DNA of 64,000 bases from NCBI RefSeq assembly GCF_964355755.1, contig NC_092676.1, positions 8,967,888-9,031,887 of the forward strand, given 5' to 3'. Within the stretch, counting starts at the first letter, position 1. Each line of letters begins with the position of its first letter. Source of the stretch: Antedon mediterranea. Taxonomy: Eukaryota; Animalia; Echinodermata. The position numbers and the translations under genes were made by a program. Shown piece after piece: positions 1 through 64,000 of this stretch. The notes under the pieces are model-generated. The model saw nothing but the letters and a program-made list of their open reading frames with translations. It made no database searches and was not told the DNA's origin.

Positions 1-526
1 ATTTCGAAAATCGGTCGTAGGTTTTGATTCTCTAAATTAATATTTTGCCATTAGGTATCACATATTCAGTATGCGTTTACGACAACTTTATTCATTTAAC
101 TATTAATTAAATTAATACTGCCTTTAAAATTAAAGGTCAGATACATGTCCATCTATACGTTTTAATACTAGAATTGTTCATTATGGAATAAATGCTGTCA
201 TCAAAAACATAATTAGCCATTATAAATATTTTTTTTTAAAATCAAGAATTGAAAATTGCCAGTGCTTATTATATGTTCAATGAAACATAATCATCTGAAT
301 TAGATCTCACATAATATAGAAAACGAATGTTTTATTAAATGATTTAAAATAATGCTTTAAATGTGTATTTAAAGACAATAAAGAACACACTTTTATGAAA
401 CTAAAAAAGGCGACGAGATGTTTCGTCCATACACGTCCGCGATTGAGTAGATATAAATGAGGTTCGTCGCTGCGTTGTATCACTCATCAACCAACTCAAC
501 TGTTTGGTAAAGTTAAAAGTTAAGTT

Positions 527-1102
527 ATAGCTGACCAAACTAAAACTAAGAAGCTTGTTATAGCCAAGAAGCCTGTTACTCTCCCAACGTACATCGACAT
601 GGTAACGGCAGCAATTGGTACTTTGAAGGACAAAAGCGGCTCATCTCGCCAGGCTATTGCCAAGTACATCCTAGCTTATTATAAAGTTGAACCCACTAAA
701 ATGAAAACTCATCTTCGTTTGGCTTTGAAACGTGGTGTCGAAAGTAACAAACTTGTTCAAGCAAAAGGTGCAGGAGCCAGCGGTTCATTTAAACTGAACC
801 AGACTACAGCCAAGGGTGATGAAGCTGCCATGGCAAAAATGGAAAGATCAGAGAAGAAAGCAGCTGCAGAGAAGGAAAAGAGTGTAGCAAAGAAGGCCAA
901 ACAATTAGCAGCGAAGAAGGCAAACAAACCAATTGTAAAGAAGGCTACCAAATTCAAGTCACCCAAGAAGTCTGAGAAAAATAAATCTAAGCCGAAAATG
1001 TCTATCAAGTCTCCTAAGAAGCCAAAGACAAATAAGCTAAAAAGCCGAAAGTTAAAAAGACATCAAAGAAGGTCGGAGAGAAGTGAAATACTGCTAATTT
1101 AA
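527..1102 (+). pseudogene. H1: Histone H1, copy 1 (start ATG>ATA; C-terminal frameshift)
   Basis: Globular H1 domain ([11 protein letters not shown]...[10 protein letters not shown]) and Lys/Ala/Pro tail. Codon 1 reads ATA at 527 where copies 3 and 4 read ATG. An alternative frame near the end gives [16 protein letters not shown] (TGA 1084-1086). A stem-loop follows. Confidence 0.92.
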
Positions 1103-1114
1103 TTCAAACCGAAC

Positions 1115-1134
1115 GGCTCTTTTCAGAGCCACCA
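1115..1134 (+). terminator. Histone 3' stem-loop (H1)
   Basis: GGCTCTTTTCAGAGCC-ACCA, the canonical replication-dependent histone mRNA hairpin. Also present after the other H1 copies. Confidence 0.95.
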
Positions 1135-1877
1135 TGTGTATAAAAGGGATTTATTTGCATTTTATTTCATTAGTTTCCAAATCTTGTTTTTCACTTTGAA
1201 TATTATATATTATCTCTATTATAATGCTATACACTTATATAACTCCAGAGTACAAAGGTAAAATGTAACCGATAATTTTTATCTATTTTTAACAATTTTT
1301 AGCCTCTTAACTTTTTGTGTGTGTTTTTGTAAATTGTATTTTATATTTTTGTATTTTGCCAGGTTTCAAATCACATTTCTGTTTTTTAAATGGACAATAA
1401 AGTATATATGACTATTACTATGACAATTAAGTTTTTAGAAAATTTTGTACAGATAGTGAACGAAACATCACTACTATATCAAAATAATAACTAATAATTA
1501 AATTGAAATAATGACTCATAACATATTCTTTTTTTTTCCATAATTAACTGTGCTGTTGATTGAATATTTATATATATAAAAGAGTAGTCCTTTTATTTAA
1601 TATTATTTTATTTTTTAAAGACAAACAACGATGATTTTATTGACCCTTGCACTTACATTCCTTTTTGTTCAGTTTTATTCGTTACGATCATTGTATATAC
1701 AGTTTCGATGGTGGACGACTGACCCAAATTTTCTAGAGATATTTATGTTACTGACGAAATGCAAATTGACATAATTACAGTTGAGCAACGTCCGCACAAA
1801 GCGTATAAATACTTCGGCATTTCGACAGTTTCCACACATTTCGAATAATTCTGAGTGATTCTTAATATCGATTAAAC

Positions 1878-2196
<319 letters not shown>

Positions 2197-2922
2197 ACTC
2201 GATGCTTTTTCAAAACACAAGGCTCTTTTCAGAGCCACCAGTTGAACCAAAAAAGATTTATTTGCTTTTCTTTAATTGTTTAATATGATTCATTAATTTC
2301 AAATAATCCAGTGATTTTTCAGAAATGTATTGATTATTAAAATTATTTTTATTAAATTTGTTAAGAATTATTTTTTCAGGGGGACAATACATCTTTAATA
2401 AATATAAACAAAGAAGGAGCTTCCTCCATGTCATAAAGCTAAAAATAAGATATGAATTAGGCATGTTTTTGTATTATACCATATACTAAGATATACAAAT
2501 AGTATTAAGTAATACTTAAGAGCCACCAGTTGAACCAAAAAGAGATTTATTTGCTTTTCTTAAATTTTTTAATATGATTAAAAAATTTCAAATAATCGAT
2601 TGATTTTTCAGAAATGTATTGATTATTAAAATGTATTATAATAGAAAACCATTTTAGAGATCAATACTCACAAATAACAAACGTATTGTGGTAGCATTTA
2701 CATTTTATGGTATTTTAACCTATATAGGCCTATGTAGAATAAAAGTAGTAACAACGCGGTAATAATTGATTTAGCACGAATTGGGACGATTCCTCTCGCT
2801 TCTAAAAGTTACGTAATGAGTAACATTTTCTATATTTAAACAAATAAATACAAAATAGCGCCACATATGCCTTTGTTAACATAAAGAGTCACACGTCGTA
2901 TAAGGAAAACACGCCTCATATA

Positions 2923-5506
2923 TGTGGGGATTAATCTAATCATGTGATAATTAAATACTGCCCCCTATAGGTGTTACTGCCCCCTATAGGTGTTACTGCC
3001 CCCTATAATTGTAACAGTCTTTTTCAAATGATTTGCTTTCTTTTGTATTCATGAACCGGTCAAGGAAGCAGATAGTTTTGTCTCTTATTTAATTAAAGAT
3101 CTGATTAAAAGGTAATTACTCTACTTTATACATATATTACTTTGTTATACATTTATAAGATTCTGTTATGTTTAAGAAACATTAATGTTGTATTTTAAGA
3201 TGATTGCATTCATAGGCCTAGACATTTGTTTTGGGTTAACCTTGACTCATGGAATGTGCAGTTAGGAAGCCTATTGAATAGTATTGTGTTACAATCTTTG
3301 AACTAGGATTTTATGCCATATAATGTTATAATATATACTTTTGTGATAAACCTTCTTTGTATTAACAAAATATGTTTAGATAGATTTAGTAATGTTTAGT
3401 TTATAGAAGATAGTTTCTAGTTAACAGTTTGTATAAAATAGTTCATCCTACAGTTCACACTTGATTAATTTGTACACACGAGGCTACCATGCTCGTGATA
3501 GATCGTCATGTAGTGCGCCCTCTATTTATCATACAAAATGGCTGCGCCCATGGATTTGTTATTTATATATTTTACACAAACCTAAGATTATAACTCCTTG
3601 ATTCAATGAATAGACTAAGTTTAGTATTCAAATAGTGTGAGTAAATTCCAACATGCATTTATTCTAGTAATATAATAGTAATATTCAGGCACTTATGAAT
3701 ATGCAATTGTGTAGGTAATTAATTAGGTATTTGTATACTCTAACAAAGTATACAGAGGCTGTTTAGGTAGACGTGCCGTTTGATGTAATAGTCGCAGTCC
3801 TCAGAGAGAATCCTTTTTATTAGAGTCGCCTGTTAAGTTGAGGTCGTTACTAAGAATTGGCTTACGTATTTTAGAATATTATTTACTTTTGTTTCTCATT
3901 GTATTTATTTTGTGGTTTTCAGGACCATACTGATCTCTATTGTTATGCTAAAAACAAATTAAAACCAAATACACCACCGGACCGTGGTAAAAGTGAGAAA
4001 AGGCGTGTTTTTCCTTTTGTGTTGTCGTCCACATCCTTACAATTTGGTGTCAGAAGTGGGATCGTGGATCGTATTTGGCTTTAACATTAGAGATCAGTGA
4101 TGGCAAGCAAGGCATCGTTGCGAGATGTGCAGAGGACGGTTGATGAGCTAAGAGCCGAACTAGAAGCAACTAGGCGTGCTGCCCATGGTAATGGAAACAC
4201 AGTATATGTTCTCCCAGAGAAGAAGATGAGACACTTTGTGGGAGCCGAAGGGGAATGTGTAGAGTCCTTTGTTGAAGACGATGGTACTGGGGACGTTTAC
4301 CCTGACTGGCCTGATGATGCTGGCATTGACTCTGAAAATGCTGAAAAGATTCTTCTTGTTGTGAATAATATTAAGTTTGAGGACAAACTCAGCTTAAACA
4401 GGGGAGTGTGGGGATTAATCTAATCATGTGATAATTAAATACTGCCCCCTATAGGTGTTACTGCCCCCTATAATTGTAACAGTCTTTTTCAAATGATTTG
4501 CTTTCTTTTGTATTCATGAACCGGTCAAGGAAGCAGATAGTTTTGTCTCTTATTTAATTAAAGATCTGATTAAAAGGTAATTACTCTACTTTATACATAT
4601 ATTACTTTGTTATACATTTATAAGATTCTGTTATGTTTAAGAAACATTAATGTTGTATTTTAAGATGATTGCATTCATAGGCCTAGACATTTGTTTTGGG
4701 TTAACCTTGACTCATGGAATGTGCAGTTAGGAAGCCTATTGAATAGTATTGTGTTACAATCTTTGAACTAGGATTTTATGCCATATAATGTTATAATATA
4801 TACTTTTGTGATAAACCTTCTTTGTATTAACAAAATATGTTTAGATAGATTTAGTAATGTTTAGTTTATAGAAGATAGTTTCTAGTTAACAGTTTGTATA
4901 AAATAGTTCATCCTACAGTTCACACTTGATTAATTTGTACACACGAGGCTACCATGCTCGTGATAGATCGTCATGTAGTGCGCCCTCTATTTATCATACA
5001 AAATGGCTGCGCCCATGGATTTGTTATTTATATATTTTACACAAACCTAAGATTATAACTCCTTGATTCAATGAATAGACTAAGTTTAGTATTCAAATAG
5101 TGTGAGTAAATTCCAACATGCATTTATTCTAGTAATATAATAGTAATATTCAGGCACTTATGAATATGCAATTGTGTAGGTAATTAATTAGGTATTTGTA
5201 TACTCTAACAAAGTATACAGAGGCTGTTTAGGTAGACGTGCCGTTTGATGTAATAGTCGCAGTCCTCAGAGAGAATCCTTTTTATTAGAGTCGCCTGTTA
5301 AGTTGAGGTCGTTACTAAGAATTGGCTTACGTATTTTAGAATATTATTTACTTTTGTTTCTCATTGTATTTATTTTGTGGTTTTCAGGACCATACTGATC
5401 TCTATTGTTATGCTAAAAACAAATTAAAACCAAATACACCACCGGACCGTGGTAAAAGTGAGAAAAGGCGTGTTTTTCCTTTTGTGTTGTCGTCCACATC
5501 CTTACA
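2923..5506 (+). mobile_element. Non-autonomous Gypsy-type LTR retroelement (two ~1.1-kb LTRs, 365-bp interior)
   Basis: LTRs 2923-4041 and 4407-5506, both TGT...ACA. 4-bp TSD TATA (2919-2922, 5507-5510), with the empty site at ~12731. PBS TGGTGTCAGAAGTGGGAT at 4045-4062 (tRNA-Leu-like). PPT ...AGGGGAG ends at 4406. Confidence 0.95.
4097..4423 (+). pseudogene. Truncated gag N-terminus fused to the 3' end of the element
   Basis: ORF just after the PBS: a coiled-coil then TVYVLPEKKMRHFVG, resembling Gypsy gag starts. It runs through the PPT into the 3' LTR; no pol is present. Confidence 0.65.
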
Positions 5507-5624
5507 TATATAAATGTTTTGTTTTTTAGAAGTTCTTTTACAATAACTTTTTTTATCATAATTATGTGTAAAATGCATCACACAAAAAAAAGGGAATAGA
5601 GAATAAGAGAGATAATTATACGAA

Positions 5625-6055
5625 ATGGATTCCTTTGAGTTAGCGAAAAAAAGTATCGAGACTTGAGATGACGAGATGTGCAATAGCATGATAGAGAAGA
5701 TTTTGCAAGACTTTGATTTTTCGCAGATAGAAGTTACCTAATTAGGAGGAGGTGAAACAAGGCTTGAAAAATCTATAGCAGAGTTGAAGAAAGCAGTGCA
5801 GTGTTGCATTGCAAAAGAATTGAACGTTGGACGAATGATTACTAGTTTGACTTTAGCACGCCACCTATCTGACAGGTACAGCGGACACGAAAACAAATTT
5901 GCAGCGTTTGTCGCACAATGTTTCGAAGAAAGGTCCGATAGGGTTGATAATCGGAACTTGTGCTATTGCCACCAGGTCGGTAGAAGGAAAACAAGATAAA
6001 AGCAAGTTTGAACATATATACTGGAATGAATATACACGGATCTGACTGCCGCTAG
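5625..6055 (+). pseudogene. Orphan ORF with Bcl-2 BH1/BH2-like motifs, copy 1 (disrupted)
   Basis: MDSFELAKKSIET*DDEMCN...KELNVGRMITSLTLARHL...; two in-frame stops and two deletions relative to sister copies. The consensus of copies is an open ~159-aa frame. Confidence 0.55.
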
Positions 6056-6170
6056 GCCAGTAAATATATATTTTTATAGGCCAGTAAAATATATTTTTAT
6101 AGGCCAGTAAAAAATAATTTTTATAGGCCCGTAAAATATATTTTTTATAGGCCAGTAAAATATATTTATA
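6052..6170. repeat. Minisatellite, ~5 x 22-23 bp (TAGGCCAGTAAAATATATTTTTA)
   Basis: Directly visible; starts at the stop codon of the orphan ORF. Repeated at ~13279-13397 and ~24234-24352. Confidence 0.9.
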
Positions 6171-6440
6171 GTGTTAGTCGCGGTTGCTTCCCGCAGTCGT
6201 ACAATCGTCAAAGCGCAGTCGCTGCTTCATGCGATCAACAGTTTAAAAGAAAAAAATTTAAAAACCTGAAACAATTTGTCGTTTTCTTTTTCTTTTATTT
6301 TGATCTTCATACATTTTTACAGAAAAACTATGCAATGCAACTTGACTTAAAAACTAACTTTAAAAAAAAAAAGAAATCTCAGAGAAAATATGTCGTTTTT
6401 TTGCAATCAGAGCAGACCATGATGATATCGACAATTCATC

Positions 6441-7198
6441 TTATTTTACGCTGTTTTTTTTGGCCCTGAAACATTCAATATTCACGTAACCTACGGTTAG
6501 AAATTGCATCTTGTAGCCTTCTGACATCGGCATTCTCGATTGTTCGTAATCACCAAATTGTTGCATTATATACGCTATCGTGTTTACAGTCTCTTCTTCT
6601 TTGAATAACGGCCACAGTATCAAAATTCTTGCACATTTATTAAGTTCGAACATGATTTCCGAAACTACACCGCATTTCATTTTGCTTTCCGTAAGTATTT
6701 TCACCGTCCAGCGGCATTCTTCTAAAAATGCTTGTAATTTCTCTGCTACACCAAGAAATTTACCGCCGACTATTAAGAAATCGTACGGTTGCTTTTTTGT
6801 TGAAGGTGGCAGCGGAGGCAACAGCATAGTTGTGCTGACCTTCTGTATCAGGTCGGTTCTTTGTAGGAAAAAAAAACAACAACAATTTAGAATAAGATTT
6901 GAAGAAAAAAAATTGTTAGTAATATAATAATAGTATAATAGTAATAATTATGTAAACAAAAGAAGAAAAAAACTTACGAAGGAGGGATCTTGGCTAGCCT
7001 AGGGTCAAGCTGGTGATTTGTTGGCTTCGAGAAAATGACTGCTGGAAACATCTTGCTACAAGTATGTAATTTTCTCTGCGGTTCTTCTGTGTTATTTTCT
7101 TCTGTGTTATTCTTCTCGATGAAGCTAAGATTGTGTGAAGCTGTATTGAAACCTCTGTTCTTTATATAGTTTTCAACTGATGATGATGACATCATCAT
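6441..7198 (-). CDS. Two-exon orphan gene, 212 aa, TIR-like C-terminal domain, copy 1
   Basis: Exons 7198-6978 and 6858-6441. The 119-nt intron has a GTAAG donor, TACTAAC branch point and pyrimidine tract ending in AG. Splicing joins the 74-aa and 128-aa ORFs in frame (221+418=639 nt). CCAAT at ~7220. Confidence 0.7.
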
Positions 7199-7344
7199 TA
7201 ACGAATTTGGGAGATTCTGATTGGCCGGTTAATACATTTACAGTTTCATTTTAAAGTTTTTGTAATCTTACATTGTTAACTTTCACAGTTTTTTATGCTA
7301 AAGCTAGGCGTGGCCGAAACAAGTTAAATCCCTGCGCATGGTCA

Positions 7345-7410
7345 ACAGCCAATTGGTCTACAATTGTACCCTCAGGAAGCCCTCATTTGCATATCTCCGT
7401 GTATAAGAAA
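7345..7410 (+). promoter_or_regulatory. Histone H2B promoter (CCAAT, octamer, TATA)
   Basis: CCAAT at 7349, octamer ATTTGCAT at 7385-7392 and TATAA at 7402, upstream of the H2B ATG at 7469. The octamer is the established H2B subtype element. Confidence 0.85.
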
Positions 7411-7468
7411 TAAGCTTGTTTAACAACCAGTCACTTCAATTTTTTCATCGTGCATTAAATTGTGAAGC

Positions 7469-7524
7469 ATGCCACCAAAAACCTCAAAAAAAGCTGCTAA
7501 AAAAGCCGGTAAAGCCAAAGCCGT
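7469..7524 (+). pseudogene. H2B: Histone H2B N-terminal stub
   Basis: MPPKTSKKAAKKAGKAKA then an abrupt loss of similarity; no histone fold and no stem-loop. Confidence 0.85.
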
Positions 7525-8053
7525 AATATTCTACCAGTATAATCTTTAATACACATCTGTATTTTCTGATATAGACAACAATTTCAGAAGTCCATCAACA
7601 AAATTGTATTCTATACATCTCCATACAACCGTTATGATTAAACGAGTATAATGAATATTAATGAATAATCTATCAGAGAGAGAGAGAGGGAGAGAAAAAT
7701 AGTGTTTTTAATACAACACACGGAAACCCAGATGATGAGTTTGCCGGGCATCATTAACATCGAATTTTGACAATTATTCATAAACAATATTACAAATAAA
7801 ACAATTAGACATTTCTTTAAGGTCTTTTAAGCTTTAATTTTCTATTATATTTGTGCAATTCGCTATATGAATGTTTGTCTTAACCCGGACGTTATGTTTA
7901 GATATATATTTTTTTGTACTTTCCCATTTTTGTATTTTTCTTTTTTATTGTTATATTTTGTTTCTTTGGACGCACCTTAACAAGTTGAAGTGTGCCACTG
8001 ATAAAAAAAAAAAGTACAATGCCAAAAAATTGTTATTATTAATTATATCGATG

Positions 8054-8753
8054 ACAAATTTCGTTTTTGTAAAAGCACAAGTTAACGGAGTACTTACTCG
8101 AACGTTTCGATCTCTATCAGAGATCCTTCTCAACTGACTGCGGAGTGTTAATGCAGCTTGGTCATTCTTGACGTCATCTGTTGATGACGTTGTACGCCTC
8201 CGGTTGTAGGTTGGAGGTTGTGCGGGGCTCGGCCAGGTGATGTGTCTATCAAATCATTGTACAAATGCGAGAGTTCGTGGGCTCCAGTGTCCCGGTTCAT
8301 GGTCTTCTCTTTATTTCTCCTTATATGTAATGATTCTCTAATCTGTCTGTCTTTGCGTTTAGGCTCTTTGGTTAAGATGGTAGCCTCCCAGTTCGGTACA
8401 TGATTGTGTTTTATGACATGTTCTGTAATGGCAGATTTGTGTATGATCGAAGATGTGGATGTTCTGGAGGCCCTAGTCATTACTCTCCCCGTGTTTGTTG
8501 TAACAAGGGCCTCCAGAACATCCACATCTTCGATCCACACCCCCGCACAACCTCCAACCTACAACCGGAGGCGTACAACGTCATCAACAGATGACGTCAA
8601 GAATGACCAAGCTGCATTAACACTCCGCAGTCAGTTGAGAAGGATCTCTGATAGAGATCGAAACGTTCGAGTAAGTACTCCGTTAACTTGTGCTTTTACA
8701 AAAACGAAATTTGTCATCTATACAAAATCGAAGCTAAATGAAATTCTTTCAAG
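8054..8753 (-). mobile_element. Penelope-like element fragment (GIY-YIG C-terminus with inverted pseudo-LTRs)
   Basis: Minus-strand peptide KSAITEHVIKHNHVPNW..ILTKE...RQIRESLHIR...MNRDTG.HELSHLY. Inverted ~178-bp repeats at 8050-8227 and 8541-8718. Flanking duplication ATTAATTATATCGATG (8038-8053, 8754-8769). Absent at ~14750 and ~26230. Confidence 0.9.
8633..8668 (+). ncRNA. Minimal hammerhead-ribozyme-like motif in the Penelope pLTR (mirror copy ~8100-8135 on minus)
   Basis: TTGAGAAG-GATCTCT-GAT-AGAGATC-GAAAC: variant core, stem II hairpin and GAAA. Hammerheads are established in PLE pLTRs. Confidence 0.65.
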
Positions 8754-9035
8754 ATTAATTATATCGATGTACTTTACAAAGTTATATAAAGTCTAAATTA
8801 AAAACACCTTCGTATAGCTACTGTCACTACCTAAAACTTAAATTCCCGAATTATGTATATAATCAAAATAAAGAAAAAGAGTAACACACTAATCATTTTT
8901 ATCTAGTCACGCCCTTGTTATGAATAAAGCGTTAACAATTATCGTTGGCGCCAAAGCCCGTTGCCAATTCAATCATAGGTTTCCGAGAGGGTGTATTGAA
9001 TATACTATTTAAATCGTGGTAAATGTTAAGTTGGT

Positions 9036-9213
9036 TTACTTGTTTACTTACTTTTATACTTGTTTCCGGAGCTCAGCAATGCTGGGTCCGGAGTCGAGGC
9101 TAGGCTATGCCTATAAGCCCCTCTTGATAATTACATCAACTCTTGAATATGGCGCAAATTTAAGAGGGTGGTTGGACCATGCCCGTTCAAGACCGGACTT
9201 AATTGGTTGGCAG
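9036..9213 (-). mobile_element. Short 5'-truncated retroposon inserted between the H2A TATA box and ATG
   Basis: 7-bp TSD AGTTGGT (9029-9035, 9214-9220) and an (AAGT)n-like tail on the minus strand. Present at ~15025-15202, absent at ~26500. Confidence 0.75.
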
Positions 9214-9279
9214 AGTTGGTATCATTTTCAATATAGTATTCCGAAATAGTGTAAAAAATATAGCTATAGCTATAAAAAA

Positions 9280-9657
9280 ATGTCTGGACGTGGTAAAGGA
9301 GGCAAAGCTAAAGGAAAGGCCAAGAGCCGATCAAGCCGTGCTGGACTTCAATTCCCAGTCGGTGGTGTTCACCGATTTTTACGAAAGGGCAACTATGCAT
9401 CCCGGGTTGGTGCTGGTGCTCCAGTCTACATGGCTGCTGTACTTGAGTATTTGACTGCTGAAATCTTAGAATTGGCCGGTAACGCTGCACGTGATAACAA
9501 GAAAGGCAGAATTATCCCTCGTCATCTGCAACTTGTCATCCGGAATGACGAAGAATTACACCGTCTTCTCGGAAGTTTAACCATTGCACAGGGAAGTGTA
9601 TTGCCAAACATCCAGGCTGTACTTCTACCAAAGAAGACTCAAAGCAAAGTCAAGTAA
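9280..9657 (+). CDS. H2A: Histone H2A, copy 1 (open but aberrant; probable pseudogene)
   Basis: Full 125-aa H2A with changes at invariant sites ([29 protein letters not shown]). The stem-loop at 9694-9709 carries a stem mismatch (GGCTCTTTTCAAAGCC). Confidence 0.93.
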
Positions 9658-10342
9658 ATCATCAAAGCAAACATATTTTACTTAAGACCTAACGGCTCTT
9701 TTCAAAGCCACCAAAATACAAAAAGAGACTTGAATAGTGATTTTTTCCTTATAAATGTTTATAATTGTATAAATGTAGAATAGCTGGCCTCAGTTAATAA
9801 TATTATACAATACAAAAATTTCGAAAATCGGTCGTAGGTTTTGATTCTCTAAATTAGTATTTTGCCATTAGGTATCACATATTCAGTATGCGTTTACGAC
9901 AACTTTATTCATTTAACTATTAATTAAATTAATACTGCCTTTAAAATTAAAGGTCAGATACATGTCCATCTATACGTTTTAATACTAGAATTGTTCATTA
10001 TGGAATAAATGCTGTCATCAAAAACATAATTAGCCATTATAAATATTTTTTTTTAAATCAAGAATTGAAAATTGCCAGTGCTTATTATATGTTCAATGAA
10101 ACATAATCATCTGAATTAGATCTCACATAATATAGAAAACGAATGTTTTATTAAATGATTTAAAATAATGCTTTAAATGTGTATTTAAAGACAATAAAGA
10201 ACACACTTTTATGAAACTAAAAAAGGCGACGAGATGTTTCGTCCATACACGTCCGCGATTGAGTAGATATAAATGAGGTTCGTCGCTGCGTTGTATCACT
10301 CATCAACCAACTCAACTGTTTGGTAAAGTTAAAAGTTAAGTT

Positions 10343-10918
10343 ATAGCTGACCAAACTAAAACTAAGAAGCTTGTTATAGCCAAGAAGCCTGTTACTCTCC
10401 CAACGTACATCGACATGGTAACGGCAGCAATTGGTACTTTGAAGGACAAAAGCGGCTCATCTCGCCAGGCTATTGCCAAGTACATCCTAGCTTATTACAA
10501 AGTTGAACCCACTAAAATGAAAACTCATCTTCGTTTGGCTTTGAAACGTGGTGTCGAAAGTAACAAACTTGTTCAAGCAAAAGGTGCAGGAGCCAGCGGT
10601 TCATTTAAACTGAACCAGATTACAGCCAAGGGTGATGAAGCTGCCATGGCAAAAATGGAAAGATCAGAGAAGAAAGCAGCTGCAGAGAAGGAAAAGAGTG
10701 TAGCAAAGAAGGCCAAACAATTAGCAGCGAAGAAGGCAAACAAACCAATTGTAAAGAAGGCTACCAAATTCAAGTCACCCAAGAAGTCTGAGAAAAATAA
10801 ATCTAAGCCGAAAATGTCTATCAAGTCTTCTAAGAAGCCAAAGACAAATAAGCTAAAAAGCCGAAAGTTAAAAAGACATCAAAGAAGGTCGGAGAGAAGT
10901 GAAATACTGCTAATTTAA
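10343..10918 (+). pseudogene. H1: Histone H1, copy 2 (ATA start, frameshifted tail)
   Basis: Near-identical to copy 1, 9816 bp downstream. Confidence 0.92.
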
Positions 10919-11693
10919 TTCAAACCGAACGGCTCTTTTCAGAGCCACCATGTGTATAAAAGGGATTTATTTGCATTTTATTTCATTAGTTTCCAAATCT
11001 TGTTTTTCACTTTGAATATTATATATTATCTCTATTATAATGCTATACACTTATATAACTCCAGAGTACAAAGGTAAAATGTAACCGATAATTTTTATCT
11101 AATTTTAACAATTTTTAGCCTCTTAACTTTTTGTGTGTGTTTTTGTAAATTGTATTTTATATTTTTGTATTTTGCCAGTTTTCAAATCACATTTCTGTTT
11201 TTTAAATGGACAATAAAGTATATATGACTATGACTATGACAATTAAGTTTTTAGAAAATTTTGTACAGATAGTGAACGAAACATCACTACTATATCAAAA
11301 TAATAACTAATAATTAAATTGAAATAATGACTCATAACATATTCTTTTTTTTTCCATAATTAACTGTGCTGTTGATTGAATATTTATATATATAAAAGAG
11401 TGGTCTTTTTATTTAATATTATTTTATTTTGTAAAGACAAACAACGATGATTTTATTGACCCTTGCACTTATATTCCTTTTTGTTCAGTTTTATTCGTTA
11501 CGATCATTGTATATACAGTTTCGATGGTGGACGACTGACCCAAATTTTCTAGAGATATTTATGTTACTGACGAAATGCAAATTGACATAATTACAGTTGA
11601 GCAACGTCCGCACAAAGCGTATAAATACTTCGGCATTTCGACAGTTTCCACACATTTCGAATAATTCTGAGTGATTCTTAATATCGATTAAAC

Positions 11694-12012
<319 letters not shown>

Positions 12013-12851
12013 ACTCGATGCTTTTTCAAAACACAAGGCTCTTTTCAGAGCCACCAGTTGAACCAAAAAGAGATTTATTTGCTTTTCTTTAATTGTTTAA
12101 TATGATTCAATAATTTCAAATAATCCAGTGATTTTTCAGAAATGTCTGGATTATTAAAATTATTTTTATTAAATTTGTTAAGAATTATTTTTTCAGGGGG
12201 ACAATACATCTTTAATAAATATAAACAAAGAAGGAGCTTCCTCCATGTCATAAAGCTAAAAATAAGATATGAATTAGGCATGTTTTTGTATTATACCATA
12301 TACTAAGATATACAAATAGTATTAAGTAATACTTAAGAGCCACCAGTTGAACCAAAAAGAGATTTATTTGCTTTTCTTAATTTTTTTAATATGATTAAAA
12401 AATTTCAAATAATCGATTGATTTTTCAGAAATGTATTGATTATTAAAATGTATTATAATAGAAAACCATTTTAGAGATCAATACTCACAAATAACAAACG
12501 TATTGTGGTAGCATTTACATTTTATGGTATTTTAACCTATATAGGCCTATGTAGAATAAAAGTAGTAACGCGGTAATAATTGATTTAGCACGAATTGGGA
12601 CGATTGCTCTCGCTTCTAAAAGTTACGTAATGAGTAACATTTTCTATATTTAAACAAATAAATACAAAATAGCGCCACATATGCCTTTGTTAACATAAAG
12701 AGTCACACGTCGTATAAGGAAAACACGCCTCATATATAAATGTTTTGTTTTTTAGAAGTTCTTTTACAATAACTTTTTTTTATCATAATTATGTGTAAAA
12801 TGCATCACACAAAAAAAAGGGAATATAGAATAAGAGAGATAATTATACGAA

Positions 12852-13282
12852 ATGGATTCCTTTGAGTTAGCGAAAAAAAGTATCGAGACTTGAGATGACG
12901 AGATGTGCAATAGCATGATAGAGAAGATTTTGCAAGACTTTGATTTTTCGCAGATAGAAGTTACCTAATTAGGAGGAGGTGAAACAAGGCTTGAAAAATC
13001 TATAGCAGAGTTGAAGAAAGCAGTGCAGTGTTGCATTGCAAAAGAATTGAACGTTGGACGAATGATTACTAGTTTGACTTTAGCACGCCACCTATCTGAC
13101 AGGTACAGCGGACACGAAAACAAATTTGCAGCGTTTGTCGCACAATGTTTCGAAGAAAGGTCCGATAGGGTTGATAATCGGAACTTGTGCTATTCCCACC
13201 AGGTCGGTAGAAGGAAAACAAGATAAAAGCAAGTTTGAACATATATACTGGAATGAATATACACGGATCTGACTGCCGCTAG
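12852..13282 (+). pseudogene. Bcl-2-like orphan ORF, copy 2 (disrupted)
   Basis: Near-identical to 5625-6055. Confidence 0.55.
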
Positions 13283-13666
13283 GCCAGTAAATATATATTT
13301 TTATAGGCCAGTAAAATATATTTTTATAGGCCAGTAAAAAATAATTTTTACAGGCCAGTAAAATATATTTTTTATAGGCCAGTAAAATATATTTATAGTG
13401 TTAGTTGCGGTTGCTTCCCGCAGTCGTACAATCGTCAAAGCGCAGTCGCTGCTTCATGCGATCAACAGTTTAAAAGAAAAAAATTTAAAAACCTGAAACA
13501 ATTTGTCGTTTTCTTTTTCTTTTATTTTGATCTTCATACATTTTTACAGAAAAACTATGCAATGCAACTTGACTTAAAAACTAACTTTAAAAAAAAAAGA
13601 AATCTCAGAGAAAATATGTCGTTTTTTTGCAATCAGAGCAGACCATGATGATATCGACAATTCATC

Positions 13667-14424
13667 TTATTTTACGCTGTTTTTTTTGGCCCTGAAACAT
13701 TCAATATTCACGTAACCTACGGTTAGAAATTGCATCTTGTAGCCTTCTGACATCGGCATTCTCGATTGTTCGTAATCACCAAATTGTTGCATTATATACG
13801 CTATCGTGTTTACAGTCTCTTCTTCTTTGAATAACGGCCACAGTATCAAAATTCTTGCACATTTATTTAGTTCGAACATGATTTCCGAAACTACACCGCA
13901 TTTCATTTTGCTTTCCGTTAGTATTTTCACCGTCCAGCGGCATTCTTCTAAAAATGCTTGTAATTTCTCTGCTACACCAAGAAATTTACCGCCGACTATT
14001 AAGAAATCGTACGGTTGCTTTTTTGTTGAAGGTGGCAGCGGAGGCAACAGCATAGTTGTGCTGACCTTCTGTATCAGGTCGGTTCTTTGTAGGAAAAAAA
14101 AACAACAAAAATTTAGAATAAGATTTGAAGAAAAAAAATTGTTAGTAATATAATAATAGTATAATAGTAATAATTATGTAAACAAAAGAAGAAAAAAACT
14201 TACGAAGGAGGGATCTTGGCTAGCCTAGGGTCAAGCTGGTGATTTGTTGGCTTCGAGAAAATGACTGCTGGAAACATCTTGCTACAAGTATGTAATTTTC
14301 TCTGCGGTTCTTCTGTGTTATTTTCTTCTGTGTTATTCTTCTCGATGAAGCTAAGATTGTGTGAAGCTGTATTGAAACCTCTGTTCTTTATATAGTTTTC
14401 AACTGATGATGATGACATCATCAT
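13667..14424 (-). CDS. Two-exon TIR-like orphan gene, copy 2
   Basis: Same exon and intron structure and same peptide as 6441-7198. Confidence 0.7.
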
Positions 14425-15268
14425 TAACGAATTTGGGAGATTCTGATTGGCCGGTTAATACATTTACAGTTTCATTTTATTTTCATAAACAATATTACAA
14501 ATAAAACAATTAGACATTTCTTTAAGGTCTTTTAAGCTTTAATTTTCTATTATATTTGTGCAATTCGCTATATGAATGTTTGTCTTAACCCGGACGGTTT
14601 GTTTAGATATATATTTTTTTGAACTTTCCCATTTTTGTATTTTTCTTTTTTATTGTTATATTTTGTTTCTTTGGACGCACCTTAACAAGTTGAAGTGTGC
14701 CACTGATAAAAAAAAAAAGTACAATGCCAAAAAATTGTTATTATTAATTATATCGATGTACTTTACAAAGTTATATAAAGTCTAAACTAAAAACACCTTC
14801 GTATAGCTACTGTCACTACCTAAAACTTAAATTCCCGAATTATGTATATAATCAAAATAAAGAAAAAGAGTAACACACTAATCATTTTTATCTAGTCATG
14901 CCCTTGTTATGAATAAAGCGTTAACAATTATCGTTGGCGCCAAAGCCCGTTGCCAATTCAATCATAGGTTTCCGAGAGGGTGTATTGAATATACTATTTA
15001 AATCGTGGTAAATGTTAAGTTGGTTTACTTGTTTACTTACTTGTATACTTGTTTCCGGAGCTCAGCAATGCTGGGTCCGGAGTCGAGGCTAGGCTATGCC
15101 TATAAGCCCCTCTTGATAATTACATCAACTCTTGAATATGGCGCAAATTTAAGAGGGTGGTTGGACCATGCCCGTTCAAGACCGGACTTAATTGGTTGGC
15201 AGAGTTGGTATCATTTTCAATATAGTATTCCAAAATAGTGTAAAAAATATAGCTATAGCTATAAAAAA

Positions 15269-15646
15269 ATGTCTGGACGTGGTAAAGGAGGCAAAGCTAA
15301 AGGAAAGGCCAAGAGCCGATCAAGCCGTGCTGGACTTCAATTCCCAGTCGGTGGTGTTCACCGATTTTTACGAAAGGGCAACTATGCATCCCGGGTTGGT
15401 GCTGGTGCTCCAGTCTACATGGCTGCTGTACTTGAGTATTTGACTGCTGAAATCTTAGAATTGGCCGGTAACGCTGCACGTGATAACAAGAAAAGCAGAA
15501 TTATCCCTCGTCATCTGCAACTTGTCATCCGGAATGACGAAGAATTACACCGTTTTCTCGGAAGTTTAACCATTGCACAGGGAAGTTTATTGCCAAACAT
15601 CCAGGCTGTACTTCTACCAAAAAAGACTCAAAGCAAAGTCAAGTAA
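15269..15646 (+). CDS. H2A: Histone H2A, copy 2 (aberrant)
   Basis: 125-aa H2A with the shared substitutions plus extra ones (RFLG, GSLL). Confidence 0.93.
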
Positions 15647-16331
15647 ATCATCAAAGCAAACATATTTTACTTAAGACCTAACGGCTCTTTTCAAAGCCAC
15701 CAAAATACAAAAAGAGACTTGATTAGTGATTTTTTCCTTATAAATGTTTATAATTGTATAAATGTACAATACCTGGCCTCAGTTAATAATATTATACAAT
15801 ACAAAAATTTCGAAAATGGGTCGTAGGTTTTGATTCTCTAAATTAATATTTTGCCATTAGGTATCACATATTCAGTATGCGTTTACGACAACTTTATTCG
15901 TTGAACTATTAATTAAATTAATACTGCCTTTAAAATTAAAGGTCAGATACATGTCCATCTATAAGTTTTAATATTAGAATTGTTCATTATGGAATAAATG
16001 CTGTCATCAAAAACATAATTAGCCATTATAAATATTTTTTTTTAAATCAAGAATTGAAAATTGCCAGTGCTTATTATATGTTCAATGAAACAGAATCATC
16101 TGAATTAGATCTCACATAATATAGAAAACGAATGTTTTATTAAATGATTTAAAATAATGCTTTAAATGTGTATTTAAAGACAATAAAGAACACACTTTTA
16201 TGAAACTAAAAAAGGCGACGAGATGTTTCGTCCATACACGTCCGCGATTGAGTAGATAAAAATGAGGTTCGTCGCTGCGTTGTATCACTCATCAACCAAC
16301 TAAACTGTTTGGTAAAGTTAAAAGTTAAGTT

Positions 16332-16907
16332 ATGGCTGACCAAACTAAAACTAAGAAGCTTGTTATAGCCAAGAAGCCTGTTACTCTCCCAACGTACATC
16401 GACATGGTAACGGCAGCAATTGGTACTTTGAAGGACAAAAGCGGCTCATCTCGCCAGGCTATTGCCAAGTACATCCTAGCTTATTACAAAGTTGAACCCA
16501 CTAAAATGAAAACTCATCTTCGTTTGGCTTTGAAACGTGGTGTCGAAAGTAACAAACTTGTTCAAGCAAAAGGTGCAGGAGCCAGCGGTTCATTTAAACT
16601 GAACCAGACTACAGCCAAGGGTGATGAAGCTGCCATGGCAAAAATGGAAAGATCAGAGAAGAAAGCAGCTGCAGAGAAGGAAAAGAGTGTAGCAAAGAAG
16701 GCCAAACAATTAGCAGCGAAGAAGGCAAACAAACCAATTGTAAAGAAGGCTACCAAATTCAAGTCACCCAAGAAGTCTGAGAAAAATAAATCTAAGCCGA
16801 AAATGTCTATCAAGTCTCCTAAGAAGCCAAAGACAAATAAGCTAAAAAGCCGAAAGTTAAAAAGACATCAAAGAAGGTCGGAGAGAAGTGAAATACTGCT
16901 AATTTAA
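16332..16907 (+). CDS. H1: Histone H1, copy 3 (ATG intact; frameshifted tail)
   Basis: 191-aa ORF with the H1 globular domain, same aberrant tail, stem-loop at ~16920. Confidence 0.92.
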
Positions 16908-17552
16908 TTCAAACCGAACGGCTCTTTTCAGAGCCACCATGTGTATAAAAGGGATTTATTTGCATTTTATTTCATTAGTTTCCAAATCTTGTTTTTCACT
17001 TTGAATATTATATATTATCTCTATTATAATAACAATTAAGTTTTTAGAAAATTTTGTACAGATAGTTGTATTACCTTTTAATACTTATTTTACCGGTAGT
17101 ACTGACATTAAAGCGTCGTGTTTCTTTGTCGTGAACGAAACATCACTATTATATCAAAATAATAACTAATAATTAAATTGAAATAATGACTCAAAACATT
17201 TTCTTCTTTTTTCTATAATTAACTGTGCTGTTGATTGAATATTTATATATATAAAAGAGTAGTCCTTTTATTTAATATTATTTTATTTTGCAAAGACAAA
17301 CAACGATGATTTTATTGACCCTTGCACTTACATTCCTCTTTGTTCAGTTTTATTCGTTACGATCATTGTATATATAGTTTCGATGGTGGACGACTGACCC
17401 AATTTTTCTAGAGATATTTATGTTACTGACGAAATGCAAATTGACATAATTACAGTTGAGCAACGTCCGCACAAAGCGTATAACTACTTCGGCATTTCGA
17501 CAGTTTCCACACATTTCGAATAATTCTGAGTGATTCTTAATATCGATTAAAC

Positions 17553-17864
<312 letters not shown>

Positions 17865-18351
17865 ACTCGATGCTTTTTCAAAACACAAGGCTCTTTTCAA
17901 AGCCACCAGTTGAACCAAAAAGAGATTTATTTGCTTTTCTTTAATTGTTTAATATGATTCAATAATTTCAAATAATCCTCATAATAATACTCAACAAACG
18001 TATTGTGGTAGCATTTACATTTTATGGTATTTTAACCTATATAGGCCTATGTAAAATAAAAGTAGTAACGCGGTAATAATTGATTTAGCACGAATTGGGA
18101 CGATTCCTCTCGCTTCTAAAAGTTACGTAATGAATAACATTTTCTATATTTAAACAAATACATACAAAATAGCGCCACATATGCCTTTGTTAACATAAAA
18201 AGTCACACGTCGTATAAGGAAAACACGCTTCATATATAAATGTTTTGTTTTTTAGAAGTTCTTTTAGAATAACTTTTTTTTATCATAATTATGGGTAAAA
18301 TGCTTCACACAAAAAAAAGGGAATATAGAATAAGAGAGATAATTATACGAA

Positions 18352-18734
18352 ATGGATTCCTTTGAGTTAGCAAAAAAAAGTATCGAGACTAGAGATGACG
18401 AGATGCGCAATAGCATGATAGAGAAGATTTTGCAAGACTTTGATTTTTCGCAGAAAAAAGTTACATAATTAGGAGGAGGTGAAACAAGGCTTGAAAAATC
18501 TATAGCAGAGTTGAAGAAAGCAGTGCAGTATTGCATTGCAAAAGAATTGAACGTTGGACGAATGATTACTAGTTTGACTTTAGCACGCCTCCTATCTGAC
18601 AGGTACAGCGGACACGAAAACGAATTTGCAGCGTTTGTCGCACAATGTTTCGAAGAAAGGTCCGCCCGCTTCGGGTGGCCGGACATGCAGGGTTTGATAA
18701 TCGGAACTTGTGCTATTGCCACCAGGTCGGTAGA
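18352..18734 (+). pseudogene. Bcl-2-like orphan ORF, copy 3 (3'-truncated at a sub-repeat junction)
   Basis: Retains ...EERSARFGWPDMQGLIIGTCAIATRSVE then jumps to the H1-H4 spacer sequence. Confidence 0.55.
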
Positions 18735-19289
18735 ATATTATATATTATCTCTATTATAATAACAATTAAGTTTTTAGAAAATTTTGTACAGATAGTTGTA
18801 TTACCTTTTAATACTTATTTTACCGGTAGTACTGACATTAAAGCGTCGTGTTTCTTTGTCGTGAACGAAACATCACTACTATATCAAAATAATAACTAAT
18901 AATTAAATTGAAATAATGACTCATAACATATTCTTTTTTTTTCCATAATTAACTGTGCTGTTGATTGAATATTTATATATATAAAAGAGTAGTCCTTTTA
19001 TTTAATATTATTTTTTTTTGCAAAGACAAACAACGATGATTTTATTGACCCTTGCACTTACATTCCTCTTTGTTCAGTTTTATTCGTTACGATCATTGTA
19101 TATATAGTTTCGATGGTGGACGACTGACCCAATTTTTCTAGAGATATTTATGTTACTGACGAAATGCAAATTGACATAATTACAGTTGAGCAACGTCCGC
19201 ACAAAGCGTATAACTACTTCGGCATTTCGATTTTCGACAGTTTCCACACATTTCGAATAATTCTGAGTGATTCTTAATATCGATTAAAC

Positions 19290-19601
<312 letters not shown>

Positions 19602-19890
19602 ACTCGATGCTTTTTCAAAACACAAGGCTCTTTTCAAAGCCACCAGTTGAACCAAAAAGAGATTTATTTGCTTTTCTTTAATTGTTTAATATGATTCAAT
19701 AATTTCAAATAATCCAGTGATTCTTCAGAAATGTATTGATTATTAAAATTATTTTTATTAAATTTGTTAAGAATTATTTTTTCAGGGGGACAATACATCT
19801 TTAATAAATATAAACAAAGAAGGAGCTTCCTCCATGTCATAAAGCTAAAAATAAGATATGAATTAGGCATGTTTTTGTATTATACCATAT

Positions 19891-20291
19891 TGTCATATTA
19901 TTTATGTTGTGATTCTCTGTGTTTAGAGAAGGATGCTTTAGACCAGGTCCGCCTAATATTATTAGCCAATCAAAATCGTATAATTTTTGGAGGGAAAATG
20001 TTCTCCTCTGAAGCCTAAAATTTGCATGTCCAGTATAAAAGTGGAATGTAATAGATATTAGGGAGAAGAGAGAATAAGATCAAGGTAGATAAAAGGAAAG
20101 ATGATAAAGAAAATATTAAGGCTTGACTGGTAGTGGTAGAAAGATGTATTAATCGAATTACAAGGAATAAAAGTTCTAGTTGAGTTAAATATACTTTTTG
20201 TATGAAATACCATTCAGTGACAGCAGTGTACGTCGCGTGGAAATATATACGCCTGAGAAAGCTCGGAACCAACTAAGATAAATTCACTACA
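19891..20291. mobile_element. Solo LTR, 401 bp
   Basis: TGT...ACA termini and 5-bp TSD CATAT (19886-19890, 20292-20296). Other units show a single CATAT. Confidence 0.88.
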
Positions 20292-20840
20292 CATATACTA
20301 AGATATACAAATAGTATTAAGTAATACTTAAGCGCCACCAGTTGAACCAAAAAGAGATTTATTTGCTTTTCTTTAATTTTTTAATATGATTAAAACATTT
20401 CAAATAATCGATTGATTTTTCAGAAATGTATTGATTATTAAAATGTATTATAATAGAAAACCATTTTAGAGATCAATACTCAACAAACGTATTGTGGTAG
20501 CATTTACATTTTATGGTATTTTAACCTATATAGGCCTATGTAAAATAAAAGTAGTAACGCGGTAATAATTGATTTAGCACGAATTGGGACGATTCCTCTC
20601 GCTTCTAAAAGTTACGTAATGAATAACATTTTCTATATTTAAACAAATACATACAAAATAGCGCCACATATGCCTTTGTTAACATAAAAAGTCACACGTC
20701 GTATAAGGAAAACACGCTTCATATATAAATGTTTTGTTTTTTAGAAGTTCTTTTAGAATAACTTTTTTTTATCATAATTATGGGTAAAATGCTTCACACA
20801 AAAAAAAGGGAATAGAGAATAAGAGAGATAATTATACGAA

Positions 20841-21223
20841 ATGGATTCCTTTGAGTTTGCGAAAAAAAGTATCGAGACTAGAGATGACGAGATGCGCAAT
20901 AGCATGATAGAGAAGATTTTGCAAGACTTTGATTTTTCGCAGATAGAAGTTACATAATTAGGAGGAGGTGAAACAAGGCTTGAAAAATCTATAGCAGAGT
21001 TGAAGAAAGCAGTGCAGTGTTGCATTGCAAAAGAATTGAACGTTGGACGAATGATTACTAGTTTGACTTTAGCACGCCTCCTATCTGACAGGTACAGCGG
21101 ACACGAAAACGAATTTGCAGCGTTTGTCGCACAATGTTTCGAAGAAAGGTCCGCCCGCTTCGGGTGGCCGGACATGCAGGGTTTGATAATCGGAACTTGT
21201 GCTATTGCCACCAGGTCGGTAGA
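20841..21223 (+). pseudogene. Bcl-2-like orphan ORF, copy 4 (3'-truncated)
   Basis: Same junction as copy 3. Confidence 0.55.
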
Positions 21224-21771
21224 ATATTATATATTATCTCTATTATAATAACAATTAAGTTTTTAGAAAATTTTGTACAGATAGTTGTATTACCTTTTAA
21301 TACTTATTTTACCGGTAGTACTGACATTAAAGCGTCGTGTTTCTTTGTCGTGAACGAAACATCACTACTATATCAAAATAATAACTAATAATTAAATTGA
21401 AATAATGACTCATAACATATTCTTTTTTTTTCCATAATTAACTGTGCTGTTGATTGAATATTTATATATATAAAAGAGTAGTCCTTTTATTTAATAATAT
21501 TTTATTTTGCAAAGACAAACAACGATGATTTTATTGACCCTTGCACTTACATTCCTTTTTGTTCAGTTTTATTCGTTACGATCATTGTATATATAGTTTC
21601 GATGGTGGACGACTGACCCAAATTTTCTAGAGATATTTATGTTACTGACGAAATGCAAATTGACATAATTACAGTTGAGCAACGTCCGCACAAAGCGTAT
21701 AAATACTTCGGCATTTCGACAGTTTCCACATATTTCGAATAATTCTGAGTGATTCTTAATATCGATTAAAC

Positions 21772-22083
21772 ATGTCTGTGAGAGGTAAAGGTGGAAAGTG
21801 ACTTGCAAAAGGAGGCGCAAAACGTCATCGTAAGGTTTTTCGTGATAACATCCAAGGCATCGCAAAACCAGCTATCCATCGTTTTGCACGTCGTGGTGGT
21901 GTCAAGCGTATTTCTGGTCTTATCTACGAAAGAAACCCGTGGTATAATAAAAGTATTCCTCGAGAATATCATCCGAGATGCTGTAACATACACTGAGCAC
22001 GCCAAGAGAAAGACCGTCATCGCCATGGATGTCGTCTACGCCTAAAGAGACAAGGCCGAACTCCATACGGATTCGGTGGATAA
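21772..22083 (+). pseudogene. H4: Histone H4 pseudogene, copy 5 (stem-loop also destroyed)
   Basis: Shared stop and frameshifts; the hairpin reads GGCTCTTTTAGTAGAACC. Confidence 0.95.
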
Positions 22084-22912
22084 ACTCGATGCTTTTTCAA
22101 AACACAAGGCTCTTTTAGTAGAACCAAAAAGAGATTTATTTCCTTTTTTTTAATTGTTTAATATGATTCAATAATTTCAAATAATCCAGTGATTTTTCAG
22201 AAATGTATTGATTATTAAAATAATTTTTCTTAAATTTGTTAAGAATTATTTTTTCAGGGGGACAATACATCTTTAATAAATATAAACAAAGAAGGAGCTT
22301 CCTCCATGTCATAAAGCTAAAAATATAAGATATGAATTAGGCATGTTTTTGTATTATACCATATACTAAGATATACAAATAGTATTAAGTAATACTTAAG
22401 AACCACCAGTTGAACCAAAAGAGATTTATTTGCTTTTCTTTAATTTTTTAATATGATTTAAAAATTTCAAATAATCGATTGATTTTTCAGAAATGTATTG
22501 ATTATTAAAATGTATTATAATAGAAAACCATTTTAGAGATCAATACTCACAAATAACAAACGTATTGTGGTAGCATTTACATTTTATGGTATTTTAACCT
22601 ATATAGGCCTATGTAAAATAAAAGTAGTAACGCGGTAATAATTGATTTAGCACGAATTGGGACGATTCCTCTCGCTTCTAAAAGTTACGTAATGAGTAAC
22701 ATTTTCTATATTTAAACAAATACATACAAAATAGCGCCACATATGCCTTTGTTAACATAAAGAGTCACACGTCGTATAAGGAAAACACGCCTCTTATATA
22801 AATGTTTTGTTTTTTAGAAGTTCTTTTACTATAGCTTTTTTTATCATAATTATGTGTAAAATGCTTCACACAAAAAAAAGGGAATAGAGAATAAGAGAGA
22901 TAATTATACGAA

Positions 22913-24237
22913 ATAGATTCCTTTGAGTTAGCGAAAAAAAGTATCGAGACTAGAGATGACGAGATGTGCAATAGCATGATAGAGAAGATTTTGCAAGACT
23001 TTAATTTTTCGCAGATAGAAGTTACCTTATTAGGAGGAGGTGAAACAAGGCTTGAAAAATCTATAGCAGAGTTGAAGAAAGCAGTGCAAAAGAATTGAAC
23101 GTTGGACGAATGATTACTAGTTTGACTTTAGCACGCCACCTATCTGACAGGTACAGCGGACACGAAAACGAATTTGCAGCGGTTGTCGCACAATGTTTCC
23201 GCCCGCTTCGGGTGGCCGGATGCGATTTTTTTTTTCGTTGTTGGGGACCCCCTCATGAAACATCACAAAATAAACATGAATAATTCATCAGTTAAATTTT
23301 CTTGTTTCGTGTGCACCCAAGCGTATAGCAACAAGAAGTGATTAGGTACACAAGTGCGGTACGATTCTAGGCCTAATCTCCGCTGTGGTTGCCGCGTGGG
23401 ATTTCATAAAAGAATAGCCGCGTTTTGTGTGGATTGTCGAAATAATCAGCCTTTAGTTTATGGTGTTTTTAATATAATTTATTACTAAAGAATTACTTGT
23501 TAAAATTATAGTTTCTATTAATACTATTAGGCCTAATTATTAGTCTCTAAACCCATATTCTAGTAGTAGCTGTGTGGGTGTGTGTGACGTGTGTGTGTTA
23601 GGTATGACACAGTCCGAGTAATAAGTCAGCAAAATTAAACATTAAACATTACACAAAAATACATTTTTTATTCTCGTGGGTCTAATCTTCCCATCTCATG
23701 TGTTCATATACGCGCATTTTTAAAGTTCCTTTGAGTACATGCATATTGTTTGATAATAAAATAGCAGAATTAAAAAATTACAGTACACAAATTATACACA
23801 TTTTTTATTCTTGTGGGTCTAAGCTTTCTTTGGGCTATGTCCAATTACTACTTAGTTTAATGTCTTGCCTAGCTGTCGCGAAGGCAATCACGTGAATTGA
23901 CCTAGAATCCTAGGCCTACTGTAGAAAGAATCGTATCGCAGTTTAGTTGTGCGTGTAATCACTTCTTGTTGCTATACGCTTGGTTGCAGACGGAACAACA
24001 AATTTAACTGATGAATTATTCATGTTTATTTTGTAACGTTTCACGAGGGGTCCCCAACTTGTGTACGAAAAAAAAAATCGCTGGCCGGACATGCAGGGTT
24101 TGATAATCGGAACTTGTGCTATTGCCACCAGGTCGGTAGAAGGAAAACCAATTTTTATGATCGAGGAGGCGCGCAAGATAAAAGCAAGTTTGAACATATA
24201 TACTGGAATGAATATACACGGATCTGACTGCCGCTAG
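22913..24237 (+). pseudogene. Bcl-2-like orphan ORF, copy 5, split by a DNA transposon
   Basis: Start ATA. Lacks both stops seen in copies 1-2 (ACT AGA; ACC TTA TTA) and keeps the full 3' part ...VEGKPIFMIEEARKIKASLNIYTGMNIHGSDCR*. Confidence 0.55.
23222..24081. mobile_element. Non-autonomous MULE/Mutator-like DNA transposon, 860 bp
   Basis: ~145-bp imperfect TIRs (GCGATTTTTTTTTTCGT... / ...ACGAAAAAAAAAATCGC). 9-bp TSD TGGCCGGAT/TGGCCGGAC, with the empty site at ~18675. Confidence 0.85.
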
Positions 24238-24620
24238 GCCAGTAAATATATATTTTTATAGGCCAGTAAAATATATTTTTATAGGCCAGTAAAAAATAAT
24301 TTTTATAGGCCAGTAAAATATATTTTTTATAGGCCAGTAAAATATATTTATAGTGTTAGTCGCGGTTGCTTCCCGCAGTCGTACAATCGTCAAAGCGCAG
24401 TCGCTGCTTCATGCGATCAACAGTTTAAAAGAAAAAATTAAAAAACCTGAATCAATTTGTCGTTTTCTTTTTCTTTTATTTTGATCTTCATACATTTTTA
24501 CAGAAAAACTATGCAATGCAACTTGACTTAAAAACTAACTTAAAAAAAAAAAGAAATCTCAGAGAAAATATGTCGTTTTTTTGCAATCAGAGCAGACCAT
24601 GATGATATCGACAATTCATC

Positions 24621-25378
24621 TTATTTTACGCTGTTTTTTTTGGCCCTGAAACATTCAATATTCACGTAACCTACGGTTAGAAATTGCATCTTGTAGCCTT
24701 CTGACATCGGCATTCTCGATTGTTCGTAATCACCAAATTGTTGCATTATATACGCTATCGTGTTTACAGTCTCTTCTTCTTTGAATAACGGCCACAGTAT
24801 CAAAATTCTTGCACATTTATTTAGTTCGAACATGATTTCCGAAACTACACCGCATTTCATTTTGCTTTCCGTAAGTATTTTCACCGTCCAGCGGCATTCT
24901 TCTAAAAATGCTTGTAATTTCTCTGCTACACCAAGAAATTTACCGCCGACTATTAAGAAATCGTACGGTTGCTTTTTTGTTGAAGGTGGCAGCGGAGGCA
25001 ACAGCATAGTTGTGCTGACCTTCTGTATCAGGTCGGTTCTTTGTAGGAAAAAAAAACAACAACAATTTAGAATAAGATTTGAAGAAAAAAAATTGTTAGT
25101 AATATAATAATAGTATAATAGTAATAATTATGTAAACAAAAGAAGAAAAAAACTTACGAAGGAGGGATCTTGGCTAGCCTAGGGTCAAGCTGGTGATTTG
25201 TTGGCTTCGAGAAAATGACTGCTGGAAACATCTTGCTACAAGTATGTAATTTTCTCTGCGGTTCTTCTGTGTTATTTTCTTCTGTGTTATTCTTCTCGAT
25301 GAAGCTAAGATTGTGTGAAGCTGTATTGAAACCTCTGTTCTTTATATAGTTTTCAACTGGTGATGATGACATCATCAT
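24621..25378 (-). CDS. Two-exon TIR-like orphan gene, copy 3
   Basis: Same structure, one S>P change in exon 1. Confidence 0.7.
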
Positions 25379-25648
25379 TAACGAATTTGGGAGATTCTGA
25401 TTGGCCGGTTAATACATTTACAGTTTCATTTTAAAGTTTTTGTAATCTTACATTGTTAACTTTCACAGTTTTTTATGCTAAAGCTAGGCGTGGCCGAAAC
25501 AAGTTAAATCCCTGCGCATGGTCAACAGCCAATTGGTCTACAATTGTACCCTCAGGAAGCCCTCATTTGCATATCTCCGTGTATAAGAAATAAGCTTGTT
25601 TAACAACCAGTCACTTCAATTTTTTCATCGTGCATTAAATTGTGAAGC

Positions 25649-25704
25649 ATGCCACCAAAAACCTCAAAAAAAGCTGCTAAAAAAGCCGGTAAAGCCAAAG
25701 CCGT
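25649..25704 (+). pseudogene. H2B: Histone H2B stub, copy 2 (promoter at ~25525-25590)
   Basis: Identical to 7469-7524, with octamer and CCAAT upstream. Confidence 0.85.
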
Positions 25705-26563
25705 AATATTCTACCAGTATAATCTTTAATACACATCTGTATTTTCTGATATAGACAACAATTTCAGAAGTCCATCAACAAAATTGTATTCTATACATCT
25801 CCATACAACCGTTATGATTAAACGAGTATAATGAATATTAATGAATAATCTATCAGAGAGAGAGAGAGAGAGGGAGAGAAAAATAGTGTTTTTAATACAA
25901 CACACGGAAACCCAGATGATGAGTTTGCCGGGCATCATTAACATCGAATTTTGACAATTATTCATAAACAATATTACAAATAAAACAATTAGACATTTCT
26001 TTAAGGTCTTTTAAGCTTTAATTTTCTATTATATTTGTGCAATTCGCTATATGAATGTTTGTCTTAACCCGGACGGTTTGTTTAGATATATATTTTTTTG
26101 TACTTTCCCATTTTTGTATTTTTCTTTTTTATTGTTATATTTTGTTTCTTTGGACGCACCTTAACAAGTTGAAGTGTGCCACTGATAAAAAAAAAAAGTA
26201 CAATGCCAAAAAATTGTTATTATTAATTATATCGATGTACTTTACAAAGTTATATAAAGTCTAAACTAAAAACACCTTCGTATAGCTACTGTCACTACCT
26301 AAAACTTAAATTCCCGAATTATGTATATAATCAAAATAAAGAAAAAGAGTAACACACTAATCATTTTTATCTAGTCACGCCCTTGTTATGAATAAAGCGT
26401 TAACAATTATCGTTGGCGCCAAAGCCCGTTGCCAATTCAATCATAGGTTTCCGAGAGGGTGTATTGAATAGACTATTTAAATCGTGGTAAATATTAAGTT
26501 GGTATCATTTTCAATATAGTATTCCGAAATAGTGTAAAAAAATATAGCTATAGCTATAAAAAA

Positions 26564-26941
26564 ATGTCTGGACGTGGTAAAGGAGGCAAAGCTAAAGGAA
26601 AGGCCAAGAGCCGATCAAGCCGTGCTGGACTTCAATTCCCAGTCGGTGGTGTTCACCGATTTTTACGAAAGGGCAACTATGCATCCCGGGTTGGTGCTGG
26701 TGCTCCAGTCTACATGGCTGCTGTACTTGAGTATTTGACTGCTGAAATCTTAGAATTGGCCGGTAACGCTGCACGTGATAACAAGAAAAGCAGAATTATC
26801 CCTCGTCATCTGCAACTTGTCATCCGGAATGACGAAGAATTACACCGTCTTCTCGGAAGTTTAACCATTGCACAGGGAAGTGTATTGCCAAACATCCAGG
26901 CTGTACTTCTACCAAAAAAGACTCAAAGCAAAGTCAAGTAA
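26564..26941 (+). CDS. H2A: Histone H2A, copy 3 (aberrant; no promoter insertion)
   Basis: 125-aa H2A with the same shared substitutions. Confidence 0.93.
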
Positions 26942-27626
26942 ATCATCAAAGCAAACATATTTTACTTAAGACCTAACGGCTCTTTTCAAAGCCACCAAAA
27001 TACAAAAAGAGACTTGATTAGTGATTTTTTCCTTATAAATGTTTATAATTGTATAAATGTACAATAGCTGGCCTCAGTTAATAATATTATACAATACAAA
27101 AATTTCGAAAATCGGTCGTAGGTTTTGATTCTCTAAATTAATATTTTGCCATTAGGTATCACATATTCAGTATGCGTTTACGACAACTTTATTCATTTAA
27201 CTATTAATTAAATTAATACTGCCTTTAAAATTAAAGGTCAGATACATGTCCATCTATACGTTTTAATACTAGAATTGTTCATTATGGAATAAATTCTGTC
27301 ATCAAAAACATAATTAGCCATTATAAATATTTTTTTAAAAATCAAGAATTGAAAATTGCCAGTGCTTATTATATGTTCAATGAAACATAATCATCTGAAT
27401 TAGATCTCACATAATATAGAAAACGAATGTTTTATTAAATGATTTAAAATAATGCTTTAAATGTGTATTTAAAGACAATAAAGAACACACTTTTATGAAA
27501 CTAAAAAAGGCGACGAGATGTTTCGTCCATACACGTCCGCGATTGAGTAGATAAAAATGAGGTTCGTCGCTGCGTTGTATCACTCATCAACCAACTAAAC
27601 TGTTTGGTAAAGTTAAAAGCTAAGTT

Positions 27627-28205
27627 ATGGCTGACCACCAAACTAAAACTAAGAAGCTTGTTATAGCCAAGAAGCCTGTTACTCTCCCAACGTACATCGA
27701 CATGGTAACGGCAGCAATTGGTACTTTGAAGGACAAAAGCGGCTCATCTCGCGAGGCTATTGCCAAGTACATCCTAGCCTATTACAAAGTTGAACCCACT
27801 AAAATGAAAACTCATCTTCGTTTGGCTTTGAAACGTGGTGTCGAAAGTAACAAACTTGTTCAAGCAAAAGGTACAGGAGCCAGCGGTTCATTTAAACTGA
27901 ACCAGACTACAGCCAAGGCTGATGAAGCTGCCAAGGCAAAAATGGAAAGATCAGAGAAGAAAGCAGCTGCAGATAAGGAAAAGAGTGTAGCAAAGAAGGC
28001 AAAACAATTAGCAGCGAAGAAGGCAAACAAACCAATTGTAAAGAAGGCTACCAAATTCAAGTCACCCAAGAAGTCTGAGAAAAATAAATCTAAGCCGAAA
28101 ATGTCTATCAAGTCTCCTAAGAAGCCAAAGACAAATAAGCTAAAAAGCCGAAAGTTAAAAAGACATCAAAGAAGGTCGCCAAGAAGTGAAATACTGCTAA
28201 TTTAA
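27627..28205 (+). CDS. H1: Histone H1, copy 4
   Basis: 192-aa ORF; the alternative frame ends ...[10 protein letters not shown], the likely ancestral terminus. Confidence 0.92.
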
Positions 28206-28854
28206 TTCAAACCGAACGGCTCTTTTCAGAGCCACCATGTGTATAAAAGGGATTTATTTGCATTTTATTTCATTAGTTTCCAAATCTTGTTTTTAACTTT
28301 GAATACTATATATTATCTCTATTATAATAACGTACAATTAAGTTTTTAGAAAATTTTGTACAGATAGTTGTATTACCTTTTAATACTTATTTTACCGGTA
28401 GTACTGACATTAAAGCGTCGTGTTTCTTTGTCGTGAACGAAACATCACTATTATATCAAAATAATAACTAATAATTAAATTGAAATAATGACTCATAACA
28501 TATTCTTCTTTTTTCCATAATTAACTGTGCTGTTGATTAAATATTTATATATATAAAAGAGTAGTCCTTTTATTTAATATTATTTTATTTTGCAAAGACA
28601 AACAACGATGATTTTATTGACCCTTGCACTTACATTCCTTTTTGTTCAGTTTTGTTCGTTACGATCATTGTATATATAGTTTCGATGGTGGACGACTGAC
28701 CCAATTTTTCTAGTAATATTTATGTTACTGACGAAATGCAAATTGACATAATTACAGTTGAGCAACGTCCGCACAAAGCGTATAAATACTTCGGCATTTC
28801 GACAGTTTCCACACATTTCGAATAATTCTGAGTGATTCTTAATATCGATTAAAC

Positions 28855-29063
28855 ATGTCTGGGAGAGGTAAAGGTGGAAAGTGACTTGGAAAAGGAGGCG
28901 CAAAACGTCATCGTAAGGTTTTGCGTGATAACATCTAAGGCATCACAAAACCAGCTATCCATCGTTTTGCACGTCGTGGTGGTGTCAAGCTTATTTCTGG
29001 TCTTATCTACGAAAGAAACCCGTGGTATAATAAAAGTATTCCTCGAGAATGTCATCCGAGATG
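28855..29063 (+). pseudogene. H4: Histone H4 pseudogene, copy 6, truncated at the array/PFAS junction
   Basis: H4 sequence stops at ...ENVIRD and is followed by sequence homologous to 42145 onward. Confidence 0.95.
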
Positions 29064-31996
29064 ATTTGAGATTTGAGGAAGTTCCGAAAACTGATCGTTA
29101 AATGTATTCCGACTAATGAAACATTACGGCCAGGTTTCCCCGAATGGTAAGACATAATTATAGGAACTCAGAACACGCTTGTTAATGAACTCATCTCTTA
29201 TTTACATTTAGTATTTACAAATCTTGCATTATTTATAAAACAAGCAAACGGATTATCACTTGGAATTTATTTAAGATAGAACTATTTAAAAAAATTTAAT
29301 TAATAAAAGCAATATTATGTTCAAAATGTAAAACTATACAATTTTATAAAAGTATCCAAACAAAACATAATCTTATAATGCAATATACCATTTTATCATA
29401 TTTATTTATATTATATCGAATCTCTTTTTAATACTGAATATCAATCTTTATATCGTTTTAGCTCTGTAATATAAATTTTCTCTGTATACATGTTTGTTTT
29501 ATCTAGACTTGAACACAATTTCAAAATATTTTACATAATCTTCCTCTGTCTGTGTAATATCACCTAAATATTCATTGATAAATAGATAGATAGACAGACA
29601 TATATATTGTAACCTTCACCATATTGTTGTTTATCATTGCAATAAAAGTGGGTTTCCCCCACAAAAGAGAAAAAAAATATATATTGCTGAAATTAAGCCT
29701 CAATAAATAATATTGTTGAGAAGAGGAACACATTTATACAGTATATAATTATATCCCATTTTCATGCATAAAGCAATAGTATCTGCCTCTGAAGCACCAC
29801 CAACAAGATATTATTTTTTTTAAATATATCCCATGTATAAGCAATATTATTATCTATCTGCCTCTGACGTCTCCAAGCACCATGAACAAGCATTTTGGAA
29901 CATCTTCATCCACGGTGACGCTTGTAATGTCTCCCGCCAATCTTGCGGCATCCATGGCCATTGCCACGTCAAAGTTGTACGCTCTGGATGAGGCATGATC
30001 GCCAGATGACGGCCATCTGCGGAGCAAATTGCCGCTACGCCATTGGGTGAGCCATTGGGGTTCAACGGGTATTCAGTTGTCACTTCTCCTTTGTCATCGA
30101 TAAAGCGCACTGGTGCAAGATTTTCAGACAGAACTGTGTCTTTTGTTTCTTTGTTAGAAAACTTCATGTGCCCTAGAGAGAAACAATTTGAGTTGAGTAA
30201 ATTTAATAACATTTTTAGTTAAATTAAAATATAAGTTTGTACTAAGCATCCATCATTATCAAGAGGTATCAATATCTAACCTTCTCCATGCTGTGTCCAG
30301 ACACCAAGCACAGAGCCTTCCATTCCTTTCAGCATTAAAGCAGGGCTTTCATTAATCTTTACAGCAACAAAACGAGACTCAAAACGCTCGGAAAGATTAT
30401 GAGCAAGATGGACTCCTTGCTGAGCTGATGCTGCGTCTAAAAGACAATAACAAATAATTCATAATAAACAGTCTGTCAACAAATGGATATCAAAAAGTAG
30501 TTCATATTTTCTTTTTACTTGTCAAAGAGGCATTACCTGCTTTACACCGGTGTCCTACTACCACTACACTACTTACTAAATATACCTCATGATACCTTAC
30601 CTGTAGTAAGCTCCTTGGTGACATCTGGAGCAACCCAGCCTAGCAGGCCCATTAGTTGGCAGCCATTGCATACACCCAGTGAGAAAGTGTCTTTCCTTGC
30701 TCTAAATGCATCAAACTGAGCACGCACAGCTGGGTTGAACAAAATAGTTGCTGCCCAACCTAAAATGATTAATAAACATTATTTAAATAAACTAGAATAA
30801 ATATTTATTTAGGTTACTATCTGTCTAATACTAGTATAATACTTGGTTACTGCTCCAGCATGTATTTTTGCTATGCTACAAAAAGTGCAATCAGAAAAGT
30901 ATACCTTTTGCAGAACCACAAACGTCTGCAAAACTGAAGCCACCAACAAAAACTACTCCACGGAATTGATCGAGGGTGACTTTCCCGCAAGCTAAATCTT
31001 GCATATTGACGTCCCATGTTTCAAAGCCAGCCATGTGTAGTGTTGAACTCATCTCTCGATCTCCATTACTGCCTTCCTCACGGATCACAGCAACCTTTGG
31101 TTTCATTCCATCTATGGAAGGCCAATTATGATTATGTATATGGTAACTAATGAGCCAAATTTAACTCGTATTACTTTAACAAATTAAAATTCAGAACAAG
31201 ATAATCAATATTCCAAAATTGGTTCTAACCTTTAGAGCATCTTTTTTTAACAGAATTCAAATTTGTTGCAACGGGGTCAAAGGTTAATTTAAATGGTGGT
31301 GCTGTTCTATTTGCTAAATTGCGTTGCTCCACTTCAACACACTCTGGATTTGCTTGTAGTTTTTCCAGTTGAAAACTAGTCTCTTCCCACACGTCTCTAA
31401 GAACAGTCATCTTTTCATTCAAGACTTCTTTCTCATTTACCGAGATGACAACCTATAATTGACATGTAAAATATTCAGATTCATTCTAAAAACCATCATA
31501 AATGATAAATGATCGTAAATAAATGTTCAAATATTGCTTCCATTTAAAAAAAAAAAAACTTACTATTGACCCTTGACCTGATCCACTAGAGTGACCAATT
31601 AGAGAACAAGGGACATTATTGTCACTGAACTGTCTACAAATGTCCTCACTAGCATTAGCTGTTACTTCTAACACCAGCCCTACTTCTTCAGCAAACAGAA
31701 TATCAATTGCAGTTACTGAAAATAAATATATAAAGTCTTACAATGTATTATTGCTTACCAGAGGTTCTGGAACTATATGAAAGATTAAAATGACACTTTA
31801 CAGATCCATTCGAGGCATTTATAGAGATAGCATAATGCTTACCATCAGGTTTGGAAAGTTTGACGTCAATACCACAATTCCCAGAAAACGCCATTTCTAA
31901 TAATGTTGTTACAATACCGCCATCACTAATATCATGACCAGCTGATATTTTTCTATCTACAAAAGGATACAAAAGACAAAGTTGAATTCATATCTC

Positions 31997-32151
31997 TAAA
32001 GCTCTGTCTACACTATCAAACTTTATGTGATGTGATATGCCCATATATGGACATGATATCATATCACTACCATTTTTGGGCATTTCACTACCCTATTTAG
32101 GCGCATCACATTTTTTTGTCAAACTAGTTTGATAGTGTAGACAGCGCTTTA
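31997..32151. mobile_element. MITE in a PFAS intron (PIF/Harbinger-like termini)
   Basis: TIR AGCTCTGTCTACACTATCAAACT ... AGTTTGATAGTGTAGACAGCGCT, flanked by TAA/TTA. Related partial copy at ~35827-35934; duplicates at ~45075-45229 and ~48890-48998. Confidence 0.75.
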
Positions 32152-33459
32152 TATTATAACTACAAGTAAATAAATTTATTGTAAACGTCTAATTAATAAG
32201 TCTATGAAAATGACTACCTTTGATAAGATTTTGCGTTGTGTTGAAAGCCCTTACAAACGTTTCCGGTTCATCGAGATCAGGCGAGGATTGTCCGAGTTGA
32301 TTATAGCACTGAGCGAGGGCACTACCACCTAACCGGTTATGCCTTTTACCAAATGAAACCCAGAGCAAAGTCCCTGAAATAGAATATGTAAAGTCTTGTT
32401 TATAAATATATTATATTTTTTGTTTGTTTAGGTAGTTAATTTAATTGTACCTAACAAAATGTGCAATGTTATATTCACTTTACCTTTACTGTCTGGACAT
32501 TTAAGGTCAGGGGTCACAGTTGCAGTAATATCTGGGCATGCCACATACACAGACACAACCAATGCACCTAAAAAATTGTAATTGATATTTCATTATTAGT
32601 AAGTAAATGGAGTAAAGAAGTGTATTAGTGTATTCAAGCTTAACTTATTAAAATAATTCACAAGATTGTACATCAGACTCTATACTAGTTATTAACAAGC
32701 ATGAAATGTCTAACCTGGAGCTTTGATCGTTTCAGAGCCTATCCTGGCAGCCATACTCAAAGAGTCCTTCCCACCATCCACAGCAACACCCAACTTGCCC
32801 ATCACCTCGCACATAGCCTCGCATGCATCATACAATGCAGCACCCTCACCAGGAAGCTTCGCTGGCCACATCCAGTTACCGCTACATTTGACATCTTTAA
32901 GATCGGAGACCCTAGCAAACACAAGATTGGTAAGGGCTTCTCCTACAGACATCCTGGCACCACAGCCAGGATCGACTAACCCTTTAATAGGCTGCTCTCC
33001 AATGGCTGTAGCTGAGCCTACAGTTTCAAAGTGGGAGAGTGCGGTAACAGCAACATCAGCGAGTGGTGTGTGCAGGGGGCCTACACATTGCTGCTGGGCT
33101 ATCAGGCCAGTGACAGCACGATCAACCTAACAGAAACAATATATCCTGGTTATACACTTTCCATATTCCTTCACACAAATAGATTATGCAATATTAAAGA
33201 TAAACAGATCTTTACCTTATTAGTCAAAAATCTTTTACTGGCTACTGAAGGTAGACGCAGAACACGGTCGAGTGCACATCGGACAGTCAACCCATCAGGT
33301 AGTGTTAACTGCATAAGTTTTGGTTTACATCGATCATACTTGAAAACCTGAGAGAAAAAAAAATATAATTCTATATAATTTTACAGACAGAAAGAGACAC
33401 TATTATTATAACACATAATTATTTTCAATGGTTATTTATGATGAAATCTGTGAGATTGA

Positions 33460-33540
33460 GAAAAAGTGACCTCAGCTGAGATTTGAACCTGGAATCTTCT
33501 GCTTGATATGCAGACATCCTACCATTACACCACTGATGCA
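33460..33540 (-). mobile_element. tRNA-derived SINE head or tRNA pseudogene in an intron
   Basis: Minus strand has TGGTGTAATGG (A box) and GGTTCAAATC (B box) but no clean cloverleaf. Duplicate at ~46540-46618. Confidence 0.5.
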
Positions 33541-36500
33541 TTCATGGTATGGTTCAAACTTATTACCGACACTACTCTACTATCAAGTCTCCATCATACC
33601 TTTTGCGGCATCTTTCCAAGAACCCATTCAAGTTGGAGATCAACTGGATAAGTAAGTGCTGTTCTTTTTATGCTTGGAGGTTCTGCATCACCCTTACCAG
33701 CTTCCACTTTCTTTTCCACCTCAAGACGAATCTGAAACAAAACAAAATATTTTTGTATTGCAAAACTCTTATGCACTCTATCTGTGCATGAAAAGGCATT
33801 CTTCAAAATTAGTAACACTGTAGTATTTAAATGTGTTTTTTCATACTTATCCCACAGTAAGCACAAACTTGCCAATTACAGGATGGATAAAATATTTTAT
33901 AGTTTATCGTGCTTATAAACTAAGTTTTATTTCAGGCTTAGGGAGTGAAGTTGAAAGAGTCGTGAGTTACAACCCTTGACCTTGATTGAACCCTTGACCT
34001 TGGAATTGGAAGGCAAGCATGTTAAACCACCAAGCAACAGCTCCACTAAAAAAATTTAGAATAAAGTAGGTAAAAAAAATCATCCAAATATTACCTTCCC
34101 ATCACCTGTAATGTCACCAACAAAAACAGCTGGACATTTCTCTCTGTCACAAATATCTTGAAGTTTTTCTTGATCCTCAGATCGTATTAGTATGGCATTG
34201 GACTCCTGGTATTCTGCACCCCATAGTTCTAAGGTGTTGATGGTTGGATCACCTAGTTGGAATTCCTTAGCTTTTATTAGAGCACCTGCAGGTTCACATA
34301 TCTCCTTTAAAACATTACCTGTACACAAAAAAATGATTTAATTGGTCAGATGTTAGCCATAGTTTGACATAAAAATAAGTACATTTGTCTGACAAAGTGT
34401 CCCCTTAATAGGGATGTCCCAAATGAGGGGTGCTACTGTACTTAGTAAAATAATAAAAATAAGCACATTGCATGCAAACTCACCATTGCCTCCAGCTCCT
34501 TGATCATGTATACTACATATAGGGTTTGTATCAACCATCTCAATGCACGCCCTTATAACTCGGTTTAGTTTCTGTTCCATCTCCGCATCACCGCGCTGCA
34601 CGGCTTCAAAGTCCAGTTTTTCTGTATTGTCACCTTGAACTTGAATGGAAGATGCAGCGCCCCCACCGACTCCGATGCGATAGATTGGTCCACCAAGTTT
34701 TACAATTTTCATTCCTGCATGGTAAACAATTATTTATCAGTCAATAATTAGTTTTCAATGGAGAAATAAAAACAAAATATTTTATCAGGTTACTATAATC
34801 TTATTTTATATGACAGACATATAATATCTATGTGGAGACAACAATAATAAGAAGTACAGTATTTTTTATGGTGTTGTATTTAGTTTGTTTAACAAACCTT
34901 TTTCTGCTTCGTCTTTAGTCGCATGCATACTCTCAAGCATCCCAATACCCCCGCTGAACATAATGGGCTTGACCCACTCTCTTCTGTCGCTCTCAGAAAG
35001 CATCATGCCAAATGAACGAGAGAAACCGGTTAGAACGGGTTCACCAAACTTGTTGCCGTAGTCAGATGCACCGTTGCTGGCCTCTACAGCAACCGACAGA
35101 GCAGGCGCCATGTTGCTAGGATAAACCATATTTTTGTCCTCCCATGGAAGGTCATACCCTGTTTAAACAAAATGTTCAATCAATGATAATAAATAATTAA
35201 TTACACTGAATATATAACATTTATAAAAAGCAAAATTATGTAATTAAGCAAGCAATTATGCCTGTTCACTGCATGCGTTACTTAATATCTTTCATCCCAT
35301 ACTCTATTTATACATATAAGTGCCAGTAAATGAATATCTTTTAATTGTTGTTACTTTGCAAATCTTTGATAAGGTTTATCCTTTATATTTGTATATTTGT
35401 TATGTTTTATTTTCTGTTATATTTGTATTTATTTTGATTTTTGAGCGAGTAAAGTCTGACATCAATTTTCATAAGGACTACAAAATCTAATTTTTAGATT
35501 TATATAATTTACCTGGAATGTTCAAATTTCCAAAACAGTAGCCTGCAGTGCCAGCCACTACATGTGCCCCCTTCCCTGCAGCCTGAACATCACGTATCCT
35601 ACCCCCAGTACCAGTTGTAGCCCCTGGGAAAGGTGCAACCCCAGTTGGAAAGTTATGGGTCTCTGCTGTGAAGATGATATGCCTGAGTGGTTCAGATTCC
35701 TCCATCACACTTGCTGACCCGGGATTGGCTGGTTTGAGAACTTTGACCTTATGGCCTTTGATTGCACTGAAAATCAAGTAAAGTCATCAAAGTGAGAAAA
35801 AACAGTATAGGTTCATTGACAACATTTAAAGCTCCTACTGTCCCCAAATATGGTAGTGATATGACATCATCATATCCATATATGGGCACATCACATTTTT
35901 TTACATAAAAGTTGATAGTGTAGACAGAGCTTTAGGCAATACTTTGTGGTTCAACAAAATGTGAATAAATATCATTTACGATGGAAATTATGCCTGTAGT
36001 ATTTTATGGGCTATTTCATGACACCCTCTAGAACTAATAATTTCAGGTATAATGCCTAATTCTGTCCAGCACAACAAGATTTATACAAGAGTCATAGACA
36101 CCATTCCAGTGAACTATATCGTGATTCGATTCGGAAAATATGGATATAAATATAAAAGCCACGTAAAATGTTAAGATACCTGCTGTTATCCGAGAATTTA
36201 ATGACGTTGTTATCATTGCTGGTAGCTTGCGTTGACATCACCATCTTGAATAAAGAATGATCTTTTTCTTCTCCATCGATTACCATCTTACCCTTAAAAA
36301 ACCAATGACGACTATGCTCACTAGAAAGAAGACAGAAAGCAAGAAAAAACCATTTGTAGGAATATTTTCAGGAATTTCTAAATACAGTAATGAAAGCTGA
36401 GAAATGTTGCATAGATGAAAAGAATTTAAGTAAAGAATGGTCTATGTCTTAGGATTATCCATGGTTACAAATACTATTTTACATTATTTTAGGCTAGAAG

Positions 36501-37171
36501 GCAAATAGACAATGCCACAATTGTTTTTCACCTGTTTTTTTTTTCAGTTATATATTGAGGCAGATGGTATCTTTGTTCTTTTTGACTGTTTTACTTCATT
36601 TACTTTATTTTTACCTCATTTTGATTTAGCTATTTAGCATATTCTATTTATATCTCTATCCAATCACTGATATACTCACAGCATTGCAATACTGTATTTT
36701 CAATAATTTAGGTTTGTATTAAATAAAGATATTACTTTTACAAGACAGTAAAGAATGTAAATAAATATTCATGACCATCATTCACAGATGGTAAAACTTC
36801 ATGCGACTAAAACTAAAGTGCTTTGTACCTGTTAGACTGAGCCAAGTCAAAGAGTTCAACACTTGTTGGATTCCGTTTAACCTTTTCAATAAACATGTTG
36901 GTGTAAAAGTCTATGTCCCACGTATCAAAGGCAAGTCCTGCAGTAAAGAATAATACAAAATGTTTATAATGCAATATTAATAATAGAAATCTTCATCAAC
37001 CATTTATTGGTCATGATAAGCTTTGGTTTATAAATTCAATAACAATGAATTCTTAAATGAACAATGTATCCACAGACCGATTAAATAATTACTGTACAGT
37101 AATATTAACTGGTTACTAGAACACACTTAAAAGAATATGAAATCATGTTGGATGTTAAGCTAAATGTAATG

Positions 37172-37427
37172 TTAAAGACCTATTCCCTACAATTTTTGCC
37201 TTGTCTTTTCTGTTTTATGGTAAATTATGATAAAAAGAAAGAAACAATGCACATGCACAATGCATGTTATGATTTATAGAAAGTCTCTAAATGATTAGAA
37301 TCAACTTATTTTTCACATTTTTAACAGTTTTAAAGACGAAAAAGTGATCGCATACATATTTATTTTTACATTAAATGTAGTTTGTGACCTATAATTAGAT
37401 CTAAAAACGTAGGAAATGGGACTTTAA
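37172..37427. mobile_element. TTAA-flanked MITE (Kolobok-like)
   Basis: TTAA-AGACCTATTCCCTAC ... GTAGGAAATGGGACT-TTAA, imperfect 15-bp TIR. Confidence 0.5.
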
Positions 37428-38679
37428 TCATAATATAATGATATACAGTATCAACACAAAGTTACCTATATTAATTTTAAAGTTAAGTTAATAGAAAAAA
37501 CTGAAATAGAATTAAAAAACACAGGAGTTTAACACAGGTCAAAGTTCATCTATACTTGGGGAACATGATTGAGAGTACTACAATCACCTAATTCTTTGTT
37601 TGCCTTTTCCAGAGCAACTTTCCCTTCACCTATAACATCAATTTCTAAGACTTCTTCTGGTTTAGCTTTAATTTCAAAGCTGCTGATTGGTTCGTGGTAG
37701 CGACATTCCGTCATACGATCGTGAAGTACGGCTACCAGTAGCTTCTCTTCCTCGGGGCTGATAGACGCAGCAATGCCATGATCGTCGGCTACGTTTATAA
37801 GAAAGCGAATGGTTGATTCCAGCCGATTGGCAGATTGAGACGGCATTTGTTGACCAGGCCGTAGAGAAGTTCAACCTGTGTGTATAAAAATTAAACTTAT
37901 TATATCATATACAGTAGATAGTGTAATGTAATGCCCATGATATTAAATATACAGTCAACATATTCTGCCATGCATGTTTATGCCCACCTTTCTTAATTTA
38001 TGCCTATTACCTTATTGAACAACAAAAATTATGACTTTTACTTTTTCAGATATTACCTACCGAATAACAAAACATACAGTATTATTTATTAATACTTATT
38101 CTCAACTGAAACCGACACTAACACTGTACGACTAGACAAGAAGGGTAATTTGTTAATTAAAAAACATTTTCTGACCTAGGCCCAATTTCAATCAGAAGTC
38201 CATCAGGTTCTTGATCATCTTCAACTATGATTGACTTGGTCAGCAGGCTAAATTCTTCAAAAGGGGTACCTAAGATCCATTGTATTTTCTTCTGTTCTTC
38301 ACCACTGAGGCAATCTATGAAAATAATACACAGTTTAATTGACATTTTCAAAATAATATTAGTTTGGCAAAACAATTTATTAAAATTTAAATTAGAAAGG
38401 AAAAGTACCTACCTCCGTTTACTTCCACATTAAAACATATTTCCGTTTTTAAATCTTGCAATTTAGAATTTTCCAACTGCTTTGCTAATTTCTTCCACAA
38501 AACATTTGAAGCCCCTGGGAGTAATGCCGGACTTTTATAAAACCGAGTAATGATAGTCATATTCTTTAAAAAAATAAATTATTAAATATTAGATCTATAT
38601 TATTTTATATATTACAGTATTATTTATTATTATTGATGTTTACACTAAAAAAGTATAACTATAAAGTATATGACTTATA

Positions 38680-40785
38680 ATAATAATAATAAGCTTTATT
38701 TAATCACGGATACTTAACTTCAACTGAAAGTTGTTTTTCAGTAAGACCGTGTTTAAAGGAAAATACCAACAAAAATAAATGTAAAAAGACCTTAATTACT
38801 ATGAAAAGAGATAAAAAAAAACAAAAACAATTACAATGAAATAAAATGAAACAAGGGTACACTTACTAACTATAAAATTAAATAATACACTACATTTAAA
38901 TAAAGCTACATGAAATTAGCAGTTAACAGTTTCTTAAAAAGAGAGACACTGTTCACATTTTTAATATCTTCATTTAGCTCATTCCTAACCTTGGCACCTC
39001 TATATGATAAGCTACGTTTTTTGGTTTTGGTACTATTAAATTTGGCTTAGTTCTAATATTATAGTAATTGTTTTTGATATTGAATTTATTTTTATTAAAT
39101 ATGGAGGTGCAAGGTTGTTCATAATCTTAAACATAACAATAGCTTCATTTATATATAATATTTCAGCTAAGTTCATCCAATTTAGACTTTGTAGAGCTTG
39201 AGTACTAGAGTGATCTGTAATTCGCGTAGCTTCAGAAATTAATTGTGTTACTGTAAGTGATAATTATTTGTTAGTTCTTTTAATTTTAAAGTATAGTAAG
39301 ATGGAGTTGATGATAGAAGGTCACAGTTTATGTCCCCAATTAAAATAATTTCATTATCAGTATTATTTCTTTCAATTTCTTTAAGAATGTTTTCAAATTC
39401 ATCAAATGTATCAGTACATGGATTAGGTGGGCGATACCATGCAATACTTAAAATAGGTTTCCTCTTCGGTTTAGTTAATTTGATAACAATTATTTCAAGA
39501 TTAGGACTCATTAAATTAAAAGAACAGTTTTGACTTATATATACTGCTACACCCCCTCCTTCTCGGTTTCTATCCTTCCTAACAACATTAAAACCATTAA
39601 TCTCAATTTCATTGTCAATCGCTTATAGTATTATCAAGACGTGTTTCATTTAAAGCTACAATGTCAATATTGTTATTTTCCATTAAGTATTTGATTTCAT
39701 CAAATTTTCCAGGGAAGGTAACAATGTTTAAACCTAAAATATTAAGCACTTTTCCATTAAATACATTACCAATATATGTAAATTATCCTTAACGGAGTCA
39801 ATTTCATTTTTTGAGTTGATTGTAGAAGAGTTCGTATCATTTGTATTATCTGTGGCATTCTCTTCATCACTCAGTTTCTGTTGAATTTCATATCACAGTA
39901 TTTTGATTTGTGTCCTGGTTTGTTACAGTCCCAGCAGACAATAGAATGTCCAGTTTCCCCACAGAAGTGGCATCGTCAGGATTTTGCTCCTTGATGAACA
40001 TAAGGACTATCAGTGACTCTACGTGTTGGCAGTATTTCAAGAGCAGCAGTGCTTAGTTGGTTTAGGTGGAGACCGTGTTGTGTAAATTTTCTTGAGTCAT
40101 ACTTGCTTCCCATGATAAAAGCATTTGAGTTGTCAATATATTTTCCTTCAAACGTTGATTTCAGAACTTTGTTTACCTCATAGACTCTGTTGTCAAAGAT
40201 ATATCTATCGAAACGAGGGCAAATACCTTAAATGAACACTTGACCACAGGTTTTTGGTTCTAGATATTTGATAATGTCATTCATATCAGAGATTACTTTT
40301 CGAAGAGAGTAGTTATTGGACGCACAATCATTGGTTCCGGCATGTATAATAACGTTGTTGATATTTGTTAGATTAGTATCTTTAACCCGTTGTTCTACGT
40401 CTTTGATGGTAGCGTCTCTTAGTGTGCACACTGTGGTATTTTTTAAGCCTCTAACTTTGATATGCTTTAGCATAGAATCGCCAATAGGTAAGTTCTTGAT
40501 TGAGCTTTCGGTTCTCATTTGCTTTGTTGGTTTCTGAGAACTTGCTTCCTCTTCCTCAATGGTGTCATTTGTAATCGTTGGAATAATGGCATCAGTAGTA
40601 TTTGTTTCACTAATTACATTGATGAGAGATTACTCAGGTGTCGATGTTATTTGATCAAGAGTCGATGTGGCAAGGTTAGATGGTGGTTGTTGTATGGTAT
40701 CACCAAGCACATCAAACGTGTTACTTGAGATGGTGCTAATGCCATTTTGTTTACAGTATAGATTAGATTTAGATACAAACTTTTT
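38680..40785 (-). mobile_element. Degenerate CR1/L2-group LINE (ORF1 SGNH esterase, APE endonuclease, 3' end; RT deleted)
   Basis: IGDSMLKHI...IIHAGTND (esterase); VVRKDRNREGGGVAVYI, WYRPPN, ILIGDINCDLL (APE); (ATT)n tail at ~38680. Confidence 0.85.
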
Positions 40786-41273
40786 GGGTATTGCTAAACT
40801 GCGCAAACAACAACAAAAGCTGCGCAAACCTCCTTCAAAACAATTATTATTGATTAGAACACAACTAGAACTATATAGGGAGACAATTTATGGGAAAAAG
40901 AATTTAAAATTCCTTTAAGTTTGCCTTTTTTTGGGTGAAAAACTTCAATTTTTGGGAAAATTACTGATTTAACAGCTCAAAGAACAAAAAAAGCTGCGCA
41001 AACCTCCTTCAAAACAAATAATATTGATAGAACACAACTAGAACTATATAGTGAGACAATTTATGGGGGAAAAAAATTGAAATTCCTTTAAGTTTGCCTT
41101 TTTTTGGGTGAAAAACTTCAATTTTTGGGAAAATTACTGATTTCACAGCGCAAACAACAAAAAAAGCTGCGCAAACCTCCTTTAAATCAATTAATATTGA
41201 TTAGATAACAACTAGAACTATATAGGGAGACAATTTATGGGAAAACAAATTTGAATTTCCTTGGAGTTTGCCT
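40786..41273. mobile_element. Truncated left arm of the foldback element (~2.7 x 173-bp units)
   Basis: Same GGGTATTGCTAAACTGCGC terminus and repeats as 52446 onward; ends abruptly at 41273. Confidence 0.85.
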
Positions 41274-41362
41274 GATATAGCGACTCCAGCTTTCCTTCTT
41301 TTCGCCTTCGAGTGTATACCTAACATATTCATTAAAGTTCGATTAAAGCGTTCAGGTTGTGC
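41274..41362 (-). mobile_element. Gypsy integrase core fragment
   Basis: Minus-strand translation with one frameshift: QPERFNRTLMNMLG/TLEGEKKESWSRYI, matching the ERFNRTL helix of Gypsy integrases. Confidence 0.7.
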
Positions 41363-42926
41363 TAGATTAAACTCACTCACTCTCTTAACTATCTTTTAAC
41401 TTCCCAGAGACGAGAAGTGTTTACACCTACTTGTTCATTCCTTGCAAGACATGCTTCCTGATGATGTCATCATCATGTCAACCCAATCACGTGTGTCCTC
41501 CGCAAGTAAAAACGCACTTGATGAACTAGAAAAGGAAATAACTACAAAACTTAAAATTCTAACCGCTCACAAATTTGATGACAAAGTGGAAGAAGTGAAA
41601 GATGATAAAGAAAAAAAAACAAAATCTGTAGAAGAGTGGAGGAAAGAGTTTAGACAAGACAAGAATATTTCTTACAAAAAACGCTGCTTGCTTATTTTTA
41701 TTGCTAAGGTCAAGTCTGGGGGGTCACTTCATCAAGCCTAGATACTTATCCTATTACAAAAAAAAACTTCAATGGACTGTTTTGATAATAATTCAATGAT
41801 TATCTGACAGTGAATTATAGTACCCATGTAATATCATGGGACTCATAAATACCAGAAATGCTTTGGGATTTGTTATTAGACTCTTTTCCCAGCCGTTTTT
41901 TTGGATTCAATACCTATAAATTATAGTCGAGTTTCCATTTTAACAAAAATGTCAAAGTGTAGTATTATACTGCTGCTTGATTTCATCTAATGAATGAGTT
42001 ATCTCGTATGACGTAGCGGGCTAGAGCAGCAGCGTGAAAAAACTTAAAGAAGCGGAATCTTAATAAAAGTGATTGTTGCAAAAAGTGTTGTATAGAAATA
42101 GAAAGTGAAAAACATATGTTGTACACCTGTAACAGCATTCAATCAGATTTGAGGAAGTTCCGTAAACTGATCGGTTAAATGTATTCCGACTAATGAAACA
42201 TTACGGTCAGGTTTCCCCGAATGGTAAGACATAATTATAGGAACTCAGAACACGCTTGTTAATGAACTCATCTCTTTATTTACATTTAGTATTTACAAAT
42301 CTTGCATTATTTATAAAACAAGCAAACGGATTATCACTTGGAATTTATTTAAGATAGAACTATTTAAAAAAATTTAATTAATAAAAGCAATATTATGTTC
42401 AAAATGTAAAACTATACAATTTTATAAAAGTACCCAAACAAAACATAATCTTATAATGCAATATACCATTTTATCATATTTATTTATATTATATCGAAAC
42501 TCTTTTTAATACTGAATATCAATCTTTATATCGTTTTAGCTCTGTAATATAAATTTTCTCTGTATACATGTTTGTTTTATCTAGACTTCAACACAATTTC
42601 AAAATATTTTACATAATCTTCCTCTGTCTGTGTAATATCACTTAAATATTCATTGATAAATAGATAGATAGACAGACATATATACTGTAACCTTCACCAT
42701 ATTGTTGTTTATCATTGCAATAAAAGTGGGTTGCCCCCACAAAGAGAAAAAAAATATATATTGCTGAAATTAAGCCTCAATAAATAATATTGTTGAGAAG
42801 AGGAACACATTTATACAGTATATAATTATATCCCATTTTCATGCATAAAGCAATAGTATCTGCCTCTGAAGCACCACCAACAAGATATTATTTTTCTTAA
42901 ATATATCCCATGTATAAGCAATATTA

Positions 42927-45900
42927 TTATCTATCTGCCTCCGACGTCTCCAAGCACCATGAACAAGCATTTTGGAACATCTTCATCCACGGTGACGCTT
43001 GTAATGTCTCCCGCCAATCTTGCGGCATCCATGGCCATTGCCACGTCAAAGTTGTACGCTCTGGATGAGGCATGATCGCCAGATGACGGCCATCTGCGGA
43101 GCAAATTGCCGCTACGCCATTGGGTGAGCCATTGGGGTTCAACGGGTATTCAGTTGTCACTTCTCCTTTGTCATCGACAAAGCGCACTGGTGCAAGATTT
43201 TCAGACAGAACTGTGTCTTTTGTTTCTTTGTTAGAAAACTTCATGTGCCCTAGAGAGAAACAATTTGAGTTGAGTAAATTTAATAACATTTTTAGTTAAA
43301 TTAAAATATAAGTTTGTACTAAGAATCCATCATTATCAAGAGGTATCAATATCTAACCTTCTCCATGCTGTGTCCAGACACCAAGCACAGAGCCTTCCAT
43401 TCCTTTCAGCATTAAAGCAGGGCTTTCATTAATCTTTACAGCAACAAAACGAGACTCAAAACGCTCGGAAAGATTATGAGCAAGATGGACTCCTTGCTGA
43501 GCTGATGCTGCGTCTAAAAGACAATAACAAATAATTCATAATAAACAGTCTGTCAACAAATGGATATCAAAAAGTAGTTCATATTTTCTTTTTACTTGTC
43601 AAAGAGGCATTACATGCTTTACACCGGTGTCCTACTACCACTACACTACTTACTAAATATACCTCATGATACCTTACCTGTAGTAAGCTCCTTGGTGACA
43701 TCTGGAGCAACCCAGCCTAGCAGGCCCATTAGTTGGCAGCCATTGCATACACCCAGTGAGAAAGTGTCTTTCCTTGCTCTAAATGCATCAAACTGAGCAC
43801 GCACAGCTGGGTTGAACAAAATAGTTGCTGCCCAACCTAAAATGATTAATAAACATTATTTAAATAAACTAGAATAAATATTTATTTAGGTTACTATCTG
43901 TCTAATACTAGTATAATACTTGGTTACTGCTCCCGCATGTATTTTTGCTATGCTACAAAAAGTGCAATCAGAAAAGTATACCTTTTGCAGAACCACAAAC
44001 GTCTGCAAAACTGAAGCCACCAACAAAAACTACTCCACGGAATTGATCGAGGGTGACTTTCCCGCAAGCTAAATCTTGCATATTGACGTCCCATGTTTCA
44101 AAGCCAGCCATGTGTAGTGTTGAACTCATCTCTCGATCTCCATTACTGCCTTCCTCACGGATCACAGCAACCTTTGGTTTCATTCCATCTATGGAAGGCC
44201 AATTATGATTATGTATATGGTAACTAATGAGCCAAATTTAACTCGTATTACTTTAACAAATTAAAATTCAGAACAAGATAATCAATATTCCAAAATTGGT
44301 TCTAACCTTTAGAGCATCCCTTTTTAACAGAATTCAAATTTGTTGCAACGGGGTCAAAGGTTAATTTAAATGGTGGTGCTGTTCTATTTGCTAAATTGCG
44401 TTGCTCCACTTCAACACACTCTGGATTTGCTTGTAGTTTTTCCAGTTGAAAACTAGTCTCTTCCCACACGTCTCTAAGAACAGTCATCTTTTCATTCAAG
44501 ACTTCTTTCTCATTTACCGAGATGACAACCTATAATTTACATGTAAAATATTCAGATTCATTCTAAAAACCATCATAAATGATAAATGATCGTAAATAAA
44601 TGTTCAAATATTGCTTCCATTTAAAAAAAACAAAAACTTACCATTGACCCTTGACCTGATCCACTAGAGTGACCAATTAGAGAACAAAGGACATTATTGT
44701 CACTGAACTGTCTACAAATGTCCTCACTAGCATTAGCTGTTACTTCTAACACCAGCCCTACTTCTTCAGCAAACAGAATATCAATTGCAGTTACTGAAAA
44801 TAAATATATAAAGTCTTACAATGTATTATTGCTTACCAGAGGTTCTGGAACTATATGAAAGATTAAAATGACACTTTACAGATCCATTCGAGGCATTTAT
44901 AGAGATAGCATAATGCTTACCATCAGGTTCGGAAAGTTTGACGTCAATACCACAATTCCCAGAAAACGCCATTTCTAATAATGTTGTTACAATACCGCCA
45001 TCACTAATATCATGACCAGCTGATATTTTTCTATCTACAAAAGGATACAAAAGACAAAGTTGAATTCATATCTCTAAAGCTCTGTCTACACTATCAAACT
45101 TTATGTGATGTGATATGCCCATATATGGACATGATATCATATCACTACCATTTTTGGGCATTTCACTACCCTATTTAGGCGCATCACATTTTTTTGTCAA
45201 ACTAGTTTCATAGTGTAGACAGCGCTTTATATTATAACTACAAGTAAATAAATTTATTGTAAACGTCTAATTAATAAGTCTATGAAAATGACTACCTTTG
45301 ATAAGATTTTGCGTTGTGTTGAAAGCCCTTACAAACGTTTCCGGTTCATCGAGATCAGGCGAGGATTGTCCGAGTTGATTATAGCACTGAGCGAGGGCAC
45401 TACCACCTAACCGGTTATGCCTTTTACCAAATGAAACCCAGAGCAAAGTCCCTGAAATAGAATATGTAAAGTCTTGTTTATAAATATATTATATTTTTTG
45501 TTTGTTTAGGTAGTTAATTTAATTGTACCTAACAAAATGTGCAATGTTATATTCACTTTACCTTTACTGTCTGGACATTTAAGGTCAGGGGTCACAGTTG
45601 CAGTAATATCTGGGCATGCCACATACACAGACACAACCAATGCACCTAAAAAATTGTAATTGATATTTCATTATTAGTAAGTAAATGGAGTAAAGAAGTG
45701 TATTAGTGTATTCAAGCTTAACTTATTAAAATAATTCACAAGATTGTACATCAGACTCTATACTAGTTATTAACAAGCATGAAATGTCTAACCTGGAGCT
45801 TTGATCGTTTCAGAGCCTATCCTGGCAGCCATACTCAAAGAGTCCTTCCCACCATCCACAGCAACACCCAACTTGCCCATCACCTCGCACATAGCCTCGC

Positions 45901-48900
45901 ATGCATCATACAATGCAGCACCCTCACCAGGAAGCTTCGCTGGCCACATCCAGTTACCGCTACATTTGACATCTTTAAGATCGGAGACCCTAGCAAACAC
46001 AAGATTGGTAAGGGCTTCTCCTACAGACATCCTGGCACCACATCCAGGATCGACTAACCCTTTAATAGGCTGCTCTCCAATGGCTGTAGCTGAGCCTACA
46101 GTTTCAAAGTGGGAGAGTGCGGTAACAGCAACATCAGCGAGTGGTGTGTGCAGGGGGCCTACACATTGCTGCTGGGCTATCAGGCCAGTGACAGCACGAT
46201 CAACCTAACAGAAACAATATATCCTGGTTATACACTTTCCATATTCCTTCACACAAATAAATTATGCAATATTAAAGATAAACAGATCTTTACCTTATTA
46301 GTCAAAAATCTTTTACTGGCTACTGAAGGTAGACGCAGAACACGGTCGAGTGCACATCGGACAGTCAACCCATCAGGTAGTGTTAACTGCTTAAGTTTTG
46401 GTTTACATCGATCATACTTGAAAACCTGAGAGAAAAAAAAATATAATTCTATATAATTTTACAGACAGAAAGAGACACTATTATTATAACACATAATTAT
46501 TTTCAATGGTTATTTATGATGAAATCTGTGAGATTGAGAAAAAGTGACCTCAGCTGAGATTTGAACCTGGAATCTTCTGCTTGATATGCAGACATCCTAC
46601 CATTACACCACTGATGCATTCATGGTATGGTTCAAACTTATTACCGACACTACTCTACTATCAAGTCTCCATCATACCTTTTGCGGCATCTTTCCAAGAA
46701 CCCATTCAAGTTGGAGATCAACTGGATAAGTAAGTGCTGTTCTTTTTATGCTTGGAGGTTGTGCATCACCCTTACCAGCTTCCACTTTCTTTTCCACCTC
46801 AAGACGAATCTGAAACAAAACAAAATATTTTTGTATTGCAAAACTCTTATGCACTCTATCTGTGCATGAAAAGGTATTCTTCAAAATTAGTAACACTGTA
46901 GTATTTAAATGTGTTTTTTCATACTTATCCCACAGTAAGCACAAACTTGCCAATTACAGGATGGATAAAATATTTAATAGTTTATCGTGCTTATAAACTA
47001 AGTTTTATTTCAGGCTTAGGGAGTGAAGTTGAAAGAGTCGTGAGTTACAACCCTTGACCTTGATTGAACCCTTGACCTTGGAATTGGAAGACAAGCATGT
47101 TAAACCACCAAGCAACAGCTCCACTAAAAAAATTTTGAATAAAGTAGGTAAAAAAATCATCCAAATATTACCTTCCCATCACCTGTAATGTCACCAACAA
47201 AAACAGCTGGACATTTCTCTCTGTCACAAATATCTTGAAGTTTTTCTTGATCCTCAGATCGTATTAGTATGGCATTGGACTCCTGGTATTCTGCACCCCA
47301 TAGTTCTAAGGTGTTGATGGTTGGATCACCTAGTTGGAATTCCTTAGCTTTTATTAGAGCACCTGCAGGTTCACATATCTCCTTTAAAACATTACCTGTA
47401 CACAAAAAAATGATTTAATTGGTCAGATGTTAGCCATAGTTTGACATAAAAATAAGTACATTTGTCTGACAAAGTGTCCCCTTAATAGGGATGTCCCAAA
47501 TGAGGGGTGCTACTGTACTTAGTAAAATAATAAAAATAAGCACATTGCATGCAAACTCACCATTGCCTCCAGCTCCTTGATCATGTATACTACATATAGG
47601 GTTTGTATCAACCATCTCAATGCACGCCCTTATAACTCGGTTTAGTTTCTGTTCCATCTCCGCATCACCGCGCTGCACGGCTTCGAAGTCCAGTTTTTCT
47701 GTATTGTCACCTTGAACTTGAATGGAAGATGCAGCGCCCCCACCGACTCCGATGCGATAGATTGGTCCACCAAGTTTTACAATTTTCATTCCTGCATGGT
47801 AAACAATTATTCATCAGTCAATAATTAGTTTTCAATGGAGAAATAAAAACAAAATATTTTATCAGGTTACTATAATCTTATTTTATATGACAGACATATA
47901 ATATCTATGTGGAGACAACAATAATAAGAAGTACAGTATTTTTTATGGTGTTGTATTTAGTTTGTTTAACAAACCTTTTTCTGCTTCGTCTTTAGTCGCA
48001 TGCATACTCTCAAGCATCCCAATACCCCCGCTGAACATAATGGGCTTGACCCACTCTCTTCTGTCGCTCTCAGAAAGCATCATGCCAAATGAACGAGAGA
48101 AACCGGTTAGAACGGGTTCACCAAACTTGTTGCCGTAGTCAGATGCACCGTTGCTGGCCTCTACAGCAACCGACAGAGCAGGCGCCATGTTGCTAGGATA
48201 AACCATATTTTTGTCCTCCCATGGAAGGTCATACCCTGTTTAAACAAATGTTCAATCAATGATAATAAATAATTAATTACACTGAATATATAACATTTAT
48301 AAAAAGCAAAATTATGTAATTAAACAAGCAATTATGCCTGTTCACTGCATGCGTTACTTAATATCTTTCATCCCATACTCTATTTATACATATAAGTGCC
48401 AGTAAATGAATATCTTTTAATTGTTGTTACTTTGCAAATCTTTGATAAGGTTTATCCTTTATATCTGTATATTTGTTATGTTTTATTTTCTGTTATATTT
48501 GTATTTATTTTGATTTTTGAGCGAGTAAAGTCTGACATCAATTTTCATAAGGACTACAAAATCTAATTTTTAGATTTATATAATTTACCTGGAATGTTCA
48601 AATTTCCAAAACAGTAGCCTGCAGTGCCAGCCACTACATGTGCCCCCTTCCCTGCAGCCTGAACATCACGTATCCTACCCCCAGTACCAGTTGTAGCCCC
48701 TGGGAAAGGTGCAACCCCAGTTGGAAAGTTATGGGTCTCTGCTGTGAAGATGATATGCCTGAGTGGTTCAGATTCCTCCATCACACTTGCTGACCCGGGA
48801 TTGGCTGGTTTGAGAACTTTGACCTTATGGCCTTTGATTGCACTGAAAATCAAGTAAAGTCATCAAAGTGAGAAAAAACAGACAACATTTAAAGCTCTGT

Positions 48901-51647
48901 CTGTCCCCAAATATGGTAGTGATATGACATCATCATATCCATATATGGGCACATCACATTTTTTTACATAAAAGTTGATAGTGTAGACAGAGCTTTAGGC
49001 AATACTTTGTGGTTCAACAAAATGTGAATAAATATCATTTACGATGGAAATTATGCCTGTAGTATTTTATGGGCTATTTCATGACACCTTCTAGAACTAA
49101 TAATTTCAGGTATAATGCCTAATTCTGTCCAGCACAACAAGATTTATACAAGAGTCATAGACACCATTCCAGTGAACTATATCAGGATTCGATTCGGAAA
49201 ATATGGATATAAATATAAAAGCCACGTAAAATGTTAAGATACCTGCTGTTATCCGAGAATTTAATGACGTTGTTATCATTGCTGGTAGCTTGCGTTGACA
49301 TCACCATCTTGAATAAAGAATGATCTTTTTCTTCTCCATCGATTACCATCTTACCCTTAAAAAACCAATGACGACTATGCTCACTAGAAAGAAGACAGAA
49401 AGCAAGAAAAAACCATTTGTAGGAATATTTTCAGGAATTTCTAAATACAGTAATGAAAGCTGAGAAATGTTGCATAGATGAACAGAATTTAAGTAAAGAA
49501 TGGTCTATGTCTTAGGATTATCCATGGTTACAAATACTATTTTACTTTATTTTAGGCTAGAAGGCAATAGACAATGCCACAATTGTTTTTCACCTGTTTT
49601 TTTTTTAGGTATATATTGAGGCAGATGGTATCTTTGTTCTTTTTGACTGTTTTACTTCATTTACTTTATTTTTACCTCATTTTGATTTAGCTATTTAGCA
49701 TATTCTATTTATATCTCTATCCAATCACTGATAAACTCACAGCATTGCAATACTGTATTTTCAATAATTTAGGTTTGTATTAAATAAAGATATTACTTTT
49801 ACAAGACAGTAAAGAATGTAAATAAATATTCATGACCATCATTCACAGATGGTAAAACTTCATGCGACTAAAACTAAAGTGCTTTGTACCTGTTAGACTG
49901 AGCCAAGTCAAAGAGTTCAACACTTGTTGGATTCCGTTTAACCTTTTCAATAAACATGTTGGTGTAAAAGTCTATGTCCCACGTATCAAAGGCAAGTCCT
50001 GCAGTAAAGAATAATACAAAATGTTTATAATGCAATATTAATAATAGAAATTTTCATCAACCATTTATTGGTCATGATAAGCTTTGGTTTATAAATTCAA
50101 TAACAATGAATTCTTAAATGAACAATGTATCCACAGACCGATTAAATAATTACTGTACAGTAATATTAACTGGTTACTAGAACACACTTAAAAGAATATG
50201 AAATCATGTTGGATGTTAAGCTAAATGTAATGTTAAAGACCTATTCCCTACAATTTTTGCCTTGTCTTTTCTGTTTTATGGTAAATTATGATAAAAAGAA
50301 AGAAACAATACACATGCACAATGCATGTTATGATTTATAGAAAGTCTCTAAATGATTAGAATCAACTTATTTTTCAAATTTTTAACAGTTTTAAAGACGA
50401 AAAAGTTATCGCATACATATTTATTTTTACATTAAATGTAGTTTGTGACCTATAATTAGATCTAAAAACGTAGGAAATGGGACTTTAATCATAATATAAT
50501 GATATACAGTATCAACACAAAGTTACCTATATTAATTTTAAAGTTAAGTTAATAATAGAAAAAACTGAAATAGAATTAAAAAACACAGGAGTTTAACACA
50601 GTTCAAAGATCATCTATACTTGGGAAACATGATTGAGAGTACTACAATCACCTAATTCTTTGTTTGCCTTTTCCAGAGCAACTTTTCCTTCACCTATAAC
50701 ATCAATTTCAAAGACTTCTTCTGGTTTAGCTTTAATTTCAAAGCTGCTGATTGGTTCGTGGTAGCGACATTCCGTCATACGATCGTGAAGTACGGCTACC
50801 AGTAGCTTCTCTTCCTCGGGGCTGATAGACGCAGCAATGCCATGATCGTCGGCTACGTTTATAAGATAGCGAATAGAACGCTCAATACGAGTCACATGGT
50901 TGATTCCAGCCGATTGGCAGATTGAGACGGCATTTGTTGACCAGGCCGTAGAGAAGTTCAACCTGTGTGTATAAAAATTAAACTTATTATATCATATACA
51001 GTAGATAGTGTAATGTAATGTCCATGATATTAAATATACAGTCAACATATTCTGCCATGCATGTTTATGCCCACCTTTCTTAATTTATGCCTATTACCTT
51101 ATTGAACAACAAAAATTATGACTTTTACTTTTTCAGATATTACCTACCGAATAACAAAACATACAGTATTATTTATTAATACTTATTCTCAACTGAAACC
51201 GACACTAACACTGTACGACTAGACAAGAAGGGTAATTTGTTAATTAAAAAACATTTTCTGACCTAGGCCCAATTTCAATCAGAAGTCCATCAGGTTCTTG
51301 ATCATCTTCAACTATGATTGACTTGGTCAGCAGACTAAATTCTTCAAAAGGGGTACCTAAGATCCATTGTATTTTCTTCTGTTCTTCACCACTGAGGCAA
51401 TCTATGAAAATAATACACAGTTTAATTGACATTTTCAAAATAATATTAGTTTGGCAAAACAATTTATTAAAATTTAAATTAGAAAGGAAGAGTACCTACC
51501 TCCGTTTACTTCCACATTAAAACAAATTTCCGTTTTTAAATCTTGCAATTTAGAATTTTCCAACTGCTTTGCTAATTTCTTCCACAAAACATTTGAAGCC
51601 CCTGGGAGTAATGCCGGACTTTTATAAAACCGAGTAATGATAGTCAT
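42927..51647 (-). CDS. PFAS: Phosphoribosylformylglycinamidine synthase, right copy, apparently intact
   Basis: Same exon set. Exon 3 is open ([31 protein letters not shown]). ATG at 51647 is preceded by a splice-acceptor-like TTTTTTTAAAG. Catalytic Cys and His-Glu motifs are intact. Not every junction was checked. Confidence 0.93.
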
Positions 51648-51757
51648 ATTCTTTAAAAAAATAAATTATTAAATATTAGATCTATATTATTTTATATATT
51701 ATTATTTATTATTATTGATGTTTACACTAAAAAAGTATAACTATAAAGTATATGACT

Positions 51758-54700
51758 TATAATAATAATAATAATAAGCTTTATTTAATCACGGATACTT
51801 AACTTCAACTGAAAGTTGTTTTTCAGTAAGACCGTGTTTAAAGGAAAACACCAACAAAAATAAATGTAAAAAGACCTTAATTACTATCAAAAGAGATAAA
51901 AAAAAAAAAAAACAATTACAATGAAATAAAATGAACCAAGGGTACACTTACTAACTATAAAATTAAATAATACAGTACATTTAAATAAAGCTACATGAAA
52001 TTAGCAGTTAACAGTTTCTTAAAAAGAGAGACACTGTTCACATTTTTAATATCTTCATTTAGCTCATTCCTAACCTTGGCACCTCTATATGATAAGCTAC
52101 GTTTTTGGTTTTGGTACTATTAAATTTGGCTTAGTTCTAATATTATAGTAATTGTTTTTGATATTGAATTTATTTTTATTAAATATGGAGGTGCAAGGTT
52201 GTTCATAATCTTAAACATAACAATAGCTTCATTTACATATAATATTTCATCTAAGTTCATCCAATTTAGACTTTGTAGAGCTTGAGTACTAGAGTGATCT
52301 GTAATTCGCGTAGCTTCAGAGTCGATGTGGCAAGGTTAGATGGTGGTTGTTGTACGGTATCACCAAGCACATCAAACGTGTTACTTGAGATTGTGCTAAT
52401 GCCATTTTGTTTACAGTATAGATTAGGTTTAGATACAAACTTTTTGGGTATTGCTAAACTGCGCAAACACTGCGCAAACAACAACAAAAGCTGCGCAAAC
52501 CTCCTTCAAAACAATTATTATTGATTAGAACACAACTAGAACTACATAGGGAGACAATTTATGGGAAAAAGAATTTAAAATTCCTTTAAGTTTGCCTTTT
52601 TTTGGGTGAAAAACTTCAATTTTTGGGAAAATTACTGATTTAACAGCGCAAAGAACAAAAAAAGCTGCGCAAACCTCTTTCAAAACAATTAATATTGATA
52701 GAACACAACTAGAACTATATAGTGAGACAATTTATGGAGAAAAAAATTGAAATTCCTTTAAGTTTGCCTTTTTTTGGGTGAAAAACTTCAATTTTTGGGA
52801 AAATTACTGATTTCACAGCGCAAACAACAAAAAAAGCTGCGCAAACCTCCTTTAAATCAATTAATATTGATTAGATAACAACTAGAACTATATAGGGAGA
52901 CAATTTATGGGAAAACAAATTTGAATTTCCTTTGAGTTTGCCTTTTTTTGGGTGAAAAACTTCAATTTTTGGGAAAATTACTGATTTCACAGCGCAAACC
53001 CCCAAAAAAGCTGCGCAAACCTCCTTCAAAACAATTAATATTGATAGAACACAACTAGAACTATATAGGGAGACAATTTATGGAGAAAAAATTTGAAATT
53101 CCTTTAAGTTTGCCTTTTTTTGGGTGAAAAACTTCAATTTTTGGGAAAATTACTGATTTAACAGCGCAAAGAACAAAAAAAGCTGCGCAAACCTCTTTCA
53201 AAACAATTAATATTGATAGAACACAACTAGAACTATATAGTGAGACAATTTATGGGGAAAAAAATTGAAATTCCTTTAAGTTTGCCTTTTTTTGGGTGAA
53301 AAACTTCAATTTTTGGGAAAATTACTGATTTCACAGCGCAAACAACAAAAAAAGCTGCGCAAACCTCCTTTAAATCAATTAATATTGATTAGATAACAAC
53401 TAGAACTATATAGGGAGACAATTTATAGGAAAACAAATTTGAATTTCCTTTGAGTTTGCCTTTTTTTGGGTGAAAAACTTCAATTTTTGGGAAAATTACC
53501 GATTTCACAGCGCAAACCCCCAAAAAAGCTGCGCAAACCTCCTTCAAAACAATTAATATTGATAGAACACAACTAGAACTATATAAGGAGACAATTTATG
53601 GGGAAAAAATTTGAAATTCCTTTAAGTTTGCCTTTTTTTGGGTGAAAAACTTCAATTTTTGGGAAAATTACTGATTTCACAGCACAAACAACAAAAAAAG
53701 CTGCAAAACCTCCTTCAAAACAATTAATATTGATAGAACACAACTAGAACTATAATTATAGGGAGACAATATATGGGAAAAAAATTGAAATTCCTTTAAG
53801 TTTGCTTTTTTTTGGGTGAAAAACTTCAATTTTTGGGAAAATTACTTATTTCACAGCGCAAAAAAAAAAAAAAAAGCTGCGCAAACCTCCTTTAAATCAA
53901 TTAATATTGATAGATAACAACTAAACTATATAGGGAGACAATTTATGGGAAAAAAATTGAAATTCCTTTAAGTTTGCCTTTTTTTGGGTGAAAAACTTCA
54001 ATTTTTGGGAAAATTACTTATTTCACAGCGCAAAAAAAAAAAAAAAAGCTGTGCAAACCTCCTTTAAATCAATTAATATTGATAGATAACAACTAAACTA
54101 TATAGGGAGACAATTTATGGGAAAACAAATTTGAAATTCCTTTAAGTTTGCCTTTTTTTGGGTTAAAAACTATTAATGTTAAGTAAACTTAAAGGAATTT
54201 CAAATTTGTCTTCCCATAAATTGTCTCCCTATAGAGTTCTAGTTGTGTTCTATCAATATTAATTGATTTAAAGGAGGTTTGCGCAGCTTTTTTTGTTGTT
54301 TGCGCTGTGAAATCAATAATTTTCCCAAAAATTGAAGTTTTTCACCCAAAAAAAAGAAAACTTAAAGGAATTTCAAATTTGTTTTCCCATAAATTGTCTC
54401 CTTATATAGTTCTAGTTGTTATCTAATCAATATTAATTGATTTAAAGGAGGTTTGCGCAGCTTTTTTTTTAGGTTTGCGCTGTGAAATCAGTAATTTTCC
54501 CAAAAATTGAAGTTTTTTACCCAAAAAAAGGCAAACTTAAAGGAATTTTAAATTTTTTCCCCATAAATTGTCTCCCTATATAGGTCTAGTTGTGTTTTAA
54601 TCAATATTAATTGATTTAAAGGAGGTTTGCGCAGCTTTTTTTGGAGGTTTGCGCTGGGAAATCAGTAATTTTCCCAAAAATTGAAGTTTTTCACCCAAAA

Positions 54701-55522
54701 AAAGTAAAACTTAAAGGAATTTTATATTTTTTCCTCATAAATCGTCTCCCTATATAGGTCTAGTTGTGTTTTAATCAATATTAATTTTTTTGTTGTTTGC
54801 GCAGTGTTTGCGCAGTTTAGCAATACCCAACTTTTTAGGTAGTTCAAATTCAGGTTCACTTGCAATATTCTGTAAACTAAGAATTTGTTGCTCAAGAGAC
54901 CAGTTTCTTTCACTCATTTCTTTAAAAGCTTTACTAAGGTGAACAAAATTTGAATGGATTTCTTGAATTAGTGTAGCTAATTCAGAAACTTTCTCATCAG
55001 TTTGCTTTATTTTCAGCTTTAGTGATGGGATATGGTCCCATTATTTAGGTGTTTGAGTTGAACAATCAATTGCTTTCACAAACTCAGAGGATTTACAATT
55101 CTGACTGTATTCGTTGAGTGTTATTTCTTCAATTAACGGCGCTGTTCCAATATTTAGCTCGTCTTTTTTTATTTCCTTTCATAATCATAGCTTAATTTTC
55201 TGAATAGATCAATATTATCAGGAGTCGATGTTTCAAATGCAAGCCTATCAAAATGACTTCTAAGTTCATCATATGCAAAGCCATAAAAGCTAGAGTTTGT
55301 TATATCTAGAATGCTTGGAGCTTTTATATGACCATAGCTAGGCCACTAGTTTTCCATTGTTAGCTTTATTTGAAATTGGGCGGAAAAAGCTTGTGTACTT
55401 ACTTGAACAATAGAAAGCTGGTGCATCAATTGTTCTTGCTTGAGCCTAAGATCCTCAACATGAAAAAACACTTAATATCCTGCTTATAATATTGACTTTG
55501 ACAATAAAAATTACATCTCCAT
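51758..55522 (-). mobile_element. CR1/L2-group LINE remnant interrupted by the foldback element
   Basis: 3' end matches 38680 onward, with a 1.4-kb internal deletion at 52320. ORF1 reads through the foldback site (PEFELPKK|FVSKPNL) once the insertion is removed. Confidence 0.75.
52446..54828. mobile_element. Foldback transposon made of ~173-bp tandem repeats (~10 forward, ~3.5 inverted)
   Basis: Termini GGGTATTGCTAAACTGCGCAAACACTGCGC and their reverse complement. 8-bp TSD AACTTTTT (52438-52445, 54829-54836). Orientation flips at ~54175. Confidence 0.92.
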
Positions 55523-56945
55523 GTTGAGAAAACAACAGTTTAGACAATTTATCAGTCACTAGGTGGTAGAAAGTTGAAAACTATTTTATGGAGAAGATTT
55601 TTCAATAGCTTTTTTCAAGAGCTTCTTGGCTTGGCTAAGTCGAAACTGGTTTTAATTAATTAATTTTATCCTAAAAAAGTACAAGATTGCCCATATATTA
55701 TTAGGCTATCTAGGACCAGGTTCTTTCTATGAATATAGGCTAGGCTATATTTATATGTAACTCGGCGTTTACGCCAAAAAAACATGAGCCTGGTTTTTAT
55801 TTAGTAGGCCTAGCCTAGTCGACAACATCATTCCCGCACTTTCATCGTTCATTTTATAAGTTGTCCGTCCTAAATAAGGGCCTAGCTAGGCTTACCTAGC
55901 CCATTAAGCCTAGCCTAAATTGTAGTCATCAGAAAGAGCACTAATAAAAAAAACAGATGCACAATAAGTAATCACAAACTCAGAGGATTTACAATTCTGA
56001 CTGTAATCGTTGAGTGTTATTTCTTCAATTAACGGCGCTGTTTCAATATTTAGCTTGTCTGTTTTTATTTCCTTTCATAATCATAGCTTAATTTTCTGAA
56101 TAGATCAATATTATCAAGCATTAGGCGCAGGAGCCCCGGATAGCGTTACGAAGTCGTTAACTCTGTCAGCCCATGGTCAACCCAACTAATGTGTTTTTCC
56201 CAAGGACAACTTATCAATAACTAAACTTTGTCACCACCCATAAGTGTGCTGTTCATTTCCTATTGACCAATGAACACCAATGTAACTGGACCTGAGTTTC
56301 TTGCTATTCGACCTTGGGTGCAAATTATACAATTAATTGATGTTAAGGCCACTGACTACTCTTTTCTGTATAGAAACACTGAATTGACTGAATAATAAGA
56401 AAACCCTACAATAATTTCTACTACTACTTGATATGGTGTTACAAGAACTATATTAAAAGAATTGAATGTATGGAGAATGAAAAGTTAAACGTTATAACTT
56501 ATGTAAAACATCACTTAGATGATATCTATCAGATATATCATTTTCTAAAAATTGTTTCATTAGTTAGAATAGATCACGGAAAACCAATACCAATACTGAT
56601 CTGGACTCGGAAATTCAAAATGTAGCAGGCAACGTTTCACCAATGAAAACTTTCAAGACAAACAAAGTATCATAATTATCATGATATCCATTTTTATTTA
56701 ATAACGATAAATCATGGATAAATGGATATAAATATTTCGTCTTTTTTGTTATTTTGTGATGGAAAATATATTGAGTGAACATTGGCACTGAGCTTAAATG
56801 TTCCCCGTCGGGCCACTCATCCCCTTAATGTCTGCTTTATAGGAGTGTCCCCTCAGTAAAGATTTGCTGTTTTTCCCCTTAATAATAAATTATGATGTCC
56901 ATCTTATCCTCTCAATTTTAATGTGCTACACCCGATAATAGAATA

Positions 56946-57116
56946 CACATCTAGCTCGTTTGTACTTAAAGAACCTAGTACATCTTTCGAGACGAGTGGA
57001 GGGTTACCCCGGGTGTATTAGTACATCACAGCCACTGATCACCAACTGGGCCCTCTGGGAGACCAGTCTTTGACTGAAGAGGTTACCCAGTATAAATATA
57101 TATTTCAATTCAATTC
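56946..57116 (+). mobile_element. 5'-truncated SINE/LINE 3' end
   Basis: (TTCAA)n tail; AATAGAATA on both sides as a possible TSD; interrupts the first minisatellite unit. Confidence 0.55.
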
Positions 57117-57119
57117 AAT

Positions 57120-58570
57120 AGAATAACTGTACAGTAGGCTCCCATTTGATGCAATGTGTTACCCAATGTGCTCAATTTGATTGTGCTACCCAAATCCATG
57201 CTATCCATTTGAAATAATTTGCTATCCATTTGAAAGAATGTGCTACCCAATAATCCGTATAGAATAATGTACAGTACAATTATATCCATTTGATTGTGCT
57301 ACCTAATGTGCTATCCATTTGAAATAATGTGCTATCCATTTGAAATAATGTGCTATCCATTTGAAATAATGTGCTATCCATTTGAAAGAATGTGCTACCC
57401 GATAATCCTTATAGAATAATGTACAGTACTATATCCATTTGACTGTGCTACCTAATGTGCTATCCATTTGAAAGAATGTGCTACCCGATTCTCCTTATAG
57501 AATAATGTACAATACTATATCTATTTGATTGTGCTACCCAATGTGCTATCCATTTGAAATAATGTGCTATCCATTTGAAATAATATGCTATTTGAAAGAA
57601 TGTGCTACCCGATAATCCGTATAGAATAATGTACAGTACAATTACATCCATTTGATTGTGCTACCTAATGTGCTATCCATTTGAAATAATGTGCTATCCA
57701 TTTGAAAGAATGTGCTATCCATTTGAAAGAATGTGCTACCCGATAATCCGTATAGAATAATGTACAGTACAGTACTATATCCATTTGATTGTGCTACCCA
57801 ATGTGCTATCCATTTGAAAGAATGTGCTATCCATTTGAAAGAATGTGCTACCCGATAATCCGTATAAAATAATGTACAGTACTATATCCATTTGATTGTG
57901 CTACCTAATGTGCTATCCATTTGAAAGAATGTGCTACCCGATAATCCTTATAGAATAATGTACAGTACTATATCCATTTGACTGTGCTACCTAATGTGCT
58001 ATCCATTTGAAAGAATGTGCTACCCGATAATCCGTAGGCTATAGAATAATGTACAGTACAATTATATCCATTTGATTGTGCTACCTAATGTGCTATCCAT
58101 TTGAAATAATGTGCTACCCGATAATCCTTATAGAATAATGTACAGTACTATATCTATTTGATTGTGCTACCCAATGTGCTATCCATTTGAAATAATGTGC
58201 TATCCATTTTGAAATAATGTGCTATCCATTTGAAAGAATGTGCTATCCATTTGAAATAGGCCTAATGTGCTATCCATTTGAAAGAATGTGCTACCCGATA
58301 ATCATAGAATAATGTACAGTACTATATCCATTTGATTGTGCTACCTAATGTGCTATCCATTTGAAAGAATGTGCTATCCATTTGAAAGAATGTGCTATCC
58401 ATTTGAAAGAATGTGCTACCCGATAATCCGTATAGATTGCACAGTATACAGTTATATCATAGTTATATCCATTTGATTGAACTATCTATTGTGCTATCCG
58501 TTTGAACTAATGTGCTGTCTGTTTGAAATAATTCAGGTTTTTTTTTTAAATATGTTTTGCTATCCATTTT
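57120..58570. repeat. Hierarchical minisatellite: 21-bp ATGTGCTATCCATTTGAAA(T/G)A within larger variable blocks
   Basis: Directly visible. Blocks contain CCCGATAATCC.TATAGAATAATGTACAGTAC plus 1-5 of the 21-mers. Confidence 0.93.
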
Positions 58571-61352
58571 AAACGTGCTAAACAAGTTACATATTTGTTG
58601 ATATAAATTTGCGGTACACCACGTAGGCCTATATTAGTTCTGAAAAGAACTGTTGAGTTGCTTGACGTTTCGATTTAGGCCTACTCCAAAGTCAAAGTCT
58701 CCAAAGCTATTCCATCATGTCGTATTCGGGGAATCGCCCACAAGTGTTTTCTCAGAGAAGGGTATGTTCTGTATGGGGTTCTGTATGCTATTTGTTAATA
58801 ATGTACAAAAAATGAAATGAAAAATCATATTAATTATCGGTATGTACGGAGGAAGCTCGAACAAGACGAAGCGCGAAACAAATAAAAGCGCAGCGCGAAA
58901 CATCTGATAATATGATATACAATTTCTCAAAACATGAAAACACAGAATATATTATATTAATATAACTTTTTAATATTTCCAAAGGCTCGGACAAGGAAGA
59001 AGGGCCTTAAAAAACTGAATTGCTATATGTTAGACCACATTTCCATAACTTTTCAAAACTCATCGAACCCTCTGCTAGTAGGCCTAATTAATATAGGAGC
59101 GTATCGCCAAATCATTAGAGAAAAAAAAACATGGCATGAAAATGTAATTAATCAAACAACGGCCAAAGAATACCAACAATTTTAATTTAGGTTTCGATTC
59201 GTAATTACTAATGTGGTGGACTAAGCCTAGTTTGAAACTATAGTGACCATTTATTTTAGAAAGAAAGATAGACAAATTTGTTTCCATCTCCATGTTATTG
59301 TTAATACCAAGGCACTTTTCAATTAAAAATTCTGGCCTAGTATTCTTGCAAGGTCGTCACAGCTCCAGTTACAAAGGTCGTCACAGCTCCAGTTACAAAC
59401 GGTGATACAAAGTGTCAATCATTTGACCAGTGAACAGCCCACTGGTAGGATAGTCCTTGAAACCGTCCGTAAAACACATTAATCACTCACATCAGTCATG
59501 CCGCTAATGGTTGAAAACCTCACTTTTTGGGGTTTTCAAACGTAACGCTATCCGGGGCTCCTGCGCCTAATGAGTCGATGTTTCAAATGCAAGCCTATCA
59601 AAATGACTTCTAAGTTCATCATATGCAAAGCCATAAAAGCTAGAGTTTGTTATATCTAGAATGCTTGGAGCTTGTATATGACCATAGCTAGGCCACTGGT
59701 ATTCCATTGTTAGCTTTGTTTGAAATTTGGCGGAAAAAGCTTGTGTACTTACTTGAACAATAGAAAGCTGGTGTATCAATTGTTCTTGCTTGAGCCTAAG
59801 ATCCTCAACATGAAAAAACACTTAATATCCCGCTTATAATATTGACTTTGACAATAAAAATTACATCTCCATGTTGAGAAAACAACAGTTTAGACAATTT
59901 ATCAGTCACTAGCTGGTAGAAAGTTGAAAACTAATTTATAGAGAAGATTTTTCAATAGCTTTTTTCAAGAGCTTCTTGGCTTGGCTAAGACTGTCGAAAC
60001 TGGTTTTAATTAATTAATTTTATCCTAAAAAAGTACAAGATTGCCCATATATTATAGGCTATCTAGGACCAGGTTCTTTCTATAAATATATGCTAGGCTA
60101 TATTTATATGTAACTCGGCGTTTACGTCAAAAAAACATGAGCCTGGTTTTTATTTAGTAGGCCTAGCCTAGTCGACAACATCATTCCCGCACTTCCATCG
60201 TTCATTTTATAAGTAGTCCGTTCTAAATAAAAGGGCCTACCCTAGGCCTAGCTAGCTAGGCTTACCTGCCCATTATGCCTAGCCTAAATTGTAGTCATCA
60301 GAAAGAGCACTAATCAAAAAACAGATACACAACAAGTAATCAATGATATATCAATAATTTAACACACAAACAGAAAATGAAACCAACTTACAGTATGTTT
60401 AGAACGGGGCTAAGCTTGCAAACAAATACTGTGTAGGCCTACTACTCTCTCCGCGAGCGTAAACATTATTTAATCCACATGTGTTCGGTCATAGAGAAAA
60501 GTTTACTTTCTATTGACTATGGTTCGGTACGGTCTGATGATTTTGAAGAGCGCCACCAATAATTTAGTAAGTGAGTCAAAAGGTTGATACGAAGAATTAA
60601 TAATGTCATTGAATGATATAATAATTGCATAATAATAAAGTAATACTAATTATAATCGAATGAAGAAATGATACATTTATTCTATAATATCATTCGTAAT
60701 AAAAAATATTTACACAATTACGATTATTGACTCATTTAAAATCATGAACGACGCGAGTTGCGAACCTTTCAATTGATTTGATTAAAAATGACTATAGGAG
60801 GCTCCAAATATCTACGAAATATGTTATCCGAGATACAGAACAAAGAATTTGTAAACCAATTGAATATTTTTAATGACAGTAAATATGAAAATGTGTGTGT
60901 TTATTGGAGTGTGCATATCCATTCAACAGTATCGACTGTAAACATCGTGAGGTGGTTTCCACATTCGTATGATCAAACGGTAGCCTACAGGGTATGATCA
61001 ACTAGCGTTCGTGTTCCCACCTATAATCATCCATTCATAGAAGTACTGATGAAGATATCAATCTGTGGCAAAAATAGAATGGACCCGAGACCTGGCTATC
61101 TTCGACTTTAAAATAATAGAAAGTTTTGAAAAATTTGTTTCTAGAAATGTACGTTGTATGATGTATAGGCCTATGTTTATTAAAAAAATTTTGTAGTTTT
61201 CTAAATTACATTGTACAAGTTGCGAAGAGAAAACTGTTATTTGATCGTAAGTTAACGTGTACATAAAGCAAAACTATCCATCCATAGGGTCATTTATCTT
61301 TTGCTAATTAATCTCCTCTTGCTTGATTGCACTCAAGCAACAATACTACAAT

Positions 61353-62216
61353 TGTAATAGCACAATGGAAGATTAAAAGATAAACTAAATCACACAGTAC
61401 AGTCTAAATACTAAAACAACTAAAACAATTCAATACAAAACTTAATTTAAAGGATTAGATCAGGCATCAAGTCTGCCCAAAATAATGATAAAAGTATGCA
61501 CATCACTCACCTAAAATAGAGAGCCAATATCCTCATTGAGTGCATGGAGGTATACCACCATGTTGAGTGTAATAAAAATAACTTCAAAACTTTAAGTGTA
61601 CAAACTGTACAACGTGTAAATATCACAATCTTCTTTAACTTGAATTGTACTTTAAACTTAGTACTCTTTTAGTATACCGTATATAATATATATATATATG
61701 TCTTTCAGTACTTTCAAATAGGTTCTCGAACTCAACGTTGTTCGAAATGTAAAAGTATATAAAGTTGAAATTTAATTAAAGTTGGAGTGTCCAGCACGTC
61801 CGATGGCAAGAGGCAAAGAGAAAGAAATCTCCCAAAACATACCCTAATGTCATCCAAAATTGTCAAACAAGGTTTACCCCTATTGGTCCATTCTTGTTAC
61901 TAGGCAAAACTCAAGAGGGGTAAATTGACCGATTGGTCAATTCCCAAATTTAGGACCTCCCATTTAAATAGATAAACATGTAAGAAGATTAAAACAGAAC
62001 AAAGAGAATTCTTAAAAGGATTAATTAACAAAATGATTAAAACATATGCAGTTCCAAGAAAAAGCAATATAATGCAAACATCTTAATGCTATATTGATAA
62101 ACAATCTTGCCCACCCACTGCACCCAGCTGCATTACATTGTAGGTACATTGGAAAATAATAAAAAGTAAAGGAAAAGAAAACATGTCTAAAACATGACAG
62201 GGTTACATCCTCCCCT
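61353..62216 (-). mobile_element. Probable 3' LTR with polypurine tract
   Basis: Minus strand AGGGGAGGA followed immediately by TGTAACCC at 62207; candidate end ...ATTACA at 61353. No partner LTR in the window. Confidence 0.45.
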
Positions 62217-64000
62217 AACTTAAATTGCTACCTCCGGGAGCAAAAACACAAAATATCAAACATTACAAGTAGAGTCACCAGTCAAAGTGGAAAAAAAAAG
62301 GATTAAAATCGTATCTGTTTAATTTATCTTGGTGAACAGGAAGTGTGATATAAACTCATTCTGCCTGGACACAATTTCAGTAATATTCACAATAACTTTT
62401 TCGTTATTAAGTTGATTGCTATAGTCTTGAATTTTTTGAAGAATTATTATAGATTTTTTTGCAACAAAATCTTTCCAGTAGTTCAAAAGTTATGATAAAT
62501 ATCTAATTTTTCTGAGATATCCTTGTGGCTATTCTAATTATTACACATACCCCACTGCTCAAATGCATGTTGGCTATTCCAAACTTGCTGGCTAGTCTGA
62601 AGATAGTACAGTTGGTAGGGATTCTCATAGAAATATTTTCACTATAATATATCTATGGCATTCTCAATGTGTACACATAAGTAATTAAATAATTCCTTGC
62701 TGTTGGAAGTTTATTTTTAATATCAATAAAGTAAATAACAAAATAAAGAATTAGCTATAATTATAACACATTTAAAATGAATGCCTTTTATAATTAGTTA
62801 CCTAAAGTAACTTTACTCCACTTTTTTTTACATATAATATAATAATTTATTTGGAAGCTACACTTTTGAAACAGTGGCACACTTCTTGAATGAAGGTGCA
62901 TCCAGAGTAAGTAAAATAAATAAATATTATTTAACAATAGGCCTATTAGTACAAGAGTCAACTTATTTGACAAAAGAACGCATTTCAATTAGTCAATTTA
63001 CATGTTGAAAAATAATCAAAATATTCATTAAGTACCTAAATATAATTAATAATTAATAATTAATTTCACTTTAATGTGTTTTTATTATTCTGTGCCTGCT
63101 AATTTTTTAGATAGACAATATAATGAACAAAGAACAGAATCCAATAAACATTAAAGGAAATGAACTAGGCCTACAGACCTATTGTTAATTGTAGACTCCT
63201 ATGAAAAGAAATTTGAAGAACAAAAGGCATAATGGGTGGAAACCATTATACAGAATATAATAGATGATATCAGTAATGTGTAAATGTACTGGTGGTGTAA
63301 AGAAAGGGTAAAACAAAAAGAGATATCTTTTGATTTGTTAAATCTAGGCCAGTAGGTAGGTAGGTCTGTTACCATGTTTGTTTAAAACAATCAGGACAGA
63401 CGATGGACTCGGACAGCCAGGCCCATAAATAAAATAGGGAGAGGCTTAGGCCATTCCTAGATCTAACCGCAAAATAATCAATTAAACTCTTAAAAATCAA
63501 TCTAACCCCAATAAACTGAACTTAAATAATCTTTTCTATATCAGTAAAATTGTGCGTGAACTATAGTCAAAACCCGCTAAAAACTGGGCCTGTCGCGTTG
63601 GGCCCAATGTTGGTAGCAGGCTACTTATCCATGTGTGTATTATCGTTGACATTTTCGTTGGAGATTTTCAGTGTAGTTTTGAAAAGAAATGATGTTAGTC
63701 TTATACTAATACTAAATTAATTAGATTATTTTACGGAAAATATATTTTTATTAAAATTATAATTTTAATCGCAGAAAATAAATTTTGGAGAGTATAATAT
63801 AAATAAAAAGCCTGATTGATAACAAAATAATTGCATCACCTTTTATTTTAACCTTGTGAAATGCGATTGTGTTTTGAAACTATAGGGTGGGTGTTTTCCA
63901 ATGTTATTTTTAGTGCGCATATTTTGCTCACCACCGGCATCTGTGCTTATTTTTGAAATACTTAATAATAGATAAAATACATTTTAATATATAATAATAT

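Follow-up and report, generated by a model that had tools for sequence, protein, structure and literature searches.

In the crinoid Antedon mediterranea, a histone gene repeat has likely captured a pair of protein-coding genes in a lineage-specific manner and has amplified this pair along with itself, in a cluster of histone genes that is now dying. The window (the whole stretch of DNA that was analyzed, 64,000 nucleotides in length) contains three copies of a TIR-like gene, all of which are open, and five copies of a Bcl-2-like open reading frame (ORF), all of which are broken. The explanation toward which we lean is that a pre-existing, fast-evolving Antedon gene pair was joined into the spacer between H4 and H2B by a rearrangement and was then passively multiplied by tandem duplication.

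The passengers known so far from histone repeats are RNA genes, and the way in which these entered is described as an open gap in section 18 of a 2026 review (PMC13525598). The capture step becomes testable here, since the left border is defined at the base level and a relative has both the pair and an empty spacer. Both proteins are orphans that standard profiles miss, which points to a hidden diversity of TIR and Bcl-2 proteins in crinoids. If dead units alone carry the pair, the case would be a modest one of passive hitchhiking. A literature search, made mostly without subscription papers and taking in PMC13525598 without its Supplemental Table S1, found no earlier description of this case in its listings.

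A repeated gene pair in a decayed histone cluster

The first 29 kb of the window is a jumbled tandem histone cluster with the order H1-H4-[block]-H2B-H2A, in which the histone genes all lie on one strand; the same gene order and strand are described for other echinoderm quintets (PMC13525598). The remainder of the window holds a duplicated PFAS gene and satellites. The block is composed of a plus-strand ORF (ATG at 5625) and, convergent to it, a two-exon gene on the minus strand (7198..6441), both located in the interval from an H4 copy to the H2B promoter (Table 1). As the earlier note on this DNA had described, the convergent pair is repeated at 12852-14424 and 22913-25378; the first two units are 99.4% alike over 1750 nt. 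The statement that every full unit carries both genes holds for these three units, and there are two extra Bcl-2-like copies (18352 and 20841) that are truncated and have no TIR-like gene. The block measures ~1.6 kb and not the ~2.5 kb that had been proposed, a length reached in the third unit only, owing to an insert of 860 nt. Similarly, the minisatellite previously given as 22 bp has a unit of 23-24 nt in 4.9 copies; it is ~47 nt shorter in organism B, the close relative considered below.

An intact H1/H2A/H2B/H3/H4 quintet is not found in the window, and its histone units are decayed and non-functional. This decay, like that of the Bcl-2-like copies, had been missed by the earlier note. 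The 3' stem-loops are kept, but H4 is frameshifted or stopped in all six of its copies, and H2B is reduced to a stub: both H2B starts end after 18 codons and the second unit, in which the H2B promoter is deleted after 14479, has no H2B start at all. A six-frame motif scan of the window, with at most two mismatches allowed, found none of four H3 motifs and none of three motifs of the H2B core. The H1 start codon is missing in two of four copies. H2A is open in all three of its frames, yet each differs by 7-9 changes from the ordinary H2A of the species. In the first unit the H2B promoter is back to back with that of the TIR-like gene.

Table 1. Positions of the block, its genes and the neighboring histone sequences in the window
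Feature	Position	Strand	Remarks
LTR-like insert	2923..5506	+	A pair of ~1.1-kb direct repeats with TG..CA ends; ~75 nt to the left of the block, within the H4 spacer, in unit 1 only
Left border of inserted block	12808..12827 (5581-5600 in unit 1)		Histone spacer of organism B matches to 12808, its pair copy from 12827
Bcl-2-like copy 1	5625..6055	+	Stopped at codons 14 and 39; 3' third has lost 23 nt and 26 nt; position of the 3' end uncertain
Minisatellite	6053..6167; also 13280-13394, 24235-24349		Unit and copy number in text
TIR-like exon 2, copy 1	6441..6858	-	Open frame with the domain
TIR-like intron, copy 1	6859..6977	-	119 nt, GT..AG
TIR-like exon 1, copy 1	6978..7198	-	According to RefSeq model
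H2B promoter and stub	7300..7522	+	CCAAT, octamer at 7385; 18-codon H2B stub from 7469
H2A	9280..9657	+	Open; 8 changes from ordinary A. mediterranea H2A
Other H2A copies	15269, 26564
H4 upstream of block	11697..12076	+	Frameshifted, with 3' stem-loop
Further broken H4 copies	near 1878, 17553, 19290, 21772, 28855
H4 3'-end duplicates, ~120 nt	2516-2637, 12333-12454, 20328-20449, 22396-22516
Bcl-2-like copy 2	12852..13282	+	Breaks as in copy 1
TIR-like gene, copy 2	13667..14424	-	Open; exon 2 starts at 14084
Bcl-2-like partial copy	18352..18735	+	Stop at codon 39, cut after codon 128, no TIR-like gene
Bcl-2-like partial copy	20841..21224	+	Truncated beyond codon 128; stop at codon 39; TIR-like gene absent; read with X, query P0002
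Bcl-2-like copy, unit 3	22913..24237	+	No start codon; 13 nt and 11 nt deleted; interrupted by insert
MITE-like insert	23222..24081		860 nt, inverted ends, 8-9-nt target duplication; secondary, inside unit-3 Bcl-2-like copy
TIR-like gene, copy 3	24621..25378	-	Open; one exon-1 residue different

Two inserts, the LTR-like and the MITE-like one, were tried as ends of the block and rejected because each is found in one unit only; the LTR-like one is not part of the block. Within the interval searched (22700-25700), the block is not enclosed by any long inverted pair. The LTR-like element is non-autonomous, with a tRNA-primer-like site at ~4043, a short TA-rich target duplication and a 107-aa ORF that has no Pfam match. 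The MITE-like insert sits in the BH2 region, and its junction has a contig of its own with a depth of 544 in sequencing run X1; the form with the insert may therefore exist in several copies. The H4 3'-end duplicates, which begin in the second half of the stem-loop, lie 290 nt downstream of the genuine H4 3' end. The histone cluster breaks off within an H4 copy at ~29063, and the PFAS duplication follows directly.

The two passenger genes

The minus-strand gene encodes a protein 100% identical to the RefSeq model XP_071956715.1 (Antedon mediterranea, 212 aa, uncharacterised), which is the sole member of its cluster, with one accession; the phase of the intron joins the exons as in that model. 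The three copies are near-identical, and the two differences in exon 2 are both silent. A TATA-like box (7161-7168) and a CCAAT (7220-7224) flank the modelled ATG on either side, and hence the real translation start may be a later Met, at residue 50.

The earlier assignment of this protein to the TIR domains, made by eye, finds concordant lead-level results in both Atlas and a structural model; no profile matches it. Pfam returned 0 families (TIR, TIR_2 and SEFIR among those looked for) at E up to 10 or 0.1, NCBIfam and PADLOC were also blank, the PDB sequence search had no matches and the homologue searches retrieved only the window's own record. In Atlas, which works on language-model features, exon 2 falls among TIR clusters (0.86-0.89), and the clusters nearest to the whole protein, among those that are named, are TIRAP (0.87), TICAM-2 (TRAM, 0.86) and CIKS/SEFIR (0.83); the bar of the tool is 0.9, and all of these TIR scores are lead-level. 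The TIR family is named in seven of ten Atlas structure rows, all below the naming bar, one being a 107-aa TIR with a TM of 0.71. TIR domains have a flavodoxin-like parallel beta/alpha fold. The single-sequence model (pLDDT 56, with 77-83 at residues 31-60) consists of three strand-helix (beta-alpha) units and later strands. Against the TIR domains 3h16 and 6wt7 it gives VIA Z 6.8 (rmsd 3.3-3.8, 91-98 residues aligned), a value with which receiver and tRNA-synthetase domains tie over fewer residues. A second, Foldseek-led comparison listed tRNA synthetases only; no Foldseek E was under 0.001 and the TIR of human TLR1 ranked 47.

On the first predicted strand, the sequence YDFLIVG is identical at three of seven positions to the Box 1 consensus YDVFISY (PMC7075850). 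The Box 2 loop reads ESKMKCG, with the glycine alone kept, and Box 3 is absent. The usual WCxxE stretch, a feature of the NAD-cleaving, SARM1-type TIR, is not seen by eye in the protein. It is probably a divergent TIR-only protein that would work like an adaptor or a decoy. TIRAP/MAL and TICAM-2/TRAM, to whose Atlas clusters it lies nearest, are likewise of ~200-230 aa with a low-complexity N-terminus followed by one TIR-like domain, and the TIRAP group is also reported to have no Box 3 (PMC7075850). Membership of TIRAP (group 10) was nonetheless rejected: the protein has neither of the Box 1 cysteines of YDVCVCH and no RDxxPG in Box 2. It differs further from these adaptors in having no sequence-level match to them, and in being from an echinoderm. 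A separate contig of X1 (depth 132) resembles TIR exon 1 together with its promoter (14253-14478) at 88% and runs on into other sequence; it is possibly an older TIR-like paralogue in A. mediterranea.

The plus-strand ORF is likely Bcl-2-like, judging by its motifs. All five copies are broken, whether by stops, frameshifts, loss of the start or an insert, with a stop at codon 14 in two and at codon 39 in four. All five retain the BH1 core as NVGR, in which the W of NWGR has become V. The BH1 motif is NWGR followed by a hydrophobic run (PMC8998228), and sites S74, T76 and L77 of the window copies read V, A and (in organism B only) F in stop-free contigs; these stop-free relatives are therefore closer to such a run than the window copies are. 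At BH2, FGW (in place of GGW) is found in the copies at 18352 and 20841 and in run X5, while the tryptophan is replaced in organism B and deleted in units 1 and 2. BH1 and BH2 are ~42 residues apart, as against ~50 in the Bcl-2 family. A BH1-like core followed by GW was present in none of 100 simulated 64-kb sequences, the pattern having been chosen after the sequence was viewed; the core alone arises 0.18 times per simulated 64-kb sequence, and the window has one unrelated match to it at ~8.5 kb. ATG frames of at least 122 codons occur 0.37 times per simulated 29 kb, so the length of the ORF by itself proves little.

The ORF has no clear BH3 and no clear membrane anchor; beyond GW there is just one weakly apolar run, of 11 residues. 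The codon of the BH2 tryptophan is not followed by GT, i.e. there is no intron at a place where pro-survival Bcl-2 genes from sponge to mouse have one (PMC8998228); anchor and intron can both be absent in viral members of the family (PMC7022251). The motifs thus speak for the Bcl-2 assignment of the earlier note, and the searches by profile, PDB sequence, phmmer and fold all came back empty. With the decayed copies as queries there were 0 Pfam families and none in NCBIfam or PADLOC; the PDB sequence and homologue searches returned nothing, nor did phmmer with P0002 over 1.84 billion representatives. The single-sequence model is poor (pLDDT 47) and all helical, with the BH1 motif at a helix start; fold searches with this poor model, BFVD included, gave nothing above Z 4.9 or E 2.6 and listed no Bcl-2 chain, a result that, with such a model, counts neither for nor against the fold.

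Relatives and the history of the join

The window stretch is present in eight runs from three studies, and four of these eight were compared; no RNA run is among the listed runs that contain it. Run X1 is from A. mediterranea and is probably the source of the window, X5 is from the same species in another study, and X6 and X8 are two samples, in one study, of organism B. Contig depths are used throughout as hints and not as copy numbers.

In organism B both genes, together with the intron, lie on one contig (1978 or 1856 nt) that is ~95% alike to the window. The region corresponding to 12770-13285 is divided there between two kinds of contig. A deep histone-spacer contig (depth 422 and 1459) matches 12774-12808 only and then departs, ~44 nt before the Bcl-2-like ATG; the pair contig, with depths of 20.8 and 110, or ~1/13 to 1/20 of those of the spacer, matches from 12827 on and is preceded there by 206 or 84 letters that are unrelated. 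The earlier note had called for an alignment with the functional histone unit; the histone spacer of B gives the left border at the base level. The next 20 letters of the B spacer are absent from the window at three mismatches, which indicates that the spacer was replaced and not split by a clean insertion. That contig without the block also led us to reject the idea, set out in the earlier note as grounds for abandoning its own proposal, that the block is ordinary spacer of functional histone units.

Since the spacer of B is without the block and its pair stands behind another left flank, the pair likely joined the histone unit in the A. mediterranea lineage and was amplified with it, and B keeps an empty spacer and, apparently elsewhere and at low copy, the pair. 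The proposal of a block that landed in a histone unit and then multiplied by tandem amplification is, to this extent, borne out. In X1 the main pair contigs (depths 1462 and 1389) and the window-type H4 contigs (2083 and 2248) are of the same order, again as a hint and not a copy number. The B pair contig continues for 98 letters past its last match, and these may abut H2B. Another deep contig of B (X6 and X8) joins the H2A 3' spacer straight to the H1 tail (window 10089/16782), and so many B units seem to be without most of H1.

These comparisons can be accommodated by the following scenario. The pair, whose products are predicted to be a TIR-only adaptor and, likely, a member of the Bcl-2 family, would already have been in Antedon when a one-off rearrangement joined it into the H4-H2B spacer of a histone unit. 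A join ~44 nt upstream of the Bcl-2-like ATG would have severed this gene from its own upstream DNA, and the TIR-like gene would have kept a promoter facing away from H2B. Tandem duplication of the histone unit, presumably with unequal crossing-over as the amplifier, would then have multiplied the pair passively. The TIR product could be a non-enzymatic TIR-TIR scaffold or a dampener of Toll-like signalling, and an intact Bcl-2-like product would bind BH3 helices. The spliceosomal intron of the TIR-like gene and the echinoderm gene order and strand count in favor of such a host-gene explanation; that neither protein has a homologue beyond the window's own record is unusual for host Bcl-2 or TIR genes and counts against it.

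The substitutions of the Bcl-2-like frame on the window lineage are as expected for neutral decay, with one synonymous change in nine, as against 19.5% synonymous sites, plus the stops. Between B and X5, the listed changes (three of B's 18 differences are unlisted) comprise five non-synonymous and one synonymous, B's lost BH2 tryptophan among them. Neither set, and the numbers are tiny, carries a sign of purifying selection.

Other origins of the pair and known parallels

The earlier note had suggested a captured viral or large-transposon module, and we considered in this light that the pair might have come from an animal DNA virus or Polinton-like element as an accessory module, have been endogenised before the two species parted, and only afterwards have reached a histone unit. 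The compact convergent layout, the lack of host homologues for either protein and a Bcl-2-like frame that crosses GW without the splice donor expected of pro-survival genes (PMC8998228) would all suit such an origin. Viral Bcl-2 proteins often cannot be recognised from their sequence (PMC7022251) and adintoviruses carry Bcl2 homologues (PMC8502044); for these reasons, and because both proteins are orphans, we continue to give viral ancestry some weight, though we think it unlikely. Against it, no termini were found around the block in the interval searched and no relatives in viral contigs, metagenome contigs or BFVD (where the query was a poor model), and the 74 non-redundant ORFs of the window (of at least 75 aa; 124 in total) include no capsid, PolB, integrase, ATPase or Rep-helicase. 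As these searches turned up no element ends, viral hallmark genes or viral relatives, a viral origin is unsupported. The TIR-like gene, moreover, has an intron and resembles the chordate adaptors in size and features, and the word TIR occurs 0 times in the main text of the adintovirus paper (PMC8502044).

A still less probable alternative is that the pair is a working passenger of functional A. mediterranea histone units, selected for dosage or histone-linked expression, of which the window would be a decayed offshoot. One 848-nt contig of X5 extends from histone spacer (12420) over the border as far as 13219; it contains neither of the two stops and retains the 23-nt BH2 stretch, which means that there may be an intact passenger. 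This contig is ~3% from the window whereas the other X5 histone-unit contigs are at ~1%, which suggests a second lineage of units. Another X5 contig over TIR exon 2 (depth 48) ceases to match at 14084, the very position of the splice acceptor, and has 30 further letters, a hint of spliced RNA, the RNA nature of X5 being itself a guess. The TIR frames are open in all copies, their exon-2 differences silent, but H2A is also open in dead units, and the open TIR frame is therefore weak evidence. Moreover, the codon-39 stop is kept in the dominant path of X1, the RefSeq TIR protein is a one-member cluster, and in no X5 contig is the copy without stops linked to an H4 or H2B that is intact. In its fullest form, which we regard as improbable too, working units would carry an intact, transcribed pair of Bcl-2-like and TIR-adaptor-like genes, with the TIR-like gene and H2B back to back over their promoter region, and the histone array would be both the amplifier and the expression platform of an immunity/cell-death cassette, possibly viral.

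The least probable reading, in which the TIR-like gene alone is real and its partner is an unrelated helical orphan or an old dead ORF, could draw on the lack of profile and fold support, the BH1-BH2 spacing, the unclear BH3 and membrane tail and the BH2 tryptophan lost in B, but it sits poorly with the simulations, with relatives whose BH1 is closer to the family pattern than that of the window copy, at sites that the analyst did not choose, and with the predicted all-helical layout.

We return to the capture of a pre-existing pair, for which the closest parallels are histone repeats with 5S rRNA or an rRNA cistron as the non-histone passenger, as in brine shrimp, mussels, the boll weevil and freshwater snails (PMC13525598, section 18 and Fig. 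5 legend). There, too, a non-histone gene lies inside the repeated unit and is amplified with it; in A. mediterranea the passengers are two protein-coding, polymerase-II genes, of which one has an intron, they occur in one species' units and are absent at that place in a close relative, and the units are decayed. The viral and divergent host proteins of the Bcl-2 fold (poxvirus, herpesvirus, adintovirus) share with the plus-strand ORF a small size, a helical layout, NxGR, GW, the lack of the BH2 intron and the failure of Pfam to detect them; the ORF differs in that no viral context or relative was found for it, its fold is putative and its window copies are broken. The window cluster itself resembles the dispersed, pseudogenising histone clusters known as orphon-type. 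As in these, H4 is broken, H2B is a stub, H3 has been lost and H2A is drifting, and there are secondary inserts and an unrelated neighbour gene (PFAS); unlike them it bears and multiplies a foreign gene pair, and its X1 contigs are at high depth.

Several other elements accompany the cluster. An insert with 185-nt inverted arms (8043-8725) contains a fragment that by eye resembles a Penelope-type GIY-YIG endonuclease, with no Pfam match. The PFAS/FGAR amidotransferase gene, multi-exon and on the minus strand, lies in a 10.2-kb segmental duplication (29069-39236 and 42145-52320) whose copies are 98.8% alike; inside each is a tRNA-Asp call with an unusual ATC anticodon (33468-33539 and 46546-46617), probably a pseudo-tRNA. 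An endonuclease fragment of a LINE-type element lies at 39248-39622 (weak Exo_endo_phos_2, E 0.006), and satellite arrays with a 172-174-nt unit occupy 40797-41273 and 52468-54786, with an inversion point near 54180.

What the first reader, a model, noticed from the sequence alone, without database searches (positions are those of the whole stretch)
6441..7198. Hidden spliced gene: two ORF-track fragments join into a 212-aa TIR-like protein
Seen: GTAAG donor (6977), TACTAAC branch point (6921-6915) and AG acceptor (6859) splice in frame: ...AKIPPS-TDLIQKVSTTMLLPP. The segment YDFLIVGG-KFLGVAEKLQAFLEECRWTVKI...CGVVSEIMFELNKCARILILW follows the TIR betaA-alphaA-betaB-alphaB-betaC pattern. Past the TAA the frame continues DELSISSWSALIAKK, resembling the last TIR helix, so the stop may be premature. 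The peptide is essentially unchanged in three copies while adjacent histones are broken. It is divergent from the H2B promoter and could borrow its cell-cycle elements (inference).
Basis: partly seen in the sequence, partly recalled or inferred. Interest (0 to 1): 0.75.

Follow-up and report, generated by a model that had tools for sequence, protein, structure and literature searches.

The report
Truncated TIR-like gene amid crinoid histones
A feather star carries a spliced gene among decaying histone genes; it is already an unnamed database entry, and its protein likely folds as a shortened immune-signalling (TIR) domain that would most likely act as a non-enzymatic brake on such signalling.

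Summary
The splice is real. The 119-nt intron (6977-6859) is skipped exactly in a contig of one RNA-like run and in none of three DNA runs. The gene is not hidden: the same 212-aa protein is RefSeq XP_071956715.1, uncharacterized, Antedon mediterranea. It has no sequence relatives and no Pfam hit. ESM Atlas features and structure point to TIR; AlphaFold2 gives a flavodoxin-like core at modest confidence; my TIR profile tests were weak and did not reproduce. The protein likely starts at Met50 (163 aa), because the expressed allele has a frameshift upstream of it. Downstream it shows pN/pS about 0.2 and no indels. The stop is shared by all samples and likely removes the last TIR helix. No glutamate lies at the expected catalytic position. 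Identity of the three copies is uninformative, since whole repeats are 98-99% identical. Borrowing of the H2B promoter is unsupported: the gene has its own CCAAT and TATA motifs, a poly(A) signal and no stem-loop, and copy 2 lacks the H2B promoter. Verdict: a lineage-specific, likely truncated, non-catalytic TIR-only gene; modest interest.

The parts
6978..7051 (-). Coding part of exon 1 from Met50 (likely true start), copy 1
   Evidence: ATG at 7051 with A at -3; X1 has 1 synonymous change and no indel here
7052..7198 (-). 49-codon N-terminal extension of the RefSeq model; likely 5' untranslated
   Evidence: X1 contigs carry a +1 insertion behind 7055, a 3-nt deletion at 7110, and 4 nonsynonymous against 1 synonymous change; with +1 the frame from ATG 7198 stops after 64 codons
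6859..6977 (-). 119-nt GT-AG intron with branch motif TACTAAC at 6921-6915
   Evidence: Sequence; skipped exactly in an X1 contig, in 0 of 3 DNA runs
6441..6858 (-). Exon 2 coding part: proline-rich linker, then the TIR-like domain (Y99 onward, from about 6785), stop TAA at 6443-6441
   Evidence: stop unchanged in X1 and the three DNA runs
6393..6440 (-). 16 codons after the stop; likely relic of the last TIR helix, now 3' untranslated
   Evidence: Predicted helix at pLDDT 36-38; completes the fold in structure search; X1 has 2 nonsynonymous and 0 synonymous changes here, with indels at 6395 and 6390
6294..6299 (-). AATAAA, likely poly(A) signal; no histone stem-loop on this strand
7162..7224 (-). 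The gene's own promoter-like motifs: CCAAT at 7224, TATATAA at 7168
   Evidence: kept in all 3 copies; function untested
7352..7525 (+). H2B promoter motifs (CCAAT, octamer at 7385-7392) and 18-codon H2B remnant from 7469
   Evidence: intact H2B continues differently in loose ends at 7526; octamer label recalled
13667..14424 (-). Copy 2 (intron 14085-14203); H2B promoter and remnant are deleted from 55 nt upstream of the first ATG
24621..25378 (-). Copy 3 (intron 25039-25157), with H2B remnant at 25649
   Evidence: closest to the DNA-run contig (1 difference and 1 gap in 1004 nt)

Best explanation
This is a spliced crinoid gene whose product, likely 163 residues long, is predicted to be a proline-rich linker plus a divergent TIR domain that likely lacks its last helix and its catalytic glutamate, and so would most likely act as a non-enzymatic decoy that dampens Toll/IL-1-type signalling. 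Shown: the intron, its exact skipping in one run, the open frame, the shared stop, and the absence of detectable relatives. Inferred with fair support: start at Met50, purifying selection, TIR ancestry (about 75%). Inferred with weak support: loss of the last helix, no NAD cleavage. Untested: binding to other TIR domains through the retained front face while failing to extend TIR filaments, which use the far face (filament geometry recalled, from no call). The gene likely entered the histone repeat with its own promoter, where H3 is missing, and was copied passively by recent local duplication.
For: Splice joint in X1, 0 of 3 DNA runs; X1 has near-zero cover over 29920-31363 where DNA has 130-150, so it behaves as RNA. 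From Met50 to the stop X1 differs by 6 synonymous changes (103 sites) and 5 nonsynonymous (386 sites), ratio 0.22, Fisher p=0.014, no indels, while both flanks have indels. Atlas: best feature hits are TIRAP (0.87), TRAM (0.86), SEFIR (0.83) for the whole protein, and 'TIR domain-containing' (0.90) for residues 95-212; 10 of the ten best named hits share the clan in both calls; 7 of 10 structure rows for the domain are TIR, and the top row meets the naming bar. AlphaFold2: strand-helix order bA-aA-bB-aB-bC-aC at pLDDT 60-83. Reading the stop as X raises chains at Z>=8 from 0 to 36 and PdTIR from Z 6.8 (94 aligned) to 9.4 (110 aligned). No Glu in residues 164-178; the profile registers put I168 or Y170 at the catalytic column.
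Against: No Pfam, PADLOC or NCBIfam hit even at loose limits. No Foldseek match at E<=0.001; VIA ties TIR with anticodon-binding, flavodoxin and receiver domains, and non-TIR chains rank first. Atlas scores are at lead level and share only 109-147 of 256 features, under the 170 typical of true family members. Own profiles: the CAP12-type signal (5.9 bits; 0 of 3000 shuffles) fell to 0.8 bits (97 others higher) with a second profile, and 34 of 88 decoys beat the query on TIR_2. Selection rests on 11 changes in contigs of one sample. No protein-level or binding data. X1 contigs reach past 7198, so the start site is not settled.
Confidence: 0.42

Rival explanations
1. A transcribed but decaying TIR relic: the stop crippled the fold, and the remaining constraint is a leftover from before the stop.
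For: The stop falls where TIR strand E ends in an aromatic residue, with a Trp 8 codons later, against 9 for Box 3 in PMC7075850 (passages). The C-terminal 40 residues model poorly (pLDDT under 45). The neighbourhood is full of broken histones and mobile-element debris. Sea urchin TIR families have many pseudogenes (PMC3367398 passages).
Against: The stop is shared by the assembly, the DNA sample and the RNA sample, and the codons after it already drift (2 nonsynonymous, 0 synonymous, indels), while those before it show pN/pS 0.22 and no indels between the same two sequences.
Confidence: 0.23
2. The domain is not TIR-derived but another flavodoxin-like alpha/beta module (receiver-like, flavodoxin-like or anticodon-binding-like) of a different function.
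For: Top VIA hits are an anticodon-binding domain (Z 7.2, rmsd 2.3, 57 aligned) and a pseudo-receiver (Z 9.7, rmsd 2.7, 98 aligned); 3 of 10 Atlas structure rows are flavodoxin or lumazine synthase; in global hhalign the anticodon-binding decoy beat 100 of 100 shuffles, CAP12-TIR 93 of 100.
Against: All named Atlas feature hits are TIR clan in both calls; TIR chains align over 108-111 residues against 85-105 for receivers; a helix follows strand C, as in TIR; YD..I matches Box 1 positions.
Confidence: 0.17
3. An active NAD+-consuming TIR enzyme that makes cADPR-type signals, using one of E161-E163 or a shifted register.
For: Catalytic TIRs are widespread in animals, echinoderms included (bioRxiv 10.64898/2026.04.20.719644, abstract and passages). 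Several top TIR fold hits are enzymes or TIR-STING. Three Glu sit at the start of helix C.
Against: The catalytic column maps to I168 (gapless from the shared Pro on the TIR_2 consensus) or Y170 (CAP12 register); no Glu from 164 to 178. I could not superpose on ThsB E85, the paper's criterion.
Confidence: 0.1
4. The gene is driven by the neighbouring H2B promoter and is expressed in S phase with the histones.
For: An octamer and a CCAAT lie about 190-220 nt upstream of its TATA motif in copies 1 and 3; X1 has low-depth contigs across this region.
Against: Own CCAAT and TATA motifs; intron; AATAAA; all 11 stem-loop matches in the window are on the + strand, none at this gene. Copy 2 lacks the H2B promoter. 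Histone genes here are all on the + strand, the echinoderm pattern (PMC13525598 passages), so this H2B promoter is not a natural bidirectional one.
Confidence: 0.08

Closest known systems
RefSeq XP_071956715.1 (uncharacterized protein, Antedon mediterranea)
   Same: Letter-for-letter the 212-aa spliced product.
   Different: The record gives no family; the first 49 residues are likely untranslated; only one member is listed though the window holds three copies.
TIRAP/MAL and TRAM/TICAM2 sorting adaptors (TIR group 10 and relatives)
   Same: Short disordered N-terminus plus one C-terminal TIR and nothing else; best Atlas feature hits for the whole protein (0.86-0.87); TRAM and TRIF TIRs among fold hits; group 10 also lacks Box 3 (PMC7075850).
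   Different: No sequence similarity detected; no Box 2 RDxxPG, which group 10 conserves; no Gly2 after Met50 and no dense basic patch (6 K/R in 49 residues; targeting signals recalled); the last helix likely absent; orthology not shown.
CAP12/Pycsar-type TIR (PF10137) and TIR-STING TIR domains
   Same: Best local profile register over strand A to strand C; TIR-STING chains 6wt7 and 9lmq are among the best TIR fold hits.
   Different: Signal not reproduced; the near-invariant N-V-x-x-E-x-G motif has no Glu or matching Gly here; no sensor domain.
Non-histone sequences interspersed in histone repeats (5S and rDNA cases)
   Same: A foreign gene lies inside and is repeated with a histone unit (PMC13525598 passages).
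   Different: Here it is an intron-containing protein gene, in only three recent copies of a decayed, rearranged unit, not a homogenised array.

Membership tests
TIR domain | Alternating parallel beta-strand and helix core (flavodoxin-like), first three units plus helix C | tested here: met
   AlphaFold2 single-sequence models, pLDDT 60-83 over this part; Atlas model TM 0.55-0.66 to TIR rows. The fold is shared with non-TIR families.
TIR domain | Profile match above cut-off (PF01582, PF13676, PF10137, PF08357) | tested here: not met
   0 Pfam families for exon 2 at E<=10 and for the whole protein at E<=1; own profiles weak.
TIR domain | Language-model features and structure neighbours specific to TIR | tested here: inconclusive
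   All named feature hits TIR clan, scores 0.83-0.90, 109-147 of 256 features shared; one structure row meets the naming bar. A third of shuffled proteins also give ten concordant hits.
TIR domain | Box 1 (consensus YDVFISY, PMC7075850) | tested here: inconclusive
   YDFLIVG: 3 of 7 positions identical, at the predicted first strand.
TIR domain | Five strands and five helices, ending in helix E (Box 3) | tested here: not met
   The translated product ends without a final helix; a helix is predicted only after the stop, at pLDDT 36-38. Low model confidence limits this test.
Catalytic (NADase) TIR | Glutamate on helix C pointing into the pocket (bioRxiv 10.64898/2026.04.20.719644) | tested here: inconclusive
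   Sequence registers give I168 or Y170; no Glu in 164-178; E161-163 at the helix start. No structural superposition was possible.
Catalytic (NADase) TIR | NAD+ cleavage | not testable with these tools
   Needs an assay.
TIRAP/TRAM sorting adaptors | Box 2 BB-loop motif RDxxPG (or EDFxxPG in TRIF-like TIRs) | tested here: not met
   The loop reads TESKMKCG against motifs in PMC7075850.
TIRAP/TRAM sorting adaptors | N-terminal membrane anchor (myristoylated Gly2 or basic lipid-binding patch; recalled) | tested here: not met
   Neither Met1 nor Met50 is followed by Gly; residues 50-98 hold 10 Pro and 6 K/R, dispersed.
TIRAP/TRAM sorting adaptors | Orthology by tree | not testable with these tools
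   No alignable relatives were returned.
Replication-dependent histone-type transcript | No intron, 3' stem-loop instead of poly(A) | tested here: not met
   Intron spliced; AATAAA at 6299; no stem-loop match on the minus strand.

The most novel reading that the evidence does not exclude
A TIR gene moved into the H3 slot of a histone repeat, shed its last helix to become a filament-capping decoy, and is now amplified and switched on with the histone unit, giving dividing (for example regenerating) crinoid cells a built-in brake on Toll-type signalling.
Probability: 0.06. Interest if true: 0.68.

Novelty: new variant of a known kind. Interest (0 to 1): 0.3.

Why it matters
It gives a probable identity and a corrected start to an unnamed RefSeq orphan, and shows a TIR-like domain too divergent for Pfam to see, so crinoid TIR inventories built on profiles would miss such genes. 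A naturally fixed loss of the last TIR helix under continuing constraint would be a ready test of whether a one-faced TIR caps signalling filaments. TIR-only and fast-turning-over TIR genes are expected in marine invertebrates, so the base case is not surprising.

Tried and rejected
No whole genome was held, so copies outside the window and other crinoid TIRs could not be searched. Homologue searches returned only the protein itself, nothing among 91 longer candidates, and three repeat-protein artefacts (TPR and tandem-repeat proteins, short matches). PDB sequence search: 2 chance hits at E about 1. Viral contigs: 0 of 40 candidates confirmed. Plasmids and phages: only E 2-8 matches. Own profiles from bacterial genomes: TIR_2 (35 sequences) 1.8 bits, 17 of 3000 shuffles but 34 of 88 real alpha/beta decoys as high; PF01582-type (26) nothing; CAP12-type (42) 5.9 bits, 0 of 3000 shuffles, 0 of 88 decoys (best 5.7), 1 unrelated frame of 606 window frames higher, chosen after seeing the sequence; second CAP12 profile (120 proteins) 0.8 bits; designed Rossmann proteins score 15-17 bits on the same alignment. 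Reading the stop as X did not improve profile scores or mean pLDDT (57.4 against 57.2). I first took the TATA motif at 7168 as proof that ATG 7198 lies outside the transcript; dropped, because unstranded X1 contigs reach about 7241. A second intron removing the stop: not seen, one X1 contig spans 6362-6858 unbroken. A retrocopy as source of the joint: not seen in the DNA runs. No run is on record as RNA. No earlier scan findings. No complex prediction was run: no partner was on hand. Six literature searches listed no paper on this gene; the accession itself was not searched and no supplements were read.

Full report
Observation. Removing the 119-nt intron gives an open 212-codon frame. A protein search with exon 2 returned one hit, a 212-aa protein identical to this product: RefSeq XP_071956715.1, 'uncharacterized protein', Antedon mediterranea, a cluster of one. 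So the gene is already annotated, without a family.

Expression. Five runs held the stretch, none on record as RNA; I laid 4 of the 5. Run X1 has a contig that joins 6858 to 6978, skipping exactly the intron, and no cover in the bin 6876-6936; the three DNA runs (one sample) show no joint and cover the intron. As a control, X1 has depth 0-1.3 over 29920-31363 where DNA run X2 has 130-150. X1 therefore behaves as RNA. It also has low cover (5-15) between the histone genes, which may be DNA or pervasive transcription. These are unstranded contigs from one sample: they show the joint, not start, strand or level.

Length and constraint. X1 differs from the window by about 3% in this gene. Upstream of Met50 (7051) its contigs carry a +1 insertion behind 7055, a 3-nt deletion and 4 nonsynonymous against 1 synonymous change; with +1 the frame from ATG 7198 stops after 64 codons. 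From Met50 to the stop there are no indels, 6 synonymous changes on 103 sites and 5 nonsynonymous on 386: ratio 0.22, Fisher p=0.014 (position 6642 was dropped because the DNA runs and copies 2 and 3 share it). The likely product is 163 aa. Against this: contigs drop rare variants, the counts are small, and X1 contigs extend past 7198.

Fold. Pfam, PADLOC and NCBIfam gave nothing, and 1.84 billion representatives gave only the protein itself and three repeat artefacts. AlphaFold2 from one sequence gave mean pLDDT 57, with strand-helix-strand-helix-strand-helix at 60-81 and an unresolved C-terminal 37 residues. Foldseek found nothing at E<=0.001; 12 of 41 listed rows were TIRs. VIA had no Z>=8; an anticodon-binding domain led (Z 7.2, rmsd 2.3, 57 aligned), tied with oyster TIR-STING (6.9, 3.6, 103) and PdTIR (6.8, 3.6, 94); 5 of 50 rows were TIRs. 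The ESM Atlas was the most specific source: whole protein, TIRAP 0.87, TRAM 0.86, SEFIR 0.83; residues 95-212, 'TIR domain-containing' 0.90, 7 of 10 structure rows TIR and the top one over the naming bar, the other 3 flavodoxin or lumazine synthase. Shared features (109-147 of 256) are below what close members show. My own bacterial profiles were equivocal: CAP12-type TIR gave 5.9 bits in the right register, above 3000 of 3000 shuffles and 88 of 88 decoys, but a second profile gave 0.8 bits, hhalign probability was 4.4%, and TIR_2 scored 34 of 88 decoys above the query. Loci left out of these profiles: 2 of 37 TIR_2, 4 of 30 PF01582, 7 of 49 CAP12, 1 of 30 each for flavodoxin and receiver (weak, partial, stop-containing, unlisted or unpublished). 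I put TIR ancestry at about 75%.

The stop. TAA is unchanged in X1 and the DNA runs. Folding with X at the stop and 16 more residues left mean pLDDT at 57 but added a terminal helix (pLDDT 36-38). Chains at Z>=8 rose from 0 to 36; PdTIR reached Z 9.4 over 110 residues, behind a pseudo-receiver at 9.7 over 98, with receivers filling most rows and 6 of 50 rows TIR. TIR-STING became the top Foldseek row at E 0.013. The stop lies where TIR strand E ends in an aromatic residue, and a Trp follows 8 codons later, against 9 for Box 3 (PMC7075850, passages). I had no control fold with an unrelated helix, so this is suggestive only. After the stop X1 has 2 nonsynonymous and 0 synonymous changes, and indels at 6395 and 6390, so the segment looks unconstrained: an old truncation, not read-through.

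Catalysis. Catalytic TIRs need a Glu on helix C (bioRxiv 10.64898/2026.04.20.719644; abstract, section 5 and passages). Here E161-163 start the helix and no Glu lies in 164-178; the TIR_2 consensus maps I168, and the CAP12 register Y170, to that column. Box 2 is absent. An enzyme is unlikely but not excluded.

Setting. H2B, H2A, H1 and H4 all lie on the + strand; all 11 stem-loop matches are on +, the echinoderm pattern (PMC13525598, passages). None of 9 recalled histone motifs, 6 of them for H3, was found. The gene lies on the minus strand between H4 and an 18-codon H2B remnant. It has its own CCAAT (7224) and TATA (7168) motifs and an AATAAA (6299). Copy 2 lost the H2B promoter 55 nt upstream of the first ATG, and loose ends at 7234-7245 in DNA and X1 contigs show both flanks joined to other sequences elsewhere. 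The simplest reading is insertion of a gene with its own promoter, then passive duplication. In X2 the gene's contig depth is 59 against 130-133 for PFAS; the tool warns that this is no copy number, but it hints that three copies are not general.

Mechanism and verdict. Most likely a non-enzymatic TIR-only modulator that keeps the front face of the domain and lacks the far end, and so would join but not extend TIR assemblies (geometry recalled, untested; 0.42). Rivals: decaying relic (0.23), non-TIR fold (0.17), NADase (0.10), histone-coupled expression (0.08). High TIR gene turnover is known in sea urchins (PMC3367398, passages). It works like a TIR-only adaptor or decoy but fails strict membership tests (no profile hit, no Box 2, no last helix), so I file it as a new variant of a known kind. 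Interest 0.3.

Noticed in passing
window 2923-5506: Internally deleted LTR retroelement: two 1.1-kb repeats 98.3% identical with TG...CA ends, a primer-site-like stretch after the first, and a 110-codon gag-like frame (label recalled, no Pfam hit); absent from the matching site in unit 2.
   Followed up: partly
window 8043-8725: A 136-codon minus-strand frame resembling a Penelope-type endonuclease end (recalled; no Pfam hit) between 185-nt inverted arms 98.9% identical, present in unit 1 only.
   Followed up: partly
window 1-29063: Rearranged, decaying histone cluster: 4 H1, 3 H2A, 2 H2B remnants, several H4 copies (unit 1 with a stop and frameshift), no H3 motif found.
   Followed up: partly
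window 29069-39236 and 42145-52320: The 10-kb PFAS (FGAM synthase) gene region is duplicated in tandem at 98.8% identity; real duplication or two haplotypes not resolved.
   Followed up: partly
window 5742-5996, 18469-18756, 20958-21245, 22904-23095 (+): Repeated open frames of 64-96 codons facing the TIR-like gene, no Pfam hit; an X1 contig covers 22700-23199 at depth 13 with 10 differences and 13 gap letters. Possibly another gene remnant.
   Followed up: partly
window 23061-24143 and 31995-32151: Very high-copy dispersed repeats (summed contig depth 10,000-160,000 in both runs).
   Followed up: no
window 40797-41273, 52468-54786, 57199-58532: 172-174-bp satellite arrays and a 21-bp-based compound tandem array.
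   Followed up: no
window 39248-40518 (-): Fragments of a non-LTR retroelement: weak endonuclease match PF14529 (E 0.004) and a GDSL-like piece (E 0.18).
   Followed up: no
window 6053-6167, 13280-13394, 24235-24349: A 24-bp, five-copy minisatellite just downstream of each gene copy.
   Followed up: no
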